Origin: Malacoraja senta
Lineage: Eukaryota
Direction: 5' to 3'
Assembly: GCA_038087875.1 (NCBI GenBank)
Contig: CM075990.1
Coordinates: forward strand, 14,262,001-14,326,000
DNA length: 64,000 nt
Positions within the stretch are counted from its first letter, which is position 1. Every line of letters starts with the position of its first letter. Below are positions 1 through 64,000 of the stretch, piece after piece. Below the pieces are notes generated by a model. That model was not told the DNA's origin. It saw nothing but the letters and a program-made list of their open reading frames with translations, and searched no databases. A program made the translations under genes and the position numbers.

Positions 1-639
1 ATCGTCTCTCACACCCCCCGCTGCTGAAAGACTCATCCATGCCTTCATCTCCTCCCGACTGGACTACTGTAACTCTCTTCTTTTCGGAATCAATTCCAGC
101 AACATCAAACGACTCCAACTGGTCCAAAATGCAGCCGCTCGACTCATTACCCACACCAAATCCTGGCACCACATCACCCCAGTTCTCAAAGAACTTCACT
201 GGCTTCCCATTTCCCACAGGATCACCTACAAAATCCTGGTCCTCACCTACAAAGCCCTCAACAACCTGCCCCCCCCTTATCTCATTGACCTCCTCTCCCC
301 CTACCAACCCTCACGGTCCCTCAGATCCACATCAGCTGGTCTCCTCTCCACTCCGAAATCAAACCTCTGCACTTTTGGAGGCAGAGCCTTCTCCAGGGCA
401 GCTCCCAGGCTCTGGAATTCCCTCCCACAACCGGTCCGAAATTCTGAGTCCCTCACCATCTTCCAGTCCCGCCTCAAGACCCATCTCTTCACCTCTGCAT
501 ACCCTTAGTCCCATGTTCCCCTCCCCTCTGTCTTACTGCTCTATTTTGTTTTGTTTATTCCTGACTCTCAATTGTAAAGCGACTTTGAGACCTGAAAAGC
601 GCTATATAAATAAAATCTATTATTATTATTATTATTATT
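1..639 (+). mobile_element. L2-clade LINE 3' end (ORF2 C-terminus, 3' UTR, (TAT)n tail); runs off the window start
   Basis: Frame 2 is open from 2 to the TAG at 506-508: IHAFISSRLDYCNSLL...LQLVQNAAARL...HITPVLKELHWLP...RAFSRAAPRLWNSLP...LKTHLF, a typical L2 post-RT region. Tail TGTAAAGCG...GCGCTATATAAAT followed by (TAT)n. Confidence 0.93.
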
Positions 640-1039
640 GTCAAATGATGTAAAAGGAGCCCATTCAGCCCATCGAGTCATTGGCAGTTCAACGGCACTA
701 TCCCATCAGTGTCATGCACCTTTCTCCTTATTTCCCTGCACCTACGCAACTCATTCTTTCCCACACACACCTTTCACCTATGGTTTACCTTTGCCACTAA
801 CCGACTACAAAAGACCATTTAATCTACCAGTGAATCATTGAGAAATGGGAATTCAGAGCGCCCGGAGGAAACAGAAGAAAATGTGTAAACTGTACACAGT
901 CAGTACCCTAGGTCAGGATTGAAGCTAGGTCTCCAGAGCTATAAGGCAGCAGCACGTCACCTTCTGAATTGCTATCCTGATGTGTTTCCTGACACTCTAA
1001 GGGTACCTACTGGATTAGGAAGTAATGCAGGATGAAACA

Positions 1040-1408
1040 GTTGCAAAATGGCGCAATGGGCTAAGTGTTCGGCTGGCAACCGGAAGGTAGCCGGTTCGAA
1101 TCCCGCTTGGAGTGCATACTGTCGTTGTGTCCTTGGGCAAGACACTTCACCCACCTTTGCCTGCGTGTGAATGTGTGTGAATGTGTGTGAATGTGTGTGA
1201 ATGTGTGTGAGTGATTGGTGGTGGTCGGAGGGGCCGTAGGCGCAGATTAGCAGCCACGCTTCCGTCATTCTGCCCCAGGGCAGCTGTGGCTACAGAAGTA
1301 GCTCACCACCACCGAGTGTGACTGAGGAGTGAATGAATAATGCGATGTAAAGCGCCTTGAGTATTAGAAAGGCGCTATATAAATCCCATCCATTATTATT
1401 ATTATTAT
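1040..1408 (+). mobile_element. tRNA-derived CORE-type SINE (AFC-like) with an L2-type tail
   Basis: A box TGGCGCAATGG at 1049-1059, B box GGTTCGAATCC at 1093-1103, CORE-like GTGTCCTTGGGCAAGACACTTCACC, internal (GTGTGAATGT)n, tail matching the L2 at 573-639, and (TAT)n end. Confidence 0.85.
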
Positions 1409-1429
1409 ATCCAATCCATTATCAAGATA

Positions 1430-1900
1430 GATGTAGATACAAGGTTCTGCAGATGCTGGTTTATAAACAGACACATAGTGCTGGAGTAACCTGTGGGTCA
1501 GCCAGCATCCCTGGAGAACATGGATAGGTGACGTTTCGAGTTGGATCCCTTCTTCAGACTAATTGTGGTGGGGGTAGGGTAGAAGGCTGGGTGAGTGGTG
1601 GGGCGGGACAAAGTCTTGTGAGGGATGGGTGGTGAGTTTTTTTTTTTTATAGGTAGATGGTTGGACAAAGGCCAGAGATGAAAAAAATGAAAGGTGTGAG
1701 TTAAGGATAGGATAGTTGCAAATTGTGAAGTGAGAGGAAGGAGTATAGATGGAAGGGGAGGGGGAAGTGGAGAAATGGGTGCAAAACAAAGTGAGGACAG
1801 GGGAAAGGAAGGGAGAAGTGGAAGTAAGGGTTATTTCTTGGTCGTTACCTAAAATTGGAGTCATCAATGTTCATACTATCAGGTGGCAAGCTACTCAATT
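1430..1900 (-). mobile_element. Degenerate Penelope-like element 3' fragment with terminal repeat
   Basis: The reverse complement of ~1845-1897 matches the ORF end at 4840-4890 (MNIDxSNFR). A purine-rich spacer follows, then the terminal repeat with a hammerhead-like core at ~1530-1558. Confidence 0.7.
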
Positions 1901-4364
1901 ATACCTCAATACCATTCAAAGGGTTGCCATTTCCATTTCACCAGCAATATCTAAACTGACATTTATCACAATGATTTCTGTGGGAGCTTGTTGTGTCCAA
2001 CTTTTGCCTCACACTCACACAAAAATAATCACCACCCTTCAAGTAATTTACAGAAAGAATGCTTTTGTTGGCTGGGGTTACAAATATAACAGAGTCATTC
2101 TGAGCTATGAGCCCTGAATTTCTAGTAACAAGCACATCAAAAATGTGGAAATCGGCCACCATGCAAATCAGCCCTTCAGCACTTATGTCAGTACAAACCG
2201 ATTAATTTACACATATATGGAAACTGTTCAGATTTTAATAATCCAAGCTTATTCAAGGTATCAATTATCAAACAGCTTGCTGAGCACTGTAATCAACATT
2301 TGGTCTAATTGGAGTGGTGTGGCTCTTCACATTCACACTGTTGGTGTTACATTGTCTAATCAATCTCAAGAGAAGAGAAAAGGGTAAAATGCCACAGCAG
2401 ACATTCCCCATCAAGTTAATACTGGAAGTCATATCTCCATCACTGACCTGTCTATTATTCCCTCTCTCTGTCTAATCCACTCATCATCCTTGTATCTACC
2501 AGAGTCAAGCACCAATCGAGTTTTCATTGGCATCCCAGAGGCTCTGCAGGTGGTTTAGAAGAGGTTTTACCAGGATGGTTTCTTGGACTAGAGAGTATTG
2601 ACTATGTGGAGAGGTTGGGCAGTTTATTGATTCAGCGGCAATCTCAAACAGAGTGCTGTGGTGATTTCTTCGGCATGGTTTTTGGTATCAGAGCGGTGCA
2701 GAGGGCCCAGGTGGCTGGGTTCTGCGGAGGTAAGGAGCATGTGGACTTGTTGCCCAGATGTGGCCTACAGGCCATTTATTGTACATCAACTGTCATGATC
2801 CAATGCACTCTCAATGTACAGTCTCCCAAAACTATCTACCATCCACATGTCAGTCTTTTCTGGGCAACGAGCAATCCCAATTGTCATTGTTAGAGTGGGG
2901 GGTTCAGGGGAATTGACTGTATTTCAAGCAGGATTGAAATATAACAGAGTATTTGTCGGTAACACTAATTTAGTTGGAAGTGGGAAAAACAATGTATTGT
3001 GTTCCCCCACAAACTCAGAGATCAGTCTGTTTACAGAGCAAAACTACAGCAATACACTCCCAATAAAGGCAAGATAATTTCCCCAGTGGACAGAGCATAA
3101 TTTACGTGTTTAAAATCAATCACAAACCCTTTCATTAGTGTGGTCAGTTGGTTTGATTGATCTGAGAGTTATGTCTCTGTTCTGCCTGCTGTAATATTGT
3201 CACCAAATACAGATTTAATATGAAATAAACCAACGTGCTTAACTGGAGCCTTGTCCATAGGCCATACATATTGGACAATCACAGGTGGGCCTACTTAGTC
3301 TTTAAGCATGTCAATAATCACCTAATATCACTGATCATTGGTAGGATACCCATTATTGGCACACATGAACAATAATCTTCAAACAATCCTAAATGTCTGA
3401 AGGGTCTCATCCCGAAATATCACCCATTCCTTCTCTCCAGAGATGCTGCATGTCCCGCTGAGTTACTCCAGCATTTTGTGTCGATCTGCGATTCAAACCA
3501 GCATCTGCAGTTCCTTCCTACACTAAATGTACACATGTACACTCACAGGGGCCTTGGACCATCAGTAAAGTCAGTGTATCCTCAGTAAGTGAGTGCAGAA
3601 CATGGGCAGAACCTGTGCAGAAAGGAAATGCAGATGCTGGTTTACGCCGGGGATAAACACAAAAAGCTGGAGTAACTCAGCGCGTCAGGCAGCACTTCTG
3701 GAGAAAAGGATGAGGTCATGTTTTCGGGTCGAGACCCTTCTTCTGGCAGAACCCAACACAGAACGTAGTCTGGAGTGATCGGAGTTTGGAGTGATCGATG
3801 GATCAGAAAAGTTATAATCTAAAGTGAAAAATAAATTTAAATATTCTGCCAACTAACACTCCAGTAAAATTCCAATAATCCAGCACCATGGGAATTTGGT
3901 GGTGCTGGACTAGCAGAATTTTCTGAACTATTGGATATTCCTCTCCATCATCACCCAAACACATTTCCATTTTTTAAACCTGTGTTATACAGCAGTATAA
4001 TACATTTTCCAGTGAACCTGCTTAAGTTTAAAGAAATACATAAACAATTTATAAGCACTCCCGACACTAGCTCTGGCCACAAGTTTACCCACGTCCCTGA
4101 CCCCTGGTGCTCTGGACCCTAACTCTGCCTCTGTCCATGCACGTTTTCCCTGTGACTACGTGGGGTTCCTCCTGATGCTGCAGTTTCCCCATACATCTCA
4201 ATGGCATGAGGGCTAGTAGGTTAATTGGCTGCAGTAAATTGCCCTAATGTTTAGGTGAGTGGTAGAATCCTGGGGGGGGGGGGGACGTGGGGGTGTGGAG
4301 GGGGGGTGGAGAGGGAGATGATGACAATATGGAGATACATTTTTTAGGTAGGATTAGATTAGAT

Positions 4365-5037
4365 TCCAACATGACCCCACCACTCACCACACCTTCCCAT
4401 CTCTGCTTTCCGCAGAGACCGCTCCCTCCGTAACTTCCTGGTCAATTCTTCCCTTCCCACCCGAACCACCCCCTATCCTGGCACTTTCCCTCTGCAACCG
4501 CAAGAGATGCTACACTTGTCACTTTACCTCCCCCCTCGACTCCATTCAAGGACCCAAGCAGTCGTTCCAGGTGCGACAGAGGTTCACCTGCACCTCCTCC
4601 AACCTCATCTATTGCATCCGCTGCTCTAGATGTCAGCTGATCTACATCGGTGAGACCAAGCGCAGGCTGGCGATCGTTTCGCCGAACAAATCCGCTCGGT
4701 CCGCATTAACCAACCTGATCTCCCTGTGGCTCAGCACTTCAACACCCCTTCCCATTCCGAATCCGACTTTCTGTCCTGGGCTCCTCCATGGCCAGAGTGA
4801 GCACCACCGGAAATTGGAGGAGCAGCACTTCATATTCCGCTTGGGGAGTCTGCACCCTAGCGGCATAAACATTGACTTCTCCAATTTCCGGTATCCCTTG
4901 CCGTCTCCTCCCCTTCTCAGCTCTCCCCCCAACCCTGCATCAGTCTGAAGAAGGGTTTCGGCCCGAAACGTTGCCTATTTCCTTCGCTCCATGGATGCTG
5001 CGCACCCGCTGAGTTTCTCCAGCACTTTGGTCTACCT
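4365..5037 (+). mobile_element. Penelope-like retroelement 3' fragment (frameshifted GIY-YIG endonuclease) plus terminal repeat, inserted in a V-SINE
   Basis: RQRFTCTSSNLIYCIRCSRCQLIYIGETKRRL is a GIY-YIG motif, followed by RKLEEQHFIFRLGSLHPSGINIDFSNF. TTAGATT flanks both sides. V-SINE halves lie at ~4138-4364 and ~5038-5122. Confidence 0.9.
4945..4972 (+). ncRNA. Minimal hammerhead-ribozyme-like core in a Penelope terminal repeat
   Basis: CTGAAGA-A-GGGT TTCG GCCC-GAAA-CGTT fits CUGANGA / stem II / GAAA / palindromic ACGU / UH. Stem I is weak and activity is not shown. Confidence 0.65.
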
Positions 5038-5574
5038 TAGATTAGTGTAGGATTAGTATAAATGGGTGGTGCATGGTCAGCCTGCACGGTGGGCTGAAGA
5101 GATTATCTCAATGCCGTATCTCTCAAAAAAATCTCTCAATAGAGATTGCCTTTGTTGTTCTGTTTAATTTAATCCAAATATCAAATCCAACACAGTTAGC
5201 TGCTAAATAAAAGCATTTAAAACTGAAATGTGATGTGTCAGCAAAACAACTTTGGGAATGGTGCTGTCATGCCTCAAGTGAATGTTACAAATCAACATGT
5301 TGTAAAACACTCAACAAAAGGTGAAGTCAGCTGCAGAGGCTATAAAACACAGGTGCGCGCGTGACAATAACAACAGAACTGAACTGAGCTAAACAGAATT
5401 AGATTCAGGAAACCGACCAGATGTTCTGAAAATGAACAAACTTCAAAGGGTTATTCCAAATAAAAAACGATGCCCGAGTTCAAGGTTCAGACCACGGATG
5501 ATGGGGAAGGCTGCGAAAGACCACAAATGCATTTGTTCATTCTATATGGCTCTTCCATACTAATCTAGATATCC

Positions 5575-5928
5575 CGTTCTGGAAAGAGAATGGAGAGGAT
5601 GTTCCCACTAGTGGGAGAGTCTAGCACCAGAGGCCATATCCTCAGAATAAAAGGACGTACCTTTAGAAAGGAGATGTGGAGGAATTTCTTTTGACAGTGG
5701 GTGGTGAATCTGTGGAATTCATTGCCACAGAAGGCTGTGGAGGCCAAATCAATGGATATTTTTAAGGTGGAGATGGATTGGTTCTTGATTAGTATGGGTG
5801 TCAAGGGTTATGGGAGAAGACAGGAGAATGGGGGTTGACAGGGAAAATTGATCAGCCAAGATTGAATGGTGGTGTAGACTTGATGGGCCGAATGGCCTAA
5901 TTCCTGCTCCTACTACTTATGAACATAT
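5575..5928 (+). mobile_element. CR1 LINE 3' fragment
   Basis: Matches the CR1 C-terminus (SSTRGH...[15 protein letters not shown]) and the GGGCCGAATGGCCT tail hairpin. Confidence 0.85.
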
Positions 5929-6041
5929 GAAATTTCCACATGATTCCCCTAGGCAAGAGATATTGACTCAGAACAGTAAGCAAGAACATTCCCAGGAGAT
6001 AACAGGACAAACATTTGATTAAGAAGGCCACATGAAGTGGT

Positions 6042-6657
6042 CTTTTGAGTATAAGAGCAGGGAGGTTCTACTGCAGTTGTACAGGGTCTTGGTGAGACCA
6101 CACCTGGAGTATTGCGTACAGTTTTGGTCTCCTAATCTGAGGAAAGACATTCTTGCCATAGAGGGAGTACAGAGAAGGTTCACCAGACTGATTCCTGGGA
6201 TGTCAGGACTTTCATATGAAGAAAGACTGGATAGACTCGGTTTGTACTCACTAGAATTTAGAAAAGTGAGGGGGATCTTATAGAAACGTACAAAATTCTT
6301 AAGGGGTTGGACAGGCTAGATGCAGGAAGATTGTTCCCGATGTTGGGGAAGTCCAGAACAAGGGGTCACAGTTTAAGGATAAGGGGAAATCTTTTAGACC
6401 GTGATGAGGAAAACATTTTTCACACAGAGAGTGGTAAATCTCTGGAATTCTCTGCCACAGAAGGTAGTTGAGGCCAGTTCATTGGCTATATTTAAGAGGG
6501 AGTTAGATGTGGCCCTTGTGGCTAAAGGGATCAGAGGGTATGGAGAGAAGGCAGGTACAGGATACTGAGTTGGATGATCAGCCATGATCATATTGAATGG
6601 CGGGCAGGCTCGAAGGGCCGAATGGCCTACTCCTGCACCTATTTTCTATGTTTCTAT
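6042..6657 (+). mobile_element. 5'-truncated CR1 LINE
   Basis: FEYKSREVLLQLYRVLVRPHLEYCVQFWSP...LSYEERL; tail GAAGGGCCGAATGGCCTACTCCTGCACCTATTTTCTATGTTTCTATG; ATGAAGT repeated on both flanks. Confidence 0.93.
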
Positions 6658-6790
6658 GAAGTCATAGGCTGCTGAGAAACAGATCCCTTGGTCCATCCAA
6701 TTCTTGCCCACCATCAAGTACCTATTCGCACCAATCCCATTTTATTCCCTCCATATTCCCATCACACCATGCAGGATTGGTAGAGCGAAG

Positions 6791-6868
6791 GTAGACAAAA
6801 GTGCTGGAGAAACTCAGCACTTTTGGAGCGAAGGAAATAGGCAACGTTTCGGGCTGAGACCCTTCTTC
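6791..6868 (-). mobile_element. Solo hammerhead-core short repeat (Penelope terminal type) with TSD
   Basis: GTAGACAAAAGTGCTGGAGAAACTCAGC...GCAACGTTTCGGGCTGAGACCCTTCTTC, flanked by the direct repeat AGCGAAG. Confidence 0.75.
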
Positions 6869-8478
6869 AGCGAAGTCTTGGTCCAATGGCAAATAGTCAG
6901 GGATATTTAGATTCAAACCTGTGCTGCACATACGTAGTTCAACATGCACGAACGGACAGATTCTGTCCTCAAGATGCATCACTGAGATAAGGGTGTGTAA
7001 GTGGTTAAGTTGTTTGTCTGGCAGCCAGAATTCTGGTTCATGGTTGCAGGGATGCACATTTGAATCCCTGCATAGCACCAGGATAATTTTAAATTCAAAC
7101 AATGAAATAAGAACAAAGAACAGTACATCAGAGGAACAGGTCCTTCGGTTCACGATGTCCGTGCCAACAAGATGATAAATTAAACTAATCTCCCCTGCAG
7201 GCATGTGATCCATAACCCCCCCCCGATTCCCTGCATATTTAATGTGCCTATCTAAAAGTCTCTTAAATGCCACTATCGAATTTGCTTCCACTACCACCCC
7301 CTAGCAGTGCATTCCAGGCACCTGCCATTCTCTGGAAAGGAAATTTGCCCTGCACAACTCCTCTAAACTCATATATTTTGCTACAGTCTGTTCTGGATTA
7401 AACAAATCACAACATCTTAGATAAGCTACAAAAGCCAATATTCTATCCTGAAATATTTCTGATTATAATTTGACCCTGGCCACCATTTCTCAGAGAACCC
7501 ATGGCACCATGCCCAGAGAGAACAGAAGTATTCTCCAGAATCAATAGTTATGCCTCAATTAACATCAGATTATCCGGAAATTGGACCGGATAGTTTCTGC
7601 TACGCAACGCTAATGAATTCACATATTTAAAGCAATCAAAGGAATTGCACAATAAGCTTGTGCTTGGGTATACCTTTAGATATTACAAAGTATCAACTGC
7701 TTTTACAGATATACATCGCACCAAAGTAAACAATCTAAAATAAATAGAACAAGATGACTTTAATAAAATCTCTGCCTAGTTCCACTTTGGAATTGGAGGC
7801 ATAGAGTCAGGTTGTTAACTCTGGAATGATAAATTCCTGAATGTTTCCCATGCCTGTCCCATCTACAGATTTTAACATCCAAAAATAAAGTATGTAATGC
7901 ATTTGTTTTAGTTCCAAAAGAACATTTTTTTAAAGAATGTCCCAATGGATTTTCTCCAAGAGTTTGCTCACTGTGTATCCAGAAAATGAAGCTTCCATGT
8001 TCAGAGACTTTCAAACTGTCCTTAAAGAGTTGAGATTTCATTCCAGTCTCACAAATGGATATGAGAAAGGTCAAGAGAAAGCAGCTTGTCCCATTCAGAT
8101 GTAGTCGTCTTCATCAATCATGGATCAATCCACCCACGGCAAAAGAAAGAAACCGCAAAACTAATTTACGCCAAGCATTGTAAGACATTCTTCTGCGTTC
8201 CCTGTCACAACCCACAACACCTATACAAATCTTTGTATCATCTGCAACCTTAAGAACTGTCTTCCTCCTAGACACTGATTGAGTGATGATCAAAGCTCCA
8301 AGGACACCCACAAATCATGCAACAAATGTGAGCACAGCAGATAAAATCTCTCACTGCCACAGAGAAATGGGCACAGGAGTAATGGAGATTTTGGTACACC
8401 TCTTCCAATTCCCACCTCCACATCGGAGTCGTGGAAGTGGAGGTGAGGAACATACAAAGGGCCGCTGTGGCTCCTTAA

Positions 8479-8794
8479 TGGGGCTGTCCCACTGTACGAG
8501 CTAATTCAAGAGTTCTCCCGAGTTTCCCCTAATTCGAACTCGGAAAATTACGGTAATAGCCGCTCGTAGGTACTCGGGGCTCTCGTGGACATTTTTCAAC
8601 ATGTTGAAAAATCTTCACGAGTCTTCCCGAGCTTACTGCGTTTCCCGAGTACCTGCCGTTAGCGTTACGAGCCGCTAAGAGACGTCCCGAGCTCCGACGT
8701 ACCCGCTACGTACATTCTACGTGCTTACCATGAGTTTGATTTTTTTTTAACTCGGGAGAGCTCTTGAATTACCTCGTACAGTGGGACAGCCCCT
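8479..8794. mobile_element. PIF/Harbinger-type MITE
   Basis: Terminal inverted repeats GGGGCTGTCCCACTGTACGAG / CTCGTACAGTGGGACAGCCCC extending imperfectly to ~45 bp; TAA on both flanks. Confidence 0.85.
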
Positions 8795-9110
8795 TAACAT
8801 AACCAAAAATTCGAGGAGCAGATTTCATCAGCAAAACCTGAAGCCCACCTTCTCAAACCCACAGAGCCACAATCTTGTCTCTCACTAACTGGTTTCCAGG
8901 TAACAATGATGGAGCTATTGGGACCAGAAAAGTCATTTATGTTCCGCTCACTTTTGTCTTTATCAAAAGGGGCTGTCCCACTGTACGAGATACTCTAGGA
9001 TCTTTGATTTGCACACTAGTGTTGATTATGTTGTTCAGTTTTTCTTACAAGAGGGAATATCATGCCTGTTGATTAACACAGTCACATTTAGTTTCGTTTA
9101 GTTTAGAGAT

Positions 9111-9335
9111 CATCATCATCGTTGAAAACATCAATGGGCACGGTGCCTTACAATGCTATGTATGACAGTTAACGCAGCTTCTCGCTAGGAGCTCATCCGC
9201 CCTTTGACAGGTCTTGGTTTTGGTCCTGCTCGGGGTCCACAGCCCCCCCCCCCTCACCTGGCAAACCAGGTGGGGGAGATGGTTTAGTCGCCGACTATCC
9301 GACCATGGAGCAGGTAGCACATGCTCCCCCAGACC
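9111..9335 (-). mobile_element. Short retroposon with a (GAT)n tail, inserted in a V-SINE tail
   Basis: (CAT)n at the left end; TSD TTTAGAGAT on both sides. Family not identified; the tail is RTE-like. Confidence 0.6.
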
Positions 9336-9623
9336 TTTAGAGATACAGCCCAGAAACAGGCCCTTCAGCCCACCGACTCCACACTGACCAGTGATCCCCG
9401 CACAATAGCACTATCCTACACCCACTAGGGACAATTTACACTGATACCAAGCCAATTAACCTACAAACCTGTACGTCTTTGGAGTGTTGGAGGAAACCAA
9501 ATGTCTCGGAGAAACGGCGAGAACGTTCAAACTCCGTACAGACAAGCACCCGTAGTCAGGATCGAACCCTTGTCTACTGGCGCTGTAAGGCAGCAACTTT
9601 ACCTCTGCACCACCATGCTGCCC
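9336..9623 (-). mobile_element. HE1-like V-SINE
   Basis: Reverse-strand tRNA head (GGTTCGATCCTGAC B box), V-domain (CCAAAGACGTACAGGTTTGTAGGTTAATTGG) and CR1-like tail GGGCTGAAGGGCCTGTTTC. Confidence 0.85.
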
Positions 9624-10013
9624 TGCCTTAAAAAATATGGTCAGAAAAAGATTAATGATCGAATCATCACCCCCAGATGCCTGGAAAAGATCCAGCTCTT
9701 GGCCAGACAGTCTTCATGGTCCGTTGAGATTGAGAAATTGCCAAGTAGACAATTAGAACCACAGCCTCATGACTCATCGGTTGCTACCTACGCAAAATAG
9801 TTCTCTGGAATGTAAAGTGCTGCAGTAAGTAGCAGGTGCGGCAGCATCTCTGGATGACATGGATTTGGGTCGGGACCCTTCTCAGACTTGCATCTCAACT
9901 TGGTTTGCAGGTTTTCATCTCAAACTGGGTCTGAAGAAGGGTCCCGACCTGAAACTTTGCCTATCTAGTCTATTTTGTCTCTCTAACTTTGCCCCCAGAG
10001 TTGCTGCCTGACT

Positions 10014-10338
10014 TTAGTTTAGTTTAGTTTCGAGATACAGCGTGGAAACAGGCCCTTCGGCCCACCGGGTCCGCGCCGACCAGTGATCCCCACACATTCA
10101 CACCATCCTACACCCACTAGGGCCAATTTTTACATTTACCAAGCCAATTAACCTACAAACCTGCACGTCTTTGGAGTGTGGGAAGATACCGAAGATCTCG
10201 GAGAAAAAACCCACGCAGGTCACGGGGAGAACGTACAAACTCCGTACAAACAGAACCCGTAGTCGGGATCGAACCCACGTCTCCGGTGCTGCATTCGCTG
10301 TAAGGCAGCAACTCTACTGCTGCCCCACTGTGACCGCC
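10014..10338 (-). mobile_element. HE1-like V-SINE, full length
   Basis: tRNA head, V-domain, GGGCCGAAGGGCCTGTTTCC tail and (CTAAA)n end. Confidence 0.9.
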
Positions 10339-10670
10339 CAACCGACTTGTTGAGTTCAGCACTTTTGTTCCAAGTAAGATTCCTGCAACTGTGTCTCTCT
10401 AAGAGTGTCCAATTTGATTTCATTATAAATAAGAAAAATTAGCCAACCAAATGATGATAATATGGAGCTTAGTCCCAAGGGAGCAGATGAAGCAAACACC
10501 AAATATGTTTTTAGGAGGAGAAGATGGAATAGATGTAGATGAGAAAAGACAGAAAGAGTCCTGATTGAAGCATAATTACCAGCATGGACTGGTTGGACTG
10601 AATGGCCTGTTTCAGTGCTGGAGACCCAATTTATCAGTTTCTGTTGTGAAACACTAATACATTATGTGCT

Positions 10671-10884
10671 GTAGACAAAAATGCTGGAGAAACTCAGCCG
10701 GTGAGGCAGCATCTATGGAGCGAAGGAAATAGGCAACGTTTTGGGTCAAAACCCTTCTTCAGACAGGTTTCGACCCGAAACGTTGCCTATTTCCTTCACT
10801 CCATAGATGCTGCCTCACCCGCTGAGTTTCTCCAGCATTTTTGTCTACCTTCGATTTTCCAGCATCTGCAGTTCCTTCTTAAAC
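10671..10884. mobile_element. Inverted pair of hammerhead-core short repeats
   Basis: GTAGACAAAAATGCTGGAGAAACTCAGC... is followed by its reverse complement ...GCTGAGTTTCTCCAGCATTTTTGTCTAC; AATACATTAT is repeated on both flanks. Confidence 0.85.
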
Positions 10885-11975
10885 AATACATTATTTCTGT
10901 TTGTCAGTTTCCATCATACACAATATCAACAGCATTTGTTTTGTGCCTTCGAATAAATACTGAAATGGCCCAAAGGCACTTTCACAAGCATGTCCAACAC
11001 AGCCGTAAAAATAACAGAAAATGGTAGAGGAAGCAAGGTTAAGGATATGTTTTATGAGGAAGAGAAAGAGGGAGATTTAGAGAAGAAATACCATACCTAG
11101 GGACCCAGATAGCAGAAAGGGCAGGACCAACATTGGAGGATGGGAAAGAATTAAATAATATTTCTGTCCAATGTAAACATCTCTTCCCCTTTGTTGGGAG
11201 GGGGGTGGAAGGAGAGACAGTGGCCTCTCACAAGGGGACACTGTTTGTGTGTTTACAAGGAAACCTTAGGTGGCATTCTACTTTTAGTAGAATAACAGCG
11301 GTTATAAAAGCAGACCATTTACAAGCTACACAGCAAGCCATTCATTAGAAGAAAGGCACGCTAACAATAAAGGGTGTAAACCCTTAATTGCAAACTTAAA
11401 TGAAAGGCTTTAAACCAAAACATTATCTTGCCTTTTCTTCTCAGATGCCAACTGGCCTGTTGACAAATTTATTATTTAATTTGGCAGTTTCTGGTCGACA
11501 ATTGTTCTTTTCCATAAATACATATTTAAGTTTACAGATGTTGGTTGTAGCTACGACCTTCAGCTGAAATGGGATGCCAGGAGCACATGGGCATGAGAGA
11601 GGTAAATCACACGCTACAATCCCCTTGGTAGTCTGCTCACGTCGGCAGGGTTTTTACAGACTTTTCAGCAGAAAGACATTAATCCGCTTCAGCAGTCAAG
11701 GAAGCTTGTGTCAACCGCAGCTGGTTCTACAATTAGCTGCCTCCGTACAGAGCAAGAAATGTGTTTATTTATTACGAATTGCTGTGTATGTGGAAACTTG
11801 GGTCAGTGCAAAATTTTCTAAGTAAGCAACATTTCCTACAACCAGTGTCAGCTGTATGGACTGTCTACCCACCATGGACCCAATTAGATATGATGGGAGC
11901 TGAGGGGTCGGGTATGGGACTTTCCATATCCTTGGACTCAGGGTGGTTTTTAGTTTTGTACCTGAGCTGACCTCC

Positions 11976-12445
11976 AGCCAGCTGTGTCCTAGTGGACAGC
12001 ACTCTTGCTCCAGAGGCAGAAGGTTGCGGGTTCAAGTCCCACTCCAGAAACTTGACTCCTTATCACAACACCAATGGAGCGCTGCACTGTCAGAGGCGCA
12101 AGTGATGATCAAAAGTGCTCTCTGTAAAAGGTCCAGAAGTAGTAACCTACTATCTGTATGAACAACTCCATTTTATTCATGGAGAAAAAAAGAGTAGATA
12201 TTGAAGAGTATGTTAGTGCTGGCTCGAAGGGCCGAACGGCCTACTCCTGCACCTATAGTCTATTATCTGCTGTCTATTGAACTTGGTGATAAATACCAGC
12301 CTGGTCTGTTCCCTACCCTTCTGCAGTGCACTCAGAGGATCAATCAGATCACCATCCTTACTCTAGGATCTTGCTGTCTACAAAATAGCTGCGTTTTTTC
12401 CCCACATTCAAAAGTACTAGCTGTTAAGCTGCTTTGGAAAGTTTT
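11976..12445 (+). mobile_element. Old DeuSINE (SacSINE1-like), interrupted by a CR1 tail
   Basis: Head GAAGGTTGCGGGTTCAAGTCCCACTCCAGA, GCTGCACTGTCAGAGG, and Deu-domain-like GGATCTTGCTGT...AAAATAGCTGC; strongly diverged. Confidence 0.6.
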
Positions 12446-12473
12446 GAATGGGATTTGGAAAACACCTTGGGAT

Positions 12474-12750
12474 GCCACAGTGGTGTAGATGGTGGAACTG
12501 ATGCCACACAGCACGTGGCCCCAGATTTGATCCTGACATCAGGTACTGACTGTGTGGAGTTTGCACATTTTCCTTGTGACCACTTGGGCTTTCTCCGGGT
12601 CACCCCCCAAAAACATGTGGGTTAATTGGCTTCTGTAAATTGCCCCTCGTGTGTCGGGAGAGGATGTGAAAGTGGGATAACATAGAACTAGTGTGAAAGG
12701 GTGATCGATGGACTGAAGGGCCTGTTCCCATGCTGTATCTGTAAACTAAG
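12474..12750 (+). mobile_element. HE1-like V-SINE, diverged
   Basis: GATCCTGAC...GTGTGGAGTTTGCAC...GGTTAATTGGC...GAAGGGCCTGTT. Confidence 0.8.
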
Positions 12751-13013
12751 CTGAATGCAGACTGCCTTTTCCGAGTTGCATTTGTGTCATTTTGGTTTAA
12801 TGCAGCACTTTTCATCTGTTACTTCGGCTGATTGATGTCTAACACTCAACCTTGAACCAAAGCACAAGCTCCTGGGCTTTGACAGGTTGTTATATTGTTG
12901 GAAACATAATGCTTTAAAGGTCTGGCAGTTGTTGAAAGTTGCTGCACACTCAACAGTACGAACCCTAACTGATCACTCACCCTGATTTTGGTAGGATCAT
13001 ACTGTGTCACTGA

Positions 13014-13318
13014 TGGGCCTGTCCCACTTGGCGATTTTTTAGGCAACTGCCGGCGACTGTCATAGTCGTAGCAGGTCGCCGAAAAACCGGCGACAACCTA
13101 CGTCATCCTGGCGACAACCTTCGACAGCAACTACGTCAGGAGAAGTCAAGCTACGCTCATTGGCGTCAAACCCACTGTCGTCAAATAATGTTCTACTTGT
13201 TGATGTTACGACTTTTTGCGCGACTGAGGAGACTACTCCCGGCGACCACCGGCAAACATGTGGCGACAAACTAGTCGCCTGTAGTTGCCTAAAAAATCAC
13301 CTAAGTGGGACAGGCCCA
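13014..13318. mobile_element. PIF/Harbinger-type MITE, second internal type
   Basis: TIRs TGGGCCTGTCCCACTTGGCGATTTTTTAGGCAACT / AGTTGCCTAAAAAATCACCTAAGTGGGACAGGCCCA; flanks TGA and TAA; internal GGCGAC repeats. Confidence 0.85.
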
Positions 13319-13347
13319 TAAAGGTGCCCTGTTCAGACAGAATAATT

Positions 13348-13764
13348 GAAATGCGATTCCTCCTAATAGATAAATTTGACCAATTCATAACGAGTTGGTC
13401 TCCATTTGTCGTCTTTTTGGAAACATATGGTGCAAAACAGGTGTAAAAGCTAATCCGTGACTGCGGATGGTCAAGATTATAAAATATTCTCCTTCTATTT
13501 TCTTTTCTTCTCTTCTCTTCTTTTATTCTCTTTCTTCTATGTTCTATGTCTCAACTTTCTTTTTTCATTCTTTATTTTTCTTTTTCACACACTATATATC
13601 TCACATTTTTCTATTTTTCATTATCTAACTTTTTTCTTTTTCTTCTTTATTTCAAAAAAAAATTTAAATAAGAAGCTGTACATAAAAGGTATTATGAAAA
13701 TATGATTGTATACAATTGTACTTACTTCTAATAAAATAAAAATATTTAAAAAAAGAAAAAAAAA
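13348..13764 (+). mobile_element. L1-clade LINE extreme 3' fragment
   Basis: EMRFLLIDKFDQFITSWSPF matches the ends of the other L1 copies; T-rich 3' UTR, AATAAA and A-rich tail. Confidence 0.75.
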
Positions 13765-14084
13765 GAAATGCAATTAAGGTTTTGTTCATGAGAAATGGAG
13801 GCCTAACTTTATACATGACTTCATTAAATATTGTACCTTGGTTAAACTGAGACACCAATAGTATTGACTTTTTTTTACTGTATCCCAGTACATATGACAC
13901 TAATAAACCAAAAGCAACACAGGTACAACTATTTGGAATATTTCATGTTCTGAAGTATTAACTTACTATTTGTATAAACAACTCAATTTTTATTAATCTA
14001 CATGTCACTGATCAGATCTGCATTTATTGCCCATCCCTAATTACCCTTAAGAAAAGACTAGTTTCTATTCTTTGAATGCAATGC

Positions 14085-14512
14085 TGGATTCCATCACTGG
14101 CTTTGACCTCCCCACCATCGAAGGGATCTATCGAAGTCGCTGCCTCAAAAAGGCAGCCAGCATCATCAAAGACCCACACCATCCTGGCCACACACTCATC
14201 TCACCACTGCCATCGGGAAGAAGGTACAGGAGCCTGAAAACTGGAACATCCAGGTTCAGGAACAGCTTCTTCCCTACAGCCATCAGTCTATTAAACACAA
14301 CAACAAATAAGCTCTGAACTGCGACAGACTATCATTGTTTTGCACTATTATTTTTATTTATTGAGATTGAGTATGCGTGCATGTATGTATACACACACTG
14401 AACTTTTTTTCTTCTCCCGTTACGTACTATGTTTACATATTCTGTTGTGCTGCAGCAAGTAAGAATTTCATTGTCCTATCTGGGACACATGACAATAAAA
14501 CACTCTTGACTC
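14085..14512 (+). mobile_element. Rex1/Babar LINE 3' fragment
   Basis: LPTIEGIYRSRCLKKAASIIKDPHHPGHTLISPLPSGRRYRSLKTGTSRFRNSFFPTAISLLN; tail ATGACAATAAA. Confidence 0.88.
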
Positions 14513-15386
14513 TCAAAGAGCTCAGTGAGTCAGGCAGCGTCTCAGGTGAACATGGCTTTTTGGGTTGGGACCTTTCTTTAGACTGATCCTGACCTGAAAC
14601 TTCACCTCTCCATGTTCTCCTGAGATGCTGCCTGACCCACTGAGCTACTCCAACACTCTGTGTCTACTCTTGTAAACCAGCATCTGCAGTTCTACCCTTA
14701 AGAAAATGCTGGTGAGCTGCTTTCTAAAAAACACTCCACTTTTTCTGGTGAAGGTACTCTTGCTTTGCTGTTGGCTAGGGGGCTCCAGATTTAGACCCTA
14801 ACATGATGAAGGTTGCATGATAAATTTCCAAGACAGGATGGCAGAAGACTTTGAAGGCAAGCTGCAGGTGATGGTATTCTCCTCTACCTGCTGCTCACAT
14901 CTTTCTTGGTGGCACAGGTCACAGCTTTGAGATGTGATGTTGGAATAACTGAGGCAAGCTACTGGGCTATGTTCTGTGGATGGTGCGATCTGCATTCTCT
15001 GTGACCCATTGGTAGGATGAAAGGACTTTGGGGTGTTTGGAAAGGGATTTGGAAAATACCTTGGGGTGGACAAAAATACTACTTTGTCCTGGATGGTGTC
15101 AGGCTTTTCGAATGTTGTTGGATAAATGCACTAGTGGGGAAACCGCAAGAGGCATTGTTAATATAACACTAATTCCCCAGCCCACAATGCCTAGTTGCCG
15201 GAATCCAAGCTCAGAGCCAAACTCTGGAACAAAAAGTGGGTACCTGTAATGGTTCACCACGATGTTAAGGGAAGTATTGCCTACCTTACGTTTAAGTTCA
15301 TTATTGTGACCGCCGGCATCAACCTTCATCATGTTAGGGTCTCCAGCACTGTAAGGCAGCAACTCTACTGCTGCACCACTGTGCCG

Positions 15387-15892
15387 GCACCAACATCGCG
15401 GAGCTGCGGTCAGCGGAGCTTCCAGCCGCGGACAGCGCTGAACTTTAAACAACGCGGAGCCTGGGATCTGACGACGAGGTCGCCAAAGTCGGAGCATCGA
15501 CCAGCGAGGCTCGTGGACTTCGGGAGCCATGGTCGCCTGGGAGGAAGCGGCCGCTCCAGACACTCCGGGCCGCTGAGAGTGTTCACCCGACGCCAGAGCT
15601 CCATCATCCGGCGAGAGGACCTGAAGCATCGTGCTGCCGTAGCGGCGACTGCAGAGGCCTCAATAGGCCCCGACTATGGGTGAACTGGGGATGGGACTGG
15701 ACTTTGCTGCCTTCCCCCACAGTGGGAACCATTGTGGGGGGATGTTTTTATGTTTATTGTTAAATTCTGTTAAATTCTTTAATGTTGTGTATTATCTTTA
15801 TTCATGTGCTGCATTGGCAAGTCGAATTTCACTACACTAATTGGTGTATGTGACAATAAATGTCCTTTGTCCTTTGTCCTTTGTCCTTTGTC
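15387..15892 (+). mobile_element. Non-autonomous retroposon with a GC-rich body and Rex1-type tail
   Basis: GC-rich non-coding body, then AATTTCACT...TGTGACAATAAA and a (TGTCCTT)n tail; abuts a V-SINE head fragment. Confidence 0.55.
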
Positions 15893-15944
15893 CATTAATA
15901 CAATCAGGTCAAACTCAAGGACAATAAGTAGAGTGAGGGAAAAT

Positions 15945-16165
15945 GTTCAAGAAGGAACTGCAGATGCTGGAAAATCGAAGGTAGACAAAAGTGCTGGAGA
16001 AACTCAGCGGGTGCAGCAGCATCTATGGAGCGAAGGAAACAGGCAACGTTTCAGGCCGAAACCCTTCTTCAGACTGATGTAGGGTGGAGGGGGCGGAAGA
16101 GGAGGAGCCAGATGGCTGAGGTAGCTGAGAAGGGGAAGAGACAGCAAGGGCTACTGGAAATTTAA
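15945..16165 (-). mobile_element. Penelope terminal-repeat fragment with hammerhead-like core
   Basis: AACGTTTCAGGCCGAAACCCTTCTTCAGACTGATG followed by a purine-rich spacer, as in the reverse complement of 4890-5037. Confidence 0.75.
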
Positions 16166-17389
16166 TAGTTCTCAGCCTTATAGTGCAAGAGTTCCAGAGG
16201 TAAAGCCCAATATCTTCAATGAGTTTATTGCCTTCCATCACAGTGAGAAACGTGGAGTGGTGGATGTTTATGTTAAACTCTATTGTGTATTGTGTTCTTT
16301 TTATTTGTATGGCTGTATGGTAACTCAAATTTCACTGCACCAATCGGTGCATGTGACAATTAATGTGAACTTGAACTTGAACTTGATGAGTTAGAGGAAA
16401 CTCAGACAGTACCCTAGCTTACGGCAGTACTGTTCAAAAGCCGTTCCTGAGTCTGGTGGTGTGAGCTATCCTGGATATGTATCTTCAGCCAGTAACTCAA
16501 GTTCCACAAGTTAAAGTCATGTAGCACAGAAACAGGCCCCTCAGCCCAACTTGCCCATGGTGACCAAAATGCCCCATTTACTGTAGTCCCCTCCTGCCTG
16601 TGTTTGGCCCATATCCCACTAAACCTTTCCTATCTGTGTACATGTCCAAGTTGGTTGATTTTTAAACTGCCCTCTGAAGGCCTAGCAAGCCATTTATTTT
16701 AAGAGGTGGCAATCAATTTTAGGCACACCCACAGACTACTTAATGCTGCTTTCACTTCCCGCTGTCAAGTGTGAGGCAGAACCGTGTCCTGTTAACCAGC
16801 TTAGTCCTCGGAGTCATTTTCTCCTGGGTTCTTCTATTGTGCTCTACTTGCTTACAGACCATTTATTTATTTTTTTACATATTAATAGCTCCATTAAAGT
16901 GGAGCACAGTGGATTTTGTATCAAAACGTTAGGCTATAGGAACATCATCAAGCACTTAGTGTTCAGCAAGTGACATTGATGGAGACAGCGATTTAGTACA
17001 AAACAAGAAGGATTGACAGGGTCAATGTGAGAGACCATATCCTCTTAAGTAAAGGATCTACAACTGGGAGCAAAAATGGGATAAGAGACTATGCATTTAG
17101 TATGGGGATGAGAATGTTTCTTTATTGCGATGGTCAGGACCATTTTTCCAGTGCGGAAATATTGAAGATGAAAGGGCTATGAATGCACAGTCATAAAGAC
17201 TTAAGGTCATAAAGACTGTGTTTGAGAAATGTTTGGGTGGTGAGTGAATCATGGGTTAAGGGAGCCTGGAGTTAAGACATAGCATCAGCGAGACTGATCT
17301 TAATGAAAAGAACAGCTGGATCGAGAGTCCATATGGTTCACTTGTGCTCCTACTTCTTAGAGACAGGATCTCAGAGTTCTGCACACTTA

Positions 17390-17918
17390 AGGTCCTGTCC
17401 CACTTGGCCATTATTTGTGCGCCATTTACGCGACCTGGTAGCGTGTGGGTAGCGTGTGGGTAACGTGTTGGTAGTGCGGGACGGGCGCATGGATTGGCGT
17501 GGAGTGGGCGGTATCGCGCAGCGCGCCAGGATTTCGTTCCGCACAAAATCTTCGCACGCCACCGGCCTGTCGTGTAAATGACGGCCAAGTGGGACACCCT
17601 GGCGCGGCGCAACGTCTCACCTCCAACAGCAGCAGAAGCAGGCAGGCGATCGCCGAGCCCGGCCTGGGGCTCACTGCCGTTGCGGATCCGGATCTGCCCC
17701 CACTCCTACTCCCAGAGCGGGGCCAAGACGATTGGAGATAGACACAAAATGCAGGAGTAACTCAGCGGGACCGGCAGCATCTCTGGAGAGAAGCAATGGG
17801 TGACGTTTCGGGTCGAGACCGTTCTTCAAATGACGTCACGCGCTCCAGACGGCTGTGCGGACGCATGATAGTCACTACCGGCCTGTCGCGTAAATGACGG
17901 CCAAGTGGGACAGACCCT
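17390..17918. mobile_element. Composite Harbinger-type MITE with an internal duplicated terminus and a captured repeat
   Basis: Ends AGGTCCTGTCCCACTTGGCC / GGCCAAGTGGGACAGACCCT with flanks TTA and TGA. A second right end lies at ~17560-17600 and a hammerhead-core repeat at ~17736-17828. Confidence 0.78.
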
Positions 17919-18439
17919 TGAGGAATCAAGGAATATGGAGATGGCAGGAATGTAGGCTTGACGAAACATGCTCTTGACTTCAGAGCAATCTTCGGGGAGA
18001 GATTATACAACTGACTTCCCGTCCTATTTCTGATGTCCTTGCAATCGCATAAACACTGAAGACACGAATAGCTTTGACTCGTAGGTCGCTGGATGAATGT
18101 TCACAAGAAGACTTCCCCACTCCTGTGGGAGTTTAATCTCGCACTGGAATGAGGACACGAGGCCAAGAGCGGGCGATGTAAAAAAGGAAGTTCTGCAAAG
18201 ATACAGCATTTGCAACACCGCGACCTTATCATCTCCTGTCATTTCCCACCTGAGCACTGATTCAACAGCTCTGCACCTTCGAGGACAAGCTGGAGGAGAA
18301 TTAAAGACCTGCTCAGGTGGAAAATAAACACCAACCTGAATCTGGCCCAACTATGGCCAATCAGAACCTCAACCAACCCTGATGGCAGAATAGAGTGATG
18401 GAGCCTGGAAACAGACATGAATCCTATCTTTAATTCCCC

Positions 18440-18642
18440 CCACTGTCCTATACACCCAGGGCAACATACAGCAGCCAATGAACCTACTGCACGTCTTTGG
18501 GATGTGAGACAAAACTGGAGCACTTGGAGGAAATTCAAACAGTCACAGGGAGAACATGCAAACTCCACACAGTTACTCAAACTTAGGATTGAACAATTGA
18601 TAGTGAGGAAGTGGCTCTACTAGCTGCACCACTGTGCTGCCC
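18440..18642 (-). mobile_element. HE1-like V-SINE, diverged
   Basis: GCACGTCTTTGGGATGTG...CACAGGGAGAACATGCAAACTCCACACAG...GCACCACTGTGCTGCCC. Confidence 0.75.
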
Positions 18643-19081
18643 TGTGCTTCACATAGTTTTGCTGCATGAACTGAGATTTATTGGACTCAACTACAGAGTA
18701 TAGTCCCCGGGTTTGGTTCCGTTCCTGTGAACCGTTTGATTCTAACACAGCTGAGTTCTGTGGACAACTTGATTACATTCTCCATTAGAGTGGGAACTGG
18801 GAATGCTCCGCCCTGACAGATAATATGTGAAAATAATAACATTTAAGCACACGGAAATAACAGGGAAACCGACAACAGGCTGGTGGTATCTGTCAACTGT
18901 TAATGGAGCTCAATAGAATAAAAATCCTCCCTTGGTTTTTAAGTAAATAGATGGCCTTTTCAATTCTTCTGCCCATGTCAATGAATTGCTACAAAACAGG
19001 GCCCAGATGTTCTCCCTTGTAGTCTGTAATTCACTCTATTACCATGATAATGAGTGTGAAAGCAGTAGGAGCGAAAAGAGA

Positions 19082-19458
19082 GAGTTGCATTTCAGTAGCG
19101 TACTTCACTCCCTGTCAGAGTGCTTTGAACTGCAATGTCAGGAATACAACACACAATCTGTGCACAGAAGGATCCCACCAACAGCAGTGAGATAATCATC
19201 CGATAATCTGTTATTTTAGCGATTTCAGCGGATGGATAAATATTGCCTGGGGATCATCAGCAAAGTCGTACTATCAGATCATTTGCAATCTTCTGGGAAT
19301 GAGGTCAGGATGTCAGTTCAGTGTCTCAGCTGATTGATGACAGTGCAGCACTCCTGCATGGAAGCACGGACCTTGGCTTTTGGTCCCTGAGGTGGGACTT
19401 GAACCCAAGGTTATGGGACTCCAGAGGGAAGAACATGTCCCTCTGAGCTACAGCTGGC
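19082..19458 (-). mobile_element. Old DeuSINE (SacSINE1-like)
   Basis: GTGCACAGAAGGATCCCACCAACAGCA, GATAATCTG, GGATAAATATTG, GACAGTGCAGCACTCC and GTGGGACTTGAACCCA occur in the recalled Deu-domain and head order. Confidence 0.7.
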
Positions 19459-19798
19459 TACCAGTCAAGCCTCCACCATCCCCACTGCCCAGCCTCACCG
19501 AAGCTTAAATACAATGATAAATACTAAAAATAAACAATATGTGTTCGGGAAAATAATTTGTATTTACAGAGGGTTTTCCTGATCTCAACATCTCCCAAAG
19601 TGTTTTGCCACTGATATATTACACGCTACATAGAATAGTACAGCACAGGAACAGTCGCTTTGACTTACAATGTTCGTGTCGAACAGCTAAAAAGAAACAA
19701 AATGTGTTTTGGGAAAATAATTTGAACTTACAGAGGGTTTTCCTGACCTCCCAAAGTGCTTTACCATGGAAATATTATACAGGACATAAAACAGTACA

Positions 19799-20016
19799 GA
19801 AGATAGACACAAAATGCTGGAGTAACTCAGCGGGACAGGCAGCATCTCTGGAGAGAAGGAATGGGTGACGTTTCGGTCAAGACCAGTCTGAAGAAGGGTC
19901 TCGACCCGAAACGTCACCCATTCCTTCTCTCCAGAGATGCTGCCTATCCTGCTGAATTACTCCAGCATTTTGTGTCTATCTTCGGTTTAAACCAGCATCT
20001 GCAGTTCTTTCCTACA
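19799..20016. mobile_element. Inverted pair of hammerhead-core short repeats; intact core at 19888-19915
   Basis: Near-perfect arms of ~75-80 bp (19799-19876 versus 19906-19983); core CTGAAGA-A-GGGT CTCG ACCC-GAAA-CGTC. Confidence 0.88.
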
Positions 20017-20382
20017 CCTTAAATAAAGTAATCTTGAAATAAAGTAATCCTCAGCAAATCAAAGGTATTTAGCATTTGGTTTAGTGCCCGTCTCCAATAA
20101 TGGAACATGGTTATAAAGTTGCAGGAGTATGCCATCCAGCAGAGAGACTTTTCTTCCTCCATAACTTTGGACAGGCACACTGAAGTCTGCAATAGAAATC
20201 AATGCTGGCTTCTTCTCCTGTTAATGAAGGTGTGTATTGGGACATACAGTGAAGAGAATCACTACTGTTCACTGTTAATTGCTGGTGTGGTGGACAGGGA
20301 TTTGCTGTAAGCATTATTACTGCTCTATGCCTTTCGCGTACAGTCAGTAAGAGCACATTATACTGTAAATCTGTGGAATTAT

Positions 20383-20596
20383 GTCTGTGGAATTCTCTGC
20401 CTCAGAGGGCAGTGGAGGCAGGTTCTCTGGATGCTTTCAAGAGAGAGCTAGATAGGGCTCTTAAAGATAGCGGAGTCAGGGGATATGGGGAGAAGGCAGG
20501 AACGGGGTACTGATTGGGGATGATCAGCCATGATCACATTGAATGGCGGTGCTGGATCGAAGGGCCGAATGGCCTAGTCATGCACCTATTGTCTAT
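20383..20596 (+). mobile_element. CR1 LINE 3' tail fragment
   Basis: CTGTGGAATTCTCTGCCTCAGAGGGCAGTGGAGGC...GATCAGCCATGATC...GAAGGGCCGAATGGCCT. Confidence 0.85.
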
Positions 20597-21032
20597 AAAT
20601 CGATAGTCAACACAAGTCTGGAAGAGAGTACATCACAACACCTTCATCTACTCCAGACAGACTATTATCTGACTAAGGATTCACTGGCAGATTATTATGG
20701 TTCCGGTTTTGAACACATTATGTGATTTTAACACAAACTTGCGGTGTTTCGAAATCAATCAGCAAACAAATTGTGAACAAGATGACAAATACTTACTCAG
20801 CTGCCTATCTTGCATTCTGATCAGGATTTAGATGCCTGAGCTCTGGAACTCCCAGTCTCAACCTTCCTGCTCCCCTGGGATTCTCACTGAAGCCGACCTC
20901 TTTCTCCAAACATTTGTTCACCTGTTCTGTTCTCTCTTCTTCGAGTTGATGTTAATCTTTCTCACATTTCACTCCTGTGAGCTTTGTGCTGGTACATCGT
21001 GAATTAAAGTCATTGTGTCCTTCCACACAATA

Positions 21033-21350
21033 GTTCAGTTTAGAGGCAGCACAGAAACGGGCCCTTCAGCCACTGAGTTTGCACCAATCATCGATCACCC
21101 GTTCACCCTGGGTCTATGTTATCCCACTTTCTCATCCACTCCCTACACATAAGGGGCAATTTACAGAGACCAACAAACTTACAAACCCACACATCTCTGG
21201 GATGTGGGAGGAAACCAGAGCACCCGGAAGAAACCCACGTAGTCACAGGGAGAACGTGTAAACTCCACAGAGACAGTATCCGAGGTCAGGATCAAACCTG
21301 GGTCTCGGGCGCTGTGAGGCAGCAGCACTACCAGCCGTACCACTGTGACA
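21033..21350 (-). mobile_element. HE1-like V-SINE
   Basis: Same head, V-domain and tail as 10014-10338. Confidence 0.85.
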
Positions 21351-22648
21351 CCCATTAATCTGGCAGGCTCACGTTGAGAAGACACTGCCCGATTGCACAT
21401 TGCAGTGTTTGCAGCTCAGAGGGTAGGCCATTCAGCCCATCTGGTCCCTGCCTGTGTTTATGCTCTATATTAGCCTCCACCTACTGCCCTGATATTTCCC
21501 CTTATTCCTTTCTCCCTCAATTACTTATTCAGTCTCCCTTTAAAGACTTCTGCGATGCTTGGTTCAGCCACGCCCTGTGGCAAGGGGTGGTTCTACATTC
21601 CCATTACTGTCTGCTCTCCCACCCCACTCCAAATGCAAACAATAGTTCTCTTCCATCCTGCTTTGCTATCATGAGAGAATAACAGTATTGTGCAGCATCA
21701 AAGACCATTTGGACCTTCATGCCTATTCCAGCTTTTGGAAAGAGGTAGCCAATCAAATCAACTCCTCCCACACAGAAAGGCAAAAGGGGCATTTGGTTGA
21801 GGTTTAAGTTTCTTATTGCCATGTGTATCAAAGTACAGTATTTTGTTTGCATGTAATCCAATCAGATCAGATAATACTATGCATAAACACAGTCAAGTCA
21901 AATTCAAGTAAAATAGATCGAGCAAAGGGGAAGGTGCAGAGTGTAGAATATATTGAATATATTGAATCATCAAAAGGTGTTTTAAGTTTATTAAATTAAA
22001 GTTTTGAGGCCACTGTTGACTGAAGAAGCCATGCTGAAGCAGACAAGATGTGTAAGAAGGAACTGCAGATGCTGGTTTACACCGAAGATAGACACAAATT
22101 GCTGGAGTAACTCAGCATGTTTGGAGAAAAGGAATAGGTGATGTTTCGGGTCGAGACCCTTCTTCATACTCATGGTGGAGTAGTGCTGGACCTCGTGATA
22201 CAACCGGCCAGGATATGACTATCCAATCTATTACTAAAGAGCTAGATCTCAGTCCATCACCATCAAGGAACTCTGGAATCCAGAGTTCCTTCACTTAATG
22301 ACATACAAATAGTGGCTAGAGGAGGCCATTCAGTTCCTGATGCCTGTTCCACCATTCATGGCGAAACATTTACCTTGATCTATTTATCATGTATTTGACA
22401 TTTGCCTATATGAAATGTGGAATTCTTCAACGGAACCTTCTAAACCCATGACCTGTACCGCCTGGAAGGACAGGAGGAGCAGGTGATTGGGAATTGCACC
22501 CCATTCCAGTTTCTTTCCAAGTCCCCAGCTTATTCTTACAGAAATATGGCGCTGGTCCTTCAGCACTGCGCAGTGGGAGTACCTCTGCCACACTAGAAGT
22601 ACTCACCACCCCTTCACAATTAGGCATGGGCAATGAATACCAGTCTTA

Positions 22649-22966
22649 AACCCCTGTCCCACGGTACGAGTTCATTCCAAGAGCTCTCCCGAGTTTGCCC
22701 TGATTCGAACTCGGAGATTTACGGTAATGGCCACTCGTCGGTACTCGGGGCTCTCGTGGACATTTTTCATCATGTTGAAAAATCTTCACGAGTCTTCCCG
22801 TGCTTACGTGCCGTTAGCGAGTCTTCCCGAGTGCCTGCCGTTAGCGCTAAGAGACGTCCCCGAGCTCCGACGTACCCGCTACTCATTCTCTGTGCTTACC
22901 ACGAGTTTGATTTTTTTTAAACTCGGGAGAGCTCTTGGAATGAACTCGCACCGTGGGACAGGGCTA
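22649..22966. mobile_element. PIF/Harbinger-type MITE, same family as 8479-8794
   Basis: TIRs CCCTGTCCCACGGTACGAGTTCATTCCAAGAGCTCTCCCGAGTTT and its complement; TTA on both flanks; body collinear with 8479-8794. Confidence 0.88.
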
Positions 22967-23943
22967 TTACCAGCAAAGAGGCAAGTCAATACAAGGATGA
23001 ACCAGGAAGAAGGAACCAACGGTGTAAGGCAATTAAGTGCCAATAATTATTTCAGGGAAATGTGATTCTGTTGTAATGTCATAGTCATTGAGCTATACAG
23101 CATGAAAACAGGCCCTTCAGCCCAGCTTGTCCATAGTGGGCTAGTTCAATTTGCCTGCATTTGGCCCATATTCCTCTAAATCCCTCTTATTCATATATCT
23201 ATGATTTTGAGATTAAAAATTGGCGAGGCGCTGATTATGAGGAGATATTTTGACATTGTCTATACTTTACACCAAAACCAAATCCTGCTTTTCTCCCCCT
23301 CCCCCCACACCATGTCCTTCCATTCCTTATACAACCACACCACTCTGCTCTAACTACATAACATAAACTTGGTTCAGTTCCATGGTTCAAAGCCAGATAT
23401 AATTCAACTCGAACAGTAAGGGCAGTGGAGAGCTACAGCGACAACAGAAGATGCACATTAAATCAGAATCAATCTTTCCAGGCTGAACAAGAGGTCATAG
23501 GTGTCCAAATTACATGTTCATTAACGAAGGCAATGCAATGAGTTGCCCAAATGCACTGAATTACAGGCACAGCCAAACAATCCTCTCACTTTAATACTTG
23601 GGATGACAAATATGCAATTAACCCAGAAGATGGGTGATTATCTCAGTGATTTCTGCTCAGGATGTCACCCTGGTGAAGCTTACTTGTATGCATTATGCTC
23701 ACATAACTATGCAAAAATGTGAGCCGCAAAATGGGAAAGTTACTACACACATAGACTTCAATCATCTATGTACAGAATCGAGGTCCCAATATTCCCCTTC
23801 ATTCCCCCCTCACTTTCCCACTCATCTACACTCTTTGTTCTCCTCTTTTATTTCTGCCCAACTTCCTCCCTTCTCTGAGGTGGGAAAGCCCTTGGATTAA
23901 GTTCTCACTGAAAGCTCAATGGCACAAAGAATGAAGCACTCCT

Positions 23944-24509
23944 GCAAGTTTGGAGCTGACTGCGTTTCAAAGGAGTTTTCTTAGTTATGGCTTAATAACG
24001 GCAAAAAAACTGATACTGAAATTTTGTAAAAATGCTCCTACGCCAACAATAAAAATGTGGACTTCTAATATGTCGGAATTGTTACATCTAGAAGATATGA
24101 GATTCCTCCTAGCAGGTAAACAAGACCAATTCCAAAAGATTTGGTCTCCATATATCAACCTATTACAAACATAGGGTGCAACAAAATGTTGATAATAAAT
24201 GGTTTTAGGACCTGGCGAGGGGTGAGTAAAGATAAGAAGTAGGTGCATCCCTTTCATATTGTCCTATCTTATTTTCTTTTTTCTCTTTTTTTCTTTTCTT
24301 CTTTAACTACTTCTTGTGGTTTAGGTTCACATGTGTGTTCCTGGACCACTTTTTCATTCACTCACTGACTGTGTTTGCTAGCTCTTTCTATCCTTTTTTT
24401 CTATTAAAGTTGAAAAACAGAAGTGGTACAAGAACTGTATAAATTTACGTTATTGCAGATTACTGTAATGTAAAATACTTCTAATAAAAAAAAAGAAAAA
24501 AAGAAAAAA
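23944..24509 (+). mobile_element. 5'-truncated L1-clade LINE with 18-bp TSD
   Basis: ORF2 end (FLSYGLITAKKLILKF...LHLEDMRFLLAGKQDQFQKIWSPYINLLQT), A-rich tail, TSD AAAGAATGAAGCACTCCT at 23926-23943 and 24510-24527. Confidence 0.92.
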
Positions 24510-25760
24510 AAAGAATGAAGCACTCCTTCAGTGATGCATTTTAAACGTTCACTCCCTCAACCAAAGTGACTGCAGGGCACATCACTTACATTATCCACTG
24601 GACCAACTCAATAAAGCATCTTTGAAGGTGCCGCCCAAACCCACAACCATCAGACACGACCAGGTTGGGAACACAACCTCCTAACATTCCACTTTGAGCA
24701 TTGGCTCAAAATACTTGCCAGCATAACCGTGGTATATCTTCACCACACTGTCTGAAGTGATACAAGAAAATAGCCTAGCACCAATGTCACCTTTGCAAAG
24801 GTACTTAGAGATGTGCAATTAAAGTCAGTCTAGCTAGTGATGCACAACAATGCGTGAATAAATATGTATTTAAATGCATCAGGATAAAAGGTGTAGAATC
24901 ATAGAGTCGTAAAGAGATGCAGCACAGAAACAGGGTCTCTGGTCAACCAAGACTATACAATCATAGAGTCATACAGCATGGAACAGGCCCTTCGACCCAA
25001 CTTGCCCATGCCGACCAACATGCCCCATCTATGCTAGTCCCACCTGCCTGCGTTTGGCTGATATCCCTCTAAACCTATCCTATCCATGTACCTGTCTAAA
25101 TGTTTTTTAAATGTTCGATTGTACCTGCCTCAATTACTTCTGCCTCTGGCAGCTCATCAATCAAGATCCTGCTGCAATTTTTGACAACCATCTTCGCTAT
25201 CTACAATACAACCCACTTTAGCGTCATATGCAAACTGGCCAATCATGCCAAGTACGTTTTCATCCAAATCATTGATATAGATGACAAACAGCAATGGGCC
25301 CAGCACCAAACGCTAGTCACGGGCCTCCAGTACGAAAAACAACCTTCCACTGTCACCCTCTGCTTCCTACTATGAAGCCCATTTTTTGTCCATTCAGCTA
25401 CCTCTCCTTGTAAATCTTGTATCTCTTGGATCTTCTATTTTATGCAAGATTCCAGCATCTGCAGTTCACTGTGTTCTCCAAAATGTTCACTTTCAATTAA
25501 TTTTCAACAAATTTCTCATATTTATCGGAAATAAATAAAAACAGAATTAAACTACCGCTCAAAATATTTCCCGTTTAATTAATTATTCGATTCGATATAC
25601 CTGGCCAATATAGTAGCCAGTGAGGCCACAATAAGGTTGGACAAAGAGAACTTGGATGAGTTGCAGGGGTAAGGATTATTTTGTGGTGATGGCAAAATGT
25701 CAACAGTGCAAGCCTCTGTAAAATTGGTCAGTTAACTGAAACAATAGACCAGCAGATTAC

Positions 25761-25962
25761 CGTGCCATTGGCACTAGGCATACCCAACCGTCCCACACTG
25801 ACTCAGTACTGCTCTTGGAGTATTAGTAGGCGCAACATTCTTCGCTCTCAGTGTGAACACAACCTTCCCCGCTGAGGCAAGTGGCAAGCCAATGTATTCA
25901 GAGTCTCTGAAGATGCACAAACACCAATAACCATTGTCACCCTTTGAGTCAATCCACACTTC
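25761..25962 (-). other. Candidate exon; may end with the coding start MPSANGT
   Basis: Unique sequence with acceptor tttaatttcttag and donor ACG|gtaatc. The ATG at 25781 gives 7 codons to a phase-0 donor. Gene not recognised. Confidence 0.35.
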
Positions 25963-26531
25963 CTAAGAAATTAAATTTATTTCCATTTCCCAACAAAACT
26001 ATTACCTGGGAAAAAACCCACTTCCTTGTTTTTAATGCTGCTGTTATTTACTGCTATTGATGTCACGAAGCATCCGGCTGAACGATTCCAAAACATTCGT
26101 TCTAGAATACTGGATTTATAAAAGCTGCCTATTTCCTGATCTCCATATCCATCGGTTACATTAGTGAACACAAATGTCATGATGTTGCCTGTGATTAAAT
26201 ACCTCTCAGGGGTGGAGAAGTCCAAAGATTTCCGACACTCCAAGTGAGGAGATTTCACTAAATCTCAGTTTAAAATAAGTGATCATACCTCCTGTAACTG
26301 GACCGAGGAAACATCCACATTGTCAATCCCTCTTCTGTTGCGATGAGCCTTTCTCATTCATTTAAACTTCAGTCCCACCCAAACCCCAGTAATGAATCAA
26401 CAATACAATCGATTAATCAATCCAGGAAGTAAATTCCAGTCGGTCTGATGCAGCGAGAGGGTTAACAATATTCAGCAGTAAAATCATGCTTATTTTTTTA
26501 TTCACAATAGAATAAAGGTCTCACACAATAC

Positions 26532-26900
26532 CTGTTCGACAGGAACAATAGCAGCTTTCTTGGTTAAGGAGAAAAGAGGCAGGAGCACTAACGTACACAG
26601 ACTGTCTCTCTCTCCGTATGGATGCTCAGGCATGTTTGGAGCAGTTCCCTGCAGCTGCACTGATGCTGGATGATCCCACACCCTCTCCTCATCCCAACTC
26701 CAGTTGTGTGCGACGTTGAGAGGGGTTTCTCCCTCTTCTGTGTTACATCTGTCCGGAGCTCTCTTGCTGCTGTCTACCGGAGCCAGCCTCTCGACTGGCA
26801 GTGTGGATTACAGGCAGTCCGGAGGGGAGCTCTGAACACGGCTTCACCACACGTGATGTCCCTCTCCCACCAACCCGCCCCCCCCCCCCTCCCCTCCCCA
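26532..26900 (-). promoter_or_regulatory. Candidate promoter and first exon
   Basis: Repeat-free, locally GC-richer block with E-box CACGTG (~26850), GC box CCGCCC (~26876) and donor CAG|gtattg at 26532. Confidence 0.3.
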
Positions 26901-27473
26901 ACCCTCTCCTGATTTCAATTATATTCAAGCCTGCCAGCCCGGTAATGAAATGCACAGTTAATTTAGCAGCCTGGGAAAGCACGCAGACAAAAGGCAGACA
27001 CTCCAGGACACGACCAGAGCTGAGGCTAACCTGCTTAGAAGAGCAAATTAATGGCATCAAATTGTAGGCTGCGGGGACCACAAGGCTCCAGAGGGTACTG
27101 TATGATCTCCGATGAGTTTGGAAAAAATATATATATATATAACTGCTGGAGCTGATATTTACTGCAACCTCCCACACATTCAACTCCCCACTGCCGGGGC
27201 TCAGGATCAAAGCAGACGGATGGTCTGAGCATTTCATCAAAGAGATTGCCGAGCAGTGATCTCAGAACCACAGGGTCCCCAAGGAGGGGTGCGGAGTGAG
27301 GGCTTGGCGGGAAAGACCATCGCAGTGGGGCATTGTTCTGACAATCGCCATCAGTCACATGGGCTGAGCCAGGTCGGCCACTACGAAAGCTCAATGCATG
27401 TGCCTCATGGACCCTTCTCAGTGCTAACAAAACGGAAAGTGCTGGAAACACCCGTGTGTTGGAACGAACTACA

Positions 27474-27872
27474 GATAGACACAAAATGCTGGAGTAACTC
27501 AGCAGGACGGGTGGGCAGGAATGGGTGAGGTTTTGGGTCAAGACCCTTCTACAATTATGAAGAAAGGTCTCGACCCGAAACGTCACCCATTTCTTCTATC
27601 CCGAGATGCTGCCTGTCCTGCTGAGTCACTCCAGCGTTTTGTGTCTATCTTCAGTGTAATCCAGCAACTGAAGTTCCTTCCTACACAAGGAACATGCTGG
27701 TTTACACCGAAGATAGATACAAAAAAACCGGAGTAACTCAGCGGGATAGGTAGCGTCTCCGGAGAGGACTCCCAGTCTAAAGAAGGGTGTCGACCCGAAA
27801 AAGCCACCCATTCCTTCTCTCCAGAGATGCTGCCTGACCCGCTGAGTTACTCCAGCATTTTGTGTCTGTCTA
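27474..27872. mobile_element. Two adjacent inverted pairs of hammerhead-core short repeats
   Basis: Two GATAGACACAAAATGCTGGAGTAACTCAGC-type arms, each followed by a reverse-complement arm with a degenerate GAAGAAGGGT..GACCCGAAA core. Confidence 0.8.
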
Positions 27873-28218
27873 TGGTGCTGGAAATGCCGGCAGGTCTGGC
27901 AGAGTCAACGTTTCAGGTCTGAGACGCTAGGGCAGAACCCCAACTCATTGACCATTCTGGAAGAGACCCACACCTAAAACATTTACGGCTTCTCTTTCCA
28001 CAGTAGCTGGCTGACCAGCTGAGTTCTTCCAGCATTTTCTGTTTTGATACCCTGGAGAGATTCATGGGACACATATGGGTTGCCTTTATTTTTCATTGTT
28101 GAGACTTTTTTTTAAATTTCATTCTCTGCATGTTTAAACATTTTTGTTTACAATTCACACATTTTCAGCTGCGTCATCAGTTATTTTCCATGCATCAGCT
28201 TGATCACATAACGTTCAC

Positions 28219-28522
28219 CTTAGTTTAGTTTAGTTTAGTTCAGAGATACAGTGTGGAATCAGGCCCTTTGGCCCACCAAGTTCGTGCCAAATACAATCAT
28301 CCGCACACTAGTTCTATTCTATACACTAGGGACAATTTACAGAAGCCAATACACCTACAAACCTGCACCTCTTTGGAATGTGGGTCACCTGAAGAAAACC
28401 CACATGGTCACAGGGAGAACGTATACAAACTCCACACAGACAGCACCCATAGTCAGGATCAAACCCGGTCGGTCTCCAGCACTGTAAGGCAGCAACTCTA
28501 CTGCTGCACCACTGTGCCGCCC
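28219..28522 (-). mobile_element. HE1-like V-SINE
   Basis: (TTTAG)n tail on the + strand, V-domain, and head ...GCACCACTGTGCCGCCC. Confidence 0.88.
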
Positions 28523-28866
28523 CTATTCACAACTCCTCAGAAAATGCTATGAGATAAACATGGCTTAAAAGTTGTCTTAAAAGTTCAGTCTTAAATGGCC
28601 TACCCCTCATTCTGAGACAGTCACCCCTATTTCTAAACTTCTCAGCCAGGAAAATAATTTCCCCATATCCATCCTAATAACCCTTAAAAAATGTTGTATG
28701 TTTCAATGAGGTCACCTCTCCTTCTAAATACTGAAGATTAGAATTTTAGCTCACTCCATCCACCCTCTTATGATAAACCTGCCATGTCAGGATCCAGTCT
28801 GGCGAATCTTCATTGCTCTCTCCCAATAACAAGTCCATTATTTTTCTAGATGAAAAGATCAACATT

Positions 28867-29929
28867 GTTTGAAAAAATATACACAAGAATATCAAAATTT
28901 ATCTCCAGACCTATTAGACAATGCTATGAATATAAAGGCGGAATCAACTAACTTAATATCATATTTGTATATCATCCTAAATATAGAAATACCATCATCT
29001 GATAGAATTAGAAGAGATTGGGAACAAGAACTAGCTATAAAAATCTCGAAAGAGAGTTGGGATAAACACTTGCTATATGTGCACAAATGCTCGATTAATG
29101 TAAGACACATTCTAATTCAATTTAAAACTTTACATAGTCTATACTACTCAAAAGCTAAAATAAGTAAATTTTATCCAAATGTTTCTTCCATCTGTGATAA
29201 ATGTCCAACCCAAGAGGCAACTATAGCACATTCTTTTGTTTTTTGTATAAAAATTCAAACATTTTGGAATGAAATCTTTGAAATTTTTACGAAATTATTT
29301 AAAATAAAACTGAAACCGAATGCAGAACTGATTATTTTCGGAACAATGGAAGCCAGCTTTGAGCTGACTTCGTTTCAAAAGAGCTTCCTTAATTACGGCT
29401 TAATAATGGCAAAAAAACATTCTGAAATTCTGGAAAAACGCTCCCACACCAACGATAAAAATGTGGATTTCTAATATGTCCGAACTGTTACACCTGGAAG
29501 ACGTGAGATTCCTCTTAGCAGGCAAATCAGACCATTTCCAAAAGAATTGGTCTCCATTTATCGACTTATTACAAACATAGGGTGCAACAAAACGTTGAAA
29601 ATAAATGGTTTCAGGACCTGGTGAGGGGTGAGTAAAGATACGAAGTAGGTACATCCCTTTTATCTTGTCTTATCTTATCTTACTTTTTTTTTCTCTTTCT
29701 TTTTCTTTTGTTTTCTGTTTAACTCTTTCTTGTGGTTTAGGTCCCTACGGGTTTCCCTGGACCACTCTTTCACTCACTCACTATCTTTGCTAACTCTCAC
29801 TATCTTTTTTCTCTTTAAAGTTTAAAATAAGAAGTGGTACAAGAAATGTATACTTTTATTTTTGCTTAATATCACTGCAATGTACAATACTTCTAATAAA
29901 AAACATTTTTTTTTAAATTAAAAAAAAAA
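28867..29929 (+). mobile_element. 5'-truncated L1-clade LINE with 15-bp TSD
   Basis: ORF2 C-terminus with CCHC knuckle CDKC-x8-H-x4-C and one frameshift; poly(A); TSD GAAAAGATCAACATT at 28852-28866 and 29930-29944. Confidence 0.93.
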
Positions 29930-29944
29930 GAAAAGATCAACATT

Positions 29945-30330
29945 TAGGCTTAGGTTTATTATTATCATTATTGTTGAGTGTACCGAGGAACAGCTAGAAA
30001 CGTTTGCTTGTTTGCTGTCCAATCAAATCAGATAATACTATACATGAATACAATCAAGCCAAACAGTAGTACAAAAGGTTGAATGACAAGAAAGAAAGTG
30101 CAGAATATAGTTTCTCAGCCTTGTAGCCTGAAGAGTTCTACGGAAAAAAGTCCAATGTCTTTTGATGAACTGGATTGAAATTTTTGGACTGCACCCTCGC
30201 TTATGCTAGGACCATTGAGAAGTCTGGTAACAAAGGGGAAGAAGCTGTTTCTGAGTCTGGTGGGTACAAGCCTTCAAGTTTCTGTATCTTCTGCCCATCG
30301 GGAAAGGAGTGAAGAAGAAATAACTCGGGT
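29945..30330 (-). mobile_element. Old Rex1/Babar 3' fragment
   Basis: Reverse strand reads PFPMGRRYRNLKACT, followed by an RNSFFP-like segment. Confidence 0.65.
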
Positions 30331-31038
30331 GCGATCTCACCACAGCCTTAGATAGTTGGAGTAAAATAAATTTACTCTTATAATACAACTCTAGCAATAA
30401 AGGCAACATTTAACTAGGCTTCCTAGCTGCCTGCCTCACTTCATGTTAGTTCTCGGTGAGCAGTCACCAAGGCCAGCCAAATCATTGATAGAGCAGACTC
30501 AATGGGCCGAATGGCCTAATTCTACTCCTGTCCTATGGTCCCTTTGAACACCAGTGGCTGTTTCCTTTAAAAAATACTCAGCACTTATTTTTCCTACTGA
30601 TGTTTTTGTTTCACACACCAGCCCATCTGCTATGCTACTACCCACTCACTCAACTTGTCTGTGTCCTTTTGAAGCCTCTGTACCTCCTCTTCCACTTAGT
30701 TTAATGTTGTCAGCATACTTGGATACATTACCTTTGGTCTGTCAGCCACACCATTGATGAAGATTGTGAACAGTCAGGTCTTGTGGTATTCCATTAGTCA
30801 CAGCCTGCCAACCCAATAATTTATTCTAACTCTTTGTTTTGCAGCTGCTAATTAATTCTTATCCACACTAGTATATTACCTCCAATTCCATGTGTTCCAA
30901 CCCTATGCATGACCTTGCTGTGTGGGACCTTATCGACAGCCTCTGTACATCCAAATACAGGTTATCTATCGTATTATCTGCTGGAACATGGTAGTTGCAT
31001 TCCTAAGAAACTTCATGTTATATAGAAGTTGCGATTAA

Positions 31039-32740
31039 GTTTTTTTTTTTTTTTTTTTAATTTTTATTTATTAGAAGTACATTACATTACAACCACATAC
31101 ATTAATACTCGTCATTTATATCTTCTTACAATTAATGTACTCCCTTTATTTATTTTTTTACACTAGAAAAAGAAAAGATTGAAAGAAAGAAGAAAGTGAA
31201 GGAAAAAGTGCAAGTGTAGAAAAGTGTAGAAAATGTAACAACAAAAAAGGACGAAGACCCTATAAGAGCGAAATTAAAAACAAAAAGAAAAAGAGTTAAG
31301 AAATAGGCCCTAAGAAAAGAAAAGAGAAAGAGAAAAAAAGAGAAACAAATGTTTTTTTTTGAGCATCACGTAAATAGGACATACCAACTCTTCAACTATC
31401 ATCCCCCCTTACCTGACCTCAATTTTTTATTTTTTTAAAGTACTTTTGCACCCTATGTTTGTAATAATTCTATAAATGCAGACCACGTCAGGTGGAAGTG
31501 ATCTGGTTTACCTGCTAGGAGGAGTCTTATCTCTTCTAGGTGTAATGTTTCAAACATATTTGAAATCCACATATTTATAGTTGGTATTGGAGCCTTCTTC
31601 CAAAATTTTAGAATTAGCTTTTTTCCAGTTATTAACCCATAGTCCATTAATTTCTTTTGAAACACATTTAGTTCTGGATCATCTTCCGTTATTCCGAAGA
31701 TAATCCATTCTGCTTTGGGTATCAGTCTTGTTTTAAATAACTTTGTAAAGATTTCAAAAATTTCATTCCAAAATTTTTGAATTTTTGTACAGAAGACAAA
31801 TGAGTGCGCTATAGTTGCTTCTTGGGATTGACATTTATCACAAATAGATGATACGTTTGGGAAAATTTTATGAATTTTAGTTTTCGAATAATATAATCTA
31901 TGTAAAATTTTAAATTGTATTAAAGTGTGTCTTACATTAATCGAGCATTTATGCACGTTTAATAAGTATTCATTCCAACTTTCCTTTGAAATTTTAATAG
32001 CTAACTCTTGTTCCCAGTCTCTTCTGATACCCTCCGTAGGTGGTATTTGTACATTTAAAATAATATTATACAAATATGATATTAAGTTTGCTGATTCCGC
32101 TTTTATCTGCATTGCCTCGTCCAATACATCTACTGGATTATTATAATGATCTTTTGTATATTTTTTCAAATAGTCGCATATTTGAAAATATTTAAAATAT
32201 TGATTATTTCCGAGTTTATATTTTATTTGTAATTGTTGAAATGAAAGTAATTTTCCAGTTTCATACAAGTCACCAAGCGTTTTAATTCCTAGTCTATCCC
32301 ATTGTGTATAAGCTTTATCTATAATAGAAGGACTAAATGATGGGTTATTGACTATAGGTAATAAAAGTGATAATTTTCTTAATTTTAAATTTTGTTTTAT
32401 TTGTTTCCAAATACGGATTGTACTATGAATAATTGGGTTCTTATTATAGTTTATGTTATTCAGTTTCATTGGAGAGAGGAGGATCGCTCCAATGTTTCTA
32501 GAGGAGCAATCCTCTTTCTCCATTACAATCCAGTCTACTTGCTGGGCGGAGTTATCCATCAGTTGAATCATGTTTTTAATATTTACTGACCAATAATAAT
32601 ACATAAAATTAGGTAGTGCTAGACCCCCCAATACTTTAGGTTTATTCAGATGGGTTTTTTGTATTCTATGTGATTTATAGTCCCATATAAAATTAGTGAT
32701 ATCTGAATCGAGTTTTTTAAAAAGCTTCTTAGGTAAGTAA
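31039..32740 (-). mobile_element. Young 5'-truncated L1-clade LINE with uninterrupted ORF2 C-terminal part (~32739-31453)
   Basis: YLPKKLFKKLDSDITNFIW...LGGLALPNFMYYYW...CDKCQSQEATIAHSFVFC...WSAFIELLQT with no stops; poly(T) on the + strand at 31040-31058. Confidence 0.95.
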
Positions 32741-33171
32741 AAGTGATCGCACTTCAGTAGAAGTTGCGATCACTGTCGTACATAGTATCTGAATGCCCGT
32801 CAGAAACCAGCATCACTGCGTCGCCGATGTTTTCAACGATTTAATAATAACAATGATTAATATACAGATTGAATTATGCAGACAACTGTGTCAATAGATG
32901 GGGAAAGAGGGCTAAGGGCCAGAGTTTGTCTCACAATAACAAAGATATTTTTCCCACAAGATTTTCAAAAATAGTCTAGAGTGTTTAATATTAATATGAA
33001 GAGGCAACAGAGCAATTAAATTCTTGCTTGCAACAGCATTACCGGCCCAAGTTGAAAAATAAATAAAAGTATTTTCAATGACAATAATGACAATTTTTGC
33101 TACTGCAAGCTAAAACTAATAAAGGCTTATATATATATTATTTAATAGAGCAGCATTGTGCAAGTGTTTAC

Positions 33172-33303
33172 TGCAGGAAGGAACTGCAGATGCTGGTTTA
33201 AACCGAAGATAGACCCAAAATGCGGGAGTAACTCAGAGGAACAGGCAGCATCTCTGGAGAGAAGGAATGGGTGGCGTTTCAGGTCGAGACCCTTCTTCTG
33301 ACT
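33172..33303 (-). mobile_element. Hammerhead-core short repeat
   Basis: AGGAAGGAACTGCAGATGCTGGTTTAAACCGAAGATAGAC...GCGTTTCAGGTCGAGACCCTTCTTCTGACT. Confidence 0.8.
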
Positions 33304-35229
33304 AATTGCTTATCAATTTCAGTGGTCACCCATGGTTCAAATGGCAGCTGTGTTCTTCGAGACAATAATGTTCAATTAATGCAGGGAATTACATGGAAAC
33401 AGGATTGTTGGTGTCTATGATGCTTATATTCAAGACTTGTCAATTCTAAAATACATTTTAACTGGTTCTCTCCTCCACAAACAAAACCTAGTTATAACTA
33501 ATTATTTTACGTAATGCAAATAATGTTCCCTAATTTGATATGTGCCAACTATGATGCTAAATTAAACTAATCCCATCTGCCTGCATGTGTTCTATATCCC
33601 TCCATTCCCTGTCTGTTCATGTGCCTGCCTAAATGCCTCTTATTATTAGTGAATACAACATTTCCCAGCTATGAATACAAGGCTAGCAGATCAATAGTTC
33701 CCTCTTTTTTAAAATCTCTTTTCCTTCTTAAACAGTGTCATAGAGTGATACAGTGTGGAAACAGGCCCCTCGGCCCAACTTGCCCACGCCGGCCAACATG
33801 CCCCAGCTACACTAGTCCCACCTGCCCGCGCTTGATCCATATCCCTCCAAACCTGTCCTATCCATTTACCTGTCTAACTGTTTCTTAAATGATGCAATAG
33901 TCCCTGCCTCAACTACCTCCTCTGCCAGCTTGTTCCATCCACCCACCACCCTTTGTGTGATCCTTTGTCTCCACCCTTAGTGGAGTCACATTTGTCAGAT
34001 TTACCTGAAGGACATTGGTGAACCTGATGGGTTTTTAACAACAATCCAGTAACGTCACGATCACTATTGCCGAGTCTGGCTTTAATTACGTGAATTTAAA
34101 TTTCCTGCTGCCATGACTCTGGATCAATGGTGCAGAACACTGCTGATGGTCCAATAATTTAACCCGTGTTATTATATACCTTGAAACCGTTTGTGTGCAT
34201 ACTTATTTACTCACTGTGGATATTACGTAAATTACAATTACAACACAAAGTATATGTGCGATAACACCAGGATAAGCGCTCAACCAAGAAAACCCAAGCC
34301 CACAGCCAAAGTACTATCTATTATACCAACTTATGCTAAAGACTGTAACTAACTACGTATGCAATAAACAGCAACCTACAAGTTAACAAGCACATTAAAA
34401 AAAACAGATTGTGTAGATGACATCAAGTTGTTCACATTAGTAATGAATGGACTTACGTGTCTAAGTTCCTTTAATTGAATATTTAAACCTTTTTAAATAC
34501 TCCAGTGACTTCAATTTTCCAGAGAAAAACCTTTCTGCTTTTCTGATAGAAGTGAATCGCCACTTATCGTCCCCATCATACACCACTCTCCTAACACAAA
34601 ACACAAAGTATTTAACACTGTAACACTGAAAAGCACAAGCTGCGTGATTTCACCGGTGGGTTGAAATTTAATTGTCACTCACTCTTCAACTTGCTTGTCT
34701 GCAGTATTTTCCTCTGCAGTGTTCCTTTTGCTTTTTGCCCACTAGAATTTCAAGAGTTGACTCTTCAAATCTTTTACACGTCATCTTTCTATGACGATTC
34801 TTAAACATCCAAATTCTAATGAAATAAATAAATTGCAGTGATCATCACAAACTGGAAATACTGCAATTTCACACGAGCCCTCACATGCCCTTGTGAACTC
34901 AGCACCACCCTCTGCAGTTAGCTTGCAGTACTGTTGCTGCTGTCTTACTAATTACTGCATCTGGCTACGAGTTCACAAGCGATAGGAGCAGAATTAGGCC
35001 ATTCGGCCCATGAAGTCTACTCCGTCATTCAATCATGGCTGATCTATCTTTCCCCCTTAACCCCATTCTCCTGCCTTGTCCCCAAAACTAACACATATAC
35101 AGATGTTACATGGATTTACATACATGAAGTACACCATCATGAACATAGAAAAGGGGCTTGTAATTCTGTTTCACCCTATCAGAAGTGTTAAATTCCTCTG
35201 CATCTCCCTGTTTAAGTTAGGAAACACCT

Positions 35230-35585
35230 ACCTTGTGCACAGGAAGCTCATAGCAATATAATAGCTATCAGATTTGGTGGTATGGATTGAAAGATAAATA
35301 TTGGCCCCAGTAATGGGGGATAATGTCCGCTGAAATTCATCCCATGGGATCCGTTATGCCTTCTCATAAGGTCAGACAGGACCTTGTGTTAATATCCAAA
35401 CTCTCTGGCCCCTAACCCCCTTTCGCCCCATTGAAGCAGTTGTCTATATACTATAATTTTCTATAACTTGTTTATTAGGAAACAGCTCCTCTGGTAGTGT
35501 GGTACTACCTCAAGTCTCTGGAGTGGGATGTGAACCTGTAGTCTTTTAACCCACAAACAAGGGCACTCCCTGCTGAGCCACACCG
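35230..35585 (-). mobile_element. Old DeuSINE (SacSINE1-like)
   Basis: GATAAATATTGGCC, CCATGGGATC, CTCAAGTCTCTGGAGTGGGATGTGAACC and CTGAGCCAC. Confidence 0.6.
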
Positions 35586-35719
35586 GACAGACACAGCAAC
35601 AAATCACTAGTCCTTTTCACAACCTTCCTGCTTCAGAAAGTGGAGCGAGACAACTTACCTATTGGATCACCCATTTTGTCAGATAATATAAAAGTGCAAT
35701 GTCTACTCCAATATGTGTA

Positions 35720-35968
35720 CGGCACACTAGTTCGTACTACCCGTACACTAGTTCTAACCGACACACTAGGGAAAATTTACCGAACCCAATGAACCTACAA
35801 ATCTGCACGTGTTTGGGATGTGGGAGGAAACTGGAGCACCCGGAGACAACTCATGTGATCACAGTGAGAACGTACAAACTCCGTACAGACAGCACCCATA
35901 GCCTGGATCAAACCCGAGTCTCTGGCACTGTAAAGCAGCAACCCTACCAATTGGGCCATTGTGCCGTC
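35720..35968 (-). mobile_element. HE1-like V-SINE
   Basis: ACCTACAAATCTGCACGTGTTTGGGATGTGGGAGGAAAC...GAACGTACAAACTCCGTACAGACAGCACCC. Confidence 0.8.
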
Positions 35969-37834
35969 CATATATTTTTAAATGTTTTGCAGCTGCTTAT
36001 TCATGGCTGTGTTCATCATAAACATTTGGAAACCGTGTAAAAGGGCATGGTGGGCATAAGATGTCATCGCGGGGTCTTGGTTTCCACCACCTGTGGCATA
36101 ACTGGTGCTCGAGTCAGGGTGTCAGGGGTTATGGGAAGAAGGTGGGAGAATGGGGTTAAATGGGAGAGATAGATCAGCCATAATTGAATGGAACACTTGG
36201 AATGGAACACTTTATTGTCATGTGACAAGACAGTGATATTCTTTGCTTGTATTCCCAATTGGTACAAATAGCTGCCACCTATGATGCTGGCAAAGTTACA
36301 AAGTACACCGGCTCTTTTTGTTCCTCCCCCCTCACGGCGGTCCTCCCACGCCACGTTCCCATTGTCCTTTGTTTTCCCTTCCTCCCCAATGTCCATTGTT
36401 CTTCTCCACCACTCACGGCATTCCCCCCACGCCGGGTCCTCCATTGTTCTTCCCTCCCCTCATGGTGGCCCTCCACGCTCTCATCAACTATCGACTGTCG
36501 ACCCGCGAGGCATGATGGGCCGAATGGCCAAATTCTGCTCTTATCACTTCTGCACACACCCCAGGGGAAGGGGCTGCAGCAGCAAGTCAAACTTTAAGGA
36601 AGAAGTGGGACAAGTTAAATAAGATGGCAGCTCCGAAGAAGGGTCTCGATCCAAAACGTCACCCATTCTTTCTCTCGATATGCTGCATGTCCGCTGAGTT
36701 ACTCCAGCGTTTTGTGTTTATCTTCTTTAAATAAGATGGCAGGCAGCATCTGGTGGAGACACCCCTCAAACAAGGAAGTGGCAAGGGTGCTTGGAATAAG
36801 GATAGTATGTGAACACTACCATAGAACACGAATAAATGTATAAACACTAAGAATATCAGAAGACTTTTTGTACTGTTCTTTTTTAGTATATGTTTTTTAT
36901 TATTCTGAATAATGCTTATTTTGGGGAAACGAATGATGGTAGACACTCCAGAAGCACAGTCTAGGGTCCTTCCACTGCTGAACATTGAGGGGCAGAGTCT
37001 AGCGGAAACCCCCCCCAAGGGCAGGGTATAACCTCACGGAGGCTACAAGGGTATTTTGTTTAAAGATAGGTGTGAACACTACAAAAGTATGAATCAAGGG
37101 AATCAAAATACGGAATCAAGGGATATGAGGGAAAGCAGCAATGAAGAACTGATTTAGGATGATCAGCCATGATCGTATTGAATGGCGGTGCTGGCTCGAA
37201 GGGCTGAATAGCCTATTTTCTATGTTTCTATGACACCATCCAATGTATAGGCACTGAGAATTAGTTTTTGCAGTCTTTGGTTTTGTATATATTTTTTCTT
37301 CTGCACATAGTTTATTTTTGGGGGAAACAATGGCAGGCGTTCCATGAAAGGTAAACTGAAGACATCGACATGGTCTTGCACAAAGCTTGAGAAGTTAAAT
37401 GCTACTTCTGTTTATATTCTTAAACTTAGACTTACCTCTCCTCCCACATCCATTCTCAATCCATTTACTCAATCAAGAAAATCAATGCGATTATAACCGT
37501 GCTAACTGAACAAGGTGAAGTGTTCACATCAGAAATACCCGAGTTGCCATGGAAGCAATACTATTGCATTTCCATCCTCTCCCATTAGAAGTAACTAATC
37601 CCTTGATCATAATACACAGGGTAGCATAGAAGGAGCGGGAACAATGGGGGCACTATTCATAATCGGCAGCTTATCACAAAGGCAGAAACTTCAATGGCAA
37701 TTGAAGACTTGGATCGTTGATGTGGCTCTTCCATACCGTAGCAGATGGGAGGGTAATTAGGTGTTCGACTAATCCAATGAAATGATAGGAGGTTTACGTG
37801 GAGTTGAGGCTGGGTAGAGTTGGGTCAGATTACT

Positions 37835-38090
37835 GGGTTGCTCAACTGGTAGAGCTGCTATCTCACCAGCATACACGATCCAGGTTTGTTCGATCTGAAG
37901 AAGGCTTTCGGCCCAAAACGTTGCCCATTTCCTTCGCTCCAAAGATGCTGCTGCACCCGCTGAGTTTCTCCAGCACTTTTGTCTACCTTCGATCCTGACC
38001 TTGTGTGTTGTCTGTGTGGAGTTTGCACGTTCACCTTGTGACCGTGTAGGATTATTCCAGTTTCCTTCCACATCCCAAAGACATGCGGGC
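37835..38090 (+). mobile_element. V-SINE interrupted at its B box by a hammerhead-core repeat (~37895-37987)
   Basis: ...GTTCGAT|CTGAAGAAGGCTTTCGGCCCAAAACGTTG...GTCTACC|TTCGATCCTGACC; TTCGATC occurs on both sides. Confidence 0.8.
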
Positions 38091-38754
38091 TGAATGGCCT
38101 AATTCTATTCCTATTCCTTATGACAGTCACAACCTCAGACTAATAATGCGCAGTTTCAAAGATGTTGATAGCATTTCTAAATATTCCCGATTTATCACAA
38201 AACAATGGCCCAATCTCCTCAAATATTTTGGGAGGTGGAGATGGTGCCTGATGAACTAGAAAGTGAATCGCAAATTGAATTGGATTCCAAGTTATGGAAT
38301 GAAACAGTACAAATGTTGGCTGTTTTCCCAAGGGATTTCAAGGCAGCCATAGACTTGCTAAAGAGATCGAAGTGGACTAATTAAGCAGGCAATAAATTCA
38401 GGCAAGTTGTAATGGAGTGGCCTTTTGGGACTGGGAGTTTGCAGATGACACTAATGTGTGTGGTATCATAGAGTGAAGATCGTTATCAGAAATTACAGCA
38501 GGATCTAAATCTGAGCAATAGTTAATGGAGTTTAATCCAGAAAAGTGCATGGTAATTTTTTTTGAAGATATTTGAGGATATGGTTGGTTAAATGGACAAT
38601 GGTAGTGGTACATTTAGAACTTCAGAAGGTATGATATTAGTGTAGTATACTGCTGGCTATTGAGAATTGGCTGACAGGTAGAAACCAAGGATTGGGATTG
38701 ATTACACAGGAACCCTGATTATTCAGTCTTCTTCAACTGGTTGGATGAGGCAGC

Positions 38755-38888
38755 GGGGTGGAAGATGGCAACCTTCACATGGTCCGCCCTGTTTCGACGA
38801 ATGCAATCAACCTGGCGTGCACTATCAAGTAAGATCAAATAGAACAAGTTGTCCTCCAACTTTAGGCAGTGCACGCCATACGCAAGAA
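38755..38888 (+). mobile_element. Short (AAG)n-tailed retroposon with 11-bp TSD
   Basis: TSD GATGAGGCAGC at 38744-38754 and 38889-38899; second copy at 49965-50085. Confidence 0.82.
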
Positions 38889-39059
38889 GATGAGGCAGCC
38901 AAATATCACATTCCAATTTCACTGATGATATAAAACTTGGGAAATGTTTGAGCAGTGAGAAGGATGTAATGGGATAGAAACAAGCTGAGTGTGTGGGCCA
39001 GAACATAACAGAAGGAATACAATATGGCAATGTGAGGTCATCTACTGTGCACACAAAAC

Positions 39060-39695
39060 AAGTTTAAATTGCTTTATTGTTGTGTACACTAAGATACAGT
39101 GAAAAGCTTTTGTTTGCATGCTATGCAATTAAATCAGGTAATACAGTACATAAATACAAGCAAGCCAAACACAAGCACAATAGGTAGAGAGAGGAGAAAC
39201 ATGCATAGTGCAGCATACAGTTTCTCAACATTGTAGCATAATCATTTCTGAGAAAAAGTCCAATGTTCACAATGATGTTGGTTGAAAATTAGGAAATGTA
39301 TCCTAGCTTCTGGAAGGACCGTTCAGAAGTCAAGTAACAGGGGAAGGAGCTGTTCCCAAGTCTGAAAGTACACAATTTCAAGCTTTTGTATCCTCTTTGT
39401 GGTGGGAGCAGGGAAAAGTGGAAATGACAAGGGTGGAAAAGGTCTTTGATTATGTTGGCTGCTTTCCCAAGGGAGTGAAGTGTAGATGTAGCCAATGGTG
39501 GGAAGTCTGGTCTGTGTGCTGGAGTGATCCACAACTCTGCAATTTCTCATGGTCTTGGGCAAAGCAATTCCAAAACCAAGCTGTGATACAACCCGGCAGT
39601 ACGTTTTCAACAGTAGAAGTTGGTAAGAGTCTTTAGATTAATGTCAAATATCCTTTGTCTTCTGAGGAAGTAGAAACGTTGATATGCTTTTTTGG
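39060..39695 (-). mobile_element. Old Rex1/Babar 3' fragment
   Basis: Reverse strand reads LGKAANIIKDLFHPCHFHFSLLPPQRGYKSLKLCTFRLGNSSFP. Confidence 0.75.
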
Positions 39696-40640
39696 TGATG
39701 ATGGAATTCAGTGGCTCAAATATGTCCTTCATCTAAATCCATTCTGCGCTTTATCCCAATAAGGCAGTTTCAATTATGTCAATGTACAAATTGGATGCCT
39801 GGACCATTGTCCTGGTGATTCTGGCTACCATCATAATGATCTGCCCGACAGTACTGCCGACTGTTGTTGTGGTGATCTGGAGGATGAAGTGTAGCACGGC
39901 CATCTTGCTGGAGGGAGCAATACGAAGCAGGATCCATCCACTCCTTTCTGAATACTTGAGGTTATTTTCAACACGGCACCCATCTCGAATGGGTAGGGCA
40001 GTGCCTCGTACTCTGGATCAAACCCAGCTGTAAAAGATAGAAGAGTTTATGGGCCATTCTTTGAAAAGTGAAACAAAAATGTCACACGTGGCCAGACGGC
40101 ATCACATAAAGTGATACATTAAAAAAAAAATCTTGCAAGAGATTAATCTTATTCATTGCTGTTTTCCTACCTACAGAACTATAATGCATGTCTGCTAAGG
40201 ATATGAACATTCTAGCTTTTTAAAATTTAGTTTGTAAGATAAAACTGAGTTATGGAAAAAAAATGCTTCCGTGTGAGATCACACACATGACCAGCCATGT
40301 TTGACCTCTGACCCTAAACAACATTGTCAGCATAACATAAAAATTTCTCTTGATAAACTTTCAAAAAAAGAATCATATATACACAGTATGAAACAATATA
40401 CCTGTAATGCTTTCAGAATTAGAAGAGACGCATTCCCACAATTTTTCATATTTTTGGTCACACACGTGACTAAGAATGGGCCTTGTGTGAATAATAGATC
40501 TCATTTGAAGTAAAGCATTTTGTTTCTATTTTAAAGAATCGCAATGTTGGTTCAATAATTAATGTATGGAGTCTTTTTACCAAGGTAAGATCATCAAGAA
40601 CTACACTTCATAGTCAGTCATACAGCATGGAAACCCTTCA

Positions 40641-40734
40641 GTCTGAAGAAGGGTTTCGGCCCGAAACGTTGCCGATCTCCTTCGCTCCATAGATGCTGCT
40701 GCACCCGCTGAGTTTCTCCAGCATTTTTGTGTAC
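40641..40734 (+). mobile_element. Solo hammerhead-core repeat (core 40643-40670) inserted in a CR1-type tail
   Basis: CTGAAGAAGGGTTTCGGCCCGAAACGTT; CAGCATGGAAAC is duplicated on both sides. Confidence 0.82.
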
Positions 40735-41017
40735 CAGCATGGAAACATGCCCTTCAGTCCAACTAGTCTGTGCTGACCAAGATGTCCTATCTAAATTAGT
40801 CCAATTTGCTTGCATTTGGCTCATATCCCTCTAAACCTTTCCAATGCATGTACCTGTCCACATATCTTTTAAACTATAGGTTGCAGGTGAGAGGGGAAAA
40901 AGCAATGGGGAACTGAGGGACAGGTTTTTCCCACTTAGAGAGTGGATGGTATAAAGAACGAGCTGCCAGGGAAAGTATTTGAGGGACAATAACATTTCAA
41001 AGATACTTGGACAGGTA

Positions 41018-43474
41018 ACATAGAAACATAGAAAATAGGTGCAGGAGTAGGCCATTCGATATGATCATGGCTGATCATCCAACTTAGTATCCCATCCCTG
41101 CCTTCTCTCCATACCCCCTGATCCCTTTAGCCACAAGGGCCACATCTAACTCCCTCTTAAATATAGCCAATGAACTGGCCTCAACTACCTTCTATATAAC
41201 CATATAACCATAACCGCACGGAAACAGGCCATCTCGGCCCTTCAAGTCCGTGCCAAACACTTTTTTTTCTCTCTTCCCCCTAGTCCCATCTACCTGCACT
41301 CAGACCATAACCCTCCATTCCTTTCCCATCCATATACCCATCCAATCTATTTTTAAAGGATAACATCGAACCTGCCTCCACCACTTCCACTGGAAGCTCA
41401 TTCCACACAGCTACCACTCTCGGAGTAAAGAAGTTCCCCCTAATGTTACCCCTAAACTTCTGTCCCTTAATTCTCAAGTCATGTCCCCTTGTTTGAATCT
41501 TCCCTACTCTCAATGGGAAAATCTTATCCACGTCCACTCTGTCTAACCCGCTCATAATTTTAAAGACCTCTATCAAGTCCTCTTAACCTTCTGCGCTCCA
41601 AAGAATAAAGACCTAACTTGTTCAACCTTTCTCTGTAACTTAGTTGCTGAAACCCAGGCAACATTCTAGTAAATCTCCTCCGTATTCTCTCTATTTTGTT
41701 GACATCCTTCCTATAATTTGGCGACCAAAATTGTACTCCATACTCCAGAATTGGCCTCACCAATGCCTTGTACAATTTTAACATTACATCCCAACTTCTA
41801 TATTCAATGCTCTGATTTATAAAGGCCAGCACACCAAAAGCTTTCTTTACCACCCTATCTACATGAGATTCCACCTTCAGGGAACTATGCAGTTATTCCT
41901 AGATCCCTCTGTTCAACTGCATTCCTCAATTCGCTACCATTTACCATACGTCCTATTTTGATTTGTCCTGCCGAGATGTAGCACCTCACATTTGTCAGCA
42001 TTAAACTCCATCTGCCATCTTTCAGCCCACTCTTCCAAATGGCCTAAATCTCTCTGTAGACTTTGAAAATCTACTTCATTATCCACAACACCCCCTATCT
42101 TAGTATCATCTGCATACTTACTAATCCAATTTCCACACCATCATCCAGATCATTGATGTACATGACAAACAACAGTGGACCCAACACAGACCCCTGAGGC
42201 ACCGCACTAGTCACCGGCCTCCAATCTGACAAACAGCCATCCACCATTACTCTCTGGCATCTCCCATTCAGCCACTGTTGAATCCATCTTGCTACTCCAC
42301 CATTAATACCCAACAATTGAATCTTCTTAACCAACCTTCCATGAGGAACCTTGTCAAAGGCCTTACTGAAGTCCATATAGACAACATCCACTGCTTTACC
42401 CACATCAATTTCCCTAGTAACCTCTTCGAAAAATTCTGCCTCTTCTGTGGCAAAGAATTCCACAGATTCACCACCCTGTGTAAAAAATTATTTTCTCATC
42501 TCGGTCCTAAAAGACTTCCCTCTTATCCTTAAACTGTGACCCCTAGTTCTGGACTTCCCCAACATCGGGAATAATCTTCCTGCATCTAGCCTGTCCAACC
42601 CCTTAAGAATTTTGTACGTTTCTATAAGATCCCCCCTCAATCTTCTAAATTCTAGCGTGTACAAGCCGAGTCTTTCCAGTCTTTCTTCATATGAAAGTCC
42701 TGCCATCCCAGGAATCAGTCTGGTGAACCTTCTCTGTACTCCCTCTATGGCAAGAATGTCTTTCCTCAGATTAGGAGACCAAATCTGTACGCAATACTCC
42801 AGGTGTGATCTCACCAAGACCCTGTACAACTGCAGTAGAACCTCCCTGCTCTTATACTCAAATCCTTTTGCTATGAATGCTAACATACCATTTGCTTTCT
42901 TCACTGCCTGCTGCACCTGCATGCCTACTTTCAATGACTGGTGTACCATGACACCCAGGTCTCGTTGCATCTCCCCTTTTCCTAATCGGCCACCATTCAG
43001 ATAATAGTCTACTTTCCTGTTTTTGCCACCAAAGTTGATAACCTCACATTTATCCACATTATACTGCATCTGCCATGCATTTGCCCACTCACCCAGCCTA
43101 TCCAAGTCACCTTGCAGCCTCCTCACAGCTAACACTGACCCCCAGCTTCGTGTCATCCGCAAACTTGGAGATGTTGCATTCAATTCCCTCATCCAGATCA
43201 TTAATATATATTGTAAATAGCTGGGGTCCCAGCACTGAGCCTTGCGGTACCCCACTAGTCACTGCCTGCCATTCTGAAAAGGACCAGTTTACTCCTACTC
43301 TTTGCTTCCTGTCTGCCAGCCAGTTCTCTATCCACATCAATACTGAACCCCCAATACCATGTGCTTTAAGTTTGCATACTAATCTCTTGTGGGACCTTGT
43401 CGAAAGCCTTCTGAAAGTCCAGATATAACACATCCACTGGTTCTCCCTTATCCACTCTACTCGTTACATCCTCG
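41018..43474 (-). mobile_element. CR1 LINE (RT to 3' tail) split by a nested CR1; parts at 41018-41193 and ~42440-43474
   Basis: [24 protein letters not shown]...KFADDTKLG...HLEYCVQIWSP. The sequence ACTACCTTCT|GTGGCAAAGAATTCC resumes across the nested insert. Confidence 0.92.
41194..42435 (-). mobile_element. Nested CR1 LINE of a different subfamily
   Basis: [20 protein letters not shown]...[20 protein letters not shown]...LEYGVQFWSP, frameshifted; (ATGGTT)n tail. Confidence 0.92.
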
Positions 43475-44447
43475 ATGTAATTAGTACATGGATAGAAAAG
43501 GTTTGGAGGGATATGAACCAAACGCAAGTAATGAGACTAGTTTAGATGGGTTATCTCGGTTGACAGGGTCAAGTTGGGCCAAAGGGCCTATTTATGTGCT
43601 TCATGACTGTACAAATTATTGTTAGCTGGTGCACAATTATAAACATAATAGATAATTGCTATGGATAGACAGACTCTGGCACCATCTAGTGACAAAAAGA
43701 TGGCCTGGTCTTGTTCAAATAAAATATCAGATGCAGCCAGTTAAAAAACTCAGTTCGGTTCCTAAAGTCATGCGTTCACTGAGCACGAATCTACTGAAGC
43801 AACAGATTTCATGAAAGACATCTCAAAATATTAGGGATTGTTCTTTAATCAACATTGATTATGATGTTTCCTGATGGGCTGAAATTTCCAGCATTTTTGT
43901 TTTTATATTTCCAGTATTTGCCCTTTTTTGTTCAAATGTACCTCTAATATCCCCTGCTAATGCTAGACAGACTGAAGAAGGGTCACAACCCACAATGTTG
44001 GCTGACCATTTCTTTCATAGAGGCTTGCACGACCCATTGAGCAACACATTTTGTTTTTTGATCAAGGTTCCAGCATCTGCAAATTCCTGTGACTCTAAAT
44101 TACCGTGTACAGTTTGACATTTAATGACTGGGGCCAGCTGAAAAATAAAGACCTTTGATGCCTGCAACTTGCATTTATATAATTGAGATCTTCAAGAAAA
44201 TGTCAGCTTGTGTACAATTGTTTCACATAAACCATGTTGTGTTAAGTTGTGTGAAACCTTCTACCAAGCCTGAGGCTCAATTCCCAGCCCAAACTTTGCA
44301 TCTTTTGTTACGAAACACTACAAATAGAGAAATAGAACATCCATACAAAATACATGTAAATGGCAGACTTGGCGAGTACGTTTTTTCTGGTGATTTCTAA
44401 AAGACTCTGTCAGTGAGGAATAAATTACTCTTTTTGGTAGCTCTTAC

Positions 44448-44602
44448 CAGAGGCTTTGTTGGAATGAGCGAGGGTACATTGCAGATGCTCTGGATCTCTT
44501 AGGGCAAGAAGGCAACTGTCAGTGCGCAGATTGGCCAGGTTAGGCTCATTGGTCCACAGAATGTCCACGATAGCCAAGATCTGAGAGCAGGGGTCCATCA
44601 AT
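44448..44602 (-). other. Exon-like module with paralogous copies near 49.4 kb and 57.6 kb
   Basis: Acceptor tttttctttattaaag, donor CTG|gtaaga; one frame open (MDPCSQILAIVDILWTNEPNL...HSNKAS). Confidence 0.35.
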
Positions 44603-44842
44603 CTTTAATAAAGAAAAAACTTTAAAAACAAAATCAACAGTAAAGGCATCTAAATTAAACATATTTTTAAATTGAAAGTCTCTTTTTGAATGTAAATGTT
44701 AACACTTACATAAACGACTGGTGACCTCTGCTTGCCCAAGAAGGAGGGTTGAGGAGGAAGGTTACTGGGAGTGGATGTCCTCCGTATCCGTTGGGGACAT
44801 CGGAGCCAGAGACAGGGGCAAGGGCACAAGAGAGTCAGTGAA

Positions 44843-45137
44843 TTAGTTTAGTTTAGAGATACAGCTCAAAAACAGGGCGTTCGGCTCACCGAGTCTGTAC
44901 CGTACAGCGATCCCTGCACATTAACACTATTACACTATCACGCACAGTAGGAGCAATTTATAATTTTTACCGTACCCAATTAACCTACAAACTTGTACAA
45001 CTTTAGGTGTGGGAGTTAACCGAAGATCTCAGAGAAAACCGACGCAGGTCATGGGGAGAACGAACAAATTCCATAGAGAGCACCCGTACTCAGGATCGAA
45101 CCCGGGTCTCTTGTGCTGTAAGGCAGCAACTCTACCG
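44843..45137 (-). mobile_element. HE1-like V-SINE
   Basis: (TTTAG)n tail, V-domain, CAGGATCGAACCCGGGTCTC B-box region. Confidence 0.85.
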
Positions 45138-45229
45138 TTCATCGCTTGGTTGAGGCAGCAGTTGGCTGAGATCTGGAGATAGCAGATGTCGACAGCAGGT
45201 TTGTTGCTACAAATGTCAGATTTCCTCAC

Positions 45230-45780
45230 GATATTTGAGAAATATGATGACGATGTCATTTGGGTGACTTTTTTTGTTTTTTGCAGGGTTTCTTTGCAAC
45301 ACTGCAGAGCCGAAAAGCACACCTTTGAGCGACGTTCAATATTTGGATCATCTTCGTCAACAAGAACCAAAGCACTCTCAATGAAACGGAAACTTTGCTG
45401 TTTGATTTCAAATGACCCGAGCCTCTTCTTTCCTTCCTTATCTTCCTGCTCTTTTTTCAATTTCAAGCAAATCTTGAGGGGAAAGTTTTGTTTTAATGTG
45501 TGTCATAATTCCTGCATGTCTTAAAAACTCCACATCTTCAGAACCTACTTAGTCAAACTAATTTTTTTCCTCCGGTTTTAGATAAATCACTGTTAAATCT
45601 AATGCTTCTAAGGTAATGCACTAGACACGAGCATGGTTTTCTCAAACCCAGGTTGGATGAGAGATGTAGTGTTCTGGGGAAGATAAACAACTTTAATAAT
45701 TTCACAAAGATCTTGATGTAAGGGGCAATATCCACCATGAGTATGATTTTAGAAAGTACCTTGCTAGGCATCGCATGCAA
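45230..45780 (-). pseudogene. Tigger/pogo transposase remnant
   Basis: EDDPNIERRSKV...ALQCCKETLQKTKKVTQMTSSSYFS resembles the Tigger1 C-terminus; PQNTTSLIQP motif at ~45650-45680. Confidence 0.7.
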
Positions 45781-45991
45781 CTACGCTATCTGTCGTGCAT
45801 TATTTCAAAAATACGCGCGCATAAATAAGTTCATAGTCAGCTGACACTTTTGCCAAGGATAAGCTTCATTGCCAGAGATCCCTTGGCTTTCAGGTGTCGC
45901 TCTCATTTGTCCTAACTCCCATTGCCATTTGCTCATCTTCTTCATCTTGTGGAGTTTCGCTTCCCTCAGCTGTATCTTCGGACATCCTATT

Positions 45992-46404
45992 CATCAGCGG
46001 CCACTCGAAACGAGTATGACTGTCCTCTCCTCTCCATAGGGTCGTATTCCCTATATGGAGGACGCCTAAGCGTGACTTTGTTTAACGTAGGGAGACTGGT
46101 GCACAGACAGCCACCACACAGTCCTTAAAGAGATCTGGGTCAGGATCCAGTGGCATGGAGTCCAAGATGACCGGGGACCCTTTTCTGCTGTAGCCTTCAT
46201 CCGCCTTCCTAGCCGTTGTGACGCTCCACTAAAGTCAGCCATCATCCTCCGCCTGTTCCACCATTGAGGACTTGGTTGGATTGCTCTGACAGGGACGTCT
46301 TCCTCGGCCTTACCGCCATGGGTGGCCCTACCAGGAGCATAGCTCCAGACGGCATCGCTCTCAAGATCACACAAGCTTCTCCACCACGACAACGTGACAA
46401 TCCA
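45992..46404 (-). mobile_element. Non-coding RTE-derived (bipartite-type) short element with 13-bp TSD
   Basis: 5' end TGGATTGTCACGTTGTCGTGGTGGAGAAGCTTG...GGAGCTATGCTCCTGGTAGGGCCACCCA resembles RTE 5' UTRs; ends ...GCTGATG; TSD CGGACATCCTATT at 45979-45991 and 46405-46417. Confidence 0.75.
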
Positions 46405-47354
46405 CGGACATCCTATTATGTTTAAGTTAACATACACGGATCAGTTATACTGCATATGCCACAGCTAGGAGACATTATTGGCTTCAAACCATGGGTAGGT
46501 TTGTAGAACTTTCTTCAAGGGATCCATCAGTTTCTCCATCACTCTAGTTCTTCAGCCAAACTATTACAAACATCTCATACTCCTGATAGATTTAACACCT
46601 GGCACATTTAAAAGATGCAGGTTATAGCTACTGAAGAGGCATTGCATCCATCCCAAAACAGTATATGGATCACTCGTTACAACAGCATCACACAAGAACA
46701 AGCCTTTACGTGCAGGAACTACAGATGCTGGTTTAAATAGAAGATAGGCACAAAAAGCTGGAGCAACTCTGGAGAAAAGGAATAGATGGCATTTCGGGCC
46801 AAGACCGTTCTTCAGACTGGAGTCAGGAGAATGCGAAATGAGAGATAGATGGTGATGTAGAGGTACAGAACAAATTAATGAAAGGCATGCAAAGTTATGA
46901 TTATAAAGGAAGATGTTTGTTAGGTGAGAATGAGTTAGAGATTTTCTACATCACCATCTATATGTCTCGTTTCGCTTTCCCGACTCCCCAGTCTGAAGAA
47001 GGGTTGGACCCTTTTCTTCCGAGATGCTGTCTGACCCGCTGAGTTACTCCACCTTTTTATGTCTACCTTCAAGAGTTATGATCATCACCAACTTCTACCA
47101 CCTTTAGATGCTTGATCAAGCAGTCTCAAAGGCATATTGCTGCTGCACCTTACATTGTCACAAAATCATTACTAATGTCCTCCACAGTCTGAGGAACAAC
47201 TCGTCTATATAACACTCCCGTGCTTTGTAACCAAGTACCACAAATAGAAAACTCAGATACCAAACATTTCTCTCTTACTAGCAGAGTAAAGCATCCAATG
47301 CTATTGCACAGGGGAGACCACCCTAGATCTCTATTGCCAATATTTCCAGATACT

Positions 47355-47905
47355 TGAATGAATGATACTTTGTCACATGTGACAAGTCAGTGATATTCTT
47401 CATACCCAAGGTATGCAAAGAGTCACCACATAAATGGTGCCGACAAAGTTACAAGTATTCCATTTTACACAATCCATTTTTAACACATTCCATTTGTAGT
47501 CCCCCTACGTTCCTAGCGGTTCTCCCACGCAGGGTCCTCCTTCGTTCTCCGAGGCATGTCTTCTTTGGATTTCCCTCTTGGTGGTCCCACAACGCCAGAT
47601 TCTCCTTTGTTCCGGCACCCACCGCCGACTCCTTACTCCACTTCGACCGCCGGCACAACCTTCTTGCCGACCGCTGACCCGACCTCCTCGCAAACCACCA
47701 GCCCAAATTCTATCGTCGCCGGGTCCACTCTTGAGGGCTCCGTGGCTACGACCCAGAGTCCGGCCACAGGGATGCGTCGCCCAGCTTCTCCCACCGCTCG
47801 TGGCTTCCTGGGAGGTGTCTGTTCTGTTCTGTTTTGATGCCTTGGGTTTCCCAGCAACGTCTCGGTGGTTCCCCACGCCGGCTCCTCCTTTGTTCTCAGC
47901 GGCAC
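47355..47905 (-). mobile_element. Non-autonomous retroposon with Rex1-type tail; related copy at ~36190-36505
   Basis: Both copies share TGTCA..TGTGACAAG.CAGTGATATTCTT...CAAAGTTACAA and a C-rich body. Confidence 0.55.
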
Positions 47906-49964
47906 GTCCAACCGACAGATATCATTGTTCTAATTCCCAACTGGTGCAAACAACAAAAACATTTGACTCTGTGCTAAGGAGCGAATAACACTGTGAGATA
48001 GTAATTAGTTAAATTGAATTGGTCCAATACTTTCATAAATGAGATGTACCTGTTCCAGACAAATAGTTTGTTTCAGAACAGATTTACACAGCTCCTCCTA
48101 TCCTGTATGTTCCTGGCTGGGTCTTATCCTCCTTATAATCCTATTGCTTACTTTTGGCTTCTGTGTACATGATTGGAACGCCATCCTCTGGCAAGGCGAG
48201 GCTTCATTCCCAGAGATTCTTTGCCTTGCTAGCAGAGTCCTCACAGAGCATCTTTCCAGCAGCCAGTCAAAAGAATACCATCATGTTATATTCATACATT
48301 CAGTTCATACAAATGAGTGGCCCACACACGTTGTTTATCAATAAATGGTTATTGTTCTTCATCGTGCATATTTTCTTTCTGTGAACCTCAGCATTTCTCT
48401 GTCTTGCTTGCAGAGTCCAGCTGGAGTCCATCAGGACACCCGACATCTTGCCTCCCTCTGGCCATTCCCTTGTGGTGTATCCAATGGTATTGTACAGCGG
48501 AGATCGGGCTGGTTCTCCACTGACATTATCTCCAGCAACTTTATGGCCTGTTCTGATGCCTTGGCTTTCCCGACGACAAGCTGTCAGGGTGATGCTGCTT
48601 TTGCACCCCTCTACGTTCGTGGCCTTGTCATCCCTTTTCCTTTCCCTTGACCAGTGTTGACTTGGTGGGGGCTCCATCCTCTGGCAAGTAGAAGCTTCAT
48701 TACCAAACATTTTCTGTCTTGCTAGCAGAGTCCTCCCAGGACAGCATGTCTGTCTATTTGACATCTTGCTTCCAGGCATTTCCATGTGATAAATTGAAAT
48801 TAACATAAGGATGTGTTATCTTGCAAGCGCTGTAACTGGGAAACGTTAGAGGCTTCAAGTCAGTGGCAATTTATAGGACTTTCTAAAGGGGTCCCATTCA
48901 CTCTAGTTTTTCAAACTATTACAAGCTTCTTATCGTTCTGCCAGATTTACTAGCCTAGCCATTGCAAAGAAACAGATTACAGCAATTGGAAAGACACTGC
49001 CAACCTGTATCCATCCCCTACCTGTATCATGATCAGTCACGACAACAGCAAGTTATGTTCATATCAAACAAGAACCGAACTCCAAGTTCATTGTGGCCGT
49101 TCTGGTCTTCATCCTTTTATCATTACCATTTTTTGCCACCTATTGATGAAGGTTCAAATGCCTATTCCAGCACCATACATTGTCACAATACCATTACTAA
49201 TAAATTATGGCACAATCCACAAGATCAAATACTGGTCTGAACGACATGCATGATTCTAAACTAAGCACTACAAATAGAGAAACAGGACATCCACATGACA
49301 GACTATGGGAGTGAAATATTACATCTCTTTTCAGAGGCTCTTAAAATACCGTTTGTCAGGAATAAAATATTACGCTATTTTTGGTAGCTTTTTACATACC
49401 TTTTGTTGGACTGGGCGAGAGAGGGGAACAGATGCACTGGATCTCCTCAGACAGGACAGCGACTCTCAGCTTGGATGCCTTATAGAATCTCATCCTCCAG
49501 GGATACTGATCCTCAATAGCTCTACAATTGCCAATCTGTCACATCTTTCAGTACAGATCAATCTCAAATTAATATCCAGGACACTGCAGGTTTATCAGTA
49601 AATGATAGTTGTTCTTCATTCTGCTTCTTTTGTGATCCTGGGATTTTTCTGTCTTGCTAGCAGTGTCCTCCCAGAGCATGTCAGGATCCTGGACATCTTT
49701 CTTTTGGCCAAGTCCTTGTGGTGAAGCTAATAGTATTGCACAGTGGAGACCAGCCTACTTCACCAATAACTAACTCCACCCCCCTCTGGTCTGTGGTGAT
49801 GTTTTGGTTTCCCCAGAGAAGAGAAGTGTCAGGGTTCTATTGCTCCTGCCCTCCTGTATGTCATGGCTGTGCCTTTTCCTCCTACTTTTGATCCGTGTTG
49901 ACTTGGTGTCCTCTGGCAAGTAGAGGCTTCATTCCCGGACACCTTGGCTTTCAGGTGTGGCTTT

Positions 49965-50085
49965 ACCTTCACGTGGTCCACCCTGTTTCAACGAATGCAA
50001 TCAACCTGGCGTGCACAAACAAAAGATCAAACAGAACAAGTTGTCTTACAACTTTAGGCTGTGCACGCCATACGCAAGAAGAAGA
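49965..50085 (+). mobile_element. Short (AAG)n-tailed retroposon with 12-bp TSD
   Basis: TSD AGGTGTGGCTTT at 49953-49964 and 50086-50097; near-identical to 38771-38888. Confidence 0.85.
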
Positions 50086-50989
50086 AGGTGTGGCTTTCTG
50101 CACATTCCTTCTGGCAACCTGAGGTGGCTTGAGTTGGCGTTGCAATTTCCATCACCTGGCAATTTGGACATCCTGTAATGTTGTAGTTAACACTCAAGTG
50201 TCTGTTTTCTTGCAAGTGCTGCATCTAGGAGAGGTTATTGGGTTGAAAGCAGGGGCAGCTTAGAAAAACTTTCTTCAGGGGATCCGTTAAGTTCCACATC
50301 ACTGGTTGCTCAGACAAACTATTACAAACTTCTAAATACCTTCTGCCAGATTTATCATTAGAGCTATGGTAAAGAAGCAGATTATAGCTATTGGAGAGAT
50401 ATTGCATCCATCCACAATCATAATATGGATTAATCAATACAACATGTTATGTTCACATCACACAAGAACAAGCCTGCAAGTTATCACGGTCACCATCTTC
50501 GATTATCTATTGATGAATGCTCAAGCAGGCTCAGCCTATTCCTCACTTTCCATTGTGGCTAAATAACAAAAATGTTCTAACCAGCCTGAAGTGGTCTAAA
50601 CTTCACTTGAAGGCTACATATGTAAGCAAATAAAGTAATAAGACATCCTGACTAAATAAAATGCAAATTGCAGCTCTTGTTGATGCCTCAAAAGACTCTC
50701 AGCAGCCCAGGAACTGGTCTTTCAAGGTTAAAGAACAGCATCTTCCCATCAAGTTCTTGAACCACATTGCACCAGCAAAACACTCTTTCTAAACCACAAC
50801 AGACTGCATCACAATGGCTGCTCCGCAAAGATTGTTTCTTTGTATTATCATGGTCTACTTTTCTATAACTTGTAACAACATAATATATGTTTGAGACAAG
50901 ATATCCATCAGATTGCTATAATGGATATCAACTCCAATATATATGCCAAGATACCAATTTCTTTTTCTTTATTTGTTATTGCTTAGCAT

Positions 50990-53900
50990 GTGTTTTCTTT
51001 TGACCAGTGAGGGCTCAGTTCATCGGTAAAAAGATGCGTAATTCCCAGAGATACTATCTTGCCAGCAGAATCCTCCCAGAACTGGTCAGGCTATTTGACA
51101 TCTTTCTTCTGGCTTTGCCCATCTGACAAATCCAATGACACTGCAAAGAGACCAGCTTGATTCTCAATCGCCGTTAGCTCCAGCTACTTCGGGTCAGTTG
51201 TGATGCCTTGGTTTACCCAGTGACAATCCATGGTTGGGTCTGATGCTGCTGTTCTTCCCCTGCATGTTCCTTCCTCATTTTGTCCAGTGTTGACTTGGGT
51301 GTAGGTTCTGTCCTGTGACAAGGATAGGCTTCATTACCAGCGATCCATTGGCTTTCAGGTGTCGCGTTCTGCATTTGTCGTAACTACCATTGGCACTTGC
51401 TCCTCTTCATCTTTTCTCCGACCTCCGGCACCCACCGCGGGCCCGTCTTCGTCCAACCTCCGGCACCCACCGCGGGCTGGTCTTCAGCTGCCGAATCTTC
51501 TCTTGGATGGCACACCTTGCTCTCTTCAACATCCTCGCTTGTGTTTCCCACCATCAAGCAGTGTCAGTTATGATGCTCATGAACTCCTGTTTGGTCCTGG
51601 CTGGGTCTTTTCCTTCTCGTCATCACTGGTGCTTTCACTTCTTCAGTGTTTAATCGGTAATGGCTCCATTTTCAGGGAAATAGATGTACCATTTCTGGAG
51701 AATCTGCCTGCTAACAGAGTCCTCCCTGAGCTGGTCAGTTGATTTGACATCTTTCTTCTGGCTTTGCCCTGATGAATCCAATGACGCTGCAAAGAGGAGA
51801 CCGGTTCTCAATTGTCGTTAGCTCCAGCTACGTCTGGTGAATTGTGATGCCTTGGTTTTCCCAGTGACAATCCGTAGTAGGGTTCTGAAGCTCCTGTTCC
51901 TCCCATGTATGTTCCTTCCTCATTTTATCCAGTGTTGACTTGCGTGTGGGTTCTGTGACAAAGATAGGCTTCATTACCAGAGATCCATTGGCTTTCAGGT
52001 GTTGCTTTCAGCATTTGACGTAACTACCATTGGCACTTGCTCCTCTTCGTCTTCTCCCCGACCTCCAGTACCCACCGAGGGCCCGTCTTCGTCCAACCTC
52101 CTGAACCTATCGCGGGCCCGTCTTCAGCTGCCACTTGAACGGCACCATCCGTCTTCCTCGCTCCTTAACCGTCTTGCTTGGGTGACGAAAGTAGGTCATT
52201 TGTCGTAACTCTTTGCCTCTTGCTCCTCTTCTTCTACATCCAACCTCCGGCACCCACCGCGGGCCCATCTTGGTCCAACCTCCGGCACCCACCGCGGGCC
52301 GGTCTTGGTCCAACCTTCGGCACCCACCGCAGGCCGGTCTTCAGCTGCCGAATCCTCTCTTGGACGGCACACCTTGCTCTCTTTAACATCCTCGCTTGTG
52401 TTTCCCACCAACGAGCAGTGTCAGTTATGATGCTCATGCTCTCCTGTTTGGTCCTGGCTGGGTCTTTTCCTTCTCGGTATCACTGGTGCTTTCTTTTGTT
52501 CAGTGTTGAATTGGTGATGGCTCCATCTTCAGTCAAAGATGCATCATTCCTGGAGATTCTGCCTTGCTAGCAGAGTCCTTCCATAGCTGGTCAGGCTATT
52601 TGACATCTTTCTTCTGGCTTTGCCCTGATGGTGAATCCAATGACCAGCTTGGTACTCAATCGTCGTTAACTCCAGCTATTTCTGGTCAGTTGTGATGCCT
52701 TGGTTTTCCCAGAGACAATCCATGATCGGGTTCTGATGTTCCTTCCTCATTTTGTCCAGTGTTGATTTGGGAGTGGGTTCTGTCCTGTGACAAGGATAGG
52801 CTTCATTACCAGAGATCCCTTGGCTTTCAAGTGTTGCTTTCATCATTTGACGTAAGTACCATTGGCACTTGCTCCTCGTTGTCTTCCACCCGACCTCCAG
52901 CACCCACCGAGGGCCCCGTCTTCGTCCAACCTCCGGAACCTATCGCGGGCACGTCTTCAGCTGCCAAGTCCTCACTTGGATGGCACCATCCGTCTTCCTC
53001 GCTCCTTAACCGTCTTGCTTGGGTGACGAAAGTAGGTAATTTGTCGTAACTCTTTGCCTCTTGCTCCTCTTCTTCTACATCCAACCTCCGGCACCCTCCG
53101 CAGGCCCGTCTTCGTCCAACCTCCGGCACCCACCGTGGGCCCGTCTTGGTCCAACCTCCGTCACCCACCGAGGGCCCGTCTTGGTCCAACCTCCGGCACC
53201 CACCGCGGGCTGGTCTTCAGCTGCCGAATCCTCTCTTGGACGGCACACCATGCTCTCTTTAACATCCTCGCTTGTGTTTCCCACCAACGAGCAGTGTCAG
53301 TTATGATGCTCATGCTCTCCTGTTTGGTCCTGGCTGGGTCTTTTCCTTCTCGGTATCACTGGTGCTTTCTTTTGTTCAGTGTTGAATTGGTGATGGCTCC
53401 ATCTTCAGTCAAAGATGCATCATTCCTGGAGATTCTGCCTTGCTAGCAGAGTTCTTCCATAGCTGGTCAGGCTATTTGACATCTTTCTTCTGGCTTTGCC
53501 CTGATGGTGAATCCAATGACCAGCTTGGTTCTCAATCGTCGTTAACTCCAGCTATTTCAGGTCAGTTGTGATGCCTTGGTTTTCCCAGAGACAATCCATG
53601 ATCGGGTTCTGATGCTCCTGTTCCTCTCTTGTATGTTCCTTCCTCATTTTGTCCAGTGTTGATTTGGGTGTAGGTTCTGTCCTGTGACAAGGATAGGCTT
53701 CATTACCAGAGATCCCTTGGCTTTCAGGTGTTGCTTTCTGCATTTGACGTAACTACCATTGGCACTTGCTCCTCTTCGTCTTCTCCCCGACCACCGGCAC
53801 CCACCGAGGGCCCGTCTTTGTCCAACCTCTGGAACCCATCGCGGGCCCGTCTTCAGCTGCTGACTCCTCTCTTGGATGGCACCATCCGTCTTCCTCGCTC

Positions 53901-56500
53901 CTTAACCGTCTTGCTTGGGTGACGAAATTAGGTCATTTGTCATAACTCTTTGTCGCTTGCTCCTCTTCTTCTTTGTCCAACGTCCGGCACCCACCGCGGG
54001 CCCATCTTGGTCCAACCACCGAGGGTCCATCTTGGTCCAACCTCCGGCACCCACCGAGGGCCCGTCTTCATCCAACCTCCGGCACCCACCGCGGGCCCAT
54101 CTTGGTCCAACTTCCGGCACCCACTGCAGGCCCGTCTTCAGCTGCCGAATCCTCTCTTGGACAGCACACTTTGCTCTCTTTAACCTCTTCGCTTGTGTTT
54201 CCCACCAACAAGCAGTGTCAGTTATGATGCTCATGATCTCCTGTTTGGTCCTGCCTGGGTCTTTTCCTCCTCGTCATCATTATCACTGGTGCTTTCCTTT
54301 ATTCAGTGTTGAATTGGTGATGGCTCCATCTTCAGTCAAAAAGGTGCATCATTCCTGGAGATTCTGCCTTGCTAGCAGAGTCCTTCCATAGCTGATCAGG
54401 CTATTCAGCATCTTTTTTCTGGCTTTGACCCGATGGTGAATCCAAAGACACTGCAAAGAGGAGACCAGCTTGGTTCTCAATCGTCGTTAGTTCCAGCTAC
54501 TTCTGGTCAGTTGTGATGCCTTGGTTTTCCAAGAGACAATGCATGGTTGGGTTCTGATGCTCCTGTTCCACTCCTGTATGTTCCTTCTTTCTTTTGTCGA
54601 GTGTTGACTTGGGTGTGGGTTCGGTCCTGTGTCAAGGATAGGCGTCATTACCAGAGATCCCTTGGCTTTCAGGCATTGCTTTCTGCTTTTGTCGTAACTA
54701 CCATTAGCAGATGCTCCTCTTCGTCTTCTCTCCGCCCTCCGGTACCCACCGAGGGCCCGTCTTCGTCCAACCTCCGGAACCCACCATGGGCCCGTCTTCA
54801 GCTGTCGAGTCCTCTCGTGGATGGCTCCATCCGTCTTCCTCGTTCCCCGAGGGCTCACCTCACTCTCTTGAACCGTCTCGCTTGGATGACGAAAGTGGGT
54901 CATTTGTCGTATCTCTCTTTGCTTCTTGTTCCTCCTCTTCGGCATCCACCGCAGGTCCGTCCAACATCCGGCCCATCTTCAGCTGCAGAATCCCCTCTTG
55001 GACGGCTCCACCAGCCTTCGTCATTTGACGGCACATCCTTGCTTGTGTCTCGCACCAACAAGCAGCGTCACTTATGATGCTCATCATCTCCCGTTCGGTC
55101 CTGGCTGGGTCTTTTCCTTCTCGTCATCACTGGTGCTTTCTTTTGCTTAGTGTTGAATTAGTGATGGCTCCATCTTCAGGCAAAGATGCATCATTCCTGG
55201 AGATTCTGCCTTGCTAGCAGAGTCCTTCCATACCTGGTCAGGCTATTTGACATCTTTCTGGCTTTGCCCTGATGGTGAATCCAATGACACTGCAAAGAGA
55301 CCAGCTTGGTTCTCAATCGTCGTTAGCTCCAGCTACTTCTGGTCAGTTGTGATGCCTTGGTTTTCCCCAGAGACAATCCACAGTAGGGTTCTGATGCTCC
55401 TGTTCCTCTCCTGTATGTTCCTCCCTCAATTTGTCCAGTGTTGATTTGGGTGTGGGTTCTGTCCTGTGACAAAGATGGGCTTTATTACCAGAGATCCCTT
55501 GACTTTCAGGTGTCGCGTTCTGCATTTGTCATAACTACCATTGGCACTTGCTCCTTTTCGTCTTCTCTCCGACCTCCGGCACCCACCGCTGGCCCGTCTT
55601 CAGCTGCCGACTCCTCTCTTGGACGGCACCATCCGTCTTCCTCGCTCCTTAACCATCTTGCTTGGGTGAAGAAAGTAGATCATTTGTCGTAACTCTTTGC
55701 CGCTTGCTCCTCTTCTTCTACGTCCAACCTCCGGCACCCACCGCGGGCCCAACTTTTCCAACCTCCGGCCCCCACCGAGGGCCCGTCTTCGTCCAACCTC
55801 CGGCACCGTCTTCAGCTGCCGAATCCTTTCTTGGACGGCTCCACCAGCCTTCGTCATTTGACGGCACATCCTTGCTTGTGTCTCGCACCAACAAGCAGCA
55901 TCAGTTATGATGCTCATCATCTCCTATTTGGTCCTGGCTGGGTCTTTTCCTCCTTGTCATCACTGGTGCTTTCTTTTGTTCAGTGTTGAATTGGTGATGG
56001 CTCCATCTTCAGTCAAAAAGATGCATAATTCCTGGAGATTCTGCCTTGCTAGCAGAGTCCTTCCAGAGCTGGTCAGCTATTTGACATCTTTCTTATGGCT
56101 TTACCCTGATGGTGAATCCAATGACACTTCAAAGAGGGGACCAGTTCTCAATCGTCGTTAGCTCCAGCTACTTCTGGTCAGTTGTGATGTCTTGGTTTTC
56201 CCAGACACAATCCGTAGTAGGGTTCTGATGCTGCTGTTCCTACCATGTATGTTTTCTGCTCGGTCAATTCCTCCTCCTCTTGTCTAGTGTTGGCTTGGAT
56301 GGGGGTGTTTGTCCTCTGACAAGGATCGGCTTCAGAGATCCCTTGGTTTTCAGCTGTCACTTTCAGCATTTGTTGTACTTAACATTGCAAATTGCTCTTC
56401 TTTATCTTCTCTCCGGCACCCACCATGGGCCTTGTCCTCAGCCGCCAAGTCCTCTATTGGATGGCATTGCCGGCCTTTCTCACCCCTCGATGGCCAACCT
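50990..56500. repeat. Tandem array of about 7 units (640-945 bp) with a variable-copy internal 35-bp minisatellite
   Basis: Marker GACAAGGATAGGCTTCATTACCAG recurs at ~51315, 51955, 52786, 53684, 54629, 55466 and 56316; 35-mer TCCAACCTCCGGCACCCACCGCGGGCCCGTCTTCG. Confidence 0.95.
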
Positions 56501-56859
56501 CGCTCCCTTTAACAATTCAATCAAAGAAACGCCTATGCCTCACTTTGCAATGCAACTGGATAGATTAATTATGACTCTTTCTACCCAGCCTGAAGATCAA
56601 ATACTGGTCTGAATTACATTTGCGGGGTTTGTAAGTAAGCAAATAGAGATATGAGGCATCCAGACAAAATAAAATGCAAATTGCAGCTCTTGCTGGTGCC
56701 TCTTTAAAGACACTCAGCAGCCCGACAATCGTTCTTCCCAGGTTCAAGAACAACATCTTCCCATCAACCATCAGGTTCCTGAACCACATTGCACCAGCAA
56801 CACATTTCAGAACCCAAAGCACATTTCTGCTCACTTTTGCATTATGTCCATTATTTGGA

Positions 56860-57410
56860 TCGTCTTCACCAAAATAGCCGAAGCGCTCTCAATTAAACAG
56901 AATGCATCTGTCAACCACTTGGCTGTTAGATATCAAAGAAGCTCAACCTCCTCTATCTTCTCTGCTTCATGTTCCCATGCTTTTAAGGTCAAGCAAATCT
57001 TAGGGCGACTGTTCTCCTATAACGAGTCTAATAACGCCCGCATGTCTTCCAACTCAACTCTTCACAACCTAATTTCTAAGCCAAACTCAACCTTTTCCTC
57101 TGGTTTTACATGGACCATTACCAACCCTAAAACCTCTCAGGTCAGGCACTAGATGCAGGCACAGTTTTTATCAAACACCATTCACACACCATCTGTGTCC
57201 CATGCATCGCGAGCAAGCATTATGAAGTCTCTAATGTTAAAAGATTTCCAGAAATCTTTAACAGTCATTTTACCATCACCACTAGCCTCCATTACAGCAT
57301 CAAATGTTTTGTTGAGATAATAAAAATTAAACATGCTAATCACACCTGCATCCATAAGTTGGAGGGATGTAGTATTCAGTAGAAGATAAAATTGAATATT
57401 TCTGTTACTG
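56860..57410 (-). pseudogene. Tigger/pogo DDE transposase remnant
   Basis: Reverse strand LNTTSLQLMDAGVISMFNFYYLNKTF...TVKDFWKSFNIRDFIMLARDAWD matches the pogo PNTTS..QPMDQGVI motif; contains stops and frameshifts. Confidence 0.8.
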
Positions 57411-57598
57411 CACTTTAAGTTGTCACAATGCCATTACTAATAAATTATGACAAATGCTACCAAGTCTGAACATCAATTCTTCATCTGAACTACACTTGCA
57501 CGTTTCTTAATTAAGCATTACAAATAGAGTAATAGGACATCCAGACATAATAAATGCAAACAGCAGACTTAGGGAGTAAAATATTCAGCAGCTCTTAC

Positions 57599-57866
57599 CA
57601 GACCTTTAGTAGTACTGGACGAAGGAAGGTTGTAGATGTACTTCATCTTCTCGGACAGGGGACAAATTCTCTCCATGGACGGATCACGTGCAGGATCACG
57701 TCCACAACCTGGGTAAGTTAAGCCCACTGGCCTTCAGTGAGTCGATGACATCTGAGCTCCGGTTGCACTGATTTCATCCTTCAGATAGATCTCGGATGAT
57801 CTCCCTAAGGAGCACCTCGTGGGGTTCCAGGCAGTGCGGGGTTTCCATTCAGATCCACGGTATGAC
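57599..57866 (-). other. Exon-like module paralogous to 44448-44602
   Basis: Acceptor ttgtattttag, donor CTG|gtaaga; stops in all three frames, so non-coding or UTR if real. Confidence 0.3.
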
Positions 57867-57879
57867 CTAAAATACAATT

Positions 57880-58200
57880 GACAATAGACAATAGGTGCAG
57901 GAGTAGGCCTTTCGGCCCTACGAGCCAGCAGTCATTCAATGTGATCATGGTTGATCATCCCCGATCAGTACCACGTTCCTGCCTTCTCCCCATATCCCCT
58001 GACTCCGCTATTTTTAAGAGCCCCATCTAGCTCTCTCTTGAAAGCATCCAGAGAACCTGCCTCCACTGCCCTCTGAGGCAGAGAATTCCACACTCACCAC
58101 TCTGTGAGAAAAAGTGTTTCCTCATCTCTGTTCTAAATGGCTTACTCCTTATTCTTAAACTGTGGCCCCTGGTTCTGGACTCCCCCAACATCGGGAACAA
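57880..58200 (-). mobile_element. CR1 3' tail fragment
   Basis: (GACAATA)n, GGTGCAGGAGTAGGCC and GGCAGAGAATTCCACA, all the reverse complement of a CR1 end. Confidence 0.85.
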
Positions 58201-58249
58201 GTCCTACAGTAAGATTGTTACACCTAAGGTACTGGAAGAGAGAAAGTGG

Positions 58250-58939
58250 GTGACAGTGAGAAAGGGAGGGAAACTTGGAATGCAAAGGTCCCCGGGTGTT
58301 GTACCTCTTGTGAACAGGTTCACCCACTTAGAAGCTGTCGGGACAGAAGACGTCATCACACTGAGCGGCGGACTGGCTTGCGAAGCAAAAAGGGCTGTTG
58401 AGCCAAAACAAAAGAGGCCAACGTCAGGTAACGCCATTGTAGTGGGAGACTCCATTGTGAGAGGTACGGACAGGGGTTTCTGTGGCAACAGACGGGATTC
58501 GAGGATGGTGTGTTGCCTTCCTGATTCCAGGATCCAGGATGTCACGGACAGAGTGCAGAAAATCCTCAAGGGCGAAGGTGAACAGCCGGAAGTGGTAGTG
58601 CATGTCGGCACAAACGATGTCGGAAAGAAGGGGATGAATATTCTGCAGCGTGGCTTTAGAGAGCTCGGAAAAATGCTGAAAAGCAGGACCTCCAGGGTTG
58701 TTATCTCCGGTTTGCTTTCAGTTCCTCGTGCTGGCGAGAGCAGAAACAGGGAGATATGGGACCTGAATGTGTGGCTGAGGAACTGGTGCAGGGGGCAGGG
58801 ATTTAGATTCTTAGATCACTGGGATCTGTTTTGGAGGAAGGGGGAACTGTACAAAAGGGACGGATTGCATCTTAACAGGTGGGGGACCAGCATTCTAGCA
58901 GGCAGGTTTGCCACTGCTACACGGGTGGTTTTAAACTGA
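58250..58939 (+). CDS. CR1 ORF1 SGNH/GDSL esterase-like domain (transposon-encoded, probably 5'-truncated)
   Basis: 229-codon open frame with blocks IVVGDSIVRG, VVVHVGTND and DGLHLN. Confidence 0.88.
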   Translation: MTVRKGGKLGMQRSPGVVPLVNRFTHLEAVGTEDVITLSGGLACEAKRAVEPKQKRPTSGNAIVVGDSIVRGTDRGFCGNRRDSRMVCCLPDSRIQDVTDRVQKILKGEGEQPEVVVHVGTNDVGKKGMNILQRGFRELGKMLKSRTSRVVISGLLSVPRAGESRNREIWDLNVWLRNWCRGQGFRFLDHWDLFWRKGELYKRDGLHLNRWGTSILAGRFATATRVVLN

Positions 58940-59224
58940 ATAAGGGGGGTGGGGTGTCAAATGGCAAGGCTCGAAATTAGAGGTTGCCCGGGTGCCACTG
59001 ACCACTCAAAGCGCCGCCGGGCAACCTAAACACCGAGTCATTTTGCCCGGCTTGGCAACCAGATACTGGTTTGTACCGAAGATAGACACAAAAAACTGGA
59101 ATAACTCCGCGGGTCAGGCAGCATCTCTGGAGAAAAGGAATGCGACGTTTTGTGTCGGCTGTATTGTGTCGGAAAGGTACTAGGTGCGGGGTGAGGAAGG
59201 GTCGGAGCGAATGACGGCACCGAA

Positions 59225-59488
59225 CAGCGGCAGCAACGGCTCCATCTCCGCCTCCTCCCGCCCGCCCTGATAAGGGCCTCTGCTTGTAAACCCGCTAACG
59301 GCGATAACCGCTTTCGAAACAAACCCTCCCGCACGCCGAGGCCGGGAGGAGGGAGGGAGGGGGAGGCCTCGGCGTGCGGGAGGGTTTGTTTTGAAAGCCC
59401 GTTAGCGGGTTTACAAGCGGAGGCCCTTATCAGGGCTGGCGGGGGGCCGGAGGAGGAGCAGATGGAGCCGCGGCCGCTGCTGCCGCTG
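59225..59488. repeat. GC-rich long inverted repeat
   Basis: Arms 59225-59343 and 59365-59488 (e.g. GCCCTGATAAGGGCCTC / GAGGCCCTTATCAGGGC and AAACAAACCCTCCCGCACGCCGAGGCC / GGCCTCGGCGTGCGGGAGGGTTTGTTT), with a 21-nt purine loop. Confidence 0.92.
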
Positions 59489-59689
59489 TGCGAAGCCCGT
59501 CATTCGCTTCGACTCGTCTGAAGCCGCTGCACCAAAGATCTTATAGCTATAGGATCTCTGAGCTGCACCGCCCGGCCCCGCACCTTGCTGTTGGCTGGCG
59601 GAGGAGGGAGGCGGTGGCGAGGAGTTCCCAACGGCCAAGGCAGAGGGGCGATGTTGACCGAGGAGCGCTGACCTTCCTTCCTCCCCACC

Positions 59690-60490
59690 TCGCCCCCCCT
59701 CTCTCTCTCTCTCGTACGCCCCTCCACCCCCTTATCATGTGACCCCTCCACTCCATCCCGCACTGATCCCCATTCCCGCGTCTATTCAGTCCTCACTGAC
59801 ATCCCCTGTGCTCCCCTCCACATCTACCCCCCCCCCCCCATCTATTCATCCTGCGCTGATCACCCTATCCACCTCGCATTGATTCTCCTGCCACCCCCCC
59901 TCCCCCATCCATCCTACACTGGTTCCCCAATACACCCTGTACTTACCCCTTTCCCATCCATCCTGCACTTCTCCTCCATCCATCCTGTACTAATCCACGC
60001 ATTCATCCCGTACTGACCCACCCTCCATTTACCCTGCACCTTCCCCCCTTCATCCTGTAGTGATCCCCCATTCATCCTGCACACCCTCCAATCCACACTG
60101 CACTGACCCCCCCCCCCCCATTCATCCTGTGCTGATATCCCCCCCTCCCCCCATCCATCCTGTACTGATCCTCCCATTCAAGAATGGGGGGAACAGTCTG
60201 AAGAAGGGTCTCGACCCAAAACATTGCCTATTTCCTTCGCTCCATAGATGCTGCCTCACCCGCTGAGTTTCTCCAGCACTTTTGTCTACCCCCATCCATC
60301 CCGTACTGAACCCCCCCATTCAACACCACTGACATCCCCGGTGCTCTCCCCTCACAATTTTACCTACTCCAACCAACACGTACTAATTCACCTGCCTCAA
60401 TCCATCCATTCTGCACCGACTGCCTTCTAATCCCCCACCCCCACCATCTATCCACCCCGCACTGATTCACACACACACCCCTCCCTAACC
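59690..60490. repeat. C-rich degenerate minisatellite with an inserted hammerhead-core repeat (~60195-60290)
   Basis: Recurrent CCCCATCCATCCTGTACTGA units separated by C runs. Confidence 0.8.
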
Positions 60491-61319
60491 CTATTGTGCT
60501 GGAAATGTCTTCAGAGCGAACATTGACTATGCTTGATAATGGAATGCAATCAAATGTGTTTTAATTTCCAATGTTATTATTTGTTTTAATCCATAAAGAT
60601 GGATTAATTAAATTGTGAACACGTGAAACATTAAAACCGCAGTGTTCGATTGTCACTGCTGCCGTTGACACGTTATTACAGAATTCATTTTAACGGCAAA
60701 TCAATGCTCTTAATATGGAATATCAGTACTGTAGTTATTTAATGAGCAACATTCACAACTATATGTACGCATATATGTTACCATGGTAGAGGATTTATTG
60801 ACAGGTTGATCATACGCTGAATAATCCAACCACATTTTTGTTTGGAAGTGGAAAGAACTAATAGAAATTGCATTAATTGCAATGTGTAAAAAGAGTTGAG
60901 ATACTGTCTTATAATTTTGCTGCATGTCATTGTGGGATATATCATGTCTTGATTGGTGAATATGTTTAGTTTGTGACTTTATTTGAAGCAGAAATAATAT
61001 GTGAATGCTTCATTGAGTATAATTCCGACTGGTAACTACGCACTTCGTCCGAGCACATTATTGCACGCGTCATGCAAGCCATCTTAAATGACCACCTAAA
61101 CTGTCATTTGGCAACCTAAAAAGCTGCCTAGGTTGCCCGGCTGGCAACAGGGAAAAAAAGTTAAGCGAGAGCCCTGAATGGGATAGTCGAGGATGGAGTT
61201 AAAGGGAAAGAGAGTAATGGGATGGTTAATGACCCCAGATTTAACGAGAAAGGAAGCTCACAAAGGGATAGGAGAGTATGGCCAAGTGCAATAGGGATCG
61301 ATGTGAAAGGTGAGATGCG

Positions 61320-64000
61320 TAAGGAATTAAAAGTAGTGTATATGAATGCGCGAAGTATAAGAAGTAGATGAGCTTGAGGCTCAGTTCGAGGTTGGTATTA
61401 TGACATTGTGGGGATTACTGGGACGTGGCTGCAGGAGGATCGGGCTTGGGAACTTAATATTCAGGGTTATACATCCTATAGAAAGGACAGGCAGGTGGGC
61501 AGAGGAGGAGGGGTAGCTCTGCTGGTGAGGGATGGAATTCAGTCCCTTGCGAGGGAAGACATAGGGACTGACGAGGTAGAGTCACTGTGGATTGAGTTGA
61601 GGAATTGTAAAGGCAAGAAGACACTAATTGGTGTTATTTACAGGCCCCCAAATAGTAGCTCGGATGTAGGGTGTAAGTTACAGCAGGAGTTAAAACTGGC
61701 ATGTAACAAAGGTAATGCCACTGTGGTGATGGGGGATTTCAATATGCAGGTAGACTGGGAAAATCAGGTTGGTTCAGGACCCCAAGAAATAGTTTGTAGA
61801 ATGCCTCCGAGATGGATTCTTAGAGCAGCTTGTAATGGAGCCGACCAGAGAAAAGGCAATTCTGGATTTAGTGTTGTCCAATGAACCAGATATGATAAGA
61901 GAACTCGAGGTAAAGGAACCGCTTGGAGGTAGTGATCATAATATGATTAGTTTTAATCTGCAATTTGAGAAGGAGAACGTTAAATCGGAAGTAGCAGTGA
62001 TGCAGTTGAACTAAGGGGACTATGAAGGCATGAGAGGGGAGCTGGCCAAAGTAGACTGGAAAGGGATCCTAGCAGGAATGACGGTGGAACAGCAATGGCA
62101 GGAATTTCTGGGCATAATCCGGGAGACGCAGGATCATTTCATTCCAAAAAGGTAGAAAAATTCTATGGGGAGTAGGAGGCAACCGTGGCTGACAAGTTAG
62201 GGATAGAATAAAACTAAAAGAAAAGATGTATAACACAACAAAGAATAGCCGGAAGCCAGAGGATTGGGAAACTTTCATAGAACAGAAGGAAACAAAACGG
62301 GCAATACGGGCTGAAAAGATGAAGTACGAGGGGAAGCTGGCCAGGAATATAAAGAAGGACAATAAAAACTTCTTTAGATATGTTAAGGGAAAAAGTGTAG
62401 CAAAGTCAAATGTGGGTCCCTTGAAGGCAGACACGGGTGAAATTATTATGGGCAACAAGGAAATGGCAGAAGAGTTGAATAGGTACTTTGGATCTGTCTT
62501 CACTAAGGAAGACACCAACAATCTCCCAGATGTATTGGAGGACAGAGGATCTAAGGGGGTTGAGGAACTGAAAGAAAATTTCATTAGGCGAGAAATAGTA
62601 TTGGGTAGGCTAATGGGACTGAAGGATGATAAATCCCCTGGGCCTGATGGTCTGCATCCCAGGTCCTCAGGGAGGTGGCTCGAGAAATAGTGGACACATT
62701 GGTGATCATTTTCCAATGTTCAATAGATTCAGGATCAGTTCCTGTGGATTGGAGGATAGCTAATGTTATCCCACTTTTCAAGAAAGGAGCGAGAGAGAAA
62801 ACAGGGAATTACAGACCAGTTAGCCTGACTTCGGTGGTGGGAAAGATGCTGGAGTCAATTATTAAAGAGGTAATAATGGGGCATTTGGATAGCAGTAAAA
62901 GGATTAGTGATTTATGAAAGGTAAATCATGCTTGACTAATCTTCTGGAATTTTTTGAGGATGTGACAAGTAAAATGGATGAAGGGGTGCCAGTGGATGTA
63001 GTGTATCTAGACTTTCAGAAAGCCTTTAATAAGGTCCCACACGGGAGACTGGTGACTAAAATTAGAGCACATGGTATTGGGGTTCGGGTGTTGACGGATA
63101 GAAAATTGGTTGGCAGACCGGAAGCAAAGAGTAGGAGTGAACGGGTCCTTTTCAGAATGGCAGGCAGTGGCGAGTGGAGTGCCGCAAGGCTCGGTGTTGG
63201 GGCCGCAACTGTTTACCATATATATTAATGATTTGGAAGAGGGAATTAGGAGCAACACTAGCAAGTTTGCGGATGACACAAAGCTGGGTGGCTGTGTGAA
63301 CTGTGAAGAGGATGTTAGGAGGTTGCAGGGTGACCTGGACAGGTTGAGTGAGTGGGCAGATGCGTGGCAGATGCAGTATAATATAGATAAATGTGAGGTT
63401 ATCCACTTTGGCGGCAAAAACAAAGGGGCAGATTATTATCTCAATGGGTTAGGTTAGGTAAGGGGGAGGTACACCGGTCACTGAAAGTTGGCGTGCAGGT
63501 ACAGCAGGCAGTGAAGAAAGCTAATGGAATGTTGGCCTTCATAACAAGAGGATTTCAGTATAGGAGTAAAGAGGTTCTCTGCAGTTGTATAGGGCTCTGG
63601 TGAGACCACATCTGGAGTACTGTGTAGAGTTTTGGTCTCCTAATTTGAGGAAGGACATCCTTGTGATTGAGGCAGTGCAGCGTAGGTTCACGAGATTGAT
63701 CCCTGGGATGGCGGGACTGTCATATGAGGAAAGATTGAAAAGACTAGGCTTGTATTCACTGGAGTTTAGAAGGATGAAGGGGTATCTTATAGAAACATAT
63801 AAAATTATAGAAGGACTGGACAAGCTAGATGCAGGAAAAATGTTCCCAATGTTGGGCGAGTCCAGAACCAGGGGCCACAGTGTTAGAATAAAGGGGAGGT
63901 CATTTAAGACTGAGACGAGTAAAAACATTTTCACCCAGAGAGTTGTGAATTTATGGAATTCCCTGCCCATGAGGGCAGTGGAGGCCAAACCACTGGATGG
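61320..64000 (+). pseudogene. CR1 ORF2 (APE endonuclease + reverse transcriptase), disrupted
   Basis: [62 protein letters not shown] and FADD motifs are spread over several frames with stops. Confidence 0.93.

What the first reader, a model, noticed from the sequence alone, without database searches (positions are those of the whole stretch)
4941..5037. Minimal hammerhead-ribozyme motif in the Penelope terminal repeat, dispersed in about two dozen copies
Seen: directly after the GIY-YIG ORF is CTGAAGA-A-GGGT TTCG GCCC-GAAA-CGTT. A sister subfamily reads CTGAAGA-A-GGGT CTCG ACCC-GAAA-CGTC (19888-19915), so stem II is kept while the loop varies (U-G versus U-A closing pair). Full or partial copies occur at about 1530, 3396, 3720, 6843, 9866, 9930, 10734, 10767, 14570, 16045, 17802, 19868, 19888, 22140, 27530, 27558, 27777, 33275, 36633, 37895, 40643, 43973, 46790, 46993, 59145 and 60198 (counted by eye). 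Established: Penelope-like elements carry minimal type I hammerheads whose palindromic stem III works as a dimer, and an extra A after A9 occurs in natural hammerheads. Caveat: stem I is only 2-5 bp in these copies (best is TGGGT/GCCTA at ~9925-9963). Inference: roughly one ribozyme-like site per 2.5 kb could affect host pre-mRNA processing.
Basis: partly seen in the sequence, partly recalled or inferred. Interest (0 to 1): 0.7.

Follow-up and report, generated by a model that had tools for sequence, protein, structure and literature searches.

The report
Weakened Penelope hammerheads, mostly dead copies
These are real copies of the small self-cutting RNA motif already known from Penelope-type jumping genes, but only about a quarter of those in this window are intact, one of the three stems has shrunk to two base pairs, and the inserted copies were likely made from uncut RNA, so an effect on host genes is unlikely.

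Summary
The motif is real: a minimal type I hammerhead in the pseudo-LTR of a Penelope-like element (likely Neptune clade), probably in a cartilaginous fish. An intact 1,233-codon element carries it in both pLTRs. Distant relatives carry it at the same place, with two-sided covariation in helix I. The listed sites are pLTR remnants, but only 6 fit the motif; 10 of 107 remnants in 400 kb of sampled genome do, about one per 40 kb, not one per 2.5 kb. Copies decay at CpGs, catalytic G12 included. Helix I is 2 bp in 33 of 33 copies with element sequence upstream, against 3-6 bp in 11 of 15 relatives. About half of young copies begin 0-7 nt before the core, with no peak at the scissile bond. Insertion therefore likely used uncut RNA that starts at the ribozyme. 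Cleavage is untested, and a host pre-mRNA effect has no support. This is a known kind (Cervera and De la Pena 2014), and the scan has noted it on other DNA (298 notes, at least 40 genomes).

The parts
4365..4894 (+). 5'-truncated, frameshifted end of the element's ORF: CX4CxxC linker and GIY-YIG endonuclease; former stop codon reads TAT at 4892-4894
   Evidence: 87% identity to a longer RT-bearing copy from 4365; frames; weak Pfam GIY-YIG, E 0.15; stop position
4895..4944 (+). pyrimidine-rich 3' UTR / upstream part of the pLTR (50 nt; 115 nt in the intact element), ending in CAGT, which all seven subfamily examples share
4940..4946 (+). region where short copies begin; fits an initiator consensus (recalled) and also a 3' splice site; inferred transcript start
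4943..4944 (+). 5' strand of the 2-bp helix I (pairs with 4973-4974)
   Evidence: sequence
4945..4952 (+). core C3-A9 (4945-4951) and the extra A (4952)
4953..4964 (+). helix II, 4 bp with a 4-nt loop; G10.1-C11.1 at its base
4965..4972 (+). G12-A15.1, self-complementary ACGT (4968-4971; helix III, predicted only in a dimer) and H17 = U; predicted cut between 4972 and 4973 (after GUU)
   Evidence: sequence; numbering as in PMC4209133
4973..5036 (+). downstream pLTR; this copy ends at the tail-less 3' end
1530..1557 (-). descriptor-intact motif (3-bp helix II)
6843..6870 (-). descriptor-intact motif, no helix I
16045..16072 (-). descriptor-intact motif
19888..19915 (+). descriptor-intact sister version (cut after GUC), in a head-to-head inverted pair
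40643..40670 (+). descriptor-intact motif in a solo pLTR insertion with a 12-bp target-site duplication

Best explanation
This is the minimal hammerhead motif in the terminal repeat of a Penelope-like retroelement, likely of the Neptune clade; it is predicted to cut only slowly, as a pair and with protein help, and the scattered copies are decaying insertions likely made from uncut RNA. Shown: the motif sits in both pLTRs of an intact element; source lineages keep it while its flanks change; copies lose it by CpG decay after insertion; helix I is 2 bp; about half of the young copies begin 0-7 nt before C3; and there is no peak of copy starts at the scissile bond. Inferred: transcription starts at the front edge of the ribozyme. 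The element's reverse transcriptase starts about 90 or 130 nt downstream (the two 3' ends, i.e. the PLE tail) and runs off the RNA's 5' end, giving 95-135 nt solo pLTRs with 9-17 bp target-site duplications; fold-back or template jumps there give the inverted pairs. Cleavage, if any, needs two motifs pairing through ACGU in tandem transcripts and is not required for insertion.
For: Intact element L131: motif at 3223 and 7167, 1,233-codon frame between them, RT and GIY-YIG hits below cut-off. 15 of 43 distant relatives with sequence downstream of the endonuclease have the motif 95-157 nt after it, 0 on the antisense strand. Helix I was not in the descriptor, yet its first pair is kept in 16 of 16 rows with 8 two-sided changes and its second in 15 of 16 with 4. 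The same 28-nt motif versions sit between upstream flanks 39-74% identical and downstream flanks 72-97% identical. G12 differs in 30% of 70 dispersed copies, the worst core position. 5' ends: 51 of 133 at -6..0 against 4 of 133 at +27/+28; 37 of 71 exact-core copies at -7..0. Corrected genome-wide junction counts: -3 1,702; -2 2,664; 0 703; +25 130; +28 (cut site) 434; +29 563; +31 376. Loose ends also pile up at -6 to -2 in contigs of runs of other coded organisms. In the anole PLE the hammerhead cut only with protein, and uncut RNA was the insertion substrate (PMC11167929).
Against: No cleavage or transcript start was measured, and no run on record as RNA was listed. Junctions at +28 are about 3 times those at +25, so a minor class of cut templates is not excluded, although only 3 of 12 inspected +28 hits are plain flank junctions. 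Cut RNA might be invisible because it is degraded or circularised. The subfamily examples were picked by exact motif match, so core identity there is by construction, and exchange between subfamilies could explain it. Relatives were picked by a descriptor containing helices II and III and are related to one another, which inflates the covariation control. In old copies, part of the -5 pile-up may come from subfamilies missing in my reference set; 8 of the 71 young copies are flagged as inverted junctions. No tree was built for the clade.
Confidence: 0.7

Rival explanations
1. The ribozyme is catalytically dead in this lineage and the sequence is kept for another role, such as an internal promoter or a protein-binding site at the transcript start.
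For: Helix I is 2 bp against 3-6 bp in 11 of 15 relatives. Helix II probability is 0.00-0.26 in 11 reference copies against at least 0.57 in 11 of 13 relatives. The active dimer lies 24-26 kcal/mol above the best dimer, against 7-18 in 7 relatives. The window's subfamily cuts after GUU, a slower triplet (recalled). No footprint at the cut site. Drosophila Penelope has an internal promoter (PMC2377424, passages).
Against: All 11 core bases, the extra A and the ACGU palindrome are kept in both versions, and the differences between them keep the pairs (U-A to U.G in helices I and II). A 2-bp helix I is described for D. virilis Penelope (PMC4209133). The competing pairing is compositional, since shuffling the downstream bases gives the same result, and folding models omit tertiary and protein contributions.
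Confidence: 0.2
2. The ribozyme is efficient in vivo and cuts tandem element transcripts into units or circles; the cut RNA is the functional message but is not the template for insertion.
For: Two motifs 3,944 nt apart in the intact element, the first upstream of the ATG; the model is proposed in PMC4209133. Junction counts step up from +25 to +28..+31.
Against: No peak at +28; weak predicted fold; low published activity of dimers; no anole RNA-seq reads began or ended at the cut site.
Confidence: 0.12
3. The dispersed copies cut host pre-mRNAs often enough to matter.
For: About 49,000 (23,000-90,000) descriptor-intact motifs are extrapolated genome-wide. One intact + copy lies about 610 nt after a weak SMIM3-like frame on the same strand.
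Against: Only 10 of 107 sampled remnants are intact; decay does not spare G12; dimer partners are kilobases apart; the 21 window sites split 11 + and 10 -; no well-supported host exon was found among 264 non-repeat frames.
Confidence: 0.04
4. The pile-up of copy starts before C3 is not a transcript start but a reverse-transcriptase stall at the C-rich tract, an endonuclease nick or a 3' splice site.
For: The tract plus CAG resembles a splice acceptor, and the D. virilis intron ends at the 5' end of helix I. Starts are spread over 8 nt. A cap-like extra G is not established: 3 of 35 copies with a target-site duplication carry a single G against 2 with a single A, and G at -4 is 33 of 100 (p 0.22).
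Against: Short copies share no upstream exon and many extend across the AG. No splice-type joint appeared in four relatives' contig sets (weak). At the -2 junction G precedes in 56 of the first 100 listed (30 expected), often as a short re-copied piece of the helix II 5' strand, as expected if the enzyme ran off a template end and re-annealed.
Confidence: 0.3

Closest known systems
Minimal hammerheads (min-HHR) of metazoan PLE pLTRs (Cervera and De la Pena 2014, PMC4209133; parts 1-2 of 4 read, one supplement file searched, one not searchable)
   Same: Type I order, core, unpaired base between 9 and 10.1, G10.1-C11.1, palindromic 15.2-16.2 without loop 3, both pLTRs, thousands of solo and opposite-strand copies; reported there for fish Xena, Poseidon and Neptune PLEs, coelacanth and Xenopus.
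   Different: Helix II is 4 bp (7-8 in Schistosoma) and helix I is 2 bp (4-5 in Schistosoma; 2 only in the D. virilis variant). Two near-identical versions dominate, and the estimated number (about 49,000 intact) exceeds the 4,000-9,000 reported. The parts read name no cartilaginous fish.
Neptune-clade EN+ Penelope-like elements (Craig et al. 2021, PMC8557442; passages)
   Same: Single ORF with RT and C-terminal GIY-YIG, CX2-5CxxC linker, CCHH motif, DKG motif, pLTRs with tail, tandem and inverted insertions, 3' hammerhead.
   Different: Long proline-rich N-terminal half (1,220 aa from the ATG); not placed on a tree, so Nematis is excluded only by host range.
Anolis Poseidon element PAc (Frangieh et al. 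2024, PMC11167929; parts 1-2 of 4)
   Same: Two 3' ends about 35-40 nt apart (tail); uncut RNA as template.
   Different: There the ORF starts inside helix II; here the ATG lies 166 nt downstream of C3. Protein-assisted cleavage was shown there, not here.
Animal non-LTR retrozymes (bioRxiv 10.64898/2026.07.22.740005; part 1 of 5 and passages)
   Same: Type I hammerheads related to PLE pLTRs; found in the one chondrichthyan that paper sampled.
   Different: Retrozymes are tandem arrays; these copies are solo, inverted or attached to truncated ORFs.

Membership tests
PLE min-HHR | Core CUGANGA, GAAA, UH in type I order | tested here: met
PLE min-HHR | Unpaired base between A9 and 10.1; G10.1-C11.1 pair | tested here: met
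   A4952; G-C in 16 of 16 rows
PLE min-HHR | Palindromic 15.2-16.2 with no stable helix III in a monomer | tested here: met
   ACGT at 4968-4971; C-G in 14 and U-G in 2 of 16 rows
PLE min-HHR | Short helix I (2-5 bp among described members) | tested here: met
   at the lower bound: 2 bp in 33 of 33 copies with element sequence upstream and 118 of 144 descriptor hits
PLE min-HHR | Located in both pLTRs of a PLE | tested here: met
   L131 and L145
PLE min-HHR | Self-cleavage as a dimer | not testable with these tools
   no assay; folding models disfavour the active fold
Canonical type I hammerhead (Rfam families) | Match to Rfam models; 6-bp helix I with loop contacts | tested here: not met
Neptune-clade PLE | Single ORF, RT plus C-terminal GIY-YIG | tested here: met
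   (Pfam hits below cut-off)
Neptune-clade PLE | CX2-5CxxC linker and CCHH motif | tested here: met
   alignment A1; definition
Neptune-clade PLE | pLTRs with optional tail; target-site duplications | tested here: met
Neptune-clade PLE | RT phylogeny against named Neptune and Nematis elements | not tested
   no named reference sequences were at hand
Non-LTR retrozyme | Tandem arrays of hammerhead-bearing units | tested here: not met
   window motifs are dispersed; only short two-copy duplications seen (L114); no tandem-repeat program was run

The most novel reading that the evidence does not exclude
In this lineage the element's RNA begins two or three bases before the hammerhead core, which leaves room for only a 2-bp helix I; the ribozyme has become a near-silent transcript leader, and roughly half a million insertions record that uncut, run-off RNA is the template of Penelope transposition in a living vertebrate.
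Probability: 0.4. Interest if true: 0.5.

Novelty: new member of a known kind. Interest (0 to 1): 0.3.

Why it matters
What PLE hammerheads do is an open question (PMC8557442 calls it unclear and raises mere parasitism). This family offers a natural test: an intact element, two motif versions (GUU and GUC), a helix I shortened relative to its relatives, and insertion ends suggesting that uncut RNA starting at the ribozyme is what gets copied, in line with the anole in vitro result. The motif, its place and its abundance are already described for fish and other animals, so the surprise is small.

Tried and rejected
Rfam: no hammerhead hit; the miRNA hits are the inverted pair at 10.7 kb. My first window pattern had the wrong spacing and missed the motif. 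L021 looked like a tandem element but is two separate truncated copies. A longer helix I in N7 = C/T variants: 1,268 matches genome-wide, and the 30 inspected belong to the same families; 4 have 3-4 bp and none of these shows an element 3' UTR upstream. Splicing to the AG before the core: no shared upstream exon, and no such joint in four contig sets of relatives that are only guessed to be RNA. No RNA holder listed, which is no evidence on expression. An evolved off-switch helix downstream: rejected, shuffles fold the same. Cap-derived extra G: inconclusive. A peak of starts at the cut site: not found. No relative in viral contigs. Lunse et al. on dimer cleavage is not held and is known to me only through PMC6765202. 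Searches for hammerheads in cartilaginous fishes: 'hammerhead ribozyme' + shark + Penelope gave 1 paper with an unrelated use of 'shark', + elasmobranch gave 0, and Penelope + skate gave 3 listings that I did not read; subscription papers and repeat databases were not searched. Strand bias in introns could not be tested without annotation.

Full report
1. Observation. 21 sites lie within 10 of 30 mismatches, against 0.1 in shuffles. A profile built only from sequence downstream of the predicted cut finds 26 remnants in the window and 110 in 40 fixed 10-kb stretches from the 13 largest contigs (107 after filtering). All 27 listed positions align to the repeat, three weakly. Only 7 distinct sites keep the 11 core bases, and 6 fit a descriptor that asks for core, helix II and palindromic helix III (0 in 20 shuffles). 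In the 400 kb sample 10 fit (0-1 in 5 shuffles). Extrapolated, that is about 520,000 remnants and 49,000 (23,000-90,000) intact motifs in 1.94 Gb. Exact matches to the two versions number 11,606 and 6,050. Rfam finds no hammerhead.

2. The element. The window copy is the 5'-truncated, frameshifted end of a Penelope-like element (4365-5036). Its stop codon has mutated, so the true ORF end lies 50 nt before C3. A search with the RT N-terminus led to L131: motif at 3223, tail, a 1,233-codon frame (ATG at 3389), and a second motif at 7167 in a tail-less pLTR. Pfam gives RT and GIY-YIG hits below cut-off. The protein has the DKG motif, a CX4CxxC linker and a CCHH-type endonuclease, the Neptune/Nematis layout (PMC8557442, passages). 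Named relatives are shark and ray proteins at 63-75% identity, then coral, echinoderm and mollusc proteins near 50%, so the host is probably a cartilaginous fish (inference). Copies end at about +80 to +95 or +125 to +135, the PLE tail signature, and 35 of 84 short copies examined have 9-17 bp target-site duplications (one of 28).

3. Is it a hammerhead? It has the four hallmarks listed for PLE min-HHRs in PMC4209133 (parts 1-2 of 4). Of 80 metagenome loci encoding relatives, 46 reach the end of the endonuclease and 43 have at least 150 nt after it. 15 of these carry the motif 95-157 nt downstream on the sense strand and none on the antisense strand. Helix I was not part of the descriptor, yet it is 3-6 bp in 11 of the 15. 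In an alignment of 13 of them with three local copies, the first two helix I pairs are kept in 16 of 16 and 15 of 16 rows with 8 and 4 two-sided changes, and slid controls fall to 17-39% paired. L196 was left out as identical to L195 and L255 for its different helix III; the rows are related, so the shuffle control is not a probability. The motif is therefore a homologue of true PLE hammerheads.

4. It is a weak version. Helix I is 2 bp in 33 of 33 young copies with element sequence upstream. Folding models give helix II a probability of 0.00-0.26 in 11 reference copies against at least 0.57 in 11 of 13 relatives, and put the active dimer 24-26 kcal/mol above the best dimer, against 7-18 in 7 relatives. 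The competing pairing is compositional, not a tuned switch. Source lineages keep the motif while flanks diverge (examples picked by exact motif match, and the upstream flank of example C is not element sequence). After insertion the copies decay without sparing the core: G12, in a CpG, differs in 30% of 70 copies.

5. What the insertion ends record. If cut RNA were the template, copies would begin at +28. Instead 51 of 133 begin at -6..0 and 4 at +27/+28. Of 71 exact-core copies from the start of contig C1, 38 lack upstream element sequence and 37 of these begin at -7..0 (8 of the 71 are flagged as inverted junctions, and one likely extends to about -21). Genome-wide counts of junctions marked by non-consensus bases are 955 (-3), 1,495 (-2), 282 (0), 52 (+25), 174 (+28), 226 (+29) and 182 (+31). 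After correction they are 1,702, 2,664, 703, 130, 434, 563 and 376 (the fixed parts of the patterns differ, so the comparison is rough). There is no peak at +28. The step up from +25 tells against my reading and leaves room for a minor cut class, but of 12 inspected +28 hits 4 are internal deletions, 4 inverted junctions, 1 a join to the element's own ORF start and 3 plain flanks. Contigs from runs of other coded organisms also show loose ends at -6 to -2. I read the pile-up as the RNA's 5' end; the bases fit an initiator consensus (recalled). An earlier scan note gave me that reading and the extra-G test. The test is inconclusive: G precedes the -2 junction in 56 of the first 100 listed (counted by eye; 30 expected), mostly as re-copied helix II sequence, and single extra G against single extra A is 3 to 2. 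A splice acceptor is the rival, but short copies share no upstream exon.

6. Mechanism. Shown: identity, place, decay, 2-bp helix I and end positions. Inferred: transcription starts at the ribozyme front; reverse transcription starts at one of two internal sites and runs off an uncut RNA, giving solo pLTRs; cleavage needs two motifs and likely the ORF protein. The anole PLE behaves this way in vitro (PMC11167929, parts 1-2 of 4), and a Schistosoma min-HHR cut weakly as a dimer and not at all as a monomer.

7. Host effect. Not supported. Intact sites are 4 to 16 times rarer than stated, partners lie kilobases apart, strands are balanced (11 to 10), and 264 non-repeat frames gave only a sub-threshold SMIM3-like host hit. 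Intron strand bias was not testable.

8. Novelty. A new member of a known kind. My searches found no paper on these motifs in cartilaginous-fish PLEs, but a 2026 preprint reports hammerhead retrozymes in one chondrichthyan, and one supplement file of PMC4209133 could not be searched. The scan holds 298 similar notes from at least 40 genomes, one of which reports starts at the cut site in another genome, unlike here. Interest 0.3.

Noticed in passing
window 39737-40030 (+): SMIM3-like small membrane protein frame (Pfam E 7e-5, below cut-off), with an intact sense-strand motif inserted about 610 nt after its stop.
   Followed up: partly
window 4940-4948; L050, L360: The nine bases around the copy starts are self-complementary about the T before C3, and some head-to-head inversions are centred exactly there, suggesting fold-back priming.
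   Followed up: partly
L303-L318: Many copies starting at -2 are preceded by a short re-copied piece of the core and helix II 5' strand, lying between the target-site duplication and the element.
   Followed up: partly
L131 3350-7051: Intact 1,233-codon element frame with a long proline-rich, repetitive N-terminal half; its 5' motif has U at 15.2.
   Followed up: partly
L012 3454 and 7084; L021 2742: Three copies are 5'-truncated within 3 nt of the same point in the RT N-terminus.
   Followed up: no
L114 (G000:C1:3997402-3997474): Two intact motifs in tandem 38 nt apart; such rare duplications could pair in cis.
   Followed up: no
window 57185-57433 (-); 2-508, 28854-32769, 42488-43258, 58031-64000: DDE transposase fragment and several LINE-like fragments (labels from recall); 46% of the window matches other fetched loci.
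   Followed up: no
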